NCBI GenBank assembly: GCA_002104945.1
Contig: MCFH01000010.1
Coordinates: 124,001 to 188,000, forward strand
DNA length: 64,000 nucleotides
Source of the DNA: Piromyces finnis finn
Taxonomy: Eukaryota; Fungi; Neocallimastigomycota
Reading direction: 5' to 3'
In this document: positions 1 to 64,000 of the stretch, in pieces
Layout of the letters: each line of letters starts with the position of its first letter
Position numbering within the stretch: position 1 is the stretch's first letter
The notes under the pieces: generated by a model
Database searches by the model: none
What the model saw: only the letters and a program-made list of their open reading frames with translations
Told to the model about the DNA's origin: nothing
Made by a program: the position numbers and the translations under genes

Positions 1-275
1 TTTTTTTTTTTTTTTTTCTTTTTATCATTTTTAATATTATTTATTGACGAAAAATAAAATATATAGAATATTAGACAGGACATTATAATAATTTCGTAAT
101 AGCAAAAAAAGTCAATTTCAAATTCAATTATCATTATTATCATTTTTAATATAATTCTTTGAATTTCAATAAAATTGATATTACAAATAAAAATAAAGAA
201 TAAATATATTACTTTTGTGAAAAAAATATATTGATAATTATAAAAGAATAAAAAAAATTTGTAATATTAAATATC

Positions 276-3200
276 ATGAGAATGAGTGGACAAAATAAAC
301 GGGATTATGATGTTATGATGGATAATATAGGGTGGGTAAAAATTTAATATTTAATATATATATATATATTTTCTCTTTCTTTTACAAAGGATAGTACTAA
401 AAAATAAGATTATATTAAAAAAAATTAATGTTAATTATTTTTATACAATTATTATTTTATATGCTATAGTTGTTACAGCCCGATAGATCATAATGATGAT
501 GCTGAAACTAATATTAAGAAAACAAAAAATCCAAAAGATAAGAACATACAAGTATGTAACATATTATACAATAAAAAAGTTTTTTTTTTTTTTAAATTTT
601 AATTTTAAAGTGAAGCATTGTGTTAACAAACCTTTTAAAAAATCTTATAAAGGTATTAAGTCCTCCAAATAGTGAACCAGTTTCTAGTTGTACAATAATA
701 AACTCTGGAAGCAATACTAATAGTAGTAGTAGTAGCAGTAATAGTTCACATAATCATTCGTTAAATGAAAATGAAGATGATAAAATAGTTGTTAATGATA
801 CTGATAATAATAAAGAATTTAATAATAAAATAAAGAAAGATAATGAAAATGAATCAAGTATATTAAATATAGATAACGAAAATAATGTAAAAGAAGCAGA
901 TACCATTGAAAAAGAAAATTCATTTAAAAATGAAGAAACAGAAACAGAAACCTCTAAATCACATAAATCAGATAATAAATTAACAGATATAAAAAAAGAG
1001 GATTCTGATTTACCTCTAGAACATATAAAAATATGTACTCAAATTATAAGGAATATTAAACGACATCACGATTCAGGACCATTTTTAAAACCAGTTGACC
1101 CAGTTGCTCTTGGTATACCAGATTATTTTTCAATTATACACCATCCTATGGATATTTCTACTATCGAAAGTAAATTGAAATCACTAGCTTATCAAACAAT
1201 TGATGAATTTATTGATGATTTTTCTTTAATGTTTAAAAATTGTTATGAATACAATGGAACACAACAACCTGTATCACTAATGGCAAAAAATCTAGAAATT
1301 TCATTTAATAATCATTTAAATCATTATTATCATGAAGTAGGTCTTTTTTTTTAAAGTTCTAAAAAAAATATAATATTTATTGAAAAAGAAATTAAAAAGT
1401 AATTAAAATGGAAAATTAACTTTTTTTTTAAAATTATTAAAATGAAAATGCATTTTATAGATAAATAATTCATCAGAAGAATCTTCACAAAGAGAAATTT
1501 TAAATACAAATATCAAGGTATTTATTTATGAACTTTACTATGATTTTTTTATATTAAATTCACATTTTATATTGTATAAACACATAACATATATTAATTT
1601 TTTTATTCTTATTAACAGGATAATTCATTGAATGATAATACTGATAATACAGCAAAAAAAGCAGAAAAAACAGGAGGAAAAACAACATCAAAAAGAAGAA
1701 CAAATAATAGTAGTTTTTATAGTTATTTATATAAAAAAAGTAGTAGTCGTCTAATGAAATCAACAGGAGAAATGGTTGTTTGTAAAGATGTAATTAATGA
1801 AATATTAAAAAAACGTTATGAACACATAAGCTATCCATTTCTTCATCCAGTAGATCCTGTTGCTTTAAATATTCCAGATTATCCACTTATTATTAAAACA
1901 CCAATGGATATATCGACTATACAAGAAAAATTAGATTCTGGAATTTACTTAAAAAAGAAAGAGTTTGAAGAAGATTTTAGACTCATTTTTAAAAATTGTT
2001 ATCAGTATAATCCTGAAGGAACAGATGTATATATTCTTGGTAAACAGTTAGAAGAAATTTTTAATGAACAATGGAGTATGTTAAAATGAAAATATATATA
2101 TATAATTAAATATAGATTGGGCATGAAATAACTAATAAATACATACTTTTTATATATATATTTTACTATTACTTTTTTTTTGGTATTGTATTAATAAATT
2201 ATGATGGTTAAATTCTTATATCATATAGAATATTATAATGACCGTTATGAAAAATCATTACAAACAGAATATAAAAAAATAAATAAAACTAATAGAACTA
2301 CTCATAAAAAATCATCAACAGTATCCCATACTAATATACCATCTATAGCATCCTCCAAAAGAAATTCTCATACAACTACCTACGCTGCAGAAAACACACC
2401 TATAACAATGACAACATTTAATAATTCATCTAATAAAAATGATAATGTAGATATAGTTAGTAAAAACTATTCAAATCATATCACAAAAAAGAATCATATT
2501 AATGATCATAAATCACAAATGCAACACCCTACGGCTATTCCAAATCACGCTCATGCCACAACTACCCCTAAAACATCAATAAAATCAAAAAAACGTTCTA
2601 TATCAACTACAACAATAGCCACTAAATCTAAAGTATCAAAATCAACAATCATACCAACTCAAACTAAATCAAGTCATAAAATAGTAAGAAAAGATGTTAA
2701 GAAAAAAGGAACTGGAAAGATTATTAAGAAAAGAAAAGTCAGTATTAATGAAGACGAGGAAGAAGAAGAAGAAGAAGAAGAAGAAGAAACTACTATACAA
2801 AACAATTATGATAAATTAAATGACTCAGATAATGATGGTAATTAAATATAATAATGATAAATAGTATCATCATCATCATCATCATCATCATCATTATTAT
2901 AAATATTTTTAATAATTATAAGTTATAATGATTATTAATTATTTAAGACACATTTATATTTGTTTCTCCCAAATATACTCTATTAATATTTTTAATACTA
3001 TTTAATTGATACAAATTTATTTATTTTCTTTTTATTTATTAGAACTATTAAAATTAGAAATTGAAGAATTACAAAAAACTTTACAAACATGTACTGCACG
3101 ACTTTCAATGCTTTTAGAACAAAAAAGTGATTCCTTAAATAAAAAACTACCCACAAAAAAATCTACAATGACGCATTCTACTTCAACGACAACAACATCA

Positions 3201-4386
3201 ACGCATTCTTCTTCCACTTTATCTACTTCAAAAGGTAGAAGAAAAACTTCTTCTGTGAATAGAAAAGCTCCACGAAACCAGAAAAGTCATAAAGAGTCAA
3301 GTGTTAAAGCTACAAAATCAAAAAATGGAGGACTTCATTCTTATGAGGAAGAAGACACCCATCCAAATTATAGTTTAGAAGAAGATATTGATGAAATTGA
3401 AGAAGAAGAAATCGATGAAATTCCAGAAAGTCCAGTATATTATGAATCCTATACCGCAGCAAAAGCTGCAAAAAAGAGAGGTAAAAAAAGAAAGGTAGCG
3501 GCAACTGCCAATGTAAAATCTTCACGGAAAATTCATAAAAGAGGAGCAAAGCGAACCAATATTAATAATACTAAAAATAATTATGAAATTGATACGATAC
3601 CAAAAACAAATGGTAATTATTAGTAAGATTAATAATATATTAAAAAAAACTTACCTATTTTTCTTTAATAGGTCTTGTTTTAAATAAAAAAAGTTCATGA
3701 TCATTTACTATTACTATTATTTCCTTTTTTTTTTTATATTAAATGATTATTCAAATTATATTAATAATATTAACAACAATAATAATTATATAAATTATAT
3801 GAATATTTTCAATTTCGTTATTTTTATAGTATCATTTAATATACCATCATTAAACATGAACCAAAAAAGAGAAATTAGTGATTGTATAAATAAACTTCCT
3901 CCAGAAAAAATGTGTGAAGTCGTTCAAATTATACAAGAATCAATTCCATTAGTAAGTTTTTAATTCTCTTTTATAAAAAATAAATTTTTGAAAGTAAGAA
4001 TATTAAAATTTAATGAATAATAATAATAATAATAATAATAATATGTGTTTTATATGTTAATTATTTTTAAAAGGAAACTGGTCAAGAAGAAATAGAATTA
4101 GATATTGAATCTTTTGATAATACCACATTGTGGAAACTTTATCAATTTGTCAAAGAAGATGAAAAGAAACCAAAAAAAAGGAATATAAGAAAAAGAAGTA
4201 AAGTTTTTTTTAATATTTTATTAATAATTCTATTTTATATTTATTTTTGAAATCAAAATATTAACTAAATAATTTTTATATATTATTTTAACAGTTAAGA
4301 ATGAAGTGATGGATCAAAGTGATTCAAGTAATATCTTATCCGATTCTGATTCTGATGATTCTTCAAATAGTAGTGAAGAATCATAA
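276..4386 (+). CDS. BDF1: BET-family double-bromodomain + ET-domain protein (Bdf1-like), 10 exons: 276-331, 479-551, 653-1336, 1461-1517, 1619-2075, 2229-2837, 3043-3612, 3830-3951, 4074-4197, 4295-4386
   Basis: Two bromodomains (PFLKPVDPVALGIPDYFSIIHHPMDISTIESKL...NCYEYN; PFLHPVDPVALNIPDYPLIIKTPMDISTIQEKL...NCYQYN), a coiled coil, and an ET domain (MNQKREISDCINKLPPEKMCEVVQII...EEIELDIESFDNTTLWKLYQFV). GT-AG introns join all ORF-track pieces in frame and end in an acidic S/D tail with TAA at 4384-4386. The 5' exons are less certain. Confidence 0.92.
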
Positions 4387-4394
4387 AAAACATA

Positions 4395-4425
<31 letters not shown>

Positions 4426-5309
4426 GATCAATTCAAACTAATACCTAAAATAATACAAAAATAGTATAATACAACCACAATAATGACAAATCATACGAAT
4501 GTACAGAAATCACTTCAAATCTAATATTATAATTATACAACAATACATTATATTATATTGAATATAATGTAAAACTTTATATAATTAAAACTTTTTCAAT
4601 AATATATTTTTTTGTAATTTTCATTTATTGCCTTTTATTATTATTTATTCTTTATATATTTTTTATATTTCTATTTTTATACATATGAATAATTAACTAT
4701 ATTTCTTTTTTTTTTTTTTTTATAAGATATTAATTCATGTACATATACTTATAATATTATTAATAATTATTTAATTTTTTTTTTCCTCTAAACAAAGTAT
4801 CTTAACATTTCATAAAAATCGATATATGTATTTAACGAAATTTATTTATATAAAAATTTTATTTAGTCTTTTTACTTTTTTTTAATGAAAGTAATAATAT
4901 TTGAAACCATTTTTATTATCATATTTAATACTTTTTTTTTTTTTTATTTTTATTATTTTTATAACTTTTAACACAGTTTTTCTAATAAATATACATTGCC
5001 TAAATTATATAATAAAGTTAAATTCCATTAAAGATATTATTTCTTATATAACAATTAAGAAAAAAGTTTTTTTTCTTTTATGACATAGACATTATATAAT
5101 TTTATTATTATTTATTTACTTTAAACTTATTTCATAAATGATATACAAATATATAGAAATTATTCAAAATTAATGCTAAATGATTACGAAATGTAGTAAA
5201 AATACTTAACCAATTTATTAGCGTGTAATCCTAGAAATAATAAAATAATAGGATTATAAAAATGTCGAAGCTAATGATACAATTTGCTAGATATTTTTAT
5301 ACGCATTTT

Positions 5310-5600
5310 ATATTTTCCCTTTTTCCTTTTTTCTTCTATTGAACCTCCAAGTTGACTTGAAATTATAGTTTCATTTCAGAAATGAGCTTTTTAAAAATTT
5401 CTTTGCTATTTATTCCAAGAATTTCATTGGATATTTGTATAAGCTTATCACTATCCTTTATTTTTTTGAAATAATATTATTTTTTCTTTGCTTTTACAGC
5501 AGATACAACTTCAAGAAATGACAAATATAATTAGCATTTAAACATTTTTATTACCTAGAATTATTCATTTTCTGGTATTTCTGTAAGTTCTTTAATTTTA
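5310..5600 (-). pseudogene. Degraded coding fragment of unknown origin
   Basis: A locally GC-richer patch reads on the minus strand as KIKDSDKLIQISNEILGINSKEIFKKLISEMKL* with further stops. No start codon or family was recognised. Confidence 0.25.
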
Positions 5601-5860
5601 TAAAGATTATATAAAATATTAAAATATCTAATCTAAAATAATAAAATAATCCCTAAATATAAAAGTTCACTAATCTATATATTCTATATATTAAATAAAG
5701 TAAGTATAGTCTTTAAAATTTTTAATTTTTAAATAGTGACAATTTCTGTTATTAAATTAAAAATTTTGAATATTTCTTTATTTTATATATTTAATCATAA
5801 ATGTATGATTGAATATATAATTATAATTAGTTCATTATAATTATGAATTAGTTTTTTCAT

Positions 5861-5898
<38 letters not shown>

Positions 5899-7684
5899 AG
5901 CAATATTTTTATTTCTTTTGAATAACAATAAAGTCAAAAAAAAAGTTAAGATTTATTTTTTTTTCTTTTTTTTTTAACAAATAAAATTTTATTAATAATA
6001 AAATTTTTGGGTTAGATTATATATAAAGAACTTTTTTTATATTTTGTTATTTGAAAAGTATTAAATATCTTTTTTTTTTTTCTTTCTTTTTTATAAATTT
6101 AAAATAATAAATATTTGAATAGGAAATACTCTATAAATATTGAAATAACATTAACCAAAAAAAAAAAAAAAAAACTTTTTTCCTATTTCTCAATATTATT
6201 AATCTTATTTCTTTTTTATGTTAAGTATTATTAATTAAACTTTATTTAGTATTATTTTGAAAGTTAATGAAAAACATAATACAAAACAAATAGATCAAAA
6301 TACAACATTCTTTATAATTTAAAATTATTTATTTTACTTTTTCATTAGGTTTATTTTATATTCAATCAATTATAATTATCAAAATAAGAAATATATATAT
6401 ATTAAATATATATAATATTTAATCCTAGCCATCATACTATTATTAAATAATAATAAAACAATAAAAGAAATAGTATTTTTATTAAAACTATACAAAGTAT
6501 CTTTTTTTAATATAAATATAATATTCAATTTTAATAATAAAAAGTTAATAAATCCTGCATCATTGTTGCCAATAAATAATTTTAATAAAAAAAGATACTT
6601 GATTTATTATTTTTGTGTATTACAAAAATGATAGGTTTAAGCATACAAATTTTGTGTTACTAGGATTAATTAGATAAGAAATCCAATACTTATTCATAAT
6701 TGAATTAAAAACTTTATTGGATAGTTAATTACTACAAAATAAAAATTTTTATAGCTTAATTATTATTATTATTAGTTTTTTTTCCCATTGAGTATCATCG
6801 AATTAGGCTGACTTTTTTTTTTTTTTGTCGTGGTAGTATTGTATTATTAATTATATTGTTACTTTTAATATATATGTAATTTTGAAATGAATGACATCTA
6901 ATGAATTTTATCATATCACATACTATTTCTTTTTATATCTCATTACCTATAGTAAGAATGACTACAAATATAAAATAGTATTGTATAATATTAAATATGG
7001 ATATTAAAAAAAGGACATTATTATTAGTTATGATAATAAAGGTTTTTATTATTTTATGCATAATTCATACTCTATTGAAAATAAAAGAAGAATAATTATA
7101 TGATTTTATTATTTTTGATCTATTAATACTAAAATAATTAGCATTATTCATTTTAACTTATTAAAGTAAAATAATAAACCATCCCTTAATTTAATATACC
7201 TTTTAATATATAATAATATGACAAATAATTTTAATTATTGATTGATTTCACACCATTTTAATCATTTTATATTTATGTCATTATTGAAAGATAATTTTAT
7301 ATACAGGAAAAAGAATAAGGCAGTACACCGTTTCTTTTTTAAATCAATTTATTTTAAACTCGTATTATTTGATATTAACATAACCTCTTTATTAATTATA
7401 TATAAAATCATTTCCTAATGAATAAGTAATAATGAACTGATACCATGAAATACATTATGGTGCATCTACTTTCTGCAAAAAAAAGTATGCATTTACATAA
7501 AAAAAAAGTATGCATTTACAAAAAAAAAGGATAATTTAAAGTTTTTTTTTAAATGGATCATATATTTATTAATAATATATTACAACATAATATAAGTCCA
7601 TATATTATTTAATTATTACATTTATATTTTTAATATAATATTTTGTCAACATTTTAAATTAAAAACAATCCAATTTATAAGTTA

Positions 7685-7771
7685 TAACATTATAAAAATT
7701 AATTTGTTTAATGTTTTATTATTTATTAACATTATAAAAATTAATTTGTTTAATGTTTTATTATTTATTAA
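7685..7771. repeat. Perfect 42-bp tandem duplication
   Basis: taacattataaaaattaatttgtttaatgttttattatttat occurs at 7685-7726 and 7727-7768. A smaller duplication (aaaaaaagtatgcatttaca) lies at 7478-7497 and 7501-7520. Confidence 0.85.
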
Positions 7772-10069
7772 AGTTTTCATGGTGTTACACCTTCTTTAAC
7801 CTATTAATTGAATTAAAAAGTATTATCCTTTATTAAATAATTGTTCCAATTAAACATTTTATTTTATATATTATTGTGAAGTTTATATAAAAAGGATTAA
7901 ATTATTTTTATTTATTTTGAATAGATTTATTGTTTATTCATAATATACATATTATATATAGGTAAAAAAATGTTCCAAATTCTAAATTTTTATCATTATT
8001 GCTGCTTCAGAATTATGAATCATTTTGGATAAAATATAAAAAAATAATAAAAGGTTTATAAAGTTTTAAGCATAAAAATATCATGTATTATTTTTTTTTT
8101 CCTTTTTAAATTTAGTTTTCCCTATGTTTCTTTTTCAAAGATGATAATTATACATCCTTATAATAAATATTGGTATTTTAATTGTGTGACACTTTATTTA
8201 TGAATGAAATTATTCATGCTATATTGATCGAATAAATTTATTCTTCAATATATAACAATCATTTCATTTTAGTGGTTAATTTTTATTTTGTAAAATAAAA
8301 TGTTTTAAATAATTAATTCGTCATTTATCTTTTTTTTTTTTTCTTTTTAAAAAAAATTACCTTTGTTGTTATAGCGTCATAATGTTAATCATCGACTCCT
8401 TTTTTTTTTTATATATATAATTTAAACAACAAACTAACAAACATGAAGAAAAAAAATATGAAAACTTCTTACTAATCAAATATGGAAATAATTATTTTTT
8501 ATTTATGATTATTTATATATTTATAATATATTAATGATACATTAAATGAATTGAATTATAATTTAATATCATTATATTTTAATATATTAAATACATTATG
8601 TAATAAAACAAATAGTTATCAATATATATATGGAAATTTTTTGAAATGTTTTTTTATCTAATAAATATTCATATGATAGATTTATGATTTTTTTATAAAG
8701 TATTCTATATTAATTGTTATAACAAAAAAAAGATAGAGATGGTAATATAATAAAGTAAAAAAAGAAATAGTTAAATGTATACTAAGTAATATTAACTTTT
8801 ATAGAGATACTCTTTTAGTTTTAATAATGATAAATAATATTTAATAATGAATCAATAATTTATTTATCTTTAGTTTCTATTATCAAATAACTATACATTT
8901 TGATAATGGTAAAAAATTAATTTTATGTCATGATTGTATAAATTAATTTTTAATTAAATCAAAATTAAATAAGCAAGAAAAATTGTTTAAAATTATAAAA
9001 TACTAGTTTTTTTTAAAAGAAAAAGATATGAAAATAAATATATTTTTCTTTATTAAAACAAATAATAATAGTATATACTAACTGCTTTCTTTTTTTTTTT
9101 AAAAACAAGCATAATTACTATTGGCAATTTGTAGATTTAAAAAAAAAAGATTAAGCCGTTTTAATTTAATTATCCTCCATAAAAAAATATTTTTTGATAA
9201 TAATACTTAATTTAAATTATCCTCATTTTTTAATTTGACTTTAATATTATGTTTAATTAATATTTAATTTATTCTGAATATTATGAAAAGGATAGATTAA
9301 AAATTTAAATTTATTTTTGGATATCACTATAATAATAATTTAATATTAAATTGATTTTAATTCATTAGCTAAAACTATATATTTTATTCAATTGATCTAA
9401 TACATATTAGTATATATAACATATATAACACATTAAACTCTGTTATTGGATATATATTTCAAAGACACGTTGCACAAAATAAATTAAACTAAATTAAATT
9501 AAAAAATAAAAAAATTTCTTTTTTTTTTGTTTTATTAAAAGAAGTAGCATTATTTTTAAAACAAAGTTAAAATAAGGCAGTATAGTATTATTAAGTAAAT
9601 GCTAAAGGAAAGAAAAAAAAGGTAAAATTTATCAAGAAGCTTATTTCAGCTTATTCTGTTCATTTTATTTTACTTTTTTTTTTTAAATAATAAAGAAAAT
9701 AATTGAATCATTATTTTTTTTGATAAATAGTAGTAATAAAAGAAAGTATTATACTCTTTTCACATAAAACAATTTTATTTCATTAATGGCTTAATTAATT
9801 ATATTACAAATTATTTTCTATTTCTTCTTATGTAGTACTTTTTTCATTATTTTCTTTTTGAAGATGTTTAAAAGAGAATTTTAATTTTATTATATATTAT
9901 GGTTTGAAACTTTTTTTAGTAAATTTTAGATAAAATATTATTTATTAATAAAGTTTTATTTTGGAAAAGAATGTTAATGAGAAAGTGTTTCAAATAATTA
10001 TTATTTAATAATACTTAATAAAAAAATAATTAATTAATAATAAAGCTTAGCACAAATAATCTAATAATC

Positions 10070-10208
<139 letters not shown>

Positions 10209-12101
10209 TAATAGTAATTTAATCCTATATTATTATAACTTTTAAACAAAATTTATACTATTTTATATATTTTTTTATATAGCAATCATTTTTAATAGTA
10301 ATGAAAAAGCTGTATAGTAAAAAAAAAATAGTGATTAATGACATATAATGAAACCATTATTCTCTATTTTCTTTATGTAGTAATTCTTCAATTCAACTAC
10401 TCTATAAATTAATATTTATAATTCTCCTTAATTACATTAATCTTTTTTTTTTATTAATAAAATAGAAACAAAATCTTAAAATGAAATTAAATAATTTAAA
10501 AAAGGTAATACTATTAAATTATAGGATTGGTAAACATTTTGATTTTTTAATAAAATGTTTTCATAAAAAGATATCTAGATTTTTTTAAATTTAAAAAATT
10601 AAATTTTATATTTAAATACTCCTTTTCTTTACTATTTGCATATGATAATGGTGATGAGTTTTTTTATATATATTTATCTGAAGACACTTTTTAATAAAAA
10701 AGTTTTTTTTTTTTTTTAAAAGAATGGCTACCTTAAAATTTTTTTTAAAGTTGTCATTCTTTTTTATATTAATATTTATATTAATAATTCATGTTATATT
10801 GTTCTTTTTGAAAAAATTTCTTTTCTTAATCATAGCCAGCCCATTAAAAGACAAAAAAACAAAAAATAAAATAAATAATTAAAAATAATGAATTTGTACT
10901 ATTTATTTTCTTGTAATACATGATTTAAATAGTAATATATTAAAATTGATTTATTTATATGTTGATAAAATTTGTATTACTGACATATAAATTAATATAT
11001 TTAAATCAACTGTTTTAATAACAACAATAAATAGTCTAAATATAGAAAATATAAATTATAGTATATATTATCAGCTTAATATAATATATTAACATACTAT
11101 ATTAAGTATTAATTTATTATTAATTAATAAAGTTCTTAGTATATTAACCTTTTTAAATTTAATATATAAATTAATTAACTAAATTATTAATGAATAATAT
11201 AACCTTATTTATTAATATTTTTATAATGTAAACTTTAATTAATAATGAAATGTTAAAAATATTTATTTTTTATTTATATGAAGAATAAATAAAACTAAAA
11301 TTAAATAGTCAAAAATGTTAATATATAGTTTAATATATCATTAAATTATCTTTTATATTACTAAGCATTTATTTTAATAAATCTATACTATATATTAATA
11401 TTTATGTAAAATATATTTACTATTAAATTTTTTAAAAGAATAGGATTTCTTTTTAATTCTATATATTTTATTATATATTTTGTATTAACATATAATAAAT
11501 GATGACCGCATATATTTTAATTAACATTTTAGTTTTCCATATATTATCTTATTAATTTTATATTAATTTTATTTATTAAATTTAGTCTATTTAAAACAAG
11601 AAATTCAACAACACAACAACATAAAATTTCTTTTATTAATTTTTAAAAATCCTATATAAACATTTAATTTCACCTTTTTAAAATTTTAAACAAAAAAAAG
11701 AAAGTTTTTTTAATAAAAAAAAAATTTTTTTAAAAAAAAGTAAAAATAGTGAATTTAAAATTCTTTATAAAAAATCTTTATATAGGTAAAAAATAAATAT
11801 GCTATATGCTAATTTAAATTTCATTACTGTATTAAAACTATAGTATAATATAAAGAAGTAGTAAGAATAATAAAATTTTAATACATTTTTTATATAAAAT
11901 ATATTATAGATAAAATAGTATTACAATAATACTATATTAATCTCAAAAAACAGGAAGTTTTAAATAGCACTATTAAAAAAAAAAAAGAAGAAATAAATAG
12001 CAATTTTAAAACAAGAATTATTTCTATCTTTTTTTTTTTTTAAAAAAAAGTTATAAAATTAATAAAATAAGAAATAAATAATATTCAACTTTACATACAA
12101 A

Positions 12102-13091
12102 ATGACTAAAACAGGAAACTCAGCCGATTTAATAAATAATTTATTATTAAATTTAGATAATTTAATAATTAATAAAGAAAACAATGATCTAGAAAATATT
12201 AAAGAAGTTGGTAACAGTATACAAGATCAATTAGAATCTTTAAAAAACGAAACCGAAAAAATAACAAGTCAATATACCCAAAATAATATAAAATCAAAAA
12301 GTAAAAAGATACCACCACCAATTATTACAGGTAAATATCGCAAACGTTCACAATTCCAAACGATTGATGATATGTTATTAGAATTAAATAATGCTTCTAT
12401 TCAAACTTATGGTGGCAATAAAACTCCAAAAAGTGGTAAAGGAAGAAAAATTCCAGATTCTTTTATAGATCCACGTCGTTATTCTGACCCATATAAATAC
12501 ACTATTTTATCTACTTTAGATGAAACTGAAGGAGGAGAAGAGGAAGAAGATAATTTAAATAATCCTCAAACACCAAAAACATCTATTCCTTATTACAGTA
12601 GAAAGAAGGAATACAAGAATATTAATGGAGGTTATATGATTCAATACTCATCTCCAAATACTCCTCGTGGTTTAAGAAATCGTTCATATTCCCAACCTGA
12701 ACGTTATTCTTCAGCAACAAAAAATATATTATCTTCATCACAATTTGAAAGTTCTTTATATAGTATGAAGCCAAATTCTGGTAAAACATCAATGGAATAC
12801 CTTAATAGAATTAAAAACAGTGTAAACAATGAAAAAATGAATAAAAATAGTGACGTTTTAGTTAAACCACCAAGAACATCTTCAATGAGTAATTATGGAA
12901 ATTATAAAAAAACTATGAATAAAACTGAAGAATATTCAGGTAGTGATATTTCTGATTCCGATCAAAGCTTAGAACCAAATTATTATTCATATAATTCTGG
13001 AGAAGTACATTTATCTGAAAAGAAAGGATATTTGGCTTTAGAAAATAAATCATCCTTTCACTCAGATATAACTTTGGTTAATGAAGAATAA
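12102..13091 (+). CDS. Intronless hypothetical protein, 329 aa (N-terminal coiled-coil-like segment, S/P/N-rich disordered remainder)
   Basis: A 990-bp ATG-to-TAA ORF in DNA where random ORFs are short, with higher GC than its flanks. No domain was recognised. Confidence 0.7.
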   Translation: MTKTGNSADLINNLLLNLDNLIINKENNDLENIKEVGNSIQDQLESLKNETEKITSQYTQNNIKSKSKKIPPPIITGKYRKRSQFQTIDDMLLELNNASIQTYGGNKTPKSGKGRKIPDSFIDPRRYSDPYKYTILSTLDETEGGEEEEDNLNNPQTPKTSIPYYSRKKEYKNINGGYMIQYSSPNTPRGLRNRSYSQPERYSSATKNILSSSQFESSLYSMKPNSGKTSMEYLNRIKNSVNNEKMNKNSDVLVKPPRTSSMSNYGNYKKTMNKTEEYSGSDISDSDQSLEPNYYSYNSGEVHLSEKKGYLALENKSSFHSDITLVNEE

Positions 13092-13879
13092 TTATTAAAC
13101 AAAAATTAACTTTTGTAAAAAAACACTATTTTTCTTTAAAAGTAAAGAAAAGAAAATAAAAATATAAAATTAATAGAATAATCAATTTCATCTTAATCTT
13201 TTAGTATTTTAAATGATAAAATACATTAAAGGTGATATTGATAATGTTAAGATTATTAAAAAAAAAAAAAAACGAAAAAAGGAAATTAAAAAAGAAAGAA
13301 AAGAAAATTAAATATATGTTTTGAATTTTCTTATGGAAAATCGTAATGTCATAATATATATTTAAAAATAAGTTTACTGAATCATTTCTTTTTTATTTTT
13401 TATATTTTTCTATTTTTTTTTTTTAAAATATTTATTTATTTATTTATTTAATTTAGAAACATTATTAACTTAAAATAACTATTAATAATTTTTTTTGTAA
13501 TTATATTTATAATAATAAAAATTAACGAAATAAACACTTAGTTAATTCGTAAGGCAAATCATTTTTATTATTTTACCTTAATAAGGTTAAATATAATAAT
13601 GATATAGGGAATTTTAAATTTTTATTATTATTATTTATTTATTTTTTTTTTAAAAAAAGTTTTAATAAAAATTCCTCATGTGTAAATATTAAAAAAAAAA
13701 AAAAAAAAGGCAACTTCTAATATATATTTAAAACGACAACAAAAACAAGTAACAATAGCAAAAAAATAAATATAACAATAAAAATAATAAAAACATATAA
13801 AACAAGATATTTTTTTTATTTTTATATTTTATTTTACAAATTGTTCATTTTTTAATAATCCTTTTGATAATAATACACA

Positions 13880-14059
13880 TAACGATGGTAATGATGATAG
13901 GAAAATCAATAGTAACAATTATGTTTATAATTGTAGAAATATTATTGGTTTTATTAATAATAGTAATTTGCAAGTGTCAGGTTAATAGGACACTTACGAA
14001 GGAACACATGTATTATAATTTTAATTAAATTAATAATAAAGTTTAAAATATTTGATGCC

Positions 14060-14091
<32 letters not shown>

Positions 14092-14260
14092 GAAGGAACA
14101 CCATTATTGACGATAACAGTGGATCTTTCAACCAAAATCATGCCTTTTGTTATTGGCCAATAATGGTCAATGTTCAAAAGGTTTGAAGCATCATCTAAGA
14201 GCGTCAATACTGAAGAAACAGTAAGACAGGCCAGGAGGGCCAGCATAACCAATGGAGATC
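13880..14260 (+). mobile_element. Old, degraded 3' fragment of LINE family B carrying a nested insertion
   Basis: gcaagtgtcaggttaataggacacttacgaaggaacac ... cattattgacgataacagtggatctttcaaccaaaatcatgccttttg ... ccaggagggccagcataaccaatggagatcataatttt aligns with 59355-59560 with many substitutions. The left boundary is approximate. Confidence 0.9.
14008..14090 (+). mobile_element. Extremely 5'-truncated family B insertion: 55 nt + poly(A), flanked by 12-bp TSD acgaaggaacac
   Basis: 14008-14062 is identical to 59753-59807. The A-run spans 14063-14090. TSD copies lie at 13996-14007 and 14090-14101. Confidence 0.92.
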
Positions 14261-15099
14261 ATAATTTTTTCTTTTTTCAATATTAAAGTAATATTTTAGT
14301 AGTATTTTTATTTACTATTAATTAGTATCTGAAATATATATCCAAGCTAAACATTTATCTTCACTTAATACATTTTTGTATGCTTTTAATTGAATAATAC
14401 TCTTTCTTCTTTTTCTTGTTCATGTAAACATTTTAATCTATTATTTCTTTCCATAAGTATCTTTTTCTTTAAACTCAGTTCCTAATTCATAATATCAAAT
14501 TGAAGTATTACTCTATTATATTCAAATTATTTATAACTATATTAAAAACTTTCCATTAGCTTCAAGTGAAATAAATGATGATGGTGGCTAAGTTTAATAC
14601 TAATTAAAATTTGAAGCAAGTAATATTAAAAAAAAAAAAAAAAAAAAAAGAAAACGAAACAAAAGAAAAGAAACACTTTAAAAAAGGATGAAATGATTAT
14701 GCAAAGTTATTTAAAATATATATTTAAAATGTATGAATATATTAATAAGACATTTTATTTACTTTTTATAACCATTGATACATTAACACTAAAAATAGTT
14801 ATTTAACAAATACATATTTTTAATAATGGAAATAAAAAAGCAATTTAATTCTATATACAAATATTTGAATATTTATTATCATATCATTATTAATTCATTA
14901 ATAATTGTTTTAATTATATAATATATGTAATTAAAAAATCATTTATAACATACACAATATTTTTTTTTTTTAAATAAAGTTTTAAAATTTTGATAAAAAT
15001 GATTTGCTCAATCCTATAATAGAAATTTATTTTTTCTTTTCTCAAAGTTAAAATAAAAAAATAGAGAAAAAGTTGATAAATTGATAGGAAATAATAATG

Positions 15100-15870
15100 T
15101 AGTTAGTATCCATGAAGATGTTTTTTTAAAGAAATTTATAAAAAGAGAAATGAATTAAAGAAAAATCCATAAAAAGAAAAGAAAGAATTAACAGGAAAAT
15201 TTGAAGGATATAGTAATATAAGTGGGAAATTTAAAAGTGTACTAAATAAAGAGTATAATGAAAATAAATAATATGTAATAACAAATTATTATAGGAAAAG
15301 ATGGACGTAAATGGATGTACATTACAAAACCAAGAAAAATTTAGAAAATCATCAATAGCTTCAATAATACTTATTATAGTAAGGGAATATATGAAATATT
15401 TAATAAATTAAATGGTTCTGAAGGAAAAATTTTTGATGAAGAAAGATAAGAATTAGAAATAAAAGACTATGAAAATTCCAGAAATAGTATCATACTTTAT
15501 ATTTTGATTTCTCTGATGAAGACAATGAATATGGTTATTTTCATGAATATTTAAATTGTTTATTTGATAGTTTGGTAGAAGACATTAAAGATATATAATT
15601 ATTAAAAGATCATAAGGATAAGAACAGTATAAGTCTAATATTGCAGGAAACAAATAAGAAAAGAATAAATTAAAATATGATGACTTAGAAGAGGTAAATC
15701 ATAATAAAAAATTATTGGACAGAAATAGAACATTCTAAAGAAGTATCAAGAATATTTAACTTTGATATAAATGACGTAAATGATAATATTTTAGTATCAG
15801 TTATAATGAGAATTAGAGAAATATAGAACAGAAGATATAAAAAAGGACCTAGAAGAAACAAACATATTAT
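15100..15870 (+). pseudogene. Degraded purine-rich coding relic (possible decayed transposon or viral gene)
   Basis: Codon-like stretches (IIGKDGRKWMYITKPR; FDFSDEDNEYGYFHEYLNCLFDSLVEDIKD) are broken by stops and frameshifts. The family was not recognised. Confidence 0.35.
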
Positions 15871-16721
15871 TTTAATTTAATGTTATCCTTTTCTTATTTT
15901 ATTATATTTTATTATATTTATCAAGTTATAAGATAGGAATATATCATGCTATATGATTTGCAATATTCATCAAATAGTTAAACAATTCAATTTTTTTTTT
16001 TTCTTTTTCTTTTGTTTTTAAATTGTACCACTATTATTTATTATTAATTTCCTTGAATTATAAAATAACATCATATAAACTCTGTAATATAAAATAATAT
16101 ATCATACGCATATGCATCCAATTTTACGTATAAATGAAATAATGATTATATATAAAAATATTATAAATTTTAGGAAAGTATAACATGTATATATTATATG
16201 TATATATATTTTATTTTGTTTTATTTATCTAATTTAGAGGCTTTTGATAATATATTTAATAAAAAAGTTTTATTTATTATTTTAATTTTTTTTTTTTTTT
16301 CTTAAATAAAGTTGAATTGTGTAGTAAAATAAATAAACATATATGAAATGTACGTATTAAATTATTATTTTCAAGTTTCTAGTGAAATAAATCCATTAGT
16401 ATTATAATTTTATTTAAACGATATGCTTTAATTTTTTATGTTTAAAAAAAAAAAAAGAATAATTACAGTAGTATATTTATACAATTAATAATAGTATTGA
16501 TAATAATAATAATAGTAATAATGATAATAAAAGTATTAAAAGGTTATTGAATCATTGTTTATAAACTTAAATATTTTAAAATTTTCAAACTCATTACTAT
16601 TTATTGAAAAAAGTAACTTTTTTTTTTTTTAACTATATTACTTTTTTTTTTCTTTTCTAAATATATATACACTACTTTATTATTCTTATCATTTATCTAT
16701 CATTTATCTATTTTGTAGTTT

Positions 16722-16766
<45 letters not shown>

Positions 16767-16844
16767 TTGGTTTATTTAGAATATTTATATTAGATATTGA
16801 AGATTTCCAGAGTAATTAAGAATTTATAATTAAAAGTTATATAA

Positions 16845-17788
16845 TTATTTTAAATTGTAATTAACTGGAAGTATTGGATTTGCCTGAACTAAACTCCAAT
16901 CAATGCTTTCATCTTCTTCAACATCTATTTGTCCTACTATTGCTCTATTAATATTTAATTGAAATTAAAAATTGAAATCCATTTTAATTTTTATTTTTGT
17001 TATTATCATAAATTTAGTTTTTTCGATATAAATATATTATTATTATTATTGTTTTTTAAAAATAATTAATAATAATATATAAAAATATTATAATATAAAA
17101 AAAAGATTAATGATTAATGGATTATATATTGCTTTGAAATTATATTATATGATAATTAAAAGAATTTATTAAATTTATAATGATTATTTCTATATCAGAT
17201 TTAATTAGTTAAAATCATACATGTTATCTCCACGAATAATATGTAAACCTAATTCACTACTTTCGACACCTTCGGTTGGTCTAAATATTCTTTCGACAGA
17301 ATGTTCAAGTATTATATTTGTTGCTTGGTCATATCCTTTTAATACGCCCTATTTTAATGAATTTATTGATTAAATGTGATAAAATTATATATATATGATT
17401 TAAAATGTAAGTTATATATTTGATAAAGAATAAAGTGATGAAAAATGATAATTTATTAGTTTTGAATATTTAATATTTAAAAGTTTAATTCCTGTTCCAT
17501 TTATTCACTTACAATAATAACTCTTCCATCATTGGTAATAACAGAAATATGTTCTATTAATTGAAATTATATAAATTGAATGAAATAAAAATGCCAATAT
17601 TATTTAAATAGGTTTTAATTCCATTATAATTATTATCATCATTGTTTGGTTTGTAATAATATATAAAAAGACATTATTATTAGTTATATTATTTTTCCAT
17701 TAAAAAAGTAAACTTTCATTTAATAATTGCTTAAAAATAATATATATATATAAATCTTACGATCTACGTAATCTTGTAAATTGGCCAT
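16845..17788 (-). CDS. LSM8: U6 snRNA-associated Sm-like protein Lsm8, 98 aa; exons 17788-17761, 17553-17513, 17348-17221, 16944-16845
   Basis: Not in the ORF track. Spliced translation: MANLQDYVDQHISVITNDGRVIIGVLKGYDQATNIILEHSVERIFRPTEGVESSELGLHIIRGDNIAIVGQIDVEEDESIDWSLVQANPILPVNYNLK*. It has Sm1/Sm2 motifs and the Lsm8-type C-terminus. Confidence 0.93.
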
Positions 17789-19639
17789 TCTTTATATAGT
17801 AATTTTAAATTATTAAAATGTGTAGATTATCAATAGTTTTTATATATATATATATTTAATATGATTTTTATTGATAATAAATTAAATTAAATTATTTTAT
17901 ATTTTTATAATAATGGTATTTAAATATTTAAATCAAATGTTTTCAACAATAAATAACTAAATAAATATTTAATTTTATTTTATTTTTTAAAATTTCAATT
18001 TCTTTTTGATATTATATAAAATACTTTAATTTTTTTTTTAATTTAAAAAAATTTCTTCTTATTTTCTTTCTTTCTTTTTTTTTTTTTATGCTGTACTTCT
18101 TGGTAAAAAAAATTTTTTTTTTTACCTAAAAGAGTTTTAGGATTATATTACATTTTGTAATGGAGATAATACATTAATGTAATAAAAAAATTATTTTTTT
18201 AAAGATAAAATTATTTTTATATATATAAAATTATATATACTATAAATATTTATAACTAATTAAAAAAAAAAAAAAAAGTAAATATAAAATAAATGATTAT
18301 ATATGAATATTATTATTAAAAAATAATAAATGAATTATAGATTTGTATCTTTAATAAGAGAATTAGAAAGAATATGAAAATATCAAATTTTTTGAATATA
18401 TATTCCTCCAAAAGAAAAATGATGATAAATTATAATTAAAATACTTTTTTATTTTCTAATAGTCATATTTAGTTATTATTAATTAGTAATTATACTTTTT
18501 TTTTTATTATATTTAAATCTATTTCTAAAATTATTTTTTATTATAATATAATATATTTATATATTAATTTAAATATTTTAATTATTTAATTATATTATTA
18601 TTTATTACATTATTTTTAATTTTTGAAAAAATAATAGATATCACTATCACTTATTGAACATATTTAATATTAATTTAAAAGAATAAATTGAAAGAAAAAA
18701 AAAAAAAAACAAATACTGTTATTAATAATAAATAATATATGTTATAATACTATTTTCTTTTATAGGGAATAATATAAAAATAGTTAAAAAAAATTAAAAT
18801 TTAAAAATCAAATATTTTATAATTTGAAATCTATTCTATATTACATATTTTATTTTATTCATACGATATAACATAAATTTGTCATATTATTATTATTATT
18901 ATTATTAAAACCAGAGTATATTTTATTTATATGCACTAAAAGGATAATACATTACGATAAACATGAGTATTACTTTTATCATTTTAGAGTAAAATTGTCA
19001 TTTTAATATTAATTTTAATAATTTTACTTACATTTATGCACAAATATCAACCAGTTACATACAAGCCAAAGTAATACACAAATTATAATTCAATTAAAAA
19101 ATAAATGAATAAAATAATAATATAAAAAAAAACAACATGTCATAATTTTTGAAATTTTTTTATTTATATATAATCAAATAAAAACCTTTTTTTTTTTAAT
19201 GGATAAATATATAAATACTTTTTTTCTTTCCCATTTTTTTATAAGTGATTTATAATATCATATTGTATACAATTCTCATTCTCTTCTTCCTTCTTCATAT
19301 ATCTTCGGTTGAATAGAGAATACCTTTATAATTTTTCAACTTTTATAGAAAAAATAAAATAAAAAATAGAACAAAATAAATCATTTTTAATATAAAAGAT
19401 ATTTCTTTTCATCATAATAAATAAGAAACGCTAGTAATTTTTCGAAAACATAATTATATAATCATATATATATCAATAATTTCTTTCAATAATTCCAACA
19501 TTATTTTTCCAATATCGTTATAATTCATTTTGGTATATTGTTATATATATATATATATACATTTATATAAAGAAAAAATTTTGTAAAACAAGTATAGAAT
19601 TTTAAAGAAATTAAATTGAATAATATACATTATCCTATA

Positions 19640-22600
19640 ATGGAATCTACAAATAAAAATAAAGATTATTCCTTTAATATACCTTCAAAAAAGAGAAAAA
19701 AGAGTAAAAGTGAATCAGACACTCTATTTGCTAGTACAACAGCACAAGGTATAATAATAATATTCTAAAAATCTAAAAGTATTATATATACTTTATATAA
19801 TAATAATAAAGTACATGTATTATAATAAATTAATTTTTCATCATTATATTATTTATTCATATCTGTATTATATATCAAAATTTCTTATGATATCTATTAT
19901 ATTTTTTTATTTAACTTTTAATACCAAAAATTTTTATATAAAATATATTGCAAATTTATTATTGCGAAAATGTATTTTATAAAAATATTTTTTTGATTTA
20001 AATAAAGATAATGCAACTATAAATTTTCTAAATCCAAACAGCTTATTATTAAATTCAATAGATAGTTTAAATGACAATTCAAATAAAATAGGAACAAAAA
20101 CTGATATATTACCTCATGGTTTAAATAATATTGATTCAGTAGATAATACACTTACTCAAGCCTTTGCTCAACAACAGCTAGCAGCACTGCAATCTCAATT
20201 ATCATTAACAGGACAGGAGAGTTTATTTGCTCATGAACAACCAGATGAAACAAATATTTCACCATTATCACATATATTACCAGAATATTCAACATCAACG
20301 TCTCTGCCGACAACAACTACTAATACTACCCCTTCATCAAATTCATTAGATATTCAAAATGCGTATTTAAATATGTTAAATTATTATTCTCAACAAATGT
20401 CCTATCCTAAAACTCAAACTACAACGTCAGCAGCCGCCTCAACACCAGATAATCTTGTGGCAATATTACCAATAACACAACCTTCTAATACTACTTCCAC
20501 ATTTACCAATCCTAATGATACACCTATAAATAGTCAAAGTCATCATGATAATCAAGATAATCATGATACTACTATGACTACTAATACTACTACTAAAGCT
20601 ACTACAGCTAATACCACTACAACTACTATTACTAATGATAATAATAATAATCATACTAGTAATAATAATAACACTAATAGTAATATACTAAATTATCAAC
20701 AACAACTTCTAACTTTGTTACAACAACAACAACAACAACTTCAATTACAACAACTTGAGGCCAATCCTATAGATGAAAGTAGTCTATTAAATTTATCAAA
20801 TCAAAATAATTCCGTACCTACATCATCAAATCATACTACAATTCCACCTACTACCTCTGTTTCTCTTATATCAAATTTACTATCTTCTACTCCTCTATCA
20901 TCAGTAGCCTCAACGCCTCTAGCTTCTAGTGAAGTTTCTTCCACTTCAAATATTTCTAATCTTTCTACTACAGATATAAAATTTTCACCCGATTCAAAAG
21001 AACCACCAGAAGCATTCCCTCAAAAAGAGAATAAAAAATCGGAAACCCCTCTATCTAATTCAATTGATTATACCACAGCTAATGCTGAAGCTCTTAGTCA
21101 AATATTAGGTATTCCTAAAAAGGAAATTCCTGAGATGATGGCGTCTCTAGAGAAATCATTAGAAAAAAATAACCCTACTACCACTGAAACTATCTCAATA
21201 TTTCCTAAAAAAAGTGATACTTTAGACGACAAAAAAGAAGAAATAAAGATATCTGAATCAAAAGAAAAAGAACCCACTAAAACAGAAACAAAATCTATGA
21301 ATCCAATATCATCAACAAAAAAATTGAAAGAGAAATTAGAATTAGAATTAAAAGCCAGTAAGTTAAATGATAAAAAAAATATATAAGTATTATTATTATT
21401 CATAAAAGCATAAAAAAATACAATACATTTTATATTTTTCTTTTTGTTAAAATCTATTATTAACATAATATATATTTATATTTTCTTCCATAATCTAAAG
21501 AATCAACAACCAATACAACAGAACCAACTTCAACGCCTATTCCTATCGCCCCTCAATTATCAACAGATCCATCTACAAATCCTTTATTTAATCCACAACT
21601 TTCACTTCAAGATCAACTCACAACAAATACCCAAGCTCAAGAATTACTAAATAGTGCAGCTTCTGGGCAGATACCAGCACTTCCTCTGGCACAATTAACT
21701 CAATTACAACAACTTCAACTTCAACAGTCAACACAACAACTATTATTACATCAACTTTCACAGATGCCTCAACAACAACAACTTTTAATGCAACATTTAT
21801 TTCAACTACCGCAACAACAACTTCTTTTCCAGCAACTCTCTCAATTACAACCTCAACAACAAATGCTTTTTTTGCTTCAGTTACAACAACAACAACAGCT
21901 TCAAAGTCAATTAGCTGGACTTCCTTTAGATGAAGAAAAATTAAAACAATCTCTTTTTGATCCTAATGTTTTACAAACATTAATGCAATCCTTAGCTTAT
22001 TCTTATCAAGCAACCTCAATGTTTCCATTTTTAACGCAACAATTTGGTATGGGGTTAGGGTTAAATCTAGGAAATGATGCTTTAAATGCAGCAGCTCTCT
22101 ATAATGCAGCAGCTCAAGCAAATAACTTTTTTTTAAATAAAAAAACACCCATTATGATGGATACGAGCAATTCTTCTTCATTACTTCATCATACCACAGG
22201 TATGTCTTCATCATTAAAATGCCCTGAACCTAATTGTAATAAAGTATTTACCCGTGCCTATAATTTAAAATCACACCAACTTTCTCATTCTGGTGTTCGT
22301 CCTTATCAATGCAGGTAAATAAATATATCATTTTAACAAATTTTTTATTTCATTCATTCCTTCAAAAAATTAATGAAAAATATATATTTTTTGTAATAAT
22401 ATATATGTATATATATGTATATAAAAAAATTAGTACATGTCAAACATCATTTGTAAGAAAACATGATTTAAAACGGCATGAACGATTACATTCTGGTATA
22501 AAGCCTTATGTATGTGAAATTTGTAAACGAGGATTTTATCGAAGTGATGCTTTGGCTAGACATGAACGTTCAGGTACTTGTAGTGGTTCACATCATCATA

Positions 22601-22833
22601 ACAATACCAATACCAATACTAACCCAACTAGTTCTAAAGCATCAAAATCTAGTCTAATGACGAAAACACAATCTTTACCATCCCTTTCTAGTGCTAATTT
22701 TAATTTAGGACAACAACAAGCTTATTCTTCACCAAAAATCAGTTCTCCACTAGTATCCACCTCTGGAAAAACAACAATAAATCAAAGTTCAAATCTTTCT
22801 AAAACAACTACTCCACCAAAGATACCAAAATAA
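19640..22833 (+). CDS. C2H2 zinc-finger transcription factor, Crz1-type finger array with long Q/T/N-rich N-terminus; exons 19640-19748, 20008-21357, 21501-22314, 22434-22833
   Basis: Three fingers: CPEPNCNKVFTRAYNLKSHQLSH-SGVRPYQ-CSTCQTSFVRKHDLKRHERLH-SGIKPYV-CEICKRGFYRSDALARH. The FTRAYNL and R-S/A-DAL-x-RH signatures match fungal Crz1-like factors, but orthology is not established. The introns are phase-compatible. Confidence 0.85.
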
Positions 22834-23089
22834 ATTTAATAAACATACTATATAATATCATACCAATAAATAGGAATTTATTTTATATTGACTATTTAAA
22901 AACTTAATTTAATATAACAATTACTTGTGACTTATACTACTACTACTACTACTAATAATAAAATAATAAAATAATAATAAATTTATCTTTTTTTTTTTTT
23001 ATAAGAATATATGTTGTATTATTATTATTTTTTATAAAGAGCTTCACTAAAAAAGAATATGAATTACAGTAATTATGGTTATATTATTC

Positions 23090-23120
<31 letters not shown>

Positions 23121-26070
23121 TTTGGGGATGATAATATTAACTTATTTAGTTATTTAGTATATAGATGTCAATAAAAATGACAATTAGTAATATCAATTTT
23201 GAACTTTTGTAGATAAAACTTTAATATATATATTTTTTATATTATTTAATATATAAAAATACAATATATACTAAACAAATATGTTGATAGTTATTATTTT
23301 ATTTATTTATCGCACCTTATACTATATTAAACTATTTTTATTTTTGTTAAACTTTTTTTTTTTTAAAAATTTAATTGATATAAATTTTAAAATTTTTTAA
23401 CAAATTCTCCATTCAATTAATCTTTTTTTTTTTACCATAAAATTTAATTTTTTTATTTTTTTATATACTTTGGAACTTTTAAAAAAATTTTCTTGTCATT
23501 AAATTCCCATTTATTTTTATAAACACTGAATAAGTGTCATTTTCATTGCTCATCTTTCAAAATAATAATAATTAATAATGATAATAATATACACAAATAA
23601 TAACAGTAATAACAATAATAATAATAATAATAATAATAATTATTATTATTATAAATATATGATTATAAATATTTTTTTTTTGTTAAATCCATTTTAAAAT
23701 AATTAATATATATATATTTAATAGATAAATTAATTTTTTGAAATTTGATATTCCAATAATAATGTCAAAATGCCTATATTGAAAAAGAAATCTTAAACTA
23801 TCGATTAAGATGAATACCTTTATACTCTTAACCTCTATATAATAATAGTAATAATAAAAACAGTAATAAAAATAAGTGTTGAATTTATTTTAAAATAAAT
23901 TAAAAAATAAAAACAAAGGTGATTATTTAAAATAACATTATCATTATTACTTATTTATAAAGTGACTATAATGACATTCATGGTGACTTCTAATACTCTT
24001 TTTTAAAAAAAAAAAAATAATAATAATAAGGTTTAAATTTAATTTTAATTTTGTATTTTTTAAGTAATTTTTTTTAACTATTTTAAAATGATAATTTTAA
24101 AAATATTTTGAATATGATTGGATAAAAATAATTTTATCTTTTATTTCATTGGTTAAAAATATAATTTTAAAAATTTCAATAAATGTTAAAATAGTTTTTT
24201 TAAAATTTATTTTATTAAATGTATCAAATATATTTAAATTATCATTAATATATGAATAATATATATTAGTCAATATGATTTATAATAGAAATGTATTGTT
24301 AGTATAATAGTCTAATGTATTGATTATATAATAACTTTATTTTAAAATATTAAATTGAGTACAATTAGAAATGATTTAGGCGTATGTTTGTTGTGGTAAG
24401 GTGGTGATGTGGTTATGAAAAAAAAAAAAGAAAAAAAGCTTTTGTATATACTAGTTTTTTATTATTTGGTCATCAGAAAAAAAAAAGAAAAGGATAGTAT
24501 GGCTAAATTGGATGATCTCAATAATAAATAATTAATAATAATAATAACAATATTATTATAACTACTATTACTATTGCTTTTTGTGATAAAGTATAAGAAG
24601 TAAATAAAATGAAAAATTAGCATTGAAAAATGCTCTTTTCACTATAATTCTTCAAACCATAGCATTATATTTATTTTTAAGTTCTTGTAATACAGTCATT
24701 TTTAATTTTTATAAAATATACTTTTTTATCCATTTATTTTAGAATGAAATTTAAATATATCTTTTCAATTTTATCTTCCTATACTATTAACTTTAAAAAT
24801 AAAAGGTATTCATTATAAATAAATTTACTACTTTTAATTTTATTTATTTTTAGTAATTTTTAATTATGTAAAAGAAACATCTTTTTTTTTTTTAATTAAT
24901 GATTAAAAAAGGCTTATTTTTTATTTAAATATAATAAGATTAGTTTTAATAGAACTAGAGATAAAAAGTTGTTGTTTTTAATTAATAATGGTGGAGCGAC
25001 AATAAATATATGATTTTATATATCAATGAATATGACTATTAAGTATATATTTGTCGTTAAATTATCAAGAAAAACAATATCTTAATATACTGCTGATTTA
25101 AAATATCCATGATTACATTATCTGAATATTATGAAAGACCACATGAAATCATCGGTTAAATATTTAATCCAACCGAGCAAAACTCACTCTATTTCAAACT
25201 ATTCTTGTTGTTGAAACAGCTGCAGCTGGGATTTAATTATGTTTAATGAAAATAATGAATATTAAAAAGTATTATTATTATTGGTTTTTTTTTTCTTTTT
25301 ATATTAGATAAGTAATAAAATTAAATTATAATTAATTGATTGATTTGGTTTTTATATTTATGTATATTATAATATACTATTCAATATAAATTATAATATA
25401 TTATTTAATTATAATTTTGTTTAATAAAATTATTCAACATTTCTATATATTAATTTTAATTTTTATCTTTTTTTTTTTTTATTTTTCCTCTGATGAATTA
25501 CGCATATATTATAATTACATATATTATCATTATATTAATTCAATATATTAATATATTTTCAATATATTTTTTTGAATTTTGAATTTTTTTTTATTATATT
25601 CATAATAATTTTTTTTTAACCTTGCTCTTTTACCTTTTTTTTTTTTATTTTAAAGTAAAAAAAAAAAAAATAATTAGAAAAGAAAAAAAATAGATTTAAA
25701 AATTTAATAATTTAATTAATTTACTATACCTTATTATTATATTATCTAATTATTAAACCAAACACTACAATACAATAAAAGAAAATATTGTTCTTAATAA
25801 TAGATTTTCTTTATTTTGAAAAAAAAAATAATAAAATTTCTTTCTTTCTTTCTTTCTTTTTTTTTTTTTTTTTGTATTAATGCTTAAAAAAGAGTAAATA
25901 TTATTATTTTATTTAATCTTTCATTATATACTTATAATATTCGATACTTTAAATGTTGATTGATAAAAAAATATGAAAATAAGGAGAAAATAAAGAATAG
26001 AATTCTTTAAAGAAAAAATATTTAATGATAAATATTTTTAATCATTAAATATATAAAAGCTTTTATATAT

Positions 26071-26121
<51 letters not shown>

Positions 26122-26600
26122 GAAAAACAATTTGCATGAGAATTATGAGATTTTATTATAATAATCATAATAAAAGAATATAAATAATAAAGAATGGTGT
26201 TAAATTAGAAAAATCTAATATAATGGCAATGGTTAAGAAAATTAAAAATATATACATATTAAAAATATATTAAAAAAAACCCGAAAGTTTTTTTTAGATA
26301 ATATATAAAGAGGAAATAGTATATTGAAATTAAAAGTAGATAATATTGTTAAGATCATTAAGAAGAATAATAGTCTTTTTAAAAATTCATAAATATAATT
26401 TTTTATATTTTAAATATAAATCATATTTAATGAAAAACTTTGAGTTTTATGATTTATTTTTCTATGAAAAATATAATTTAGATTATAATTATCATCAAAA
26501 TAAAAACTAAATAATTATTTCTTTCATTATATTCAATATTTAATATATATAGTATTTAAATATAGAAAAACATAAAAAAACAGTTATAAAATAAAATACA

Positions 26601-29535
26601 ATGGATAAACTCGATTTAACATCAAGTAGAGTTCGTAAGTATTTTTTTTCAATTCTAAAAAAAAAAGAGGTATATTTATTAATAAAAATTTACATAAAAT
26701 TTTATAGTCAAAGGCTCTATGAAATTTACTCCAAAGATTGGAGGGAAAAAAGATAAAACAAAAAAGACTAAAAAAAGTTCGAAGAGTGGAAATGCAGAGA
26801 GTCATAAAAAGATAATAAAAAAGAATGAAATGAAAAAATCTATGAATGAAACATCTACTAATAATGTTAATAATAAAATTGATTCCGTTACAAATACAGA
26901 ATCAAGTAAAGTTATTGAAAAAGAAAATATTTCAGAACTCGATGAAATTGTTAATACTAAAAGCATAACTGTTAATACTATCAGTAATAAAAGTCCAACT
27001 AAAAATAATATGCCTATTAATGAAACCTCAATAAAAACATCTATGGAAACTTCAATAAAAGTAACACCTCATCAAAATAAAGATGTACCGAAAGATAATA
27101 ATACAAAACAAACTGTATCATCAATAAGTAAAAATATAGATAATGATGTGATAAAAAATAATGTAACAGAAGACATAAAAGACAAAGAAAAAAATATACT
27201 GACAGATTTAAAGAATAAAAAAGAAATTAATAAAAGTGAAATAGAATATGAAGATGATACCATTAGTGAAATATCGGATGACTTTCTAAAAACAAGTACA
27301 TTAAATACACAAGATACTATAGAAGATAGTGCAACGGAAATGGAATTACCCCCAAAAGCAAAAACAAATAAAGATAATGAAGAAACATTAATAGAGGAAG
27401 CAGAAAGTTCAGATAATTTACATAAAGAATTATCAAGTGAATTAGCAGAAGAAACATTAATCATTGAAGATAGTCAACGAATATCAGAAACAGATGAAGA
27501 GGAAATTAAAAGAATTTCAAGAGCAAGTATAGAAGATGAAACTGTTGAAAAAATAATAGATGAAATTAAAAATAAGAGATTTAATAAGAGTAATAATCAA
27601 TATATAAAAAAATTGTTTTCTGAATTAATGAGTAATAGTAATGAATCAATAATAAAAAATAAAATAACTAAAGATAATGATGATAATTCAAAATCAATAT
27701 ATGAATTATTGGAACAAGAGGAATTTAATCAAAGTATTGATACTGAAATATATAATAAACCAATCAATAATGAAAATTCGGATATTCAGAAAATCGTAAA
27801 AGAAAAAGTAGCACCAAAAAGAAAAGTTGGTAGACCACCTAAAAGACCAAGAGGTAGAAAACCAGGTGCAAAAAAACAAGTTGAAGTTATTGTAATATCA
27901 GATGCTGAAAATAGTGATGATGAAACTCTTAGTTTAGCACAAAAGAGGACTTTAATTAAAAAAGAATTAGAAAAAGGATTACCTGTAAAAGTAAAACAAG
28001 AGAATGAAGAAAGTCCCGTAAAATCATCAAAAAGATCTAGTTCATCTATTGATAATCAAGAAAGTATTATAAGGCAAGCTAAACGTGCAAAAACTACAAA
28101 AAAGGTAAATAATGAATCAGCTGAAGTAGAAAGTCAAAATTCTGACGAAGAAAATGAAATTGAAGAAGAGAATATAAGGAATAGCGAAAAAGAGAAAAAA
28201 GCAAAAAAATCCAAAACTAATAAAGCTAAAATGACAAAAAATCAAAAAACTTCAAAATCAACAAAAACATCAAAAACCACAAAGAAAAGTAAAGCAACAA
28301 TTGATACTGAAGTTGAAAATGAAGATCCTGAATCTAACGAAATTAGTAAAAAGAAAAAAACTAATAATAAGAGAAAAGCATCATCTCCAATGAAAAAGAC
28401 AACGAAAAAGAAGAAAAATATTGAAGAAAGTAATCAAAATAGTAGTAGTAGTAGCGAAAACGAAGAATCAGATATAAGTATTTCATCTCGTACCATAGCT
28501 GATATTATTGATAATTATCGTGGAACTGAAATTAGTACAACGCAAAAAGAAATTTATCGTTTAGCAGCACTTAAAAGAAAAGCCACTCTTGACAGAAAAA
28601 GAGGAAGATTATCAACACCTAAAATTACTACACAAACTATTCCTGAAAAATCAAAAGAAGAAAAAACAGATGAAAAATTAAAAGTATATGATCCAGAAAA
28701 AAATAAAACAGCTATTCAAATGCGTGTAGTAAATGGTGAAATTGTTATTGATCAACAATCTACATTAATTGATCATATTGATACCACTGATGAAGCATTA
28801 CCAATGTTAAAATATGATGAAAACAATCACATTACTAGTGCTAGTTTTAAACCAAAATTAAAGCCATTAAAATGGTCCAAAGAAGAAACAGAATTGTTCT
28901 ATAAGGTAGTAAATAATATCTTATTCTATCTTTTATATATATATATTTTAAAAAAATAGTCTTATTTATTTAAATGATCAATCTTACTAAATTATATATA
29001 ATTTAAATAATTAGTGTTTATCAATATTTGGAACCAATTTCAGTATGCTAGCTATTATGTTCCCATCTAGAAATCGTAAACAATTACTTAATAAATATAA
29101 AAATGAAGAAAGAACACATCCAGGACATGTTCAATATGCATTAAAACATAAAATGGCATTAGGTAATTAAAATTAAATATATATATATATATAAAATAAA
29201 ATAAATAAAACATAAATTATGAAATAATATTAAAAAAAAAGTAATGCGATATAATATTAATAGAAATGAAATTTAAAATATATAAAATAATAAAATAAAA
29301 TATAATAGATCCTGAATTCTTTGAGAAATACTCCGGACACAATATGATGGAAATTGGTCGTGAAGCTGTTGAAGAAGTTAGATTAATAGAAGAGCAAAGA
29401 AAGAAAGAAGATTTGGAGTTATTTAATATTAGAAAGAGGGAAAATGATGATGAGATAAAAAGAGTTATTATAAAGAATGAAAAACTTTACGATAATAATG
29501 ATGTGAAAGATGTCAAACCAATTTTAGCAAATTAA
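26601..29535 (+). CDS. BDP1: TFIIIB B'' subunit Bdp1; exons 26601-26634, 26708-28905, 29015-29162, 29309-29535
   Basis: Bdp1 SANT-like domain across the splice: HITSASFKPKLKPLKWSKEETELFYK|CLSIFGTNFSMLAIMFPSRNRKQLLNKYKNEERTHP. Also QMRVVNGEIVIDQQS and an N-terminal SSRVLKGSMKFTPK. Confidence 0.9.
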
Positions 29536-30381
29536 ATATTATAAAATGTTTATTATTTATTAACATTATTTAAGTTTAACATTCAAAATATTAACAATTT
29601 TTTTATATTTTTTTTTAAAAATGAACAAAGAAGAAAGATTATACATATTTTTTAGATATTATCACTTTATAGAAGAAAATGATACCATATAATTATTCCT
29701 TTTTTTTTTTTTTTAATTTAATTTTAGAAACTTTATTAATTACAAAAAATTGAACTTTTATATATAAACAAAAAAAGCAAAAAAAAAAAAAAAGATTAAA
29801 ATGTATTTATTTATTTATCTTTTTATTTATTTATTTTTTTTATTTAATTAAATAAAATAAAATAAAAATAAATAAAGAAAAAAAAAGAATAAGTATATAA
29901 ATATTATTAGCCATTTCATATAAGAAAAATCATACCCAATTTAATAATAAATTTTAAACTATTATAGAAATTTTAAAATACAATATTTATATAAAAGATT
30001 ATAGAAATCCTTCCCACATTTTTTTTTTTTTATTATTATTATTAAAAGAAAAAAAAAAAAAAATTAAATTTTGTTATATATATATATTTTTTACTTTACA
30101 TTCAATAAAAAAATAAAAATAAAATTTAAAAATAAATAAATCCAATTTTTATATAAAAAATTTTTATATTTTATATTTTTATTTAATTATTTAAATCATA
30201 TATAAGTTTAATAGAATTGTTGATAATAGTAATGATGAAATATGAGGATTATGCTATTGCTAAGAAATTTGCTATAGAAATATGAAAATAATAATAAAAA
30301 TAAAAAAGAAATAAATTTAATAGAATAAAAAATTAAAAAACTAAATAAACCTATTGATAATAGTGGATTAAAATAAATTGA

Positions 30382-30420
<39 letters not shown>

Positions 30421-30483
30421 AAAAAAAAAAAAAAAAGAAAAACAAAATAAACAAAAAGAAAACTTTTATATATATAAATCTAT

Positions 30484-31889
30484 TTAATATCTTCTACTTC
30501 TTTTGCTTTCTCTTTCTCTTTCTCTTAATCTTTCTCTTGACTTTATTCTTTCTTCATTCTCTCTCATTTCCTTTTGTTTTACCTCTTCTTCCGATAAAGG
30601 CTTATAATAAATGATTGGGGTAGCTTTAGTTTTTTTAAATAAATCATCCATACTAGATTTCTTCTTTTTCTTTTCATTATCAACCGGTGCCTTTTTATCT
30701 AAACTAGTTTTATTAGCATCATCTTGATTTTTGCTTTTATCTTGAGCTTGAGAATTATGTAAAAAGGAAACTTCTGAAGTCTCTCTAGTACGTTTATAAC
30801 GTGAAGATACTTTGGATTGAACTATTCTATCTACTTCTAATGATGCATAAACCTCTTTAATTGGTGAGGATGATATTGAAATAGATTCGAGATCTTTATT
30901 TTTACCTATAATTTTTATGGATTGTGATGCAGCTGCTCTGGCTATTGAAGAAGGGGATATTGTTGTAGAAGGTGAGACTGAAAATGAAGAGAGATCTGAC
31001 TTTTTACTATTTTCTTGATTTAATCTACTTGTTTTAATAGGTATACCTATTCTAGAAGCATATAATGTGTCAAAACGACCACGAATAGGAGTACTACCTA
31101 GGGACTTACTACCAACTCCAGGAATAGAAACACTTAATATCTTTTCTTCTTCCTTTTTTATTCTTTCTTTGGATTCTTCTTCACTTATATATTCAACAGA
31201 TAATATTTTTCCTGTTTCTTCTGGGAATTTTATTCCATGAATACCTTTACTGGCTGCTTCGGCTGATTCAATTGAAGTATACTTTTGATAATAATTAAAG
31301 ATTCATATATAATTGTTATTATTAATATGTTATATTAAATTAATAAAATTAATAAAATATTTTATATATATACTTGTTTTAAGACTTACAGTAACATAGG
31401 CATGAGATTTAATAGAATCCATCCAAAAACTTTTTACTTCACCATATTGGGCTACTAATTCTTTTACTGATCTTACTATTAATGGTCTTACAAAATTATT
31501 AATTAAAATGGTATCCTTAGGTGCTGTTGTCTTGATTTGTGATATCTATTTTATTAATATTCCAATATTTGTAATAATAGATAATATTAATAGAGTGTAA
31601 CTTTTGGAATATAAATAATGAAAATGAAAACAACCAACCAAACAAAAAAAAACTTACATTATCACTATCGTCCGTTTTCTTTTTCTTTGATGATTCCTCA
31701 CTGGTATCATCAGTATTTACTTTTATATATTAAATAAAAATTTTTGAAATTAAAATATATATTATTATTAAAGAAAACTTATTAATTTAATATAAAAAGT
31801 AAAATAAAAATAATTTTAATTTATTTACATGGTCTTTTTTTCGAATTAGCATTGCCGTTTTCATTTTCTTTTTGTGAAGTTCCTACAAC

Positions 31890-31926
<37 letters not shown>

Positions 31927-33180
31927 ATTATTATGAATTAAGATATTATTTATTCATTTCATTAAATATATTAATATATTCTATATAAAGTGCTTCACTA
32001 AATAATTACTTTGAATTTGTGGAGTAGTTTTTGAAATCTCTTCTTTTTTTGAAACATTACTATCTTTCTTTTCAATTTGTTCAGTTTTGGGTATGTTCGA
32101 GTTTATTTCATTTATAATGTCTTTCTTTTGCTCTTGAATGTCTTTGTCATTTTTACTATCTTCTTTATTTATTTCTGATTTGTTTAGTTTTTCTTCATTT
32201 GAATCTTTCTTTATTTTATTTATATTTTTATCACTTTCTTTTTTATTTTCACTTTCTATTTTATTATCTTCAGATTCTATAGGCTTTTTGATTTCTTCTA
32301 CTATTAATTGATCTTTTGTTTTGATTTCTTTTGAAATTTCACTTTTCTTGTCATTTTCTATTGGCTCACTCTGGGGATCTACTATTTTCTCTTTATTTTG
32401 TATATCTTTATTATCTTTTTGATTTCCTGGAATTTCTGTTTCATTATTTTTTATTGGTGTCTCCTGGCCAGGTTTCATTTCACCTGTTGTTGATTCTTTT
32501 TTTGAATTAGTAATATTTTTTTCAATTTTTTCTTCAGAACTTGTATTACTTATTTCTTCTGTTGGATTTTTTGCATCTTCAGTTTTTGAATTTTCTATAA
32601 TAAAATTGATTTTTATATATTATATAAATATTTTTTTTTAAAAAAATAAAGCTTATTAGATGTATTTTTCATTTAATTAAATTGTAAATAATTAAATTAA
32701 AGACAATTTATTTTTCAATCTAATCAATTTCTTTTTATTTTTCCCAGAGATCTTATATTTAAATGAAAGATAATTTATATAATAGGATAATAAGTATAAA
32801 ATCACATCTTTGATATTCAAAATAAAGTTATTTGATCTTTTACTTTATTAATACATATATTTTACTTTTATTCTATTTTTTTTAATTTTTTTTTTTTTTT
32901 TTAGGTATTTAAAGTGTTTTTTTATATATAATATTATTTTATTCCTTTTCATTTCAATAAAATTTACTTCAATTTTTTTTTTTTTCCCGTAACAGTAAAT
33001 AAATTAAAAAATAAAATATAATTCATCAAAAGTAATTAAATTTCTAATTTAAAAATTACTTTTTGTTAAATCATCTTTTTCAAGTCTTTCAATTAAATCT
33101 GCTTTTAAACCTTTTGTTGTTAGACCACGTTTAGTTAATAATTCCTTTAATTCAGTAACTTTTAATTTAATGTATTCCAT
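30484..33180 (-). CDS. Acinus-like protein (SAP domain, RRM, RSB motif, R/E/S tail); exons 33180-33060, 32594-32010, 31882-31829, 31719-31658, 31545-31390, 31281-30484
   Basis: Mostly missed by the ORF track. SAP: LKVTELKELLTKRGLTTKGLKADLIERL. Acinus-type RRM: TILINNFVRPLIVRSVKELVAQYGEVKSFWMDSIKSHAYVTY...GIKFPEETGKILSVEY. RSB motif: MDDLFKKTKATPIIYYKPLSEEEV. Confidence 0.88.
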
Positions 33181-33757
33181 TTTTATCCTTTTTTTTCTTT
33201 TTTATTAATATGAATAAGGTGATATTTAAATATTCAAATTTACAATGAGTATATATTTTTTCCAGTAATAATGTTTTTTATTTTGTTTTTATTTTAAATA
33301 ATATTATGTTAAATTTTTTTTTTTTTAAAAAAAAAAAGCATTAAAATTATATGGATTAATATTATGGTATAGTTCTAATGCTTTTAATTTTATTTTTAAA
33401 TCAATAAAAAATATATGCAAAATACAATTTTAAATATTAAAACAATACCAAAAAATAAAAAAAAAAAAATTATTAAATTAAATAATTTACATCTTATATT
33501 AAATATAATTTATAGAATTATATATTAAATTAAATATTAATGAATTATAATTTTTTTTTTTAATAGCTATAAAATGAAATATATACGGATTTAAAGATAA
33601 ATAGTAAATATACAAATTAAATAAATAATATACATATTTAATATATCAACAACATCATTTCCTGTTTTTAGTTTAAAAAAAAGTTATATAAATAAAATGA
33701 TTTATAAATATATCGAATATATCTTTGATTACTTTATTTCATTGGCTAATGTTTAAT

Positions 33758-36029
33758 TCAAATTTCTATTTTTGATATATTTTTTTCAATTTCTTTTATA
33801 ATATGTTCTAAATAAGGTACTGATTTTGTAACACGTTTATAATGTTTTATATTATCATTAGAATTATCTTCAAGCTCGTTTTCTATTGTATGTGAATCAT
33901 TTTCTATAGGTATTTTATAATTTTCTTTAACCATTTCTTCAATATTTTTATCAGCCATTTTCCCTACATATTCATACAAAGTAAAATCAGGTTTATAATA
34001 AGGAAATAAATGATGTTCAGGAATATTACTATCTAATTCTTCATTAATTATTTTTGCTGTTATATACGCGTCTAAACAAGCAACATTTGTATTTGAATAC
34101 CCACCTTTAATAATTAAAAAATAATATATACATTTATAATTATGTTTATAATTCTTTATGAAAATCATTTTCAATATTTAATACTTACCACCACCTAAAA
34201 TCATTGTTGGTATATTCCAATTTAATATATTATTTACGCAACACCAATAACTATTAAGATCTAAATTCCAACCATTACCAAAATCATTTTTATGTACTAA
34301 AGGATCACCAATTAATCCATCACCGCCACATTGAATAACTACAGCTTGTGGATTATATCTTTCTTTAGCTGGTAATATAACTCTTTCATATATTTGCATA
34401 AGAGTAGACTTTTTTAATCCAGGAAGTAAAGGTATATTTATAGTATGGTAAATTCCTCGTCCAAATCCTATGCTTTTAATATCTCCTGTGCCTAGTATAT
34501 ATATATCATGTATTTTTAAGTATTTATACAAAATTATAAAGAAAAAAGTTAATGATAATACAAATATAAAATATGAACCTGGAAAGAATCCTATATCGTA
34601 TCTATGAATTGATAAGGATAATACTTTTGATGTATAATAAAAAGCTTCCTCAACACCTGTTTTTATAAATATACGCTATTGATTTCAGTACTTAATAAAG
34701 AAGTTCAGTAAATTTAATAGATTAATTTATCATACCATTACAATGATGAATATCTAAATCAATATACATTATTTTTTTATAATGTCTACTTAATTTAAAC
34801 ATTCCCAAAACAATATCATTAACATAACAAAAACCACTTGCTTTTTGACTTTATATAAATGTATATACATTATATATTGCATATTGTTATAAAATTTTAA
34901 TATATATATAATAATCAAATACTCTCATAAATCTATAGTGATATTTACGCCATAGCATGGTGTCTTTTTAATATATATTAAGTAAAATAATAATATAAGA
35001 AAAATAAATATTTATAGGTTTTTATTAATATTATATTTATTTATAAATATATTAGCAAATATCTACCTTCCACCATCCCAATTAATGACAATATCACTTG
35101 TTTTTGATATTAATTCATGAGCAGCAGTTAAAGTTGAACCAGCAACTAATAAGCAATATTTTTTAATCCCTTTAAATATTTGGCAATCACTTTTAATATT
35201 AAAATTTATTAATAAATAATTACTTAAATACTTTTTAATTATTGAAAAGTAGATAAAAAAAAAAAAAAAAAAAATTACTCTTCTAAACCATATTCATTCA
35301 TTTTCTTTTCATATTTTTCTTTTCCAAGTTTTTCTTTAAATTCTTGATTTTCAGCATTTAATAAAAAGTCTAATATTTATTGTATCATTATATTTAATAT
35401 TTAATAATGTTGTTGATGATAATATAAGATGTTTTCAGCTAACAATATACCAATATAATCTTCAGAATGAAAAATGGTTAAATCATTTTTATTCGCAGGT
35501 TTTGGATTTATAATTCTATTGCAAAATTAATAGCATTTAAGTATAAAATTTAATAAGAATTATTTATAACAATTCAATTACCTTATCTTTTTTAATAAAC
35601 CATATGCTCCAACTAAAGAATGAACAAAATACGACTATATAATAATTATATTAATAAAGTTTTCAATATATATATATAATACTACTTTAAAAAAAATATT
35701 TTAACAAAAAAAGAAGAAAATTAAATAAATTGAAAGTAAATTTAAAAGATTAGATAAATTAATTCTAATATATTCAAACATTTAGTAATGTTTACTATGT
35801 TAAGGGTTTGAACACTTATATATGTATTTATGTATGTTTGTGTTTATAAAAAATTTACCCTTGTTTTATTTGAAGGTAATAAAGACATATATTTTATTAA
35901 TTCATTGGAACATATATAAGAAATCTTTTTCTTGTTTTTTTTATTATCCTTATCATTGAATATATTTTTTTGGTCAATTAACAATTCATTTTCGATGTTT
36001 TCCTTTTCAGCATCATTAATTATATTCAT
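33758..36029 (-). CDS. Class I histone deacetylase, HDAC8/Hos1-like, about 9 exons including a 15-nt microexon (34963-34949)
   Basis: Motifs INWDGGR|HHAMA|QKASGFCYVND, IDLDIHHCNG|VEEAF, SIHRYDIGFFPG|TGD, QCGGDGLIGDP, ILGGG|GY and IPEHHLFPYYKPDFTL. The short C-terminus and the N-terminal SYICSNEL...FVHSLVGAYGL resemble HDAC8 more than Rpd3. Confidence 0.9.
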
Positions 36030-37657
36030 TTTAAATTATTACAATTTACTCTTTTTTTTTAAAAAAAAAATTATAGAAATTTAAATTATATATATAAATA
36101 AAATTTGATTTATATAAAATTGTATTATAAAATTTAATTTTTTATTATTAATAATAATAATAATAATAATAATAAAAAGTTTAAAAATTTTTAATTTCTT
36201 ATTATAAAAATTCAAAACATATTAATATTAATTTTGGTAGATAATATTATAAATAAATAAAAACTATAATGAATTTCATCATTGATATTTTCAATATAAA
36301 CATATAAATATCTTATAAATAATTATTATATTTTATAATAAATAATAAAATTGTAGGTTATGACATTAATATATAACGAGAAAAACTACTTATTTTTTAT
36401 ATATAAGATTTATCATAAATTGTATAATACATTATTTCCATATTTTATCATTGTATTTTAATAGTAATAAAAGATAGTTTTTTTTTTAATAAAAAAAAGC
36501 AATATTTTTATCTTTTTAACCTGCTTTATTATTATTATTTAATGTATAGTTAATTTCAAATTACAGTAAAACCCTCAATATCCTACTAGCATAACTTCAA
36601 TTTAATATTTTAAGTTATTTCTATTAGATACGAAGATTTTTGATCTAGTTTTTAAAAATCACTCCAGTTTTTTATGGTTTTATCATACGTCGTAAATTTA
36701 AACATTTATATTAAAATTTCCATATATGGTGTTTTTAATTATATCTCTGTATCAAAAAAGCCACATAATAATTTAAATAATTAAAAAACAATTTAATTAG
36801 ATTTAATTTGTACTACTCATTTTTAAATGATTGCTTTATATTACACCACAACTATTTTTATATATTATTTAATATAACTTTAAATGACATTTCAAAAAGT
36901 AAACTTTATTTATTAATAAATAATTGTTCATTTAGTTGAATGACAATAAATTAAAATAATACCAATAACTCTGGTTATAGCAAGCCAAAAGTAATAATTA
37001 TAAGAAAAATAAATAATTAAAATAGACAAATATCACAAACTTCTAATAATTATATTGCTTTATAAAGAAAGTTATAAGACTATTTATTATTACTACATTT
37101 TCAAAGTAATCACTTAGAAGTAAGATTTTTTATTTTTATTTATTTTGCTTTTAATGTTGACTATTAAAACAATTCCATTAATACTAATATATAATGTCAA
37201 TTCTATTTTCGATAAATATAATGAAAGTACAATGGATTTCTTTTTATTCAACTAAATTAATAAAATGAATATTAATTATTCAGCTAGTAAAATAATATTA
37301 TTAATAAAACAAAAAAAAAAGAAATTTTATACATTATAATTTATTAATTATTTTTTTATTATATCTTTTAGTTATATTATATTGAAACATAATACATACT
37401 ATTAATTATTTAATTTATTAATTAATATACTTTTTTATATTTACTATACTAAAATAATATATTCATAATATCGAAAAACAATTCTTTCATATTCTATATT
37501 AATAAATTTTTAAATTTAAATAAAGTATAAAAAAGTGATTGTTTATTTATTTTTCTCTATTTTTTTTTTTAAAAAAAATATTATATATATATATTTTTAT
37601 AAATTTTAAATTTATATACAATATTTATTTTTAATACAAACTTTTATATAAATCACC

Positions 37658-39856
37658 ATGGTAAGTTTGTTATGAAACAACAAAAAATGAATAATATTAT
37701 CGTTATAATGTTATTATAAAGATATAAATAAAGAAATAAATAATTTCATAATATTTACAAATATTAAAAATAAATATCAAAATATAATATTATCAAGAAT
37801 TTATAAATGATTATATGAATATATTCTTTTGTAGTATCATAAATAAAAAAATATATATATAACTGAAATATCATTTATACATATTAATACTTTTTTAAAA
37901 AAAAAAAACTATTACTAATAGTAAAATATTTTATTTTTATTTATTATTTTTAAGGATGAAGAATATGATGTTATTGTTCTCGGTACTGGTTTAACCGAAT
38001 GTATCCTTTCTGGACTTTTATCTGTTGAAGGTAAGAAAGTCTTACATATGGATAGAAATGAATACTATGGTGGTGAAGGTGCTTCCTTAAACATCACTCA
38101 AGTAAGTTTTTTCTTATACTTTTATAATAATATAATATTAAATCAATATTAATGAAGTTTATATGTTTATATGTTCTTAAATAATAAATAATAAAAAAAT
38201 ATTGATAATATTAAATATATAAATATAAATGATTTTTTATTTTTTTTTTATAATATATATATATATATTTTGAAATATAAAACTAATTTAATATATTAAT
38301 ATAAATTTACAAATATTAGCTTTACCAAAAGTTCAAACCAGGTCAAGAAATTCCAGAAAAGTTAAAGGGTCATGACCGTGAATTTAATGTTGATTTAATT
38401 CCAAAGTTTGCTATGGCCTCTGGTGAATTCGTAAAAATTCTTATTTACACTGATGTCACTCGTTACACTGAATTTAAACAAATCGCTGGTTCCTACTTCT
38501 ACTACAAGGGAGATATTGCTAAGGTTCCAGTTACTGAAAAGGAAGTTGTTTTAACTTCTTTAATCGGTATGGCTGAAAAGTTACGTTTAAAGAGCTTCTT
38601 TGAATTTATTCAAAACTATGATGAAAACAAGCCAGAAACTCACCAAGGTAAAATAAGATAATTTATATGTTGTTTACTATGGTTTATTAATAATTTTACA
38701 TTAATATAATATTTCATAAATATATATTAATCATTTCAATTATAACTTTGAAGAAGTAGTAATAACTAATTAAAAATATATTATTTAAATATTATACAGG
38801 TTTAGATTTAAATACTGTTACTATGAAGGCTGTCTATGAAAAGTTTGAATTAGAACCAGCAACTATGGAATTCCTTGGTCATGCTCTTGCTTTACAATTA
38901 GATAACTCATACCTTGACAGACCAGCTATGGAAACTTACAACAAGATTATGCTTTACATGTTATCTATGTCCAAGTACGGTAAGAGTCCATACCTTTATC
39001 CATTATACGGTCTTGATGAACTTCCACAAGGTTTTGCTAGATTAAGTGCTATCTATGGTGGTACATACATGTTAAACAAGAAGGTCGATGAAATTGTTTA
39101 CGAAAACGGAAAAGTTATTGGTGTTAAGAGTGGTGATGAAGTAATATTTAGAAAAATTTTTTATTCTATAACTATAAAAATATATAGTATTGTAAATTAA
39201 GAGAAATAAATTCTAACGATATATCACAAATATTATTAATAATAGATTGCCAAGTGTAAAAAGGTTATTTGTGATTCATCTTATGCCAAGGACAAGGTTA
39301 ATAAGGTTGGACAAGTTGTTAGAGCTATTGTAATCATGGAACATCCAATTGCCAATACTGACAATGCTGATTCTGTTCAAGTTATTATTCCACAAAACCA
39401 AGTCAACAGAAAGAATGGTATTTTTAATGAATAATTACTTATTAAATTATTTTTAAATGATATAAATGATACTATAAGACAGGAAAATTAATATATATAT
39501 TTTTTACATGCAATTTTAAAGATATTTACATTGCCTCTGTTTCTTCTAACCACAATGTTTGTCCAAAGGGCTTCTATGTTGCTATTGTTAGTACTATTGT
39601 TGAAACCTCTGAACCAGAAAAGGAACTTGAACCAGGTATGAAATTACTTGGTGAAATTGTTGACAAGTTTGTTTACGTTTCTGACATTTATGCTCCAGCC
39701 AATGACGGTACTAGTGACAACTTATTCATTTCTAAATCTAATGATGCTACTAGTCACTTTGAAACTGTATGTGATGATGTTAAGGACTTATACAAGCGTG
39801 TTGTTGGTAAGGAATTAACTATGGAAGGAAAGGTTGTTCGTGGTGATGAAAACTAA
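37658..39856 (+). CDS. GDI1: Rab GDP-dissociation inhibitor; exon 1 is the ATG only (37658-37660), then exons at about 37955-38101, 38321-38647, 38800-39140, 39246-39417, 39521-39856
   Basis: M|[41 protein letters not shown]; [11 protein letters not shown]; [33 protein letters not shown]; [21 protein letters not shown]. Confidence 0.96.
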
Positions 39857-40277
39857 AAACTTTAAAGTTTTTAAATATTTATATTCTTTAGCACAGGATT
39901 AAAAAAAATACCCAAAGAATTAAAAAATATATGTATATATAAGGTGTTAAACTTTTTAATATTACTTTAAAGAACACGAAAAAAGTAAAATTAAAAGTTA
40001 ACATCTTAATTAATTGATATATTTAAAAAAAAAAAATCGAAAATTCAAAAAATTATTAAAAACTCTTACTTTAAACATAGATTACCTATAAAATAAATTA
40101 AAATAAATTAATTTATTTTAGTAAATATATAAACAACAAAAACTAGAAATAAAATAACCATTAGAAAAAAACAAAATTAAAAATAATTATTTATAAAAAA
40201 TAAAAATAATAAAATAAAATAATTTTATATAAAAAATTCTCTTTTAAGATAATACTTATCAATAAGATTTTTCCTTT

Positions 40278-40326
<49 letters not shown>

Positions 40327-40358
40327 ATTAATGATATAATAATATAACTATTTGAAAG

Positions 40359-43199
40359 TTTGGACAATGCCAAAACTATCATTAGTAGCTCTATGAAGCT
40401 ACTTTTTGATAGGTTTAGTAAGACACCTAACGTAATCAAGAGCGCCGACGTTGTTGTTCTGTCAATGAAGAATAACAAGGCTCCAGGTCCCGATGGTATC
40501 CCAATTGAATTTTTCAAAGCTTTCTTTTGTAACGAAGAACTGGAGAAAGAACATAAGTCTGCTGGAAATTGTCTTAAATTAATTTTTAATAAAATCTGGA
40601 ATGGTTCCTTTCCTTTGAATTGGAACTCTGCTTCCATTGTTTCTATTCCAAAGAAAGGCGATCTTTCAGACTGTAATAATTATCGTGGTATTTCTCTCAT
40701 CAATGTAGGTCTTAAAATTATTTCAAAAATTATAACTAATAGAATTTCAAAGTATGCTCTTTCTCATAATTTTATAAGACCTGAGCAATTTGGTTTTCGC
40801 AATAAAGAAGAATGTATTAGCTTATTTGTTTCCATTAGAGAAATCTGTCAAAGAAGAAAATTTAAAGGAAAAGCCACTTATGTCGCCTTTCTAGACCTTA
40901 AAAAAGCATACGACTCAGTTCCTATTTTTAATATCCTTACAAAGTTATATAAATTAGGTATACGTGGTAAATGTTTTGATTTTCTCAATAATCTCTACTC
41001 TACCTCTAAAGCTCGTGCACGTTTCTTGGATATGCTTTCCAATGAATTCCCTATAAACCGTGGTGTAAGACAAGGATGTCCTCTTTCTCCTATACTGTTT
41101 AACCTCTTTATCAATGATATTTTAAATAAATGTGAAAGGCTTGGAGTTAGCTTAGGTAATAAACGCTGTTGTGGTGGCCTTTTCGCTGATGACATTGTTT
41201 TGATTGCTCCTAGTAAGAAGAACCTTCAAAAGATGCTCAATCTAGTCCTTGATTGGGCTAATTTAAATGAAATGTCTTTTGGAATAAATAAATGTGCAAC
41301 TATTGTTGTTAAACCTATCAACTTTAATAGATCCCCTAGTTATGTCGACCCAACATTTTACATCGGTATGTACTCGATTCCAAAGGTTTCTTGCTATACT
41401 TATCTTGGAATCCCATTCGACGAAGATCTTTCTTTGACTCCTATTCTGTCCAATATGTACAAAAAAGTTCAGAAATCTTTATTCTCTTTTAAGAACTTCC
41501 TCACCAACAATTGTGTTCCTATTGGCTTAAAAAACATAGTAATTCATTCTTATATTTTAAGCAAAGTCTCTTATTATGCTCCTTTGCTTGGTTCCAACAA
41601 AAATAGAACTAGAAGAGTCCAATCTCTTATCAATACTGCTGTTTTATGGAGTGTCAATAGCTTTCACAATAAAAGTTTTAATAACAAAGATTTTGTTTTT
41701 GAACGAAATTCATTTATTAGTCTGTATGCTCTTACAAGAGATATGAAGATCCCTACCCTTTCAGGTATTTGTGCTGCGCAACAAGTGAAATGCTTTGTTA
41801 AATGGAGAAAATCAAATTGTATAATTAAAGATCTCGTCCGATCTATTCCTCCCATGTCTCATTACTCTTGGGCCAAAGAATCTTGTTCACTACATAAGAA
41901 GCTTATGAAAATAAATATTAAAAGTACTAAAGATATTAGAGAATATTATTGGAATAATAGTAGCCTAAATAATGGAAGTAAAGCCCTCAGATATACTAAC
42001 AACAAATTCCTTAATTCAAATCGCCTAATGCATATCGGTCTCAACAAACCTCACTTAAATTTAGGAATTACCTGGATTATTCGTATTCGATGCGGTTATG
42101 AAAATACTACCCGAATTGCTATTGCCAGTAATAGAGTTACTCCTGACTGCCCTCGTGTCTGTCCATGTTGCGGATATGACGAACAATCTTTTTACCATTG
42201 GATATTAGAATGTTCTGCATTCTCTGAATACAGAGCTTCTTCACTTAGCTTTCTTGACGATCTTTTTACCCTTTTTTACAATAAATATAAGAATCAATTC
42301 ATCACATACTTACTCCCCGAAACGGAAGTAAGAAAAACAATTTATAACTATATTTTTACGTTCCTTCTTGGTGGAACTTTAGCTTATGATGAGCTACAAA
42401 TCGATAAGGCGGAACAAAGACATTTGAATGAACAGCTTTACAGTTCATCGGGGTCTCATGTTCCATATGTAGAGGGTCTCGCGGCTTTTCTTACTAAAAC
42501 AATCCCTATCATTAGTAGCTCTATGAAGCTACTTTTTGATAGGTTTAGTAAGACACCTAACGTAATCAAGAGCGCCGACGTCGTACCGATATGGCAAAGG
42601 AACATTTCCAATGTTCCGTACACAGGGTTCAATGTTAGTATTTCCTCAAATTCGAATGAAAACATTATGAACTCATGGGAGAGTTTAGTGGACACCACAC
42701 TATCATACCTGATGTTACTTCTTTTTTTTATTTCATTTAATTTATTAGGTAGGGACCAATCCCACACAGTACAAATTGCAGAGTTCATTGAACTTTTATG
42801 CAACTTAAATAATTATTTTATATTTTTTTATATTTATATTTTTATTTATATATATTTTATTATTTTTATTTATTACTTATTATATCAATATCAATATGTA
42901 TTATCACCTAATATTATGTAATATCACTAATTAAATAAGTAAATAAATAAAAGACGTGTATTCTCTTCCTAGTCTAAAAAAAAAAAAAAAAAAAAAAATG
43001 GGAAGGTTTTATAAGATGTTTAAAAATTACACTTCCTCAATCTTTAAATGTCATCCTTCAACTTCCTTTACCTCAATTAAAAGAAGTTTTAACAAAGGTT
43101 CCAGATTTGAAGGATACACTTAAGAATCAAATTAAACAATTATCTAAAAGTCAACGTACCAGTAAAATTGAAAAAATCATGGAATTACTTAAAATGTAA
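40359..43199 (+). pseudogene. Orphan last exon of a symplekin/Pta1-family gene, split by a LINE (pieces 40359-40378 and 42999-43199)
   Basis: Removing 40379-42998 restores (V/I)[47 protein letters not shown]...*. This matches the symplekin C-terminal domain as recalled (human [34 protein letters not shown]). There is an AG acceptor at 40357-40358, and no upstream symplekin exons were found in the window. Confidence 0.82.
40379..42998 (+). mobile_element. 5'-truncated non-LTR retrotransposon (LINE family A): intact RT + CCHC knuckle, poly(A) tail, no endonuclease
   Basis: RT motifs KAPGPDG, YRGISL, EQFGFR, FLDLKKAYDSV, GVRQGCPLSPILFN, LFADD and YLG. Knuckle CPCCGYDEQSFYHWILEC. A23 at 42976-42998. 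The frame is open to 42921. Confidence 0.96.
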
Positions 43200-43400
43200 A
43201 AAAAAGAATTCATATTATATAAAAAAAATTATTTATTTATTTTTATATCATATATAACTAATATAGAAAAGTAAATAAATAAGAATTTTTTTAATTTTAT
43301 ATTTTTACTTTTTTCAATATATTTTTTTATTTATTAATGGATTTTATATATAAACTTTTTAAATTTTTCAATTTTTTTTTTTTAATTAAACTATACAATA

Positions 43401-43432
<32 letters not shown>

Positions 43433-43770
43433 TATATTTCATTATATTATTATAATTATAATTATATTTTAAACGAATACATAGTAATTTTTTCTCCACC
43501 ATACTTTTTTCTTTTATATATTTATATCAACAAAATCATTTCAAAAAAAAAAAAAAGTAAAATATTAAATAATATCTAATAATAATAATAATTTAAAATA
43601 ATTTCATATTAAATATATATATTTAATAAAAATAAAAAGACATTTTTCAAGAAATAAAAATAAATTTAATAAAATAATAAAATATAAAATCATATATTTA
43701 ATACTTCAACAACACTTATTAATTTCTTAAATCATAACTAAAAATTAATAACTAATTATTTATTTATTTA

Positions 43771-43775
<5 letters not shown>

Positions 43776-43862
<87 letters not shown>
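43776..43862. repeat. (AAT)17-(ATT)12 inverted microsatellite (perfect palindrome with 36-bp arms)
   Basis: The AAT tract switches directly to an ATT tract at aatatt (43824-43829). A smaller example lies at about 23615-23650. Confidence 0.9.
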
Positions 43863-44747
43863 TGAAATTATTTTTAAAATTTATCATATTATTATTACAA
43901 TTGTTTTTTTATTTGAATTATATAGTAAATCCTTGCTATTTTCTTTTTTACAAAATAAAGAGTAATACAAACAATTATAATCAGAAAAATTTTATAATTC
44001 TCATATCATTATTTCCCTTTTTTTTTTTAAAAAAAAAAAATAAAAATGAAGCAACATACAAAAAAAAATAATACTAATCGATAATTTACTTTATCTCCTT
44101 AATGAAATTTTCATTAAAAATATAATTATTATGTGTAATGTTTATTTATAATTAATAATTTTTTTATTTCAGGAAATTATTAAATACTTTTTTAATATTT
44201 TTGAAAGATTATAATAACCATTATTTTCATTTTTTCATAATTTTTTAACATTTTCTAATATTATGATTTCTACTATTATTTAAATATTTAAATTCTATTT
44301 TATAAAATATGAGAAGAAAAAAATGAAATAAAAAAGTTATTACAAATACATTAATTTTCATTTATCTTTTTTTTAACCAATAAAAATTATCTAAATTTGT
44401 ATATAAAATATATTATGTATTTTCCTTTTCTGTATGTTCTATTTCTAATAATAATGTATACAATTAATTAATAATTGAATTTATAAGTTTAAGAATATGT
44501 AAGAAAAAAAAAAAAGGCTCATCTTAAATTATGGCGTTCAAAAAAAATATATATTATTTTATAATATTTATAATAATAATAATAATAATAGTACTATTTA
44601 ATAATAGTGATATATTTATTCTATTCTATTCATATATAAATTATCTTTTTTTTTCTAAACAGGAATGAATGAATAAAACTAAGGATTGAATTATTTATAA
44701 TTCTATTTTATTATTGTAAAAGGTAAAATTCTTTTCTTTATTCAACT

Positions 44748-44798
<51 letters not shown>

Positions 44799-45617
44799 TT
44801 AATAGAGTTATTTAATTAAATAAAAAAAAATGGTAATAATGTATTACCTTCTATTAAATAAATTGAACCATATATTAATTTAATATATTACCATTTTTTT
44901 AAAAAAATAATTTTTGTTAATACCAAGGATGAAAAAAAAAAATTAATTAAACTTAATATATATATTAAAAAGTTGTAATGAAAAATAGGTAGAGTTTTTA
45001 TTTTTTATAAAAAGTTTATAACTTTAAAAGATCTATTTATTAAATCATTCTATAATTATTAATGTTTTATTTCTTATAAAGTTATTATTCTAATCTATAT
45101 TAATTGGATATTAATTGGCTGTAAATTTTGCTAAAATAATGTTGTCCTAACTTTTTATATTTAAAATATAATTTTTTTTTTGATTTGGATATTTATTCTT
45201 TAATTATAATAACACAAAAATAAAAAAATGAAAAATGAAAGATTTTTTTTTTTTTTTTTGATTAAATATATCTTTTATTTATATTTTTCTAAATAATGGT
45301 TTAAAATTCTTATTAAAAATAAAAAAAATGATTAATAAAATAACTTTATAAAATAAATATTATTATTATAGATAAAATTAAGTAATATTAAATGACATTA
45401 AAATAAATAATTGATATTAAAACCTTCAATATGTATATAATTCTATATTGCTAATAATTTATTAAAATAATTAAAAGAAAGAGATTATATATACTTTTAT
45501 TAATAGATAAAAAATAATTAAAATATACTACTAATATGATCATATTTTTCTTTATATAATAAAAATCTGATATATTGTAGAATATGATTAACACTATTAA
45601 TTCGCAAGATATACTCT

Positions 45618-48600
45618 TTATTCTTCCTTAGTTTCATTTTCCTTGGTTGGTTTGTATTTTTTAAAAATTTGTATTTTTCTATTTTGGTATTTCATTTTTT
45701 TTTTAAAAGCTAAAAATTCAGTCACCTCAGATACATTAGCGATAGCTTTTTCAGAATCAGGGATAGTAATAATATCTGGAATGGTCATGTTACTTATATC
45801 TCTTTTCAATGCTCTTTCTTTAATACTATCATTGGTTCTAACAAATGGTAAATAATAAGATAAAGTATAGATAATGGTGGCAATTCTACAAAAGTTAGTG
45901 GAAAGGATTTGATAAAATATTGGAAATACAACGCAAACTTCAAAAGGTAATTTAATTTTTGGGTTATTTCTTGCGATGATTAAATTAAAGATATCTAAGC
46001 TAATGAGTGAAATGGCAATGCAAATGCAAACAATCATTAGTGCTGGTAAATAAGAATGCATTAAAAACATAAATACTAATAGCACAAGAAAGGCGTAATC
46101 GTTTAAGATGGAAATAATAAAATCAAAACAAAATAATTTAGCTGTAAGAGTAGCTCGATGATTCCAACGACATTTATGGAGCAAACAATAAAGGAATTTA
46201 AAAAGAAAACGATGACGTGCTGGTTCCCAATAAGCAACACGTTGACGTGACAATGAATATTGACCACAATCGCAATCTTTCATATTTTCTCCTAGAAAAT
46301 GTGGAAGATATTCTTTTAAGTGGAAATAGCATCTTGGTACAAGAGTATCTATGATAACATGTGCTATTTCAATTTTATAATTACCATCATGTAATTCATT
46401 TGGATCACAAAATTGAGGTTTACCATACATGGTATGAAGACGAAGACCAAGTTGTAAATCATCTCCACGGAAAACTGTATCATGACGATAAAGACACTCC
46501 AATAGGAATGGGGTACTCCAAGTACTCATAGCCCCACTTGGGAATACTACTGTACCAATATCCTTATGTACCTTTTTACTGTACATTGAAATAATATATT
46601 CAAGATTTTGAAATGCTGAAACTATACCTTCACGACGATTACTTGCAATAATAGGATAGGCTAATGCTTTTACATTTTGATCCTTTTTAAAGTAGGATAA
46701 AATTTCTTCTTCAACCCAATTTTCCGGAATTAATACATCATCATCGATAATTGAAATGTACTTGATATCAATACCCGACCAAAACAAATTATTTATTAGA
46801 CAAAATTGAGCTAAAGTTTTAGAACCTTCATTTAAATTTGCATAAATAATATTTAATCCACAATAATTAGGATGTGTACATCTAAAGTGATGACTATAAC
46901 GGTCTACAATTTCCTTCATTTTTTGTTTTTCACTTGGAGAGGAACCATTTTCAGCTATGAAAATTGACATTGGCGTAGTAATTTTCAATAAATTTTCCAA
47001 AGTTGCTGGCAACACATCTGAACTATTATGACATACAATAAGAAAAGCATGATTAATACTTTTATACATGGATACAATTTTAGATTGTTTATTTTTATTT
47101 CCATGAACAATGTCAATTTCTATGACATTTCCTATTTCTTCATTTGGTATTCCGTCGTTACCCAAATTAATGTTGATGAATGAATTATTTGTGTCTGTGC
47201 TATTATGTTTGTTATAGTTAATACCCTTATCCCCATTCGAATCCCTATCATGAGTGGAATAGTTATTGGCACTATCTGAATTATTATTGAAAATGATTGT
47301 ATTATTGGATGCACTACTATTGTCATAAGTATCACTATATAGGGTAAAACCATCGTCTTCTTCATCATTAATAATGGTTGATGAACTATCCATTTCATTA
47401 TAAATAGCTAATGATTTCTTATTAAGAGAAGGCCATTTTACAAAAGGTGCGCCTAATAAAATCATAAAACTTTCTCTATTAAGTAAAAGCCAACATATAA
47501 TATTAAAGGTTATAAAGGGTATGCTGAAAGTTGCATAATTATTAATGATATAATTATATATTTTTCGACAGAGAACTTTGTAATAACTAAACTTTAGATT
47601 GGATCCAATTAAAAAATAGGATATTATAATCATGATCACAAGTTCAAATAAAGCAACCAACCAAAGCTTGAAAAAAGTAAAAGGAAAAAGTCTTGTTTTT
47701 TTATTGGAAAAAAAGTACCAAACAAAAGGATTAATGAAAACACCGTATAAAAGATGAATAAAGATGATTATGAATGATATTAAGAAAGCATTTGTAAAAA
47801 TAGAGTAGATACTGAATAAATTAATATTACGATTAGATTTAATAATTTCATCTCGCCTTTTTTTAATAAATATTTTCAAAGAGGCATAATCCTTTTCTAT
47901 ATTTGACATTTTATTTATTTGATTATTATTCTTATCAAGGATAGGTTCCAGTGAACCGTCCCATTTTAAATCTGCATGAACCATATTGAAAATACTATCC
48001 ATTCTATCTAAAAATAAGGTAGTTCCAAAAAAATTATTTACTATATAATTTATATAATCTCTAGTGTTATGTTTTTCACTTGAATAATTCATTAAATTAT
48101 CAAATATTGGTCTTCTCGTATCTTGTTTTCCTTTTCCTATAAAACGAAATTCCTCAAATTCTGTATAGATATAATTTTTACTCCAATCATTTAATGGTGA
48201 AGAAAAATATCCTTCATGATAATTCCATTGGTTTTTTGTCTATCGAGTTAAGAAAAAAAAATTTTAAATATTAATTGGTATGTTATCTTTTTTTTTTTTT
48301 TTAAATAATAACCATTTTATATCTATCTATCTATATATACTATATATAATATTTCATAAAAGATATAACTACTTACTTTATCATAATATAAAAAATAATT
48401 GGTTCCATTATATAAATAGCCATGCTGATTATTTAAAATGTAATCTATAGTCATTATTTTTAAAAATGAATCATAATTAAAGTTTTTTTTTAATTGGTCC
48501 AAGGAATTAAAATTTTCAGTCATATAGAATAATTTAGCAAGATCATTTTTGGAATGAAAAGTTTCAGGAGATTCAATTCCTTGATACCAATAATTTGCAT

Positions 48601-49896
48601 AACTATCTATATTTTCATTAATTAACAGTTTTGGGAATGTTTCAATTAAATCAAATTCACCATTGTATTTCATTGGAGAAAAGTGACTATTCATTTGGCC
48701 ATACATTTCAGTAGTGTTAAATTCATTTTTAAAATAATCAATATTTGGATTTTCTTTGATTAAATAAAAACCTATAGGGTTATTATTAAAATAAACTCTG
48801 GTAAATCCCACTTGAGCAGATGGTACATCCATAACATTACAGATATCGGTATTATGACGAAGCATAAGATTATCAGAAGAAGTAGATACTAATTGAATAC
48901 TAGTCTTATTAAACAGATTATAATATAATTTATCTGTGGGAGATGTTTGTGGTTGGGTTAAACTGTACTCTTTATAGGAGAGAAAATAAGAAGTTTTTTT
49001 AGGGTTATGATTCTTTTGAAAATAATATTTATTGGAATAGTAGGTAGTAAAATAAATATCGGTATTTATATTATCTGCCAATGCATTTATTTCCAATAAT
49101 AAATTTTCAAACTTTCCCACCGCATATGGAGTAATAATAGTAGCACTTACTTTTAATGATGGACTATTTTGTGAATTGGTGTAATGAGCATTTTCTAAAT
49201 CCTTATAGCCGGAAATGTCACCATTTAAATAAATTGTTGATATAAAATTATCAGAAAACAATTCTGAATACTTGTTTTGATTTCTGGTTATTTGGTTTCC
49301 TACTACCGTAGAAAGATCTGGATGATTATAAATTGAATCATTTCTATTGAAAAATTCATTTAACGGTTGGTTAGAATTCATATTCGATGGTTGAGCCAAT
49401 CTTTTAAAATTTTCTTCTTTTATGATTTTATTTTTATCAGTGATACTATAAGAAACATAACTATATGTTTCCTTTTTATCTAATTCATATTCTCCTCTCC
49501 AAATAGGATAATCTGTATCATCTAAATCTACTATTTTATTATTAATTTTCAGACCTACTTTTGTTGTATTTCTATTCACCGGGAACACTACACTAAATTG
49601 ATGAACCTCTAATTTTTTATATAACAAATATAACATTTATATAATATATATGTTATAATGTTATAAGTCAATAGGTAAAAATATATTATAAATGTATATT
49701 ATTATTATGATATTATGATATGATTATTAATAACAAAATTTAACAGCTAAAAAAATTATAATTATAATATAAATAAAAATTAAAATATATATATATATAT
49801 ATTCTTTAAATACTAACTTGAATAAACATTTGTGAAAAGAATTATTAATTCAAATAAATAAGTAACCCTATATATAAAATTCTTCTTTTTCAACAT
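45618..49896 (-). CDS. Signal peptide + CotH-like kinase domain + multi-TM processive GT2 glycosyltransferase fusion, about 1310 aa; exons 49896-49818, 49608-48377, 48239-45618
   Basis: Exon 1 is MLKKKNFIYRVTYLFELIILFTNVYS with donor gttagt (phase 1). Exon 2 is CotH-like (DVPSAQVGFTRVYFNNNPIGFYLIKEN; NYDSFLKIMTIDYILNNQHGYLYNGTNYFLYYDK) with donor gtaagt (phase 0). The acceptor at 48241-48240 gives TKNQWNY..., open and in frame with the 824-aa ORF (147 nt to ATG 48092). GT2 motifs: IIDDDV, FPSGAMSTW, RGDDLQLG and RQRVAYW, with flanking TM helices. Confidence 0.85.
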
Positions 49897-50649
49897 TTTT
49901 ATTTTACTAATAATAATGTATATAAAGACTATTAAGTAAGTATATCAAGTATATTATTATTTAGTGTTAATACTATAAAGTATTGCTATTTTTAAATAAA
50001 TAAAAAAAACAAAAACACTTGATAAACCTTTTTATTTTTCTTTATTTTTTATATAGGATTTCCAACCAATAAACCTTGAGAAATAAATAAATATATATTT
50101 ATTTTATTTAAATCATCCATTGAATAATTATTCCATATTTAAATGGGTATTTAAATATATAAAAAATATTAAAATTAAAAATAAATTAAATTTATGAATT
50201 TTTTTTTTTAATACCAAAAAAATTTTTTTTAATAGTAATACTAATGATATTATTTAATATTAAGCAAAAATAAAAGGTAATATTATTTTAATAAGAAATA
50301 TCATATTTTACTATTTTATATTCATCCTTTTAATATTACAATTTTATTTTACTTTTTTTTAAAAAAAGCCTTTTTTTTCCTTATTGAATAATCTTCTTTT
50401 TTTTGATAGCAAACTTTTGGGTTGGTTACCTGACCAATCAAACAAAAAAAAATTTTTAATATTCCTTCTTTTGTATTTTTATAACTCTTGGCATATTTTT
50501 TTTTCTTTTTGGATGCTTTTATTTCATTTATAAATATATTTTTATATTGACGCTCTTTAACATCGTTTTATACTTTTAATATTTTTTATTAGTAAAGCAA
50601 TTCAATTTCATATTTAAATATTTTTTTTTAAAAAAAATCTTATTTAAAG
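49897..50649. promoter_or_regulatory. Putative bidirectional promoter (753 bp) between the CotH-GT2 and LRR-GH genes
   Basis: Divergent ATGs at 49896 (minus) and 50650 (plus). CCAAT words occur at 50066-50070 and 50434-50438, the second inside a short inverted repeat. Function is inferred from geometry only. Confidence 0.45.
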
Positions 50650-51811
50650 ATGAATATAAAATTTTTAATAGCGGTTTTTCTTTTTCTATTCCTGTTGCCT
50701 TTTTCTGTGGATAGTTTAAATTCCTGTCGAAAACTGAAAAATCACTTGTGTCCTTCATGCGGTAAAGAAGACTATCAATGTGAAACCAATGAAAAGGGTG
50801 AGATAGATAGATTATATGTAATATGAAACAATACAATGCTTTAAACTATTTTTATCAAGTTTTATAGCTATATTATTAATATAATATAATTTGATAATTT
50901 GTATATATTCATAAAAATTAATGTATAATAAATATATATTATAGACATATTAATAATCAAGATTTTAGTGGTGGTATTCCAGATAAGATTTTCGAAATAA
51001 CTTCTATAACATCATTGTAAATAATACTTTTTTTTTCTATTTGAAAAACTTATTAAAATAACCTGTACTAACTTTTTATTATTTATAAAAATCAAATGTG
51101 TCTATGTCTTTAAAAATAATAAATTTATATATATATATATTTATAGATATTTACTAAATGACAAAATTTTTACACTTTCGAATCAAATTAGTAATCTAAA
51201 AAATCTTTTAAGACTGTAAAATTTATACCTTTTAATATAAAATATATCACTTAAAACACTTTTTTTTTTATGAAAAAATTTAATTTAATAATAATACTAA
51301 AAATTATAATATTTTAAATTCACCTTAACTATTTTATTTTATATGATTAATACAGAGATGTTAGAAAAAATAATTTGAAAACTATTCCTTCAACTATTAG
51401 AGATCTTAGTAAACTTAAATACTTGTAATTTTTTAAAAATTTTAAAAAGAATTCATATAAATAAGCTTTTATATTTTTTTTAAATAAAAAAGGCCAAAAA
51501 AATTAATTTATATATTTTTACTAACTTCTTATTTCCATTTATCTATAGAAAACTAAGTAATAATCCTATAACAGAACTTCCAGAAGAAATTGGAAATTTA
51601 AAGGAACTTAGATCATTGTAAATAAAAAATATAAAAGGATTAAAAAGAAAACTTTTTTTTGATATTAATTTAAATTCCTCCCTTTTTTTTTAATTGATTT
51701 TTTATTTCTATACTAAGATATTTAACAAATTGTAAATTGAAAAAACTGCCATCGTCCATTACTCAACTTTCTAATCTACAAGATTTGTGAGTACTTCTAA
51801 AAATTAAAAGA

Positions 51812-51862
<51 letters not shown>

Positions 51863-54528
51863 AATAATTGTATTTTTTATATAAATTTTTATTTTAATTT
51901 AATAATAGAAAACTTGAAAATAATGAATTATCAGCTATTTCAGAAGAAATTAAAAATATTAGAAATAAAAAACAATTGTAAGAGTTATTAAAATATATTT
52001 AAATATGGTTATAAAAGTTAAAATAATAAATAATTCTTTATTTAACTTTTTTTTTCATAAAGAGTTTTAGATAACAAATCGATTGTTGAATCCTCAATTA
52101 CACATAATGAAACTGATTTTATGTAAGTTAATTTAAAATAAAATTATTAAAATGGTTTTAATTAAAAAAAAATATTGATATCACTATGAAAGTTAACTAA
52201 TATAGAATGAATCAATTTATTTATTAATAATATTAAAAAAATTTTAACAGGTCCTATAAAATAACTAGTTTGGTTAGAAAAAAAAATTTATCATTTTATA
52301 AGGATGAAGGCGTCTCTTATATTGCCAAAACTAATGGTAGATATCTTTCAGTATATGACGGCTCTACTTTCAAAGATATTTATATTCAAGGTGTAAATAT
52401 TGGATTAGGTTTACCAAATTATTTTCCCGAAGAAACTGGAATTGCTTATGATCAATATTATGATTGGTTTAATAAAATTGCGGAAATGAATGCTAATTCC
52501 ATTAGAGTTTATACCATACAATCACCTGAGTTCTATAAAGCCTTTTATAATTATAATAAAAACAATAAGCATAAACCAATCTATTTATTTCAGGGTACAT
52601 GGTATAATGAAGATCGTTGGTTAGAAACTCAAAATGCATTTGATTTAGAGCTACTTTCTAATCTTTATCAAGACACAAGAGACTTAATAGATATAATCCA
52701 TGGAAATTCAATTTTACCGAAATTGCCAGGAAGAGCATCAGGTATATATTCATTTGATATATCTCCTTGGTGTATTGGTTGGATTTTAGGTGTTGAATCG
52801 AGTAAACAATTTGTAAATACGACAAATATTTGTAATCCAGATAAAACTCATTATAAAGGGGAATACATTTCAGCCAATAATATACAGCCTTTTGAAGTTT
52901 TCTGGGCCATGACTGCTGATTATACAGTTTCCTACGAAATGACGAATTATAAAACTCAAAGACCTATTAGTTTCTCCAATTGGCTTACAGCCGATGTCAT
53001 GCGACATCCTAGTGAAACAATGGAAGATGAAGATACCGTTACACTAGATATTCAACGACTTACCCAAGAAGATGCCTTTAAATGTGGATTTTTCGCTTCT
53101 TATCATGTTTATCCGTATTATCCAAATTTTATGTGGACACAAAAAAATTATATTGAACATAAAAATGATGATGGCAAAATAGACCCGTACGAAGCGTATT
53201 TACAAGATTTGAAATCAGTTCATTTCGATAACATTCCCCTTCTTGTAGCAGAATTTGGAATACCATCTTCTCGTGGAATAACCCATCAAAATCCTATTAC
53301 CGGTTATAATCAAGGAAAAGTTGATGAAAAAACACAAGGACATATGCTTGTTGAAATGGCAAAAAGTATTAAAGCTAATAATTACACTGGTTGTTTAATT
53401 TTTTCATGGCAAGATGAATGGTTTAAGCGTACTTGGAATACTATGGATAATACAAATGAAACCAGAAGAGCGTATTGGGATGATGTTCAAACAAATGAAC
53501 AAAACTTTGGTATACTTGATTTTGTTTCCTATACCGATGACCATAAGATTATGATACTCGATGGCAAAACAGATGACTGGACCTCCAATGATAAATTTAC
53601 TGAAACAAGGAATATCAAGATGTCAGTTAAAAAGGATGCCGCCTATATTTATATTTTACTTGAAGCAAATACTATGGTTGATTTAACAAAGGATAGAGTA
53701 TTGATATCTTTTGATGTTACTCCGAAGTCCGGTTCTCACATCTATACCTCCCATGATGGTAAAGATATTTTTAATTTTTCCGAAGCTGTTGATTTTGTGC
53801 TTGAATTAAACGGACGAAATGATACAGAAATATTTACCCATGAATATTATGACAAGTTTGTCTATTCCTATTATCAGTATGAAGAAGTGAAAATCAAAGG
53901 ATTAAAGCCTGCCACTTCACGTAAAAGTTCAGTGTTTAATTCGATTAAACTTTTAAATGAAATAGAACTTCTTCTTCCTGATAGAAATGAAACGATCAAT
54001 ACACTCTATGATATTACTGGTAAGCTTTTATTTGGAAGTACGGATAAAGCATCTCCAGATTATTCAACAATATCGGATTTCTATTTAACCCCATCTATTG
54101 CTGAAATAAGAATTGCGTATGGTTTACTTAATTTTAGAGATCCATCATCTTTAGCAATTGAAGATGATTTCTATGCTCTTGATAAGAATGTTGATTTAGA
54201 AATAGATTCAATTAAAATAGGACTTACTGAAGGCAATAACACCATATTCAAAACCTTCTCATGGGATAAATGGGATACTGTTGCTTATCAAGAAAGGTTA
54301 AAAGATTCCTATTCTATTTTACAAGGTTATTTTGCAGAAGAAGAAAATTCCAATCATTCCTATAAGAAAATTATAATACTATCTATACTAATGATTATTA
54401 TACTATTGTTACTATTCTTACTATTTTTTTTTTCAAAAGAAAAAATATTATTAAAAAAAATATACAACCTTAAAGCAAAGCAAGACAAAAAAACAAAAAA
54501 ACAAAAAAATAGTCCAAATTTATTATGA
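50650..54528 (+). CDS. Signal peptide + Cys cap + LRR array + clan GH-A (TIM-barrel) glycoside hydrolase + C-terminal TM anchor; exons 50650-about 50800, about 50945/50962-51016, 51147-51215, 51356-51424, 51549-51617, 51718-51786, 51909-51977, 52063-52122, 52251-54528
   Basis: Exon 1 is MNIKFLIAVFLFLFLLPFSVDSLNSCRKLKNHLCPSCGKEDYQCETNEKG. Five 69-nt phase-2 LRR exons follow (e.g. KLSNNPITELPEEIGNLKELRSL) and splice in frame into the 752-aa ORF. GH motifs: IQGVNIG, MNANSIRVYT, WILGVE (acid/base), ASYHVYPYYP, LLVAEFG (nucleophile) and FSWQDEWFKRTWN. TM: IIILSILMIIILLLLFLLFFF. The exon 1/2 junction is ambiguous. Confidence 0.85.
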
Positions 54529-54967
54529 TATTAAATAATTTCAATATTTATTATTATTATTATTTTTAATTATCATAGAATATACTATATTATTATTATC
54601 TATAATTATTTATTATCCATTATTTATTATTTCTTATTATTTTCATTATCCTAGACTCTCAAACAGTATACTGGAAGTAAAATAAATACAATAAAATTAA
54701 TTATAAATTTGATTTTTTATATTTTATAAATAATACTAAAAAAATTATCTTTTTTTTTTTTTTTTTTTTTTTGTTTTGGTTTATTTTTATTAAATCTATT
54801 TTAAACTAATAATTATAATGCTAATAATAATAATAGCATTTACTGTAATGTCATATATATTTATTATATATATATTATATATTATACTATTTATTAATAC
54901 TATAAAGTATTATGTAACTACACTATAAAAAAAAAATTTAATTATTAGATTTTCCTTTTTTTTTTTA

Positions 54968-57900
54968 CCCCTTGGGAACGTGCCTTCATTTATTTAATAA
55001 ATGAAGCTTCTCAAGGGGCTCTACTCATGTTCATGGTACTGAGAGAGTAAAAAAAAATCCAAGTATTGCGCAATGGATGCTTGGTTAGTCTTTAAAGGAA
55101 AATTATAAGGACTAAGCTCATGGTACTGAGTGATTAAAAAACATTTATCCATCGAATTTAAGTTTTTGATGGATAAGTTGAATGTTTGGTATTCAGGTAA
55201 GTTTGTATAGTATTTAATTAGAAGAGTAATACATTTTGTTGCTGTATTTTTCTTTTATTCATGTATTCATGTAGTACTACTCTTCTCTTGTAAGAATCCA
55301 ATGTAGTCAACTTTAGTATTTGCATTGTATTTTTATATTCATGTAGCTATTGTTGTATTATTTCTTGTAAGAGACTGATTCACTCTACATCATGTAAAAA
55401 TACTATTCTCAAGCTTTCTGGTGTCGACATTCTTGATTCAATTTTTTACCAATTTAAATATTTAATGAAAAGTAAAGTCAAATAATTTAGTATCAAAAAG
55501 CGAATCCCAAAACTAGAATTTTTAAAGAAAATTTACAACTAGAATTCAAAAAAAAGAAACTTTAAACAAGTAACAATTTTTGTACTATCTAGTACTTTAA
55601 GAAGAGAGAGACAGATTTTTTCCATATTCGTTATATTTATAATTTTTATTAGTATTTATTTTATATTCAATATTTTTTAATTAGAATTAATTATCATGTC
55701 GGTCCTTTATATTAAAGATAAAAATTATATCAGACGTGGTATCCGGTCTTATGGTATCCTCTTAGATGATATTCGCTCCTTCTTTATCCGTGGTATTCGA
55801 TCATGGTCAGTTAATATGCTATGGGAAAAACTCGAGGTTATTCTGGATGATAAATTTAATTCAGTTATTAGTGTTAAAAGAAGAAACTTTCAGTTACCTC
55901 GATTTCCTTTTCAGCTCGTAGTAGAAGGAATCACAAATACACTTTTTCCACACTCAAACGTAAAATTTTAGTTTCTAATAAACATCAACATTCTATTCAA
56001 CAATCAATTCAACAATCTGTTCCACAATCTCATTAACAATCCGATCTTCAACAAGATCTTCAACAAGTTTCCCATCATGAAAATATTCCAGATCTACAAC
56101 AAACACAATTTCAATCTCAACATTCAACAATTAATTCTAATAGTTCTATCAACTCTGATAACAATTCAATAGTTGATAGTTCTTCAATTTCACAGCCATT
56201 TAGTAATAGTTCTACTTATTCCTCTGATGCATCATCCATTAATAATGATGACTTTAATAATAATAATAATAGCAAAGATTCTTCCTCATCCAACAAGCCT
56301 GATAACTTTTCTTTTTGTCTTAGTTGGAACACCAATGGGTGGAATCACGAAAAGAGAGATAGTATTAGCTATTTCACAGCTATTTTCAAACCATTATTTT
56401 TATGTTTCCAAGAAACTGGTAATGGCTCTGGATCGAATACAGATTATTCTTGTCGTGTTACTTTACGAAACTATAGACATTTTTTCAAGAAAGTTGATGA
56501 ATCAGTTCCTGGAATGAGAAGCTTATATTTAGGTTTTCACAATTCGTGTCAAGCCTCACTTGAAAACTTCTCTGGAAAGTATATTATTTCTATTTATACT
56601 TTTAGTCTTTGGAATAGATTCAAATACTCGATTGGAAATGTTTATATACCTCATAGTCATCACAACATCTATGTTGATCATGCAAAGTTAGAAGTTCGCT
56701 TGTGGTTACAAACTCATTTATCCCATCCATCGATTCTTGTTGGTGATTTTAATATGTCTAAAGTAAAATTATCCAACTGGTTATCAACTAATGGATTAGG
56801 AGATTGGGAAATTCTTCCTCTTAGAGGGTCCACTATCTCTTGGACTCGAGTGATCAATCTTCCGACATTGACCATGCTCTTATCAACTCGAAGATGAAAG
56901 ATCTGATTCATTCAGGATCATTTATAAATAATTTTTATTCAGTATCAGACCATAAGCCACTCCTTATTAATTGTAAAATTATTCCTATGGAAGATTTTTC
57001 TAATGACTTTAATGTTCCTAAGAAAATTCTGAAATGGAATAGATTAAAATGTATTGAGGAAAAGGAATCTATTCTCAGTCATAATAAATTCCAAATTCTT
57101 TCAGCAAAATTCAACGATCCTAATGTTTCTACAGATAAACTTTCCAAAGAGTTTACTTCAACTGCTTTTTCAATTGCAGACGAGCTCAGTATTACCTCAG
57201 CAAATAATGTTATAAAGTCTTCATTTCATATTTCACAACAAATTTTTAATCTTCAAAAAATCAAAATGAAGTTGTATAAGAGATTAAAAAAGAAAGAATT
57301 TATGATATAGATGAATTTATTAAAAGAATTAAAATCTACCGTAAGCTCATCGATTGCATCCACAAAAGATGTAATTAATTTAGGAAACAAGAATATCTTC
57401 ATTGGATTAAAACAGGATGTGAGTATATGAAGAGTCATAATCCTAAGAAGGCCTGGAAATGGATCAAGAAAACTGCAAAAATTGGAAAAGATTCTTTCTT
57501 TATTGCTCAACCAATTAAAGATAAAAATGGAGAATTAGTTGTTGCTACAGAAGAATAACTAGAAGTGTGGCATGATCATTTCGAAACCCTTACATCAGAT
57601 CCAAGTGGTGTAAGTCTTGATTTGGAGCATTGGTATGAAGAACCAACAAATAAACGTTTTTCACTTCCTATGCTTGATGAATAGGATATCAACCAAGATA
57701 TTAGTATTGATGAAGTCAAGTCAGTTATCCTCTCTACTCCAAATTATAAAGCATCAGGTCCGGATGGTATTCTAATTGAATTTTACAAAGCATTAATTCC
57801 ATCAAGTAATGATTCTAATAATGCTACAGATAATATTTCTTCCGGTAATACCACTTCAAATAATGATGTTCATGGGTTAAATTTTTATTCTTAAATTATT

Positions 57901-59804
57901 CAACCTTATTTGGGATGGAGACTTCCCCAGCTCTTGGAATGAATCTAGTATTGTTTCTATTCCTAAAAAGGGAGATTTGACAGATTGTGATAACTATCGA
58001 GGTATATCACTTATCAATAATGGTATTAAGTTGATTTCAAAAATTGTCACCACTAGAATCTCAGAATATGGTTTAAAGAATAATTTCATTAGACCTGAAC
58101 AATTTGGTTTTCGAAAAAAGGAAGAAAGTATCAGTCTTTTCATTTCAATCCAAGAAATATGCCGTAGACGTCAATTAGATAATAAAGAGACATATTTGGC
58201 CTTTTTAGATCTCAGGAAAGCATACGATTCAGTCCCAATCGGTAATATTCTCCATAAATTAGATTGTTTAGGAATCCGAGGTAAGAGTTTACAATTTATC
58301 AAAAATTTATATTTAACATCTAAGGCTAATGTCAAATTAGATGGACAATTCTCGAAATCTTTTGATGTGAAGAAAGGAGTCCGTCAGGGTTGCCCACTTT
58401 CTCCTATTCTCTTTAATCTCTTTATTAATGATATATTTAGAGAGTGCGAAGATCTAGGAGTCAGTTTAGGTGACACTCGATGCTGTGGTGGACTTTTTGC
58501 AGATGATATAGTTATTTGTGCTCAGGTTAGATGTTTTAATAAATGGAAAAACTCAAATTGTATTATCTCATACCTTGTCAATTACATTCCTAAATTTAGA
58601 AAATACACGTGGTGCAAATCAAGTAGGACACTTGATAAAAAATTAAAGAAGCATGGAGATGTTAAAACAGTTAAAAACTTTTATTGGAAAGATCTCAGAG
58701 GGAATTCAATCAAAACACAATATTATGATGATAATAAATTTATTGAAACTAAAGATTTTATCAAATTATGTTATGAGTACCCAGAGTTTGCCTATGACTT
58801 CTACTGGCTATTGAAAGCAAGAAGCGGATACAAGTTGGATGCTAGAGTTGCAAAAGCTGCTAAATTTGTTGATTCAGTTTGTCCTAACTACTGTCCATGT
58901 TGCAAGTGTAGTGTTCAAAGTATTAAGCATTGGTTATTAGATTGTCCAACATTTAGAGATATCCGTATTAAGCATTATGATTCCATAGTCCAGCTATTAA
59001 ATTTTTTCAGTCAACGTAATTCCAACAGTCCTATCAATAATAATGAAAATGTTAATATCAGTAGTGATAGCAATAATATTAATAGTAATAGTAACAATAG
59101 CCATAATAATAGTAACAATAATAATAATAACAATAGTAGTAGTAGAAATAATAATTTTAGTAATGATAGCAATAGTGAAGATAATAATTCTAATTTAGAT
59201 AGTTATTTAGTTAATAATAGTAATAATTCTAATAATCCGGTGAATATTAATGTGTATGATTATTCTAATGTGTGCAGTAAAATATTTAAATTCCTTCTTG
59301 GGGGAAGAAGTTTTAACAATATCAATTACAATTCAAGGGAATGGAAAGAACTTTGCAAGTATCAGATTCATACTGGCACTAACGAAGGAACACCATTCTT
59401 GACGGTAACCGCGGAACTTCTAACCAAAATCATGCCTTTTGCTATTGGCCAGCAATGGTCAATGTTCAAAAGGTTGAAGCAACATCCAAGAGCGTCAATG
59501 CTGAATAAATAGTAAGACAAGCCAGGAGGGCCAGCGGAACCAATGGAGATCATAATTTTGTCTCATGATAAAATTTTGATCTTTGGCTCCGTGTCCCATT
59601 GGAAGTCAAATACAATTATTATACTTTTGTATAATAGTGGCTTTCTTACTTTAATTAAAATTACTAGAATACATTATACCCAATTTTTATTCATTTGTGT
59701 TTATTTAAATATATTTTTTTTTTATTTTTTATTTTTTAATTTTTTATATTACATGTATTATAATTTTAATTAAATTAATAATAAAGTTTAAAATATTTGA
59801 TGCC

Positions 59805-59847
<43 letters not shown>
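54968..59847 (+). mobile_element. Near full-length, inactivated non-LTR retrotransposon (LINE family B): structured 5' UTR, N-terminal ORF region, APE endonuclease, RT, CCHC knuckle, 3' UTR, poly(A)
   Basis: APE motifs LSWNTNG, LCFQETG, GNVYIP, LVGDFN, DIDH and SDHKP (56320-56960). RT motifs KASGPDG, YRGISL, FLDLRKAYDSV, GVRQGCPLSP and LFADD. Knuckle CPCCKCSVQSIKHWLLDC. A40 at 59808-59847. Several stops and frameshifts. The 5' boundary is inferred from the GC and structure shift; no TSD was found. Confidence 0.93.
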
Positions 59848-59848
<1 letters not shown>

Positions 59849-59984
59849 AAGTTATACAACAATAAAAAAAAAGTTAATTTACTTGATATAGTTAAATGAT
59901 AAATTAATGTTATTATAAGACTTAATAATTCATTGTAATATTTTTTAAAACACATTTCTTTTATTTTTATTAGCAAATAATAAT

Positions 59985-60870
59985 GAAATAAAATTCCTTT
60001 ATTAATCTGTATATTCCTACAAGAGATCCAAATATTAAATGAAATTTTGTTTAAATTTAGGAATTACTTGGATTATCCTTATTCGTTTCAGTTATGGAAA
60101 TACCACCAGAGTTTCTATTACTGGTAATATAGTTGCCTGTCTATGCTGCAGTAACAATAAATAATTCTTTCATCATTAAATTTTTCAATGTTTCACATTT
60201 ACTTGATTCAGAACTTCTTCATTCAACTTTCTTTATAATATATATAATAAACCATTTATTACTTACTTCTTGAAAGAAAAGAGTAATAAATATTATTTAT
60301 AACTACAACTACATTTATATGTTCTTTTATAGTGGAACATTAGTTTATAGCAAGCTATAAATCGATCAGGTTTAACAAAAACATTTGAATGAATAGCTTT
60401 AATGGAGTACCATGTTTCTTATATATAGAGATTCTCGAGATTTTTTCTTACTAAAATAATAAAAGCAATCCTTATTATCTGTAGCTCTATGAAGTTATTT
60501 ATTGATAGATTTAGAAAGGCAATATAAAGTAGTAGAGGACGATAATGTGGTATTACAGACATGGTAAAGGGACATAATTAATGTTCCTTTCATAGGATCT
60601 AATGTTAATAATTCAATAAATGAAATAATTGAGAAAATGGGAGAATTTAGAAGCCTCCACACTACTACATCTGATATTCTATATTTTATTTTATTTAATT
60701 TATTTAGTAAGGATAAATCCAATGTAGTTCAAATTACATAGTTCATCAAACTATTACGCAACTCATATAATTTTTATATTTTATAATTATATTTATCTTA
60801 TTTTATTAATATATTAATATATCTAATCTAATGTAATTTTAAAAATTAAATAAATAAATAAATATAAATA
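59985..60870 (+). mobile_element. Old, degraded 3' half of LINE family A
   Basis: Colinear similarity to 41710-42950 (ttaaatttaggaattac-tggatta; aatcgat...acatttgaatgaa-agcttt; gtagctctatgaag-ta-tt-ttgatag-tttag), with stops and an internal deletion. Confidence 0.88.
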
Positions 60871-61667
60871 GTATATTTTTATTGTCTAAAAAAAAAATTA
60901 TATTTTTAAATTTATTTATTGATAAATTCTACATTTCATTTTTATTTTATTACTATATTAAATGTTATTATAATTCGACTAAAATCAATGTTATTATAAT
61001 TGACTCATTAATTTTTGTATTTGAAATAAGAATATTTAATTATAATTTTGTTAATATTTTTATAATTAATATTTAAAATACTTAATATATTGTAATTTAT
61101 TAAAAATAATTAATATATAATTTTAATTTTTTTTAATTTTTGATTTATGATTTATAAAGAAAAATGAATTATTCTAATATAAAAAACCAAACAAATTACT
61201 TTAATAAAATCTTTAAATAATTCATTGTAAATAATAAATTAAAAATAATCATATAAAATAAAATACATCCCAATTTCATACGAAAAAAAAAAAATTATGT
61301 ATATATATATCCACCAAATAATTTAATATTTTTATTATTCCTTACAATTCAACATTTTCATAATATATATTTTTTACTATCAGAAGTTTTTAAAATTCCA
61401 TATAATCTAAATTGAAATTAAAACTTTCAATTATTATCAATATATATATAGACATATATTTTTATCTTTTAATATTATATTTGTAAAGAAAGAAAGAAAA
61501 TTAATATTAAACAATATAATTAAAAGGATATAATTGGCACTATTTAATTCATAAAATTTCAAAAAAATCATTAAAAAAAAAACTTTTTATATATAAAAAT
61601 AAACAAAGTAAATTTCATATATAATAAACGAGTGTGTAATTTTTTGAACTATTTATAATAATTGAAA

Positions 61668-62084
61668 ATGGCTAAAGCAAAAAATATGTCCGAACAAGAA
61701 ATACTTAGTATTTCGAAAAAAATGTTCTATGGAGGTTTTGTATTTCTACCATGGTTATGGTTAGTCAATTGGATATATTTTAATCCAGTATTAAAACAAA
61801 GACCAGGATTGTCAAAAAAAATTCATTTCTGTAAATATCAATTTTTTTTTTTTTTTTCTTTTTTCTTAAAAATTCATTTACGAAATTTATTAATATGTAT
61901 AATTAATTATAATAATTTTATTTTATGTTATTTTTAAAAAAATATTTCAGATGTTAAATGGTCTTTTATAGGAGCTTCTGTATGGGCTGTTTTATTAGCT
62001 ATATGGATAATAATATTTCAAACAAATAGAATTAAATGGGGTTATAAAATAGATGGTTTTTATGTTTATGTACCAAAAGGATAA
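61668..62084 (+). CDS. PEN2: Gamma-secretase subunit PEN-2 (presenilin enhancer 2); exons 61668-61830, 61951-62084
   Basis: Spliced: MAKAKNMSEQEILSISKKMFYGGFVFLPWLWLVNWIYFNPVLKQRPGLSKKIHFYVKWSFIGASVWAVLLAIWIIIFQTNRIKWGYKIDGFYVYVPKG*. It has the PEN-2 signatures GF-x-x-LP-x-LWLVN and a terminal D-x5-P-x-G. Confidence 0.92.
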
Positions 62085-62911
62085 TAATTCAAATTTATAT
62101 GTATATATAAATTTGAATTATCTAATTAATTAATTAATGCATATAGAATAAGAAATCCAGTGAAAAAAATAATAATACATAATAAAAATTTTTGTTTATT
62201 TCCCAAGGATTATATATCTATAAATGTAAAAAATATTTATAAATGTTATTATCTATACATAATAAAAATTTCATTAATGCAATAATTAACAATTAAACGC
62301 TATATCTATACAACATTATTTATAATTATTTTAGATATAGAAATTATTGTTACATAAATAATACATCTTAAGTTTGAAAATTTAAGCATTTAAATAAATA
62401 TATGCTTATATCTAAATAAAGTAAAATAAATATACATTTTTAAGTTACTAATATAAAAATATATAACTATTAATATAACAATAAAATAAAAAATTAAAAA
62501 TTAAAATCAATTCTTTTACAACTTTTTTTCTATAATATCTCTTCTGAAGTTTTATTATGAAGTATTATTATTTATTCTTCATTCTAATATAATAAAATGA
62601 AAGAAAAAAAGTTTTATAATTAATTTTAAAATAATACTTATATTATTTTATATAATATACATAAAATCAATATTATTATTTTTTTAATATTAATATTTAA
62701 ATGTATTCAAACGTAAATCAAAAATTACTTAAATTACTTCAATAAAGAATTTACTAGTTAATCTAAAACATTACATATATATATATTAATTCTATTTAAA
62801 TAAAAAAAGTTTATCAAAAATTATGAATTTACAATTAATAGTAAAAATAATAATATCATAAAAAATATAATAATATACATTATTATATTATAATTTCAAT
62901 AATAGTAATAT

Positions 62912-64000
62912 TTATTGCTTTAATTTTTTTTGTTGTGGAAAGCTGATGGACGTTGTTTGACTTTCATATTTTCTTTTACGATTTAATAAATAATTGTCAA
63001 ATTTTGAATTACGGATAGTAATATTAGAATAAGATGATGAAGAAGAATTTTCATTATAAGATTCTTCTTGTTCATAACAATCATTCTCATTATTTGCGTT
63101 ATCTATTTTTATAAAAAAATATAAATATTTAGTTTATTAATAATTATAATTTTAATTATTAATATATAATAAACACATATACTAGATAAATATAATACCT
63201 TTATTATATATAGTTTTTGTTTGGTAGTCTTCAGCTTTAATATTTATACAATTTTCAGATTTCTTATTGATAGTATTATTTTTTGAAGAATCTTTTAAAT
63301 TGTTAATTTCTTCCTTGGGTATATTATGATATTTTTTATCAAAAGATTCTAACTCTACATTTGGAATAATTAATATGGATTGAGATTCTGAATTAGTAAT
63401 ATTTGTATCTTGACTGCTTTTATTGTTCATTTTTTCATCTCCTGACTCCTTTTCTTTCTTTATTTTGGCATCATTATCAACAGATGGTGGAGTTAAAATA
63501 TTTAAATTATCATATAATTTCATATTTATATTTCTATATGATAGGGTATTATATTTTAACTCTTTATTCATCTGTAGAGAATCATTTGTTGAATCATTAT
63601 GAATATTTTCAATGCTTTTATTATTGTTATTATTATCAAATGTTGTTATATTGGAAATAATGTTGTTGGTTGTTTCTGAATTATTTTCTGGGTATAATGT
63701 ATCATTATTTTTAGTATCCATGTTTTGAGGTACTGAGGTAGAAATTTCTGATAAACTAGATTGTACTCTACGAAAATCAGGATAATGAATTCTATTGATA
63801 TAGCTTTCATAACTTGGTGCACGTGATCTACGACGACGGTAATGTGCAGAAGGGGCATAAAGAGTATAATCTTCTCTAAGGGAGGATGAATTTGATATTA
63901 TTGGTGAAGAATTTTCAGAATTAAAAGAATGATTAGTAATGTTTTCATCTTGTTCAATTGTTTCATCATTTTCAATTTCTTCTTCTTCTTCTTCTACACT
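62912..64000 (-). CDS. 3' part of an unidentified low-complexity protein running off the window end; exons >64000-63199 and 63102-62912
   Basis: The frame is open from the window edge (SVEEEEEIEND...HYRRRRSRAPSYESYINRIHYPDFRRVQSS...). A phase-1 intron leads to a last exon ending NRKRKYESQ...QKKLKQ* (NLS-like). Confidence 0.75.

Follow-up and report, generated by a model that had tools for sequence, protein, structure and literature searches.

A head-to-head gene pair of Piromyces finnis for a predicted CotH-like/GT2 synthase-type protein and an LRR membrane protein with a glycoside hydrolase core of bacterial descent

Results of our analysis indicate that the locus described here, located in a 64-kb window (the whole stretch of DNA analysed, 64,000 nucleotides) of Piromyces finnis contig MCFH01000010.1, almost certainly consists of two divergent genes encoding cell-surface membrane proteins: a CotH-like/GT2 protein (gene A) and a protein with LRRs and a glycoside hydrolase (GH) domain (gene B). 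Analogy with bacteria suggests that the two may tend one surface sugar coat, since in the bacterial donor group the GH core of gene B lies nearly always beside a builder of sugar chains. Functional coupling of the gene A GT2 and the gene B GH is plausible, if unproven, and we rate its chance at slightly below even.

Gene Pair and Its Products

The start codons of genes A and B are 753 bp apart, head-to-head (ATG to ATG), and the divergent intergenic region (49897..50649; 753 bp, 15% GC) is presumed to be a common promoter region. In both gene models the exons join in frame across canonical GT-AG introns, except for the intron-1 donor of gene B in the window. The divergent pair and its spacing, put forward in a preliminary description made from the sequence, proved real when the gene models were assembled and the distance was re-measured, and the large single exons of 2.6 kb and 2.3 kb reported there correspond to 2622 nt in gene A and 2278 nt in gene B. 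The architectures given for both proteins were borne out by Pfam, paralogue and orthologue matches, hydropathy and fold models; the signal peptides and membrane anchors stand at the level of hydropathy, which reveals an N-terminal signal-like segment and TM segments in each protein.

Gene A (minus strand, 45618-49896, 3 exons) encodes a protein of 1310 aa, identical letter for letter to the annotated ORX54680.1 (P0121). Exon 1 (49818..49896), modelled as in P0121, provides the start codon and the signal-like N-terminus (MLKKKNF..., 26 aa plus 1 nt). Exon 2 (48377..49608), which is 99% identical to paralogue P0288 and matches a stand-alone CotH gene in locus L006 (tblastn E 1e-15), encodes the N-terminal ectodomain and the first part of the CotH-like domain. 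Exon 3 (45618..48239) encodes the end of that domain, TM helices, an N/S/D-rich linker, the GT2 domain and a C-terminal TM bundle up to the stop codon. The CotH-like domain (47844..49000, residues about 230-569) is interrupted by the intron 48240-48376. The three TM helices that follow it (47481..47825, residues 576-690; hydropathy and model helices) would leave the CotH-like domain extracellular and the GT2 cytosolic. The GT2 catalytic domain (46221..47048, residues 835-1110; Pfam PF13641, E 5e-12) carries the motifs CHNSS, AENGS, DDD, GDD and QRxxxW (Q1103, R1104, W1108), and the C-terminal TM helices behind it (45843..46157, residues about 1132-1236; hydropathy and model) form a synthase-like channel region. 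All five motifs are invariant in the homologues A3 and A5, and ENGS, DDD, GDD and QRxxxW are invariant across 50 members of the gene A GT2 family.

In the structural model of gene A (pLDDT 84), the best PDB fold matches are the hyaluronan synthases of Chlorella virus and Xenopus (E 7e-10, TM by target 0.53-0.58), followed by chitin synthases and BcsA. As judged from this model, the gene A product is nearly certain to be a multi-pass GT2 of synthase type, akin to hyaluronan, chitin and cellulose synthases, and the processive GT2 synthase claimed earlier is supported in both fold and motifs. Hyaluronan and chitin synthases (CvHAS, XlHAS1, ScChs1, PsChs1) are the best structural match of the GT2-plus-TM region and share with it the D, DxD and GDD-type motifs and a Q-R...W motif. 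The identity to these enzymes is, however, only 12-15%, the QRxxxW motif of gene A is one residue longer than theirs, and they do not possess the N-terminal extracellular CotH-like domain and the long N/S/D-rich linker. Pfam chitin-synthase models gave no match to gene A.

Gene B (plus strand, 50650-54528, 9 exons) encodes, in order, a predicted signal peptide, a Cys cap, LRRs, a clan GH-A barrel and a TM anchor. The signal peptide and the Cys-rich LRR cap are encoded by exon 1 (50650..50813), and the LRRs by seven exons (50945/50962-51016, 51147-51215, 51356-51424, 51549-51617, 51718-51786, 51909-51977 and 52063-52122), the middle five of which are exactly 69 nt long, in phase 2, with one 23-aa LRR apiece. 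The LRR claim was confirmed by Pfam LRR matches in paralogue P0289, which differs from gene B by one substitution over the aligned LRR exons, and in the Anaeromyces robustus orthologues, including P0004. Exon 9 (52251..54528) encodes the bacterial-derived GH-A domain, beta-sandwich domains, the single TM anchor (54352..54456, residues 904-938; hydropathy) and a short basic tail.

The GH domain has no match in Pfam, NCBIfam or PDB sequence searches. Its fold model (pLDDT 93.6), together with the alignment, nevertheless delimits a clan GH-A (beta/alpha)8 barrel at 52291..53541, which superposes on GH157 with Z 33.6 and rmsd 2.3 A over 318 residues, and on GH2 barrels with Z about 28. R85, E182, H285, Y287, E334 and W386 are invariant in 107 GH sequences and lie at the strand ends, as expected of a clan GH-A enzyme, the candidate acid/base being E182 (codon 52795-52797) and the candidate nucleophile E334 (codon 53251-53253). 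The glycoside hydrolase proposed earlier thus holds at the fold level, with both catalytic glutamates conserved, and gene B encodes, with near certainty, a type I membrane protein with a clan GH-A catalytic core.

Origin of the Two Genes

The GH core of gene B is 42-51% identical to Bacillota proteins, and the seven fungal GH sequences are monophyletic (SH-aLRT 100) within a Lachnospiraceae-dominated clade (100). This phylogeny points almost certainly to horizontal acquisition from within rumen Lachnospiraceae, by a single capture from a Lachnospiraceae-like donor, to which the fungal signal peptide, the one-LRR-per-exon cassette and the C-terminal TM anchor were almost certainly added.

The bacterial family is an unnamed one of Bacillota, and a PgaC-like GT2 is encoded within 10 kb in 68 of its 82 loci, with a HEAT protein accompanying the GT2 in 54 and an exosortase/PTPS-related (XrtG-like) type represented by 8. 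The typical module comprises the HEAT-repeat protein, a PgaC/IcaA-like GT2 and a GH-A-like protein of roughly 720 aa misnamed 'family 2 glycosyl transferase'; the exosortase-associated variant is found in Lachnospiraceae. Our searches turned up no experimental account of this module and no HEAT or exosortase partner in the 64-kb window. The GH-A-like protein of the module belongs to the direct ancestor family of the gene B core, whose invariant residues and beta-sandwich tail it shares, but carries a signal or lipoprotein-like leader at the N-terminus and lacks the LRRs and C-terminal TM of gene B. This GT2 linkage supports the pairing independently of any adjacency in fungi.

The GT2 of the bacterial module belongs to a lineage other than that of gene A. 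Only 376 matches to the gene A GT2 family were found among 1.84 billion representatives, and the nearest named relatives come from anaerobic fungi, chytrids and Capsaspora; it is nearly certain that the fungal GT2 is native, of a small family of zoosporic fungi and holozoans, and that the CotH-like extracellular domain was placed ahead of it in anaerobic fungi. A bacterial synthase-plus-hydrolase operon moved into the fungus as one unit could have been expected from the operons in which bacterial GH relatives do occur with GT2, but it is contradicted by the identity of only 22% between the fungal GT2 and those bacterial GT2s, by the chytrid and Capsaspora relatives and by the presence of the GT2 in genera where the GH was not found. 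We therefore rejected this highly improbable scenario: the fungal GT2 did not travel with the GH core. The same 22% identity means that a match of substrates is not implied, and the GH need not fit the fungal product.

Possible Joint Function and Comparison with Known Systems

In the proposed mechanism, the borrowed GH would have found a new partner in an unrelated native synthase, with a short promoter region common to the two genes. From a cytosolic UDP-sugar, the gene A synthase would build a beta-linked glycan and extrude the chain, which the tethered GH-A ectodomain could trim, release or transglycosylate at the cell surface. The CotH-like and LRR ectodomains might conceivably hold partners or polymer in position, or serve the docking or sensing suggested for them earlier.

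Bacterial synthase-dependent exopolysaccharide loci encode a cognate glycosidase, as in BcsA/BcsZ for cellulose, PgaC/PgaB for PNAG and Listeria PssC/PssZ. As in these loci, a membrane-integrated processive-type GT2 of P. finnis adjoins the gene for an extracytoplasmic glycosidase-fold protein. The P. finnis pair is, however, eukaryotic and has a divergent promoter instead of an operon, its glycosidase is of an unclassified family of clan GH-A rather than GH8 or GH153, its genes differ in evolutionary origin, and it has additional CotH-like and LRR ectodomains but neither a c-di-GMP module nor outer-membrane parts. Among fungi, the co-regulated five-gene galactosaminogalactan cluster of Aspergillus, which is responsible for an adhesive exopolysaccharide, includes a synthase with Sph3/GH135, Ega3/GH114 and Agd3. 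There, too, a polymer synthase is combined with glycoside hydrolases anchored in the membrane, but the cluster is built of five genes of other enzyme families, lacks LRR and CotH domains and has no common sequence ancestry with the P. finnis pair.

Linkage across Anaerobic Fungi

In A. robustus, a GT2-family gene is the next called gene upstream of the LRR-GH gene P0004, in tandem, 9.3 kb away and with a LINE between the genes. The expected adjacency in other genera thus recurs in this one, but not the orientation, and unpaired copies occur as well. CotH-GT2 paralogues without a partner are present in N. californiae, A. robustus and P. finnis: no GH was found within 10 kb of the CotH-GT2 genes at L003, L004/L005, L006 and L169, and another A. 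robustus LRR-GH gene (L008) has no GT2 neighbour. Since CotH-GT2 proteins occur in Neocallimastix (N. californiae) and Orpinomyces, among whose named proteins no GH homologue was found, the synthase does not need the GH enzyme.

These observations fit two neighbours that have no joint job, the GH-A enzyme acting elsewhere and the adjacency arising from insertion or rearrangement in a LINE-rich region, a reading which is quite possible though somewhat below an even chance. The enzyme could then target beta-glucan or chitin in the wall of the fungus itself, as do the GPI-anchored GH72 and GH17 remodelling enzymes (Gas/GH72 and GH17 wall enzymes are among its Swiss-Prot fold matches), the exopolysaccharide of rumen Lachnospiraceae or a plant glycan. 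LINE copies flank or separate the genes, the fungal and bacterial partner GT2s are of unrelated origin, and GH genes are so abundant in these genomes that a GT beside a GH is not rare a priori. On the other hand, the donor GH family specifically partners a GT2 synthase in bacteria, so that a chance landing beside a synthase-type GT2 would be a notable coincidence. The adjacency also recurs in a second genus where no other non-repeat synteny with the P. finnis neighbourhood was detected, and a TM-anchored, LRR-capped enzyme without dockerin is unlike the secreted biomass-degrading enzymes usual in these fungi. Of the synthase-hydrolase module first envisaged, the architectures, the processive-type GT2 and the hydrolase, a GH-A barrel, stand, and the bacterial GT2 linkage adds support; the adjacency is not general and the orientation is not kept.

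Segmental Duplication and State of the Window Copy

The window pair is the derived, younger copy of a 12-kb segmental duplication. Besides genes A and B and the region between them, the block (42992..54966) contains an orphan 3' piece of symplekin; it is 96.5-99.5% identical to its parent about 152 kb upstream on the same contig (L170 2230-14334), where the intergenic spacing is 732 bp as compared with 753 bp. Since the second P. finnis pair arose by this recent duplication, the two pairs represent one event and not independent evidence. A LINE reverse-transcriptase ORF (40360..42918, plus strand; Pfam RVT_1, E 1e-37) abuts the left edge of the block and another lies on its right side (57977..59509, plus strand; Pfam RVT_1, E 2e-28). 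A copy related to the latter separates the two genes in A. robustus (L007).

Relative to its paralogue, window gene B has a G>A substitution at 50814 which changes the intron-1 donor from GTATGT to ATATGT, and read-through would meet a stop 4 codons on; on this sequence evidence the gene may be compromised at intron 1. It may accordingly be asked whether the window pair is a decaying young duplicate and the parent the working pair, which we regard as rather unlikely. With the donor lost, window gene B would no longer give a signal peptide-LRR-GH protein, and its public annotation is a protein of only 759 aa, starting inside exon 8/9 and devoid of signal peptide and LRRs. In window gene A, 2 aa of a conserved CotH segment are deleted and the linker is 49 aa shorter, pN/pS is 0.41 for gene B (0.16 being the other value), and only an orphan symplekin end is present, as opposed to the Symplekin_C gene in L170. 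Yet both copies are intact ORFs with every coding exon open, gene A is annotated at full length, and the substitutions are too few for a decisive pN/pS. Moreover, the sole canonical in-frame alternative, with exon 1 ending at 50797 (donor GTGAGA at 50798, acceptor at 50961), costs only 11 residues. Word shares in three probable RNA runs were 0.34-0.53, the two near-identical copies not being separable by them.

CotH-Like Domain

The CotH domain proposed for gene A is supported by paralogue P0288, which matches Pfam CotH above the gathering score (residues 230-569, E 8e-11), while the window copy with its 2-aa deletion gives no Pfam match. The CotH kinase family PF08757 includes the Bacillus spore-coat kinase, the CotH invasins of Mucorales and, in anaerobic fungi, CotH proteins bearing dockerins (PMC11291939). 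The paralogue and orthologues of gene A are homologous to this family across the entire Pfam model, but differ from other CotH proteins in the fusion to a GT2 synthase. The segment WYFISTDFHFTFG of stand-alone CotH is replaced by WNYHEGYFSSPLNDW in all CotH-GT2 fusion members, which makes the kinase activity of the fused domain doubtful. Stand-alone CotH genes adjoin CotH-GT2 paralogues.

Architecture of the divergent gene pair

Reading of both strands between 45.6 and 54.6 kb of the window, which is very AT-rich (GC content of 1-kb bins from 12 to 33%), yielded two gene models that stay in frame across canonical GT-AG introns. Gene A, on the minus strand, consists of exons 49896-49818, 49608-48377, and 48239-45618, and encodes a protein of 1310 aa, identical at every letter to the annotated ORX54680.1 (P0121). 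Gene B, on the plus strand, consists of nine exons between 50650 and 54528, and five successive exons are each of exactly 69 nt, in phase 2, and encode one 23-residue leucine-rich repeat (LRR). The start codons are separated by 753 bp (732 bp in the parent copy of the pair, locus L170) of only 15% GC, and this spacer is short by the standard of this genome. The head-to-head layout with its 753-bp spacing was thus reproduced, and the single large exon of each gene, previously described as 2.6 and 2.3 kb, measures 2622 nt in gene A and 2278 nt in gene B. Given this agreement of gene models, exon sizes, and start-codon spacing, the preliminary description was right in the details of anatomy. The architectures of both proteins are solid.

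Gene A encodes a synthase-type glycosyltransferase with a CotH-like ectodomain

The assignment of gene A product to GT2 enzymes is upheld by a Pfam match (PF13641, E 5e-12), by invariant motifs, and by a predicted structure similar to those of hyaluronan and chitin synthases. Residues invariant in 50 members of its family include CHNSS, (E/D)NGS, DDD, GDD, and Q-R-x-x-x-W. The nucleotide-sugar and metal-binding D and DxD motifs of a GT-A domain are present (AENGS in gene A, and DDD), the invariant GDD resembles the catalytic-base motif (TED/GDD type), and the putative acceptor-binding motif QRVAYW (Q1103, R1104, W1108) is one residue longer than the canonical Q(Q/R)xRW. In the PDB, the model of residues 560-1310 (pLDDT 84, pTM 0.82) is most similar to the hyaluronan synthases of Chlorella virus and Xenopus (E 7e-10, TM by target 0.53-0.58), followed by chitin synthases and then BcsA. 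It predicts transmembrane (TM) helices on both sides of the GT domain and an overall fold like that of the solved synthases (HAS/CHS/BcsA). Three TM helices separate the ectodomain from GT2, which would leave the N-terminal domain outside and the catalytic domain in the cytosol, the topology that such synthases need. The N/S/D-rich low-complexity linker between these helices and GT2 (window 47106-47423) is 49 residues shorter than that of the parental paralogue P0288, and is thus variable in length.

Among 1.84 billion representatives, an exhaustive search with HMMER yielded only 376 relatives of gene A. The closest ones (65-83% identity) belong to Neocallimastigomycota, and the next (37-41%) to the chytrids Powellomyces, Geranomyces, Rhizophlyctis, Borealophlyctis, and Caulochytrium, as well as to Capsaspora, which indicates that this GT2 is native and not bacterial. 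The native origin of the synthase is solid.

The CotH domain that had also been assigned to gene A is supported through relatives of the window copy, and not by a Pfam match of that copy itself: PF08757 was not found there, in pieces or in the whole protein, even at E 10. P0288, which is 99% identical, matches CotH with 42.4 bits (cutoff 23.8, E 8e-11) over model positions 12-320 of 322, and the window copy differs from it by a 2-residue deletion within the conserved CotH segment. CotH was also matched in orthologues from N. californiae and metagenomes, the values for P0123 and P0131 being 1e-10 and 1e-15, and tblastn ties the domain of gene A to stand-alone CotH genes (E 1e-15). In an alignment with a stand-alone CotH, directed at the catalytic and metal-binding aspartates of the atypical kinase site, the fusion proteins differ by a family-invariant motif, WNYHEGYF, and all of them have WNYHEGYFSSPLNDW at the position of WYFISTDFHFTFG in the stand-alone protein. 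No alignment of the CotH-like domain with solved CotH structures was obtained by single sequence or profile. Judging from its sequence, the kinase competence of this domain is doubtful.

Stand-alone CotH genes adjoin CotH-GT2 paralogues in P. finnis (L006, 5032-6765 on the minus strand, beside 8158-12292) and in N. californiae (L004, 809-6019 beside 10001-13857), and one of them carries a C-terminal TM helix. Their position directly beside these paralogues hints that the fusion arose from adjoining genes.

Gene B encodes an LRR-capped protein of glycosidase fold

Both parts previously ascribed to gene B, the LRR and the glycoside hydrolase (GH), were recovered, the former by its motifs and by matches of the parental paralogue P0289, and the latter by its fold. 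The LRR region comprises six to seven 23-aa units with four exact matches to LxxLxLxxNxL. P0289, with a single substitution relative to gene B over the aligned LRR exons, matches LRR_14 (9e-18) and LRR_8 (4e-14). A long run of ATT/TTA trinucleotides occupies window positions 51815-51862, in the intron between LRR exons 6 and 7.

No matches to the 758 residues encoded by the last exon were found in Pfam, NCBIfam, or, by phmmer, among PDB sequences, and the family of this core has no name in Pfam, NCBIfam, or solved structures. Homologues of the core are counted in thousands, the non-fungal ones (700-780 aa, 36-51% identity) being from Lachnospiraceae, Roseburia, Ruminococcus, Clostridium, Paenibacillus, and Bacillus. 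In the AlphaFold model of this core, built with 107 sequences (pLDDT 93.6, pTM 0.90), the N-terminal 430 residues are predicted to form a (beta/alpha)8 barrel. It is most like that of a GH157 endo-beta-1,3-glucanase (Z 33.6, rmsd 2.3 A over 318 residues, at 13-15% identity) and is also similar to many GH2 barrels (Z about 28). Foldseek matched the fold with E 3e-13, and the Swiss-Prot matches of the model include GH5, GH72, and GH17 enzymes. Residues R85, E182, H285, Y287, E334, and W386 are invariant in the 107 sequences and in the model occupy signature positions of clan GH-A, which has its conserved R on strand 2, H/Y on strand 6, and W on strand 8. E182 follows strand 174-179 and E334 lies within strand 330-335, which puts the two glutamates where strands 4 and 7 have their C-terminal ends, as judged by predicted secondary structure and not by residue-level superposition. 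The residue preceding the acid/base is Val or Ile in this family, vs. the Asn usual in clan GH-A. The barrel, the invariant signature residues, and the position of the glutamates on strands 4 and 7 make it very probable that the core is enzymatically active, as a glycosidase or transglycosylase of the retaining type.

Bacterial origin and domestication of the glycosidase

In the maximum-likelihood tree of the GH core, seven fungal sequences form a single clade (support 100) nested within a Lachnospiraceae-dominated clade (support 100), which indicates that the core was transferred once, from a rumen Lachnospiraceae-like donor. Bacterial members have signal or lipoprotein-like N-terminal leaders and no C-terminal TM helix. 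The signal peptide, Cys cap, LRR exons, and TM anchor were added to the bacterial core on the fungal side, and both A. robustus and metagenomic fungal contigs conserve them. The origin of the GH by horizontal transfer and its domestication are solid. Gene B represents a clean case of domestication of a horizontally acquired bacterial domain, in which a fungal signal peptide and cassettes of one LRR per exon took the place of the bacterial leader, with a TM anchor as a further gain.

Inspection of 82 Bacillota loci (80 on one-genome-per-species contigs and two looked up directly) revealed a PgaC/IcaA-like GT2 gene within 10 kb of the GH-A-like gene in 68, and a gene of a HEAT-repeat protein directly beside that GT2 in 54. 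Regardless of the adjacency seen in fungi, the frequent proximity of this GT2 is evidence that the GH-A family works beside synthase-type GT2 enzymes. Species-level matches number more than 590, and we found no experimental description of a module of HEAT, PgaC-like GT2, and GH-A-like proteins in the literature. This Bacillota module is widespread, has no name, and is apparently uncharacterised. Its bacterial glycosidase-fold members are widely labelled "family 2 glycosyl transferase" in public databases, almost certainly wrongly, and exposing the module and this mislabelling is a by-product of our analysis. Examples are found at loci L001 and L019-L088 (in L001 at 10001-14876), with a GH-A-fold protein of about 720 aa.

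A second locus type, represented by 8 of the 82 loci, includes genes of an exosortase, a PTPS-related membrane protein, and an XrtG-type GT2. Four of these loci are among the eleven rumen or gut representatives (ten Lachnospiraceae and one Oscillospiraceae) in the clade of the fungal sequences. Of the remaining four, one is L002, two are those of Clostridium paraputrificum and a Desulfosporosinus, and one is L012, where only the PTPS-related protein is encoded, on a 3.8-kb contig. L002, assigned to Lachnospiraceae by its protein-search label, also falls inside the clade with fungal sequences; an EpsH-like exosortase and small PTPS genes are encoded at its positions 318-11487, and likewise at L011, L013, L016, L018, and L020. 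In other settings, structural relatives of the GH occur as fusions with TPR arrays or with a polysaccharide deacetylase.

A common transfer of both genes out of a single bacterial operon was considered and rejected, as identity between the fungal GT2 and the GT2 partners in the bacterial loci is only 22% and the kin of gene A are anaerobic fungi, chytrids, and Capsaspora.

Duplication and state of the window copy

The 90% clusters of P0121 and of the gene B product each hold a second P. finnis protein, ORX54641.1 (1359 aa) and ORX54642.1 (954 aa), respectively. These two have consecutive accessions, and their genes, arranged head-to-head with a spacing of 732 bp, have a Symplekin_C gene as neighbour. 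Window positions 42992-54966 align to L170 2230-14334 with an identity of 96.5-99.5%, and the duplicated 12-kb block carries a 3' fragment of the symplekin gene together with the entire gene pair. Since the parent pair lies beside the Symplekin_C gene, while the window copy has the orphan symplekin end only, the window pair is a derived copy of a 12-kb segmental duplication; the duplication of the block is solid. LINE reverse-transcriptase ORFs on the same strand bracket the window copy (40360-42918 and 57977-59509), which suggests a LINE-associated duplication or rearrangement. The pair thus moves as a block, and its duplicate in P. finnis is not independent evidence of coupling.

Both window genes are still open, with pN/pS values of 0.16 and 0.41 that derive from very few changes. 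In gene B, a G>A difference from the paralogue at window position 50814 converts the intron-1 donor GTATGT to ATATGT, and read-through at this intron leads to a stop after four codons. Loss of this donor probably explains why the public model of the window gene B (759 aa) has neither a signal peptide nor LRRs. Owing to the donor mutation, the in-frame junction of exons 1 and 2 in our model is an alternative one (50797/50962 vs. 50813/50945 annotated in the paralogue), and this splice is hypothetical. Unrelated to the gene pair, a bromodomain ORF (PF00439, E 2e-24) is located at the left end of the window (620-1351).

Pairing of the genes in other anaerobic fungi

Adjacency was found in P. finnis (one event, duplicated) and, with the genes oriented differently, at one of the two LRR-GH loci of A. 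robustus. A metagenome scan aimed at further fungal loci with their flanks returned bacterial relatives only (identity of 43% or less), and the fungal metagenomic contigs that carry the GH (L171-L178) end before any neighbouring gene. Upstream of the A. robustus LRR-GH gene P0004, the next called gene encodes a protein of 1628 aa, which over its C-terminal 180 residues shares 67% identity with gene A in a comparison made on the last 698 nt of the gene; this neighbour was not seen among the matches of a later protein search. The two genes are arranged in tandem and separated by 9.3 kb that include a LINE, and apart from LINE copies their neighbourhood has no other matches to the window. At the second A. 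robustus LRR-GH locus (L008), no GT2 gene was found nearby. An LRR-CotH gene (L008, 22365-23976) is located there about 8 kb downstream of the LRR-GH, and LRR, CotH, GH, and GT2 modules thus recur together in these neighbourhoods. No GH gene was found within 10 kb of the CotH-GT2 paralogues of A. robustus (L003, L169), N. californiae (L004, L005), and P. finnis (L006), and no GH homologue among the named proteins of N. californiae or Orpinomyces. As to the suggested synteny across anaerobic fungi, the picture is mixed: the pairing recurs in a second genus, but with another orientation, and the loci L003-L006, L008, and L169 are unpaired. At L169, a polysaccharide deacetylase gene (CE4, Polysacc_deac_1; 25002-25155) is located about 10 kb downstream of the CotH-GT2 gene P0279; it would fit a GlcNAc-type polymer and is possibly there by chance.

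Function of the pair

Genes A and B are encoded together, as in modules composed of a synthase and its cognate hydrolase, and the pair would be of this kind, with unusual parts. That their products form one synthesis-and-remodelling module, as originally proposed, is a reasonable if tentative hypothesis. Its strongest support comes from the bacterial precedent for this GH family and from the adjacency recurring in a second genus; its main weakness is the patchy linkage. This interpretation is supported in part: the architectures, the joint encoding across a short spacer, and the GT2-partner precedent speak for it, and the patchy linkage across fungal loci and the low identity (22%) between fungal and bacterial GT2s against it. 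In agreement with the earlier statement that no description of this arrangement was known, a literature search on the exosortase G (XrtG) system, to which the donor loci of Lachnospiraceae are similar, on CotH-GT2, and on GH157 turned up nothing on this pair.

A more speculative possibility is an exopolysaccharide module that is chimeric between kingdoms. In this scenario, an anaerobic fungus would have acquired a glycosidase that serves GT2 synthase operons in rumen Bacillota and turned it into a type I membrane protein with an LRR cap. The glycosidase would then have been given a new partner across a bidirectional promoter of short length, namely, a native enzyme of unrelated origin that is similar to hyaluronan/chitin synthases and bears a CotH-like ectodomain. 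Acting together, the two proteins may produce and modify a surface glycan that was not known before in anaerobic fungi. If this coupling is true, a synthase-hydrolase partnership can be rebuilt across kingdoms out of non-orthologous parts. Apart from chitin, the glycans on the cell surface of anaerobic gut fungi have, to our knowledge, hardly been explored. The pair provides concrete candidates for the formation of a surface polymer, namely, a synthase-type GT2 of a family common to chytrids and Capsaspora, the product of which is not known, and a tethered glycosidase.

Three probable RNA data sets, the type of which is a guess, contain 0.53, 0.45, and 0.34 of the words sampled from window positions 48000-53000, these shares covering both paralogous copies, which are too alike to separate. 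The exon fraction of this region is 0.58, and a share of 0.31 or 0.27 would be expected with only one of the two genes transcribed. Comparison of the word shares with these fractions suggests that both gene types are transcribed.

Follow-up and report, generated by a model that had tools for sequence, protein, structure and literature searches.

What kind of protein is encoded on the minus strand of the Piromyces finnis contig MCFH01000010.1, at a locus where a CotH-type domain and a family 2 glycosyltransferase (GT2) appear to be read as one product? A preliminary description of the 64,000-nt stretch that we analysed (positions 124,001 to 188,000 of the contig; hereafter the window) had joined two ORFs, one of 437 aa (48323..49636, minus strand) and one of 824 aa (45618..48092, minus strand), across a 137-nt GT-AG intron and 49 stop-free codons, with a signal-peptide exon upstream. 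Re-reading the sequence, we recovered these elements and both frames as described: the 49 codons (TKNQW...FDNL) lie in frame between 48239 and the ATG at 48092, exon 2 ends on a whole codon (GAT AAA), and the spliced product of the three exons (Table 1) is identical letter for letter to ORX54680.1 (P0001; 1310 aa), which is annotated as a Piromyces finnis "hypothetical protein", so that the gene model was already public. The upstream exon encodes a hydrophobic, signal-peptide-like segment, in agreement with two orthologs (P0002, which is encoded on an mRNA contig, and P0013) whose hydrophobic N-termini are joined straight to the common K-x-x-Q-F-x-V-V start of the ectodomain. Separately, three sequencing runs presumed to be RNA gave word shares of 0.80, 0.75 and 0.53, values that fit exon-only coverage (exons make up ~0.84 of positions 45400-50100) and prove nothing.

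Table 1. Features of the CotH-GT2 gene, by position in the window; aa numbers are those of the 1310-aa product.
Feature	Position	Strand	Basis
Exon 1: ATG at 49896 and signal-peptide-like segment (MLKKKNFIYRVTYLFELIILFTNVYS plus first base of K27), 26 codons	49818..49896	-	Read from sequence; N-terminus same as ORX54680.1
Intron 1, 209 nt, GTTAGT...TTAG, phase 1	49609..49817	-	Sequence; also in public model
Exon 2: unassigned, beta-rich N-terminal region (aa 27-~225), then N-terminal two thirds of CotH-like domain	48377..49608	-	Pfam, hhalign, motif alignment
H422 codon, position of catalytic Asp (B. subtilis D228)	48422-48424	-	Motif alignment
Intron 2, 137 nt, GTAAGT...GATAG, phase 0, interrupts CotH domain	48240..48376	-	Sequence
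Exon 3, part 1: C-terminal third of CotH-like domain	47826..48239	-	hhalign columns to ectodomain residue 553
Invariant WN(Y/F)HEGY block, within exon 3 part 1	48207-48227	-	Ortholog alignment
Three N-terminal TM helices, aa ~581-614, 623-648, 677-700	47451..47825	-	Hydropathy; AF2 helices, pLDDT 76-98
Disordered N/S/D-rich linker, predicted cytosolic, aa 733-816	47103..47354	-	pLDDT <50 at model residues 164-247
GT2 (GT-A) catalytic domain, aa ~819-1124	46179..47096	-	PF13641 6e-12; family invariants; fold matches
AENGS in GT2 domain, aa 866-870		-	Family alignment
DDD, aa 936-938	46737-46745	-	Family alignment
GDD, aa 1029-1031	46458-46466	-	Family alignment
QRVAYW, aa 1103-1108 (RQRVAYW 1102-1108)	46227-46244	-	Family alignment
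C-terminal membrane helices, aa 1132-1164, 1167-1192, 1203-1236	45843..46157	-	Hydropathy, AF2, structural alignment
K/R-rich C-terminal tail, aa 1237-1310, and stop codon	45618..45842	-	Translation, public model

Is the fusion one gene? Exon 3 by itself encodes the final third of the CotH domain, the bundle of transmembrane (TM) helices and the GT2 domain, so that the fusion is independent of splicing; the CotH domain is complete only with this exon, which reads stop-free through the TM helices and the GT2 domain. In a related gut fungus, a 60 %-identical ortholog with signal peptide, CotH and GT2 in one ORF is encoded on a polyadenylated mRNA contig of 4.4 kb, present in three samples, and there is also an intron-less genomic ortholog with an uninterrupted ORF. 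The peptide across the intron 2 junction is continuous in orthologs, these two included, and the codon position of the intron is matched in a 52-59 % identical paralog (C1) and in a near-identical duplicate. Three genes of this architecture are present in P. finnis, and a search of other taxa found it in Neocallimastix, Anaeromyces and gut metagenomes. The two near-identical copies differ by an indel of ~129 bp in the linker, whose length is variable among orthologs. We therefore read the locus as a single gene of three exons whose 1310-aa product is a multi-pass membrane protein. That neighbouring genes for a secreted CotH protein and a membrane GT2 were wrongly joined by annotation or assembly might be suspected from the truncation of some public ortholog models (P0005 at 763 aa, P0006 at 1105 aa), but this reading is very improbable and close to refuted, given a CotH domain that is incomplete without the stop-free exon 3, the recurrence of the architecture across loci and genera, and an mRNA contig and a genomic ORF that carry it whole.

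The CotH identity that had been proposed for the ectodomain stands, at the level of a distant relationship. PF08757 matches the C-terminal 208 aa encoded by exon 2 (48377-49000) when these are scanned alone (7.4e-7; 29.4 bits, cut-off 23.8) and gives no match in Pfam when the whole ectodomain is scanned; it also matches five of seven ortholog ectodomains, at best with 1e-16. Aligned by hhalign to a canonical P. finnis CotH, the ectodomain scores 99.2 % (E 7e-20, 301 columns). These alignments identify it as a genuine, if divergent, homolog of CotH. AF2 modelling of the ectodomain on a seven-sequence alignment gave a mean pLDDT of 46.5, which is too low for a fold search, so that its CotH fold and the condition of its active site are predictions from sequence. 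PDB sequence searches with each domain alone and with the seven-sequence ectodomain profile returned noise only (TMEM9, TAF6 and DHHC20 are among the noise matches of all PDB searches), and an atlas feature search with aa 27-240 gave CBM-like leads at noise level only (score 0.79).

The preliminary description named CotH proteins as secreted atypical kinases; whether this CotH module could act as a kinase is a separate matter. In B. subtilis CotH, the D228Q and D251A variants are both inactive (PMC7821199). The catalytic Asp, D228, corresponds to D224 in the 5JD9 chain, D251 is the metal-binding Asp of the W-D-x-D motif, and canonical CotH aligned to 5JD9 has Asp residues 23 apart, as in the Bacillus pair. 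In the fusion, the D228 column holds H422, with His, Tyr or Asn across orthologs, so that the column is unconserved even within the orthogroup; the D251 column is an invariant Tyr (Y448 here), and the second Asp of D-x-D is replaced by S450, with Ser, Thr, Asn or Ile elsewhere in the orthogroup. The ungapped W...F register of this motif alignment is backed by a bridge sequence, P0053, from a second lineage found in gut metagenomes, which keeps the first Asp, has Glu at the second position and retains HNWDNY and GEYD. Because the two Asp residues on which Bacillus CotH depends are both replaced, we predict that the ectodomain is a pseudokinase, probably catalytically dead.

Could the ectodomain nonetheless have kept an enzymatic activity, as a kinase or a different phosphotransferase whose active site has been rebuilt around H445/E446 or other residues, and modify wall proteins or the glycan emerging at the channel exit? 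The invariant His-Glu pair H445-E446, just before Y448, might in principle stand in for the lost metal ligand; WN(Y/F)HEGY is invariant, the adjoining NN..YL.N..NYFL block, including a kinase-loop-like Asn, is conserved, and the sister-type ectodomain of P0053 has retained HNWDNY and GEYD, from which it follows that the fusion probably started with an active kinase. Kinase-fold enzymes of the secretory pathway that phosphorylate sugars are familiar from FAM20B and POMK. Against this stand the variation of the catalytic-Asp column among orthologs, the Tyr in the D251 column, the Ser/Thr/Asn/Ile in the next Asp column and the fact that loss of either Asp alone abolishes activity in Bacillus (PMC7821199). 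We therefore regard a surviving enzymatic function as quite unlikely, and a pseudokinase as the preferred reading of the module.

For the remainder of the protein, the GT2 assignment and the DDD, GDD and RQRVAYW motifs noted earlier are all present and conserved. PF13641 matches in exon 3 with 6e-12, and PF00535 with 7e-5 (23.2 bits, just below the 23.3-bit cut-off). Across 64 family members, N868, K911, D936, D938, E984, Y985, G1006, H1023, D1031, T1069, Q1103, R1104 and W1108 are invariant; these include both Asp residues of DxD, the last residue of G1029-D1030-D1031 and a family-wide Q1103-R1104-x-x-x-W1108 whose spacing and Arg position are unlike the canonical QxxRW. An AF2 model of the TM-GT2-TM core (pLDDT 84.4, pTM 0.83) has a GT-A fold. 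Foldseek with this model places CvHAS first (1.5e-10), followed by XlHAS1, Chs1 and BcsA, and the top 34 matches are all membrane-integrated processive GT2 synthases; VIA ranks PcManGT (Z 21.7), CvHAS (21.4; 378 aligned residues, model 109-663), XlHAS1 (20.1), CesA1 (19.1) and BcsA (19.0), with soluble GT-A enzymes at 15.8 or less. In the VIA comparisons, the helix preceding the GT2 domain superposes on the corresponding TM helix of HAS, BcsA and CesA, and the C-terminal helices align with those of the same enzymes (model range to ~665-670). Sequence comparison gave no match to the Chitin_synth, Cellulose_synt or HAS families in Pfam, none in NCBIfam, and none to solved synthases in the PDB with single-sequence, 12-sequence or 64-sequence core profiles. 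On the modelled structure, the core would thus be kin to HAS, CesA and BcsA by fold, but to none of them by sequence.

The predicted topology also agrees with the outline given before. Hydropathy and AF2 find a bundle of three TM helices, a disordered linker and C-terminal helices, and since three, an odd number, of TM helices intervene, the GT2 domain should lie on the other side of the membrane from the ectodomain. Of the C-terminal helices, two are clearly hydrophobic, and the third could lie along the membrane interface; three membrane-spanning helices would put the K/R-rich tail outside the cell, contrary to the positive-inside rule, so that the side on which the tail lies is best read as provisional.

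If the core were not a polymer synthase, it might work as a membrane GT2 in the manner of PcManGT, DPMS, ArnC or glucosylceramide synthase, with a short oligosaccharide or a lipid-linked sugar as its product, and the ectodomain would then have no connection with a secreted polymer. The top VIA match, PcManGT, is indeed a small membrane GT2 that uses GDP-Man and is not a proven polymer synthase, ArnC is among the Foldseek matches, QxxRW is altered, and no chitin, cellulose or HAS family of Pfam is matched. However, the matches to HAS, CesA, BcsA and CslF6 span more residues (364-379), including TM helices on either side of the GT domain, which is flanked by six membrane helices; G(E/D)D and Q-R...W are invariant; and large ectodomains recur on family members in several eukaryotic lineages, which would be sensible for an exported product. 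We consider the non-polymer reading unlikely. Of the earlier description of the core as a processive GT2 synthase, the synthase fold and motifs are found, and processivity itself is what these suggest. As to the polymer, the neighbouring ORF at 52270-54528 has no glycoside hydrolase match in Pfam and offers no clue.

How widely is this protein distributed? The core falls within an unnamed family of eukaryotic GT2 enzymes with members in chytrids, Capsaspora, Chromosphaera and Barthelona (among them Powellomyces KAI8916592.1, Caulochytrium RKP02019.1 and Capsaspora CAOG_06260/05310), all labelled "hypothetical". These match the core with E values from 1e-116 to 1e-40 and have in common with it the layout of three TM helices, GT2 and two to three further TM helices, together with the invariant residues. 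In a tree, the gut-fungal core is sister to a chytrid clade. Among 150 representatives of the family, CotH is found only on the gut-fungal members, where it is carried by two different GT2 subfamilies; a single origin of the CotH-bearing cores is rejected by an AU test. The N-terminal regions of 17 other family members have no Pfam domain, and hidden CotH domains in the Capsaspora and Chromosphaera ectodomains were ruled out (hhalign probability <1 %). The architecture is therefore as unusual as had been supposed, and in the searchable literature we found no description of a fusion between CotH and a HAS- or cellulose-synthase-like enzyme.

Taken as a whole, the best explanation, which we hold to be reasonably probable, is a CotH-pseudokinase ectodomain and a membrane-integrated polysaccharide-synthase core combined in one protein. 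Under this model, the signal peptide would export an ectodomain of ~550 aa, comprising the beta-rich N-terminal part and the divergent CotH-fold domain; the three TM helices would return the chain to the cytosol, where the disordered N-rich linker would lead into the GT-A/GT2 domain, followed by two or three more membrane helices. The core would use a cytosolic nucleotide sugar, with D1031 as catalytic base and D936/D938 handling metal and diphosphate, adding sugars to a beta-linked chain that would then be extruded through the enzyme's own TM channel. The CotH module would sit at the outer mouth of this channel. Because both Asp residues are lost and yet the module is conserved across genera, its most likely role, by analogy with the periplasmic BcsB that serves BcsA, would be non-catalytic binding or scaffolding, with the growing chain, a component of the wall or another protein as its partner.

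A survey of four anaerobic gut fungi places CotH in the top five Pfam domains by abundance (PMC6054980). In these fungi it has no demonstrated function, and the only functional proposal that we found for gut-fungal CotH is plant-cell-wall binding (PMC11291939). Through a conserved gene in which a CotH-type ectodomain is built into a HAS/cellulose-synthase-like enzyme, this expanded family would be physically linked to surface-glycan synthesis, and the gene offers a tractable entry point. The analysis also uncovers an uncharacterised family of eukaryotic synthase-like GT2 enzymes (chytrids, filastereans, ichthyosporeans, Barthelona) in which large ectodomains were acquired repeatedly. Read from their motifs, P0053 and the Piromyces orthogroup may form an active/inactive pair, a natural experiment on the passage of a secreted kinase fold to a pseudokinase. 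One might go further and imagine that gut fungi, on two different synthase paralogs, equipped the exit of a polysaccharide synthase with a Fam20-like CotH kinase fold of bacterial origin, such that the P0053 lineage phosphorylates the nascent glycan or the receiving wall proteins during synthesis and the Piromyces/Neocallimastix/Anaeromyces lineage uses a pseudokinase receptor for the polymer. We think this extension rather improbable; if true, it would represent a new kind of synthase-modifier coupling and the first defined cellular role for the gut-fungal CotH expansion.

How does the protein compare with known systems? Its core finds its best Foldseek matches (E 1.5e-10) in the class I hyaluronan synthases of Chlorella virus and Xenopus (HAS and HAS1; PDB 8snc, 8smm), which reach VIA Z scores of 21.4 and 20.1 over 364-378 residues and share with it a membrane-integrated GT2 whose GT-A domain is flanked by TM helices on both sides, DxD, an acidic G-D-D base motif and Q...W on the interface helix. 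Identity is only 12-14 %, however, with no sequence-level match even for the 64-sequence profile; the Piromyces protein has Q-R-x-x-x-W where HAS has Q-x-x-R-W, and it bears one more N-terminal TM helix, which would place its N-terminus outside, and the ~550-aa ectodomain that HAS lacks. Fungal chitin synthases with accessory domains, such as those of classes V/VII with their myosin motor, and the Piromyces protein are fungal GT2 synthases of the processive type with an N-terminal accessory domain and related folds (Z 15.6-15.9), but the accessory domain is cytosolic in the former, and the Piromyces protein has no Chitin_synth match in Pfam and is closer in structure to HAS, CesA and BcsA. The unnamed chytrid, holozoan and Barthelona family members differ in having N-terminal regions that are unrelated to CotH and match nothing in Pfam. 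With canonical CotH (B. subtilis / B. cereus, PDB 5JD9, and the >120 secreted, often dockerin-bearing proteins of gut fungi) the fusion has a homologous domain and its extracytoplasmic location in common, whereas both catalytic Asp residues are replaced, canonical paralogs in the same genome reach 100-158 Pfam bits against 29 for the fusion, and those are secreted where this one is tethered to a multi-pass membrane enzyme. Finally, BcsA has the same synthase fold (Z 18.9-19.0) and works with the periplasmic BcsB; in some bacteria the two form a single protein, AcsAB. BcsB has no relationship to CotH, lies C-terminal rather than N-terminal to the synthase and has its own TM anchor, and the PilZ or c-di-GMP module of BcsA has no counterpart in the Piromyces protein; what the two systems may share is the concept, a non-catalytic extracytoplasmic module held on a synthase at its channel exit.

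The P. finnis genome (56.46 Mb in 232 contigs), of which the window is G000:C2:124001-188000, is extremely AT-rich, and the preliminary description had read the gene under study, from sequence alone, as two ORFs joined by a 137-nt GT-AG intron and 49 stop-free codons, with a leader exon upstream. All of these elements are confirmed. The 49 sense codons (TKNQWNYHEGY...FDNL) run from 48239 in frame with the ATG of the 824-aa ORF, and a split AAG codon (K) across intron 1 puts exon 2 back in frame. Among public proteins the exon-3 protein has a 100 % match in BCR36DRAFT_347596 of Piromyces finnis ("hypothetical protein"; ORX54680.1, UniProt A0A1Y1VGU2, 1310 aa). This record, P0001, is identical to the three-exon model and served as the joined protein in our analyses; exons were searched individually.

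Coordinates of the features discussed, in the window except where a contig or locus is named
Feature	Position	Strand	Detail or basis
Exon 1	ATG at 49896; 26 codons plus one base (MLKKKNFIYRVTYLFELIILFTNVYS)	-	read from sequence
Intron 1	49817-49609	-	GTTAGT at 49817; 3' end ...TTAG at 49609
437-aa ORF	48323-49636	-	ORF listing
Intron 2	48376-48240, 137 nt	-	GTAAGT after ...TAT GAT AAA (exon 2 end, 48377); 3' end ...GATAG
824-aa ORF	45618-48092	-	ORF listing
Beta-sandwich, aa 27-95	~49400-49606
Linker indel	~47083-47092 versus 4010-4140 of copy locus L013		~129 bp
Both family-specific motifs	~46137-46274		P0001 aa 1093-1096 and 1131-1138
Divergent neighbour	50650-54528; large ORF 52270-54528, 752 aa	+	
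Segmental duplication	43074-51464 versus L013 (G000:C2:11000-19500)		collinear
C1 paralog	L014 (G000:C1:2618500-2625575), 1930-6055
Canonical CotH gene beside C1 paralog	G000:C1:2617675-2618628	-
Canonical CotH gene beside P0053	L015 3430-4788	-

The fusion of CotH to GT2 is genuine, on four independent arguments. CotH homology spans intron 2, so that without exon 3 the domain would be cut short. Exon 3 is stop-free across the final third of CotH, the TM helices, the linker and GT2; with all of these in one exon, the fusion is hard-wired. P0002, an ortholog with ~60 % identity, occurs in three JGI samples; its contigs there measure 4.3-4.4 kb, and in each a single 4305-nt ORF encodes both CotH and GT2. 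One of these contigs has a short 3' UTR followed by a 22-nt poly(A) tail and is therefore a full-length mRNA. The P0002 N-terminus, a hydrophobic leader joined directly to K-L-F-Q-F-N-V-V, agrees with the exon-1/exon-2 junction proposed in P0001. Another ortholog, P0010, is an uninterrupted 4551-nt ORF with AT-rich flanks on an 8-kb metagenomic contig. P. finnis itself has three CotH-GT2 genes: the window gene, a near-identical copy on the same contig (public as ORX54641.1, 1359 aa) and a paralog on contig C1, 52-59 % identical to the window gene, with an intron at the same codon as intron 2 (…FLYYEN, gtaaat…tttaag, NNNKWNFHEGYY…) and in frame only once this is removed. The architecture, sought beyond the window gene, recurs in P0002, in P0010 and in full-length public models from Neocallimastix lanati (1446 aa) and Anaeromyces robustus (1436 aa); all the public models, those of P. 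finnis included, are annotated "hypothetical protein". That an annotation artefact explains the fusion is scarcely credible.

The window gene and its near-identical copy belong to a segmental duplication whose copies, ~156 kb apart, measure 8.4 kb or more (bounded by the locus compared). Nucleotide identity, in a comparison that left out 49601-49669, is 95-99.5 % and extends over introns, intergenic sequence and the initial ~860 bp of the divergent LRR/GH neighbour; the duplicate is either very recent or an assembly/haplotype duplicate. The two differ by an indel in the N/S/D-rich linker (1310 versus 1359 aa), which therefore tolerates length change. A ~750-bp upstream region shared by neighbour and synthase gene was duplicated along with the latter. 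The large ORF of the neighbour has no Pfam glycoside-hydrolase match, its only Pfam signal being a sub-threshold TMEM9-like match at the C-terminal membrane anchor. For the C1 paralog, the locus of which extends to the end of the contig, the public model (ORX61272.1, 763 aa) is truncated: directly upstream, in frame and past the conserved-position intron, stands a CotH-like exon with 52 % identity to aa 7-436.

What kind of enzyme is the core, that is, the TM-GT2-TM part? An exhaustive profile search returned 449 relatives. Gut fungi aside, the closest all come from eukaryotes and carry the label "hypothetical protein" (Powellomyces hirtus, Caulochytrium protostelioides, Gaertneriomyces, Chromosphaera perkinsii, Capsaspora owczarzaki, Barthelona). 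The family shares a layout of three hydrophobic helices, GT2 and two or three helices, and 13 residues are invariant in a 64-member alignment, among them D936, D938, D1031, Q1103, R1104 and W1108. RQRVAYW had been noted as a variant of QxxRW, and the core motif is indeed Q-R-x-x-x-W, not Q-x-x-R-W. Two further conserved motifs are family-specific: C-x-C-G (aa 1093-1096), just before Q-R-x-x-x-W, and H-R-A-T-x-T-A-K (aa 1131-1138), where the first C-terminal TM helix begins. The latter motif may resemble the BcsA gating-loop motif F-x-V-T-x-K.

An AF2 model of aa 570-1265 based on this alignment (pLDDT 84.4, pTM 0.83) is disordered only in the N-rich linker (aa 733-816). Foldseek ranks Chlorella-virus and Xenopus hyaluronan synthases first (E 1.5e-10 to 1e-8), ahead of chitin synthases and BcsA; a second, Foldseek-independent aligner gives Z 21.7 for PcManGT (327 residues), 21.4 for CvHAS (378), 20.1 for XlHAS1, 19.1 for soybean CesA1, 19.0 for BcsA, 18.0 for CslF6 and 15.9 for Chs1. 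The synthase alignments begin at model residue ~106-109, in the last N-terminal TM helix, take in the C-terminal helices and end at ~665; soluble GT-A enzymes (Z <=15.8) align over the catalytic domain only. In an Atlas shape search, uncharacterised Ascomycota PF13641 clusters come out on top, followed by bacterial PgaC-like and chitin-synthase-like ones. By sequence, no solved synthase was retrieved, even with the 64-sequence profile, and Pfam finds only generic GT2 models in the core. Going by fold and motifs, we suggest that the core acts in the manner of a HAS/BcsA-type enzyme; judged by sequence, it is not in any named synthase family. Of the original label, "processive GT2 synthase", the synthase fold stands, and processivity is a prediction from fold and motifs. 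A core making only a short or lipid-linked product would be an unlikely alternative to these synthase-like features.

The predicted topology, with CotH extracellular and GT2 cytosolic, agrees with the hydrophobic segments and does not place GT2 outside the cell. A signal-peptide-like leader puts the ~550-aa ectodomain on the predicted outside. Only aa ~581-614, 623-648 and 677-700 form hydrophobic helices before GT2, helix 656-672 being polar, and three crossings would therefore leave linker and GT2 in the cytosol, the site of nucleotide sugars. The equivalent helix in solved synthases runs out-to-in, consistent with this arrangement. Two or three helices span the membrane at the C-terminus; two would leave a K/R-rich tail cytosolic.

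The upstream domain is CotH, as first proposed, albeit in degenerate form. Pfam CotH (PF08757) matches neither the whole 410-aa exon 2 nor the whole ectodomain; on the last 208 aa of exon 2 it scores 29.4 bits (cut-off 23.8) over profile positions 13-199 of 322. Canonical P. finnis CotH paralogs reach 158 bits (at least 124 matches, most full-length ones at ~100-158 bits). PF08757 also matches five of seven ortholog ectodomains (best 1e-16), and profile-profile comparison with four canonical P. finnis CotH (hhalign: 99.2 % probability, E 7e-20, 301 columns) makes the homology secure.

Is this divergent CotH still a kinase? A canonical P. finnis paralog matches B. cereus CotH 5JD9 (E 7e-11) and has NF-D...(23 residues)...PW-D-Y-D, with the Asp spacing of B. 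subtilis D228-D251; CotH variants D228Q and D251A are catalytically inactive (PMC7821199). In the window protein the first catalytic Asp column holds H422 (H/Y/N in orthologs; hhalign and hmmalign), and the D-x-D positions are taken by an invariant Tyr (Y448) and by Ser/Thr/Asn/Ile, within the invariant block W-N-(Y/F)-H-E-G-Y. This alignment register is supported by P0053, a 1397-aa CotH-GT2 protein of a second lineage from gut metagenomes (CotH 95 bits), which bridges to canonical CotH: it retains H-N-W-D-N-Y and G-E-Y-D-Y-T-F-G, with canonical W-to-F spacing. Since both Asp columns are replaced, the CotH module of this orthogroup (the Piromyces, Neocallimastix and Anaeromyces genes) is probably a pseudokinase. 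The invariant His-Glu beside the lost ligand could serve a rewired active site; that the ectodomain is still an enzyme in this way is improbable. The AF2 model of the ectodomain (pLDDT 46.5) is too poor for use. At its start AF2 gives a ~65-residue beta-sandwich (pLDDT 80-85) with Atlas feature matches to CBM_20/CBM_48-like clusters at noise level; Pfam and the Atlas feature search assigned no family to aa 27-225.

GT2-core trees place the gut-fungal core as sister to a chytrid clade (SH-aLRT 99 with 117 rows; 96/93 with 36 rows), within an unnamed eukaryotic GT2 family, and vertical fungal descent of the core fits these trees. Gut-fungal CotH is considered to have come from bacteria (PMC11291939), so that an old eukaryotic core and a bacterial-derived CotH make the gene a chimera with a horizontally acquired ectodomain. 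Among the best 150 GT2 representatives CotH is confined to gut-fungal-type proteins; the Capsaspora and Chromosphaera ectodomains are unrelated to it, and the 17 family members checked have no N-terminal Pfam domains.

The P0053 GT2 falls in a different subfamily from this orthogroup's core. A single clade of CotH-bearing cores appears in none of 200 bootstrap trees and is rejected by an AU test (ΔlnL 80.7, p 1.6e-5) on a group chosen after the first tree was seen, with P0053 on a long branch. The P0053 ectodomain groups with those of this orthogroup against eight canonical CotH (95/95), and its score is 209 bits against the fusion profile, versus 49 against the canonical one. The simplest reading, with 8 of >120 canonical CotH sampled, would be one ectodomain type joined to two different synthase paralogs. 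The P. finnis genome holds no P0053-type gene. A canonical CotH gene stands head-to-head with the C1 paralog, and another with the P0053 gene; the window gene faces its LRR/glycanase neighbour in this way, not a CotH gene; the CotH neighbours may be a trace of ectodomain recruitment.

The gene model is already public, unnamed, and full-text literature searches that combined CotH with glycosyltransferase, GT2, Neocallimastigomycota or pseudokinase turned up no account of the architecture. What this analysis adds is an ortholog on a poly(A) mRNA, the shared intron position, a sister lineage (P0053) with a predicted intact active site, assignment of the core to an unnamed eukaryotic family beside its chytrid members, and an ectodomain type seen on two different GT2 subfamilies. 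We regard the protein as a membrane GT2 synthase whose ectodomain is unprecedented, likely a processive or at least oligomer-forming beta-glycosyltransferase. Its core would build a beta-linked glycan chain and export it through the enzyme's own channel, and the CotH-fold cap, non-catalytic, would bind polymer, wall or partner. In function, such a cap would be analogous to BcsB on BcsA.

Follow-up and report, generated by a model that had tools for sequence, protein, structure and literature searches.

An LRR-capped, membrane-anchored protein of Piromyces finnis with a clan GH-A-like barrel derived from Lachnospiraceae

The forward strand of a 64,000-nt stretch of Piromyces finnis DNA (contig MCFH01000010.1, positions 124,001 to 188,000; hereafter the window) carries, at 50650-54528, short LRR-coding exons followed by a long ORF with the look of a bacterial glycoside hydrolase. 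The locus raises the question of whether these parts make up one protein, where the hydrolase-like part came from, and what such a protein would do. Our analysis makes it probable that the gene encodes an expressed type I membrane glycoprotein, in which a native LRR cassette precedes a GH-A-type unit acquired from Lachnospiraceae and a transmembrane (TM) helix and tail of fungal making.

The LRR-hydrolase gene is transcribed. Logan cDNA contigs of three runs (X1, X2 and X3) from three studies lack the introns and join eight small exons, encoding a signal peptide, a Cys cap and seven LRRs, to a 2.28-kb exon at 52122/52251, confirming that splicing joins the LRR exons to the hydrolase exon and that the intron is exactly the one proposed in the original prediction, 52123-52250. 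The other joints in the contigs are 50813/50945, 51215/51356, 51424/51549, 51617/51718, 51786/51909 and 51977/52063, while joint 51016/51147 is deduced from record offsets because the repeat is masked there. All eight introns are in phase 2, and by arithmetic the deduced protein is 972 aa long.

Exon 1 (50650-50813) comprises the start codon, the signal peptide (hydrophobic core at residues 4-18) and a Cys-rich LRR N-cap with four Cys; its last 2 nt belong to a split Leu codon. It is covered by X1 and X3 contigs (50646/50658 to 50813, joined to 50945), and its product is 47% identical to residues 1-51 of Anaeromyces robustus P0004. The exon stops at 50813 and does not run on to the stop codon that closes the raw ORF in frame. 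Intron 1 (50814-50944) is a non-canonical AT..AG intron with donor ATATGT, removed at 50813/50945 in X1 and X3; in X2, a cryptic GT donor at 50818 gives the joint 50817/50945, and its use would shift the frame. The A. robustus orthologues have a canonical TT/GTATGT at this position. The AT..AG intron and the frameshifting alternative donor make it questionable how much full-length protein is produced.

Exon 2 (50945-51016, 72 nt; X1, X2 and X3; 65% identical to P0004 residues 54-76) encodes the first LRR unit, and five 69-nt exons encode one unit each: exon 3 (51147-51215; covered by X2 over 51156-51215; P0004 78-97), exon 4 (51356-51424; GT..AG joints in X1, X2 and X3; P0004 101-122), exon 5 (51549-51617; joints in X1, X2 and X3; 95% identical to P0004 124-143), exon 6 (51718-51786; joints in X1 and X3; P0004 148-168) and exon 7 (51909-51977; joints in X1, X2 and X3; P0004 171-191). 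The start of exon 3, within the masked repeat, is placed by record offsets and an AG acceptor. Exon 8 (52063-52122, 60 nt; spliced at its 5′ end in X1 and X2 and at its 3′ end in all three runs) encodes a degenerate last repeat or C-cap and ends with the AT of a split ATG. Exon 9 (52251-54528) contains the ORF at 52270-54528 and encodes the two-domain unit of bacterial derivation together with the fungal TM helix and tail, with the stop codon at 54526-54528; cDNA reaches 54262 in X1, 54386 in X3 and 54470 in X2. The public P. finnis gene model, which omits the signal peptide and LRRs, is faulty and needs correction. The exons were analysed one at a time, with the A. robustus protein P0004 as a proxy for the N-terminal part.

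The products of exons 2-7 are tandem LxxLxLxxNxL units, one 23-residue unit per exon. Exon-by-exon mapping shows them to be collinear with residues 54-191 of A. robustus P0004, at 50-95% identity; the precomputed Pfam matches of P0004 are LRR_8, LRR_14, LRR_4 and LRR_1. A word search with the LRR region was swamped by generic LRR proteins, and only matches spanning the full cassette were kept. The same kind of cassette, a Cys cap with LRRs, also occurs on CotH and GH1 proteins, making it a recurrent cap. From the uniform intron phase, the five 69-nt one-LRR exons and the presence of the cassette on CotH and GH1 proteins, we infer exon shuffling, as had been suggested from the gene's layout.

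The first domain of the large exon (52297-53451; model residues ~16-400) is confidently predicted to be a clan GH-A (β/α)8 barrel. The AF2 model (pLDDT 86.5, pTM 0.88) contains the eight β/α units of a TIM barrel, and the top Foldseek and VIA-align matches belong to clan GH-A only, bearing out the predicted fold. VIA-align gives Z 24.5 for GH157, 23.5 for GH5 and 23.3 for GH2, and values of 24.5-17 for about 50 GH-A entries. The nearest solved structures are LaGH157 of GH157 (9fz9/9g5g), a GH5 mannanase (1rh9) and a GH2 enzyme (6ncw). Further matches in the clan include GH72 Gel4/Gas2p, GH17 (6fcg) and GH39 PslG (4zn2). For these structures, Z ranges from 18 to 24.5 across some 275-300 residues, with no family above the rest. 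Because the nearest structures are only 11-17% identical to the barrel and scattered over many families, the substrate cannot be read off from them. Residues 1-690 of the large exon match no Pfam or NCBIfam model, neither phmmer nor a 106-sequence profile matches the exon to the PDB, and precomputed Pfam annotation gives no domain for any of the bacterial homologues.

The barrel retains the pair of Glu expected of a clan GH-A enzyme. The two motifs singled out in the original prediction, ILGVE and VAEFG, are present, and the Glu of each is invariant among 106 homologous sequences. Specifically, Glu182 (codon 52795-52797), the candidate acid/base, is positioned three residues past β4 (174-179), and Glu334 (codon 53251-53253), the candidate nucleophile, sits in the last part of β7 (330-335), as judged from the secondary structure of the model. 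Together with R85, H285, Y287 and W386, likewise invariant in the 106 sequences, they reproduce the set of conserved positions that is classical for GH-A/GH5: Glu after β4, Glu on β7, Arg on β2, His-x-Tyr on β6 and Trp on β8. The rim residues, including D388 in addition to these four, and both Glu are invariant in the seven fungal and 99 bacterial sequences. In clan GH-A, the acid/base Glu is commonly, not universally, preceded by Asn (the ‘NE’ motif). This Asn is absent from the present family, which has G-[IV]-E throughout its bacterial and fungal members, with Val/Ile in its place; the missing Asn is a trait of the whole bacterial family and not a fungal loss. The segment WQDEWFKRTWN...NEQ-FG past β8 is highly conserved in the P. 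finnis family, with no GH-A counterpart identified. The predicted activity is that of a retaining β-glycanase or transglycosylase.

The second domain (53515-54300) is modelled as a β-sandwich (AF2 pLDDT 91.9) resembling CBM9, CBM74 and DOMON domains. VIA-align gives Z 10.3 for Sas6 CBM74, followed by 8.8, 8.6 (4jpq), 7.7 and 7.2 (CBM9, 20% identity), against a background of about 4.5-5, and Foldseek matches CBM74 with an E value of 2.5e-5. There is no Pfam CBM9 match, and we regard the domain as a CBM9/CBM74-like, putative carbohydrate-binding module. It is followed by the TM helix and basic tail that had been predicted: a 21-residue hydrophobic helix (54370-54432) that includes the highest 19-residue hydropathy window (mean 3.6), and a Lys-rich, predicted cytoplasmic tail of 30 aa (54436-54525) with 11 K/R and 2 D/E and no signalling domain that can be recognised. 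The helix is present in all seven fungal copies and in no bacterial homologue. Its apparent absence from A. robustus is rejected as a model artefact, since the genomic ORFs continue into the TM helix; the public A. robustus models are clipped, lack the TM anchor and need correction.

The relatives named in the original prediction, proteins of Clostridia and Bacilli labelled ‘family 2 glycosyl transferase’, are real (41-56% identity); in all, the mislabelled bacterial homologues come from at least 582 GTDB species, and the family has structural relatives, all of them bacterial, in Bacteroidota, Gemmatimonadota and Acidobacteriota. Phylogenetic analysis shows a bacterial origin of the two-domain unit, in agreement with the predicted horizontal transfer. 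All seven copies from gut fungi group in a single clade within rumen/gut Lachnospiraceae (100/100), nested by three starred nodes, none of 200 bootstrap trees contains a bacteria-only clade, and an AU test supports the nesting (p 0.0007). Exon 9 lies on a 1.2-Mb fungal contig and is flanked by fungal genes. Phylogeny, spliced cDNA, contig and GC3 together reveal a nested recipient clade and integration into the genome, as in an interkingdom xenolog (bacteria to Neocallimastigaceae). By contrast, two features noted earlier carry no weight as signs of transfer. Exon 9 is indeed GC-richer (0.30) than the LRR exons (0.25) and introns (0.07-0.15), but this gain reflects coding versus non-coding DNA, and its GC3 (0.207) equals that of the adjoining fungal genes (0.208 and 0.183), so we reject a foreign signature. 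Likewise, it is one intronless exon of 2278 nt, but intronlessness is not diagnostic because the adjoining genes also have long intron-free ORFs.

The transfer itself was already known. In Ciach et al. 2024 (PMC11291939), the barrel family is listed independently as Cluster_374, classed ‘hgt’, with recipient taxid 29007 and donor taxid 186802; the text of that paper treats neither the Cluster_374 family nor its fold, nor the fusion to LRRs. New here are the assignment of the fold, the exopolysaccharide setting in bacteria, the narrower donor, the recurrent LRR cassette, the TM anchor shared by every fungal copy, and the faults of the public models. The case resembles other CAZyme transfers into Neocallimastigomycota, such as those fused to CBM10 dockerins, in having a Eubacteriales donor, a fusion to a fungal module after transfer, and expression. 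Unlike the dockerin fusions, the P. finnis protein carries a Cys-capped LRR array and a TM anchor and no dockerin, and its product would therefore be tethered to the cell surface and not cellulosomal.

The bacterial loci indicate the setting from which the unit came. A processive GT2 synthase lies within 6 kb in 64 of 82 bacterial loci, mostly on the same strand, in line with the GT2 adjacency given in the original prediction, and a HEAT-repeat protein is adjacent in 50 of the 82. The loci are of HEAT–GT2 type or are XrtG-type clusters, and the partner GT2s either resemble PgaC/IcaA without reaching the family cut-off or are XrtG-associated (TIGR03111, XrtG-associated glycosyltransferase; the match scores 618 bits, where the cut-off is 364). 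Among the Lachnospiraceae loci that are closest, several have no GT2 within the 6-kb flank. In bacteria, the homologue belongs to GT2-synthase exopolysaccharide loci as an extracytoplasmic component with a signal or lipobox anchor, showing the linkage to a GT2 synthase that marks components of synthase-dependent systems. Such systems have dedicated hydrolases, among them PslG (GH39), BcsZ (GH8), PgaB (GH153) and PelA. They likewise place an extracytoplasmic glycanase-like protein beside a processive GT2 and accessory repeat proteins, although the P. finnis-type family is a different, unassigned one. By analogy, the bacterial enzyme is most likely its system's own glycan trimmer, as PslG and BcsZ are in theirs. 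Literature searches on the accessions, on XrtG/TIGR03111 and on P. finnis with LRR yielded nothing on the barrel family.

Taken with the fungal gene structure, these observations suggest how the protein may have arisen. The ancestor of the sampled Neocallimastigaceae probably acquired the two-domain unit once, from rumen/gut Lachnospiraceae; a native gut-fungal cassette of signal peptide, Cys cap and seven LRRs, encoded largely in 69-nt phase-2 exons, is spliced to it, and the fungus would afterwards have added the TM helix and basic tail. Anchored on the outer side of the plasma membrane, the barrel would then work as a retaining β-glycanase or transglycosylase on a β-linked polymer, which may be a glycan of the fungal wall or matrix or an exopolysaccharide of bacteria, while the LRR cap would provide contact with a protein or ligand.

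The best-surviving alternative is a sub-case of this explanation and not exclusive of it, namely that the barrel is a GH72/GH17-like wall-remodelling transglycosylase whose substrate is a polymer of the fungus itself, perhaps one made by the adjacent CotH-GT2 synthase, the two genes forming a synthase-plus-trimmer pair analogous to the bacterial exopolysaccharide systems. Fungal wall remodellers share the membrane tether, and Z is about 20 for GH72 Gel4 and Gas2p and 19.3 for GH17, but these families score no better than GH157, GH5 and GH2. In the window, a GT2 gene stands head-to-head with the LRR-hydrolase gene; the window ORF 48323-49636 has no CotH Pfam match at E ≤ 0.01, and homologues of the fused CotH-GT2 gene carry PF08757. 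In A. robustus, the orthologue of the window GT2 is found 9.3 kb upstream of P0004, in a different orientation, and the second paralogue has no GT2 out to 10 kb; only one of the two paralogues retains the linkage. The window GT2 belongs to a gut-fungal family with distant relatives in Basidiobolus and chytrids and is unrelated to the bacterial partners: at E ≤ 1e-5 it matches nothing in the 82 bacterial loci, it is about 22% identical to the partner GT2s, and we reject its co-transfer with the hydrolase unit. We consider this narrower reading unlikely.

Less probable still is that the protein lacks catalysis and serves as a surface receptor or lectin, in which the barrel of a pseudo-enzyme and the sandwich would bind a glycan such as bacterial exopolysaccharide, and the LRRs, TM helix and tail would report or tether. 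The architecture (signal peptide, LRRs, TM helix, short tail) and the missing Asn fit such a protein, and the term ‘receptor-like’, used in the original prediction, holds as a description of architecture and not as a claim of signalling. The architecture alone recalls plant-type LRR RLPs, which have a signal peptide, Cys-capped extracellular LRRs, one TM helix and a short basic tail; unlike them, the P. finnis protein has only seven LRRs and bears an enzyme-like barrel and a CBM-like domain between LRRs and membrane, and homology is neither shown nor implied. Against a pseudo-enzyme stand the invariance of both Glu and of the rim residues in fungi and bacteria alike, the family-wide nature of the missing Asn, and a tail without a recognisable signalling domain.

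Contamination, misassembly or vertical inheritance as the source of the bacterial likeness has nothing in its favour and is next to impossible, given the splicing of exon 9 to intron-bearing fungal exons in three studies, its contig, neighbours and GC3, the orthologues in A. robustus genomic DNA, and the nesting of the fungal copies within Lachnospiraceae. That the protein is a family 2 glycosyltransferase has only the database name in its favour and is just as implausible, as it matches no GT2 Pfam or NCBIfam model, forms a (β/α)8 barrel and not a GT-A fold, and adjoins the true GT2, a separate gene, in bacterial loci.

More speculatively, and in our estimation with a small chance, a Lachnospiraceae exopolysaccharide trimmer may have become an LRR-capped surface ‘receptor-glycanase’ that recognises and cuts the matrix polymer of its donor bacteria, for anti-biofilm defence, neighbour sensing or scavenging, or part of a CotH-GT2-linked synthase-plus-trimmer module that builds a hitherto undescribed polymer of the fungal surface; either way, the barrel would found a new clan GH-A family represented in at least 582 bacterial species. 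A large, wrongly named bacterial family without a Pfam model can now be read as clan GH-A-type and linked to GT2 exopolysaccharide systems, a concrete candidate both for a new CAZy family and for work on biofilm matrices. In gut fungi, acquired enzymes are not only joined to dockerins and routed to cellulosomes but also made into membrane-anchored, LRR-capped surface proteins.

The polypeptide encoded by exon 9 (52251–54528, forward strand) has no match in Pfam, NCBIfam or PDB sequences, even with a 106-sequence profile. AlphaFold2, supplied with the 106-sequence alignment, predicts a confident (β/α)8 barrel (pLDDT 86.5, pTM 0.88), whose top Foldseek matches all belong to clan GH-A (GH157, GH2 and GH5; E ~1e-9 to 1e-10, 11–14% identity). 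A second, independent structure search, with VIA-align against 48,161 chains, places GH157 (Z 24.5), a GH5 mannanase (23.5) and GH2 (23.3) ahead of GH72 Gel4 and Gas2p (~20), GH17 (19.3) and the GH39 member PslG (18.0), with no single GH family outstanding among these scores. At the level of predicted structure, both searches agree with the clan GH-A assignment originally proposed from sequence alone. Invariant residues are positioned where the clan expects them, namely R85 (β2), E182 (just after β4), H285-x-Y287 (β6), E334 (β7) and W386 (β8). E182 and E334, the two glutamates that the original prediction had found intact (ILGVE and VAEFG), are candidate catalytic residues by their position in the predicted model; no member of the barrel's sequence family has the Asn commonly found just before the acid/base Glu. 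The C-terminal half of the unit is modelled as a β-sandwich (pLDDT 91.9), and its structural matches exceed background only for CBM74 of Sas6, for CBM9 and for modules of DOMON type (Z 10.3–7.2, Foldseek E 2.5e-5). Downstream of the sandwich, the protein ends in a TM helix of 21 residues and a tail of 30 aa that includes 11 K/R, the two features noted in the original prediction.

A word search retrieved six further gut-fungal proteins (68–75% identity), followed by Clostridia proteins of 700–770 aa with 41–51% identity over 90% of the query. The latter bear the database name 'family 2 glycosyl transferase', the label that the original prediction gave as a frequent misnomer of similar Firmicutes proteins. 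Relatives are encoded in at least 582 GTDB species genomes, the best matches being Lachnospiraceae MAGs (50–56% identity), several of which originate from the rumens of goat, sheep and water deer. ESM-Atlas look-alikes, selected by features and structure, are exclusively bacterial and include Bacteroidota with T9SS tails and Gemmatimonadota/Acidobacteriota with TPR fusions (TM ~0.9); in all of them the barrel region is free of Pfam assignments.

Two trees were computed, a quick one of 105 rows and a careful one of 53 rows (LG+C20+F+G4), the latter without the rows on long end branches (Treponema, Methylococcus, C. celatum, Izimaplasma and L075). The seven fungal sequences form one clade in both trees (100/100), with a stem of 0.83 in the quick and 0.94 in the careful tree. 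In the careful tree, three supported nodes (100/100, 100/97 and 96/88) place this clade deep within a larger one that consists mainly of Lachnospiraceae, with a single row labelled Oscillospiraceae, while Bacillaceae, Clostridiaceae and Paenibacillaceae occupy the opposite side, consistent with the nesting within Clostridia or Bacilli predicted for a horizontal transfer. The bacterial part forms a clade without the fungal sequences in 0 of 200 bootstrap trees, and forcing it to do so costs 36.2 lnL units (p-AU 0.0007, indicative only, since the choice of group followed inspection of the tree). In the supplement of Ciach et al. 2024, Cluster_374, whose members include the Anaeromyces robustus proteins ORX78336.1 (P0004) and ORX83716.1 (P0006), is entered as 'hgt' from donor taxid 186802 (Eubacteriales) to recipient taxid 29007 (Neocallimastigaceae); the text of that paper mentions neither LRRs nor the protein family of Cluster_374. 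The transfer is already catalogued and not new; new here are the fold, the bacterial context, the refinement of the donor, the full architecture and the corrections of gene models.

AT content is extreme throughout the window, where GC is 0.21 overall, 0.07–0.15 in introns and spacers and 0.25–0.31 in coding DNA, and 52270–54528 (forward strand) was confirmed as a genuine ORF preceded by small exons with GT..AG borders. Contigs from three public runs of three studies, with the run kind given as 'RNA?', account for ~55% of the sampled words of 50500–54600; the runs are identified as cDNA because the assembled contigs show intron-less GT..AG joints, and they report joints, not levels, ends or isoform ratios. 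On the forward strand, the joints are 50813/50945, 51215/51356, 51424/51549, 51617/51718, 51786/51909, 51977/52063 and 52122/52251, the last an exact match to the predicted intron 52123–52250. One contig, 2,916 nt long, spans the 5′ UTR to 54262, and a second extends to 54470. The exons measure 164 (from the ATG at 50650), 72, five times 69, 60 and 2278 nt, summing to 2919 nt, or 972 codons plus stop, and all introns are in phase 2, each interrupting the codon for a repeat's first Leu. Exons 1–7, translated singly, are collinear with residues 1–191 of P0004 (47–95% identity), for which LRR Pfam families are precomputed. A perfect (ATT)n microsatellite of ~16 units lies within intron 6 (51815–51862).

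The intron 1 donor (50811–50822) reads ATATGT, compared with GTATGT in both A. robustus orthologues. Two cDNA assemblies splice at the old site, AT..AG and in frame, and a third splices out of frame, at a cryptic GT located 4 nt further downstream; a genuine non-canonical intron, polymorphism between strains or faulty assembly could each account for the oddity. The protein on record for the contig (P0001, 759 aa; 52121–54528) starts at a Met codon split by the last intron (AT|G), there being no Met in exons 2–8. Neither the signal peptide nor any LRR thus appears to be included in this public P. finnis model, a probable consequence of the inability of gene callers to splice an AT..AG intron. 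At the two A. robustus paralogue loci, genomic ORFs (L083:11829–14120 and L084:11798–14050) continue in frame into the TM helix and basic tail, in place of which the published models ORX78336.1 and ORX83716.1 carry other C-termini; the L083 model extends 1.7 kb further.

Counting these genomic ORFs, a TM helix and basic tail form the C-terminus of each of the seven fungal copies; bacterial homologues have an N-terminal signal peptide or lipobox and no C-terminal TM helix. The N-terminal cassette, spanning the Cys-cap motif, the LRRs and a '...LDNN-I--LP...VS' end, recurs at full length (45–50% identity) on an LRR-CotH protein of A. robustus and, twice, on an LRR-GH1 protein. In gut fungi, extracellular domains of several different kinds carry this cap. 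An A. robustus LRR and CotH gene (L084:22365–23976) lies 8 kb downstream of the paralogue encoding P0006. Recurrence of the cassette on other domains, together with the uniform phase-2, one-repeat exons, supports, and does not prove, the proposed assembly of the gene by exon duplication and shuffling.

The divergent, head-to-head neighbour (45618–49636, reverse strand) comprises an 824-aa ORF with a multi-TM GT2 synthase domain (45618–48092; Pfam Glyco_tranf_2_3, 5e-12) and, ahead of it, an ORF of 437 aa with no Pfam match; its public model has 1310 aa. Homologues in Neocallimastix and metagenomes join GT2 with CotH, and only gut fungi have the family, apart from distant, 30%-identical relatives in Basidiobolus and the chytrid Podochytrium. 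The neighbour is unrelated to the GT2s that accompany the bacterial homologues. In A. robustus, a GT2 orthologue occurs 9.3 kb upstream of one hydrolase paralogue and in the same orientation, but there is none close to the second paralogue, so that linkage of hydrolase and GT2 is suggestive and no more.

In bacteria, a GT2 gene lies within 6 kb of the homologue at 64 of 82 loci, in keeping with the neighbourhood given in the original prediction, and a HEAT protein is present at 50 of 82. In Clostridium manihotivorum, the gene for the homologue is followed by those for a HEAT-repeat protein and a GT2 synthase; in Bacillaceae, HEAT, GT2 and homologue are contiguous in that order. The HEAT-type GT2 is closest to PgaC/IcaA, yet far under the cut-off of that family. 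The closest, Lachnospiraceae-type loci read homologue, PTPS-related membrane protein, exosortase, GT2, the last matching NCBIfam TIGR03111 (XrtG-associated; 618 bits, cut-off 364). At Bacillaceae loci (L012, L029, L031, L032, L064 and others), the stop-to-stop ORF of the homologue spans ~1,090 aa and begins within or beside the GT2 gene end, and therefore includes an N-terminal extension of ~350 aa; the Priestia copy has a weak, sub-threshold Firmicu-CTERM match. Single long-branch copies outside Bacillota, in a Treponema MAG (L040) and a Methylococcus MAG (L046), each with a HEAT-GT2 or GT2 neighbour, may be further bacterial transfers or binning errors.

PslG, BcsZ and PgaB are glycan-processing enzymes of synthase systems, and by analogy the bacterial family most likely serves as a glycan-processing enzyme of GT2 synthase systems. 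The original observation of an LRR-capped hydrolase is confirmed and its interpretation as a bacterial acquisition supported; as to function, we infer that the fungal protein is a membrane-tethered, retaining β-glycanase or transglycosylase.
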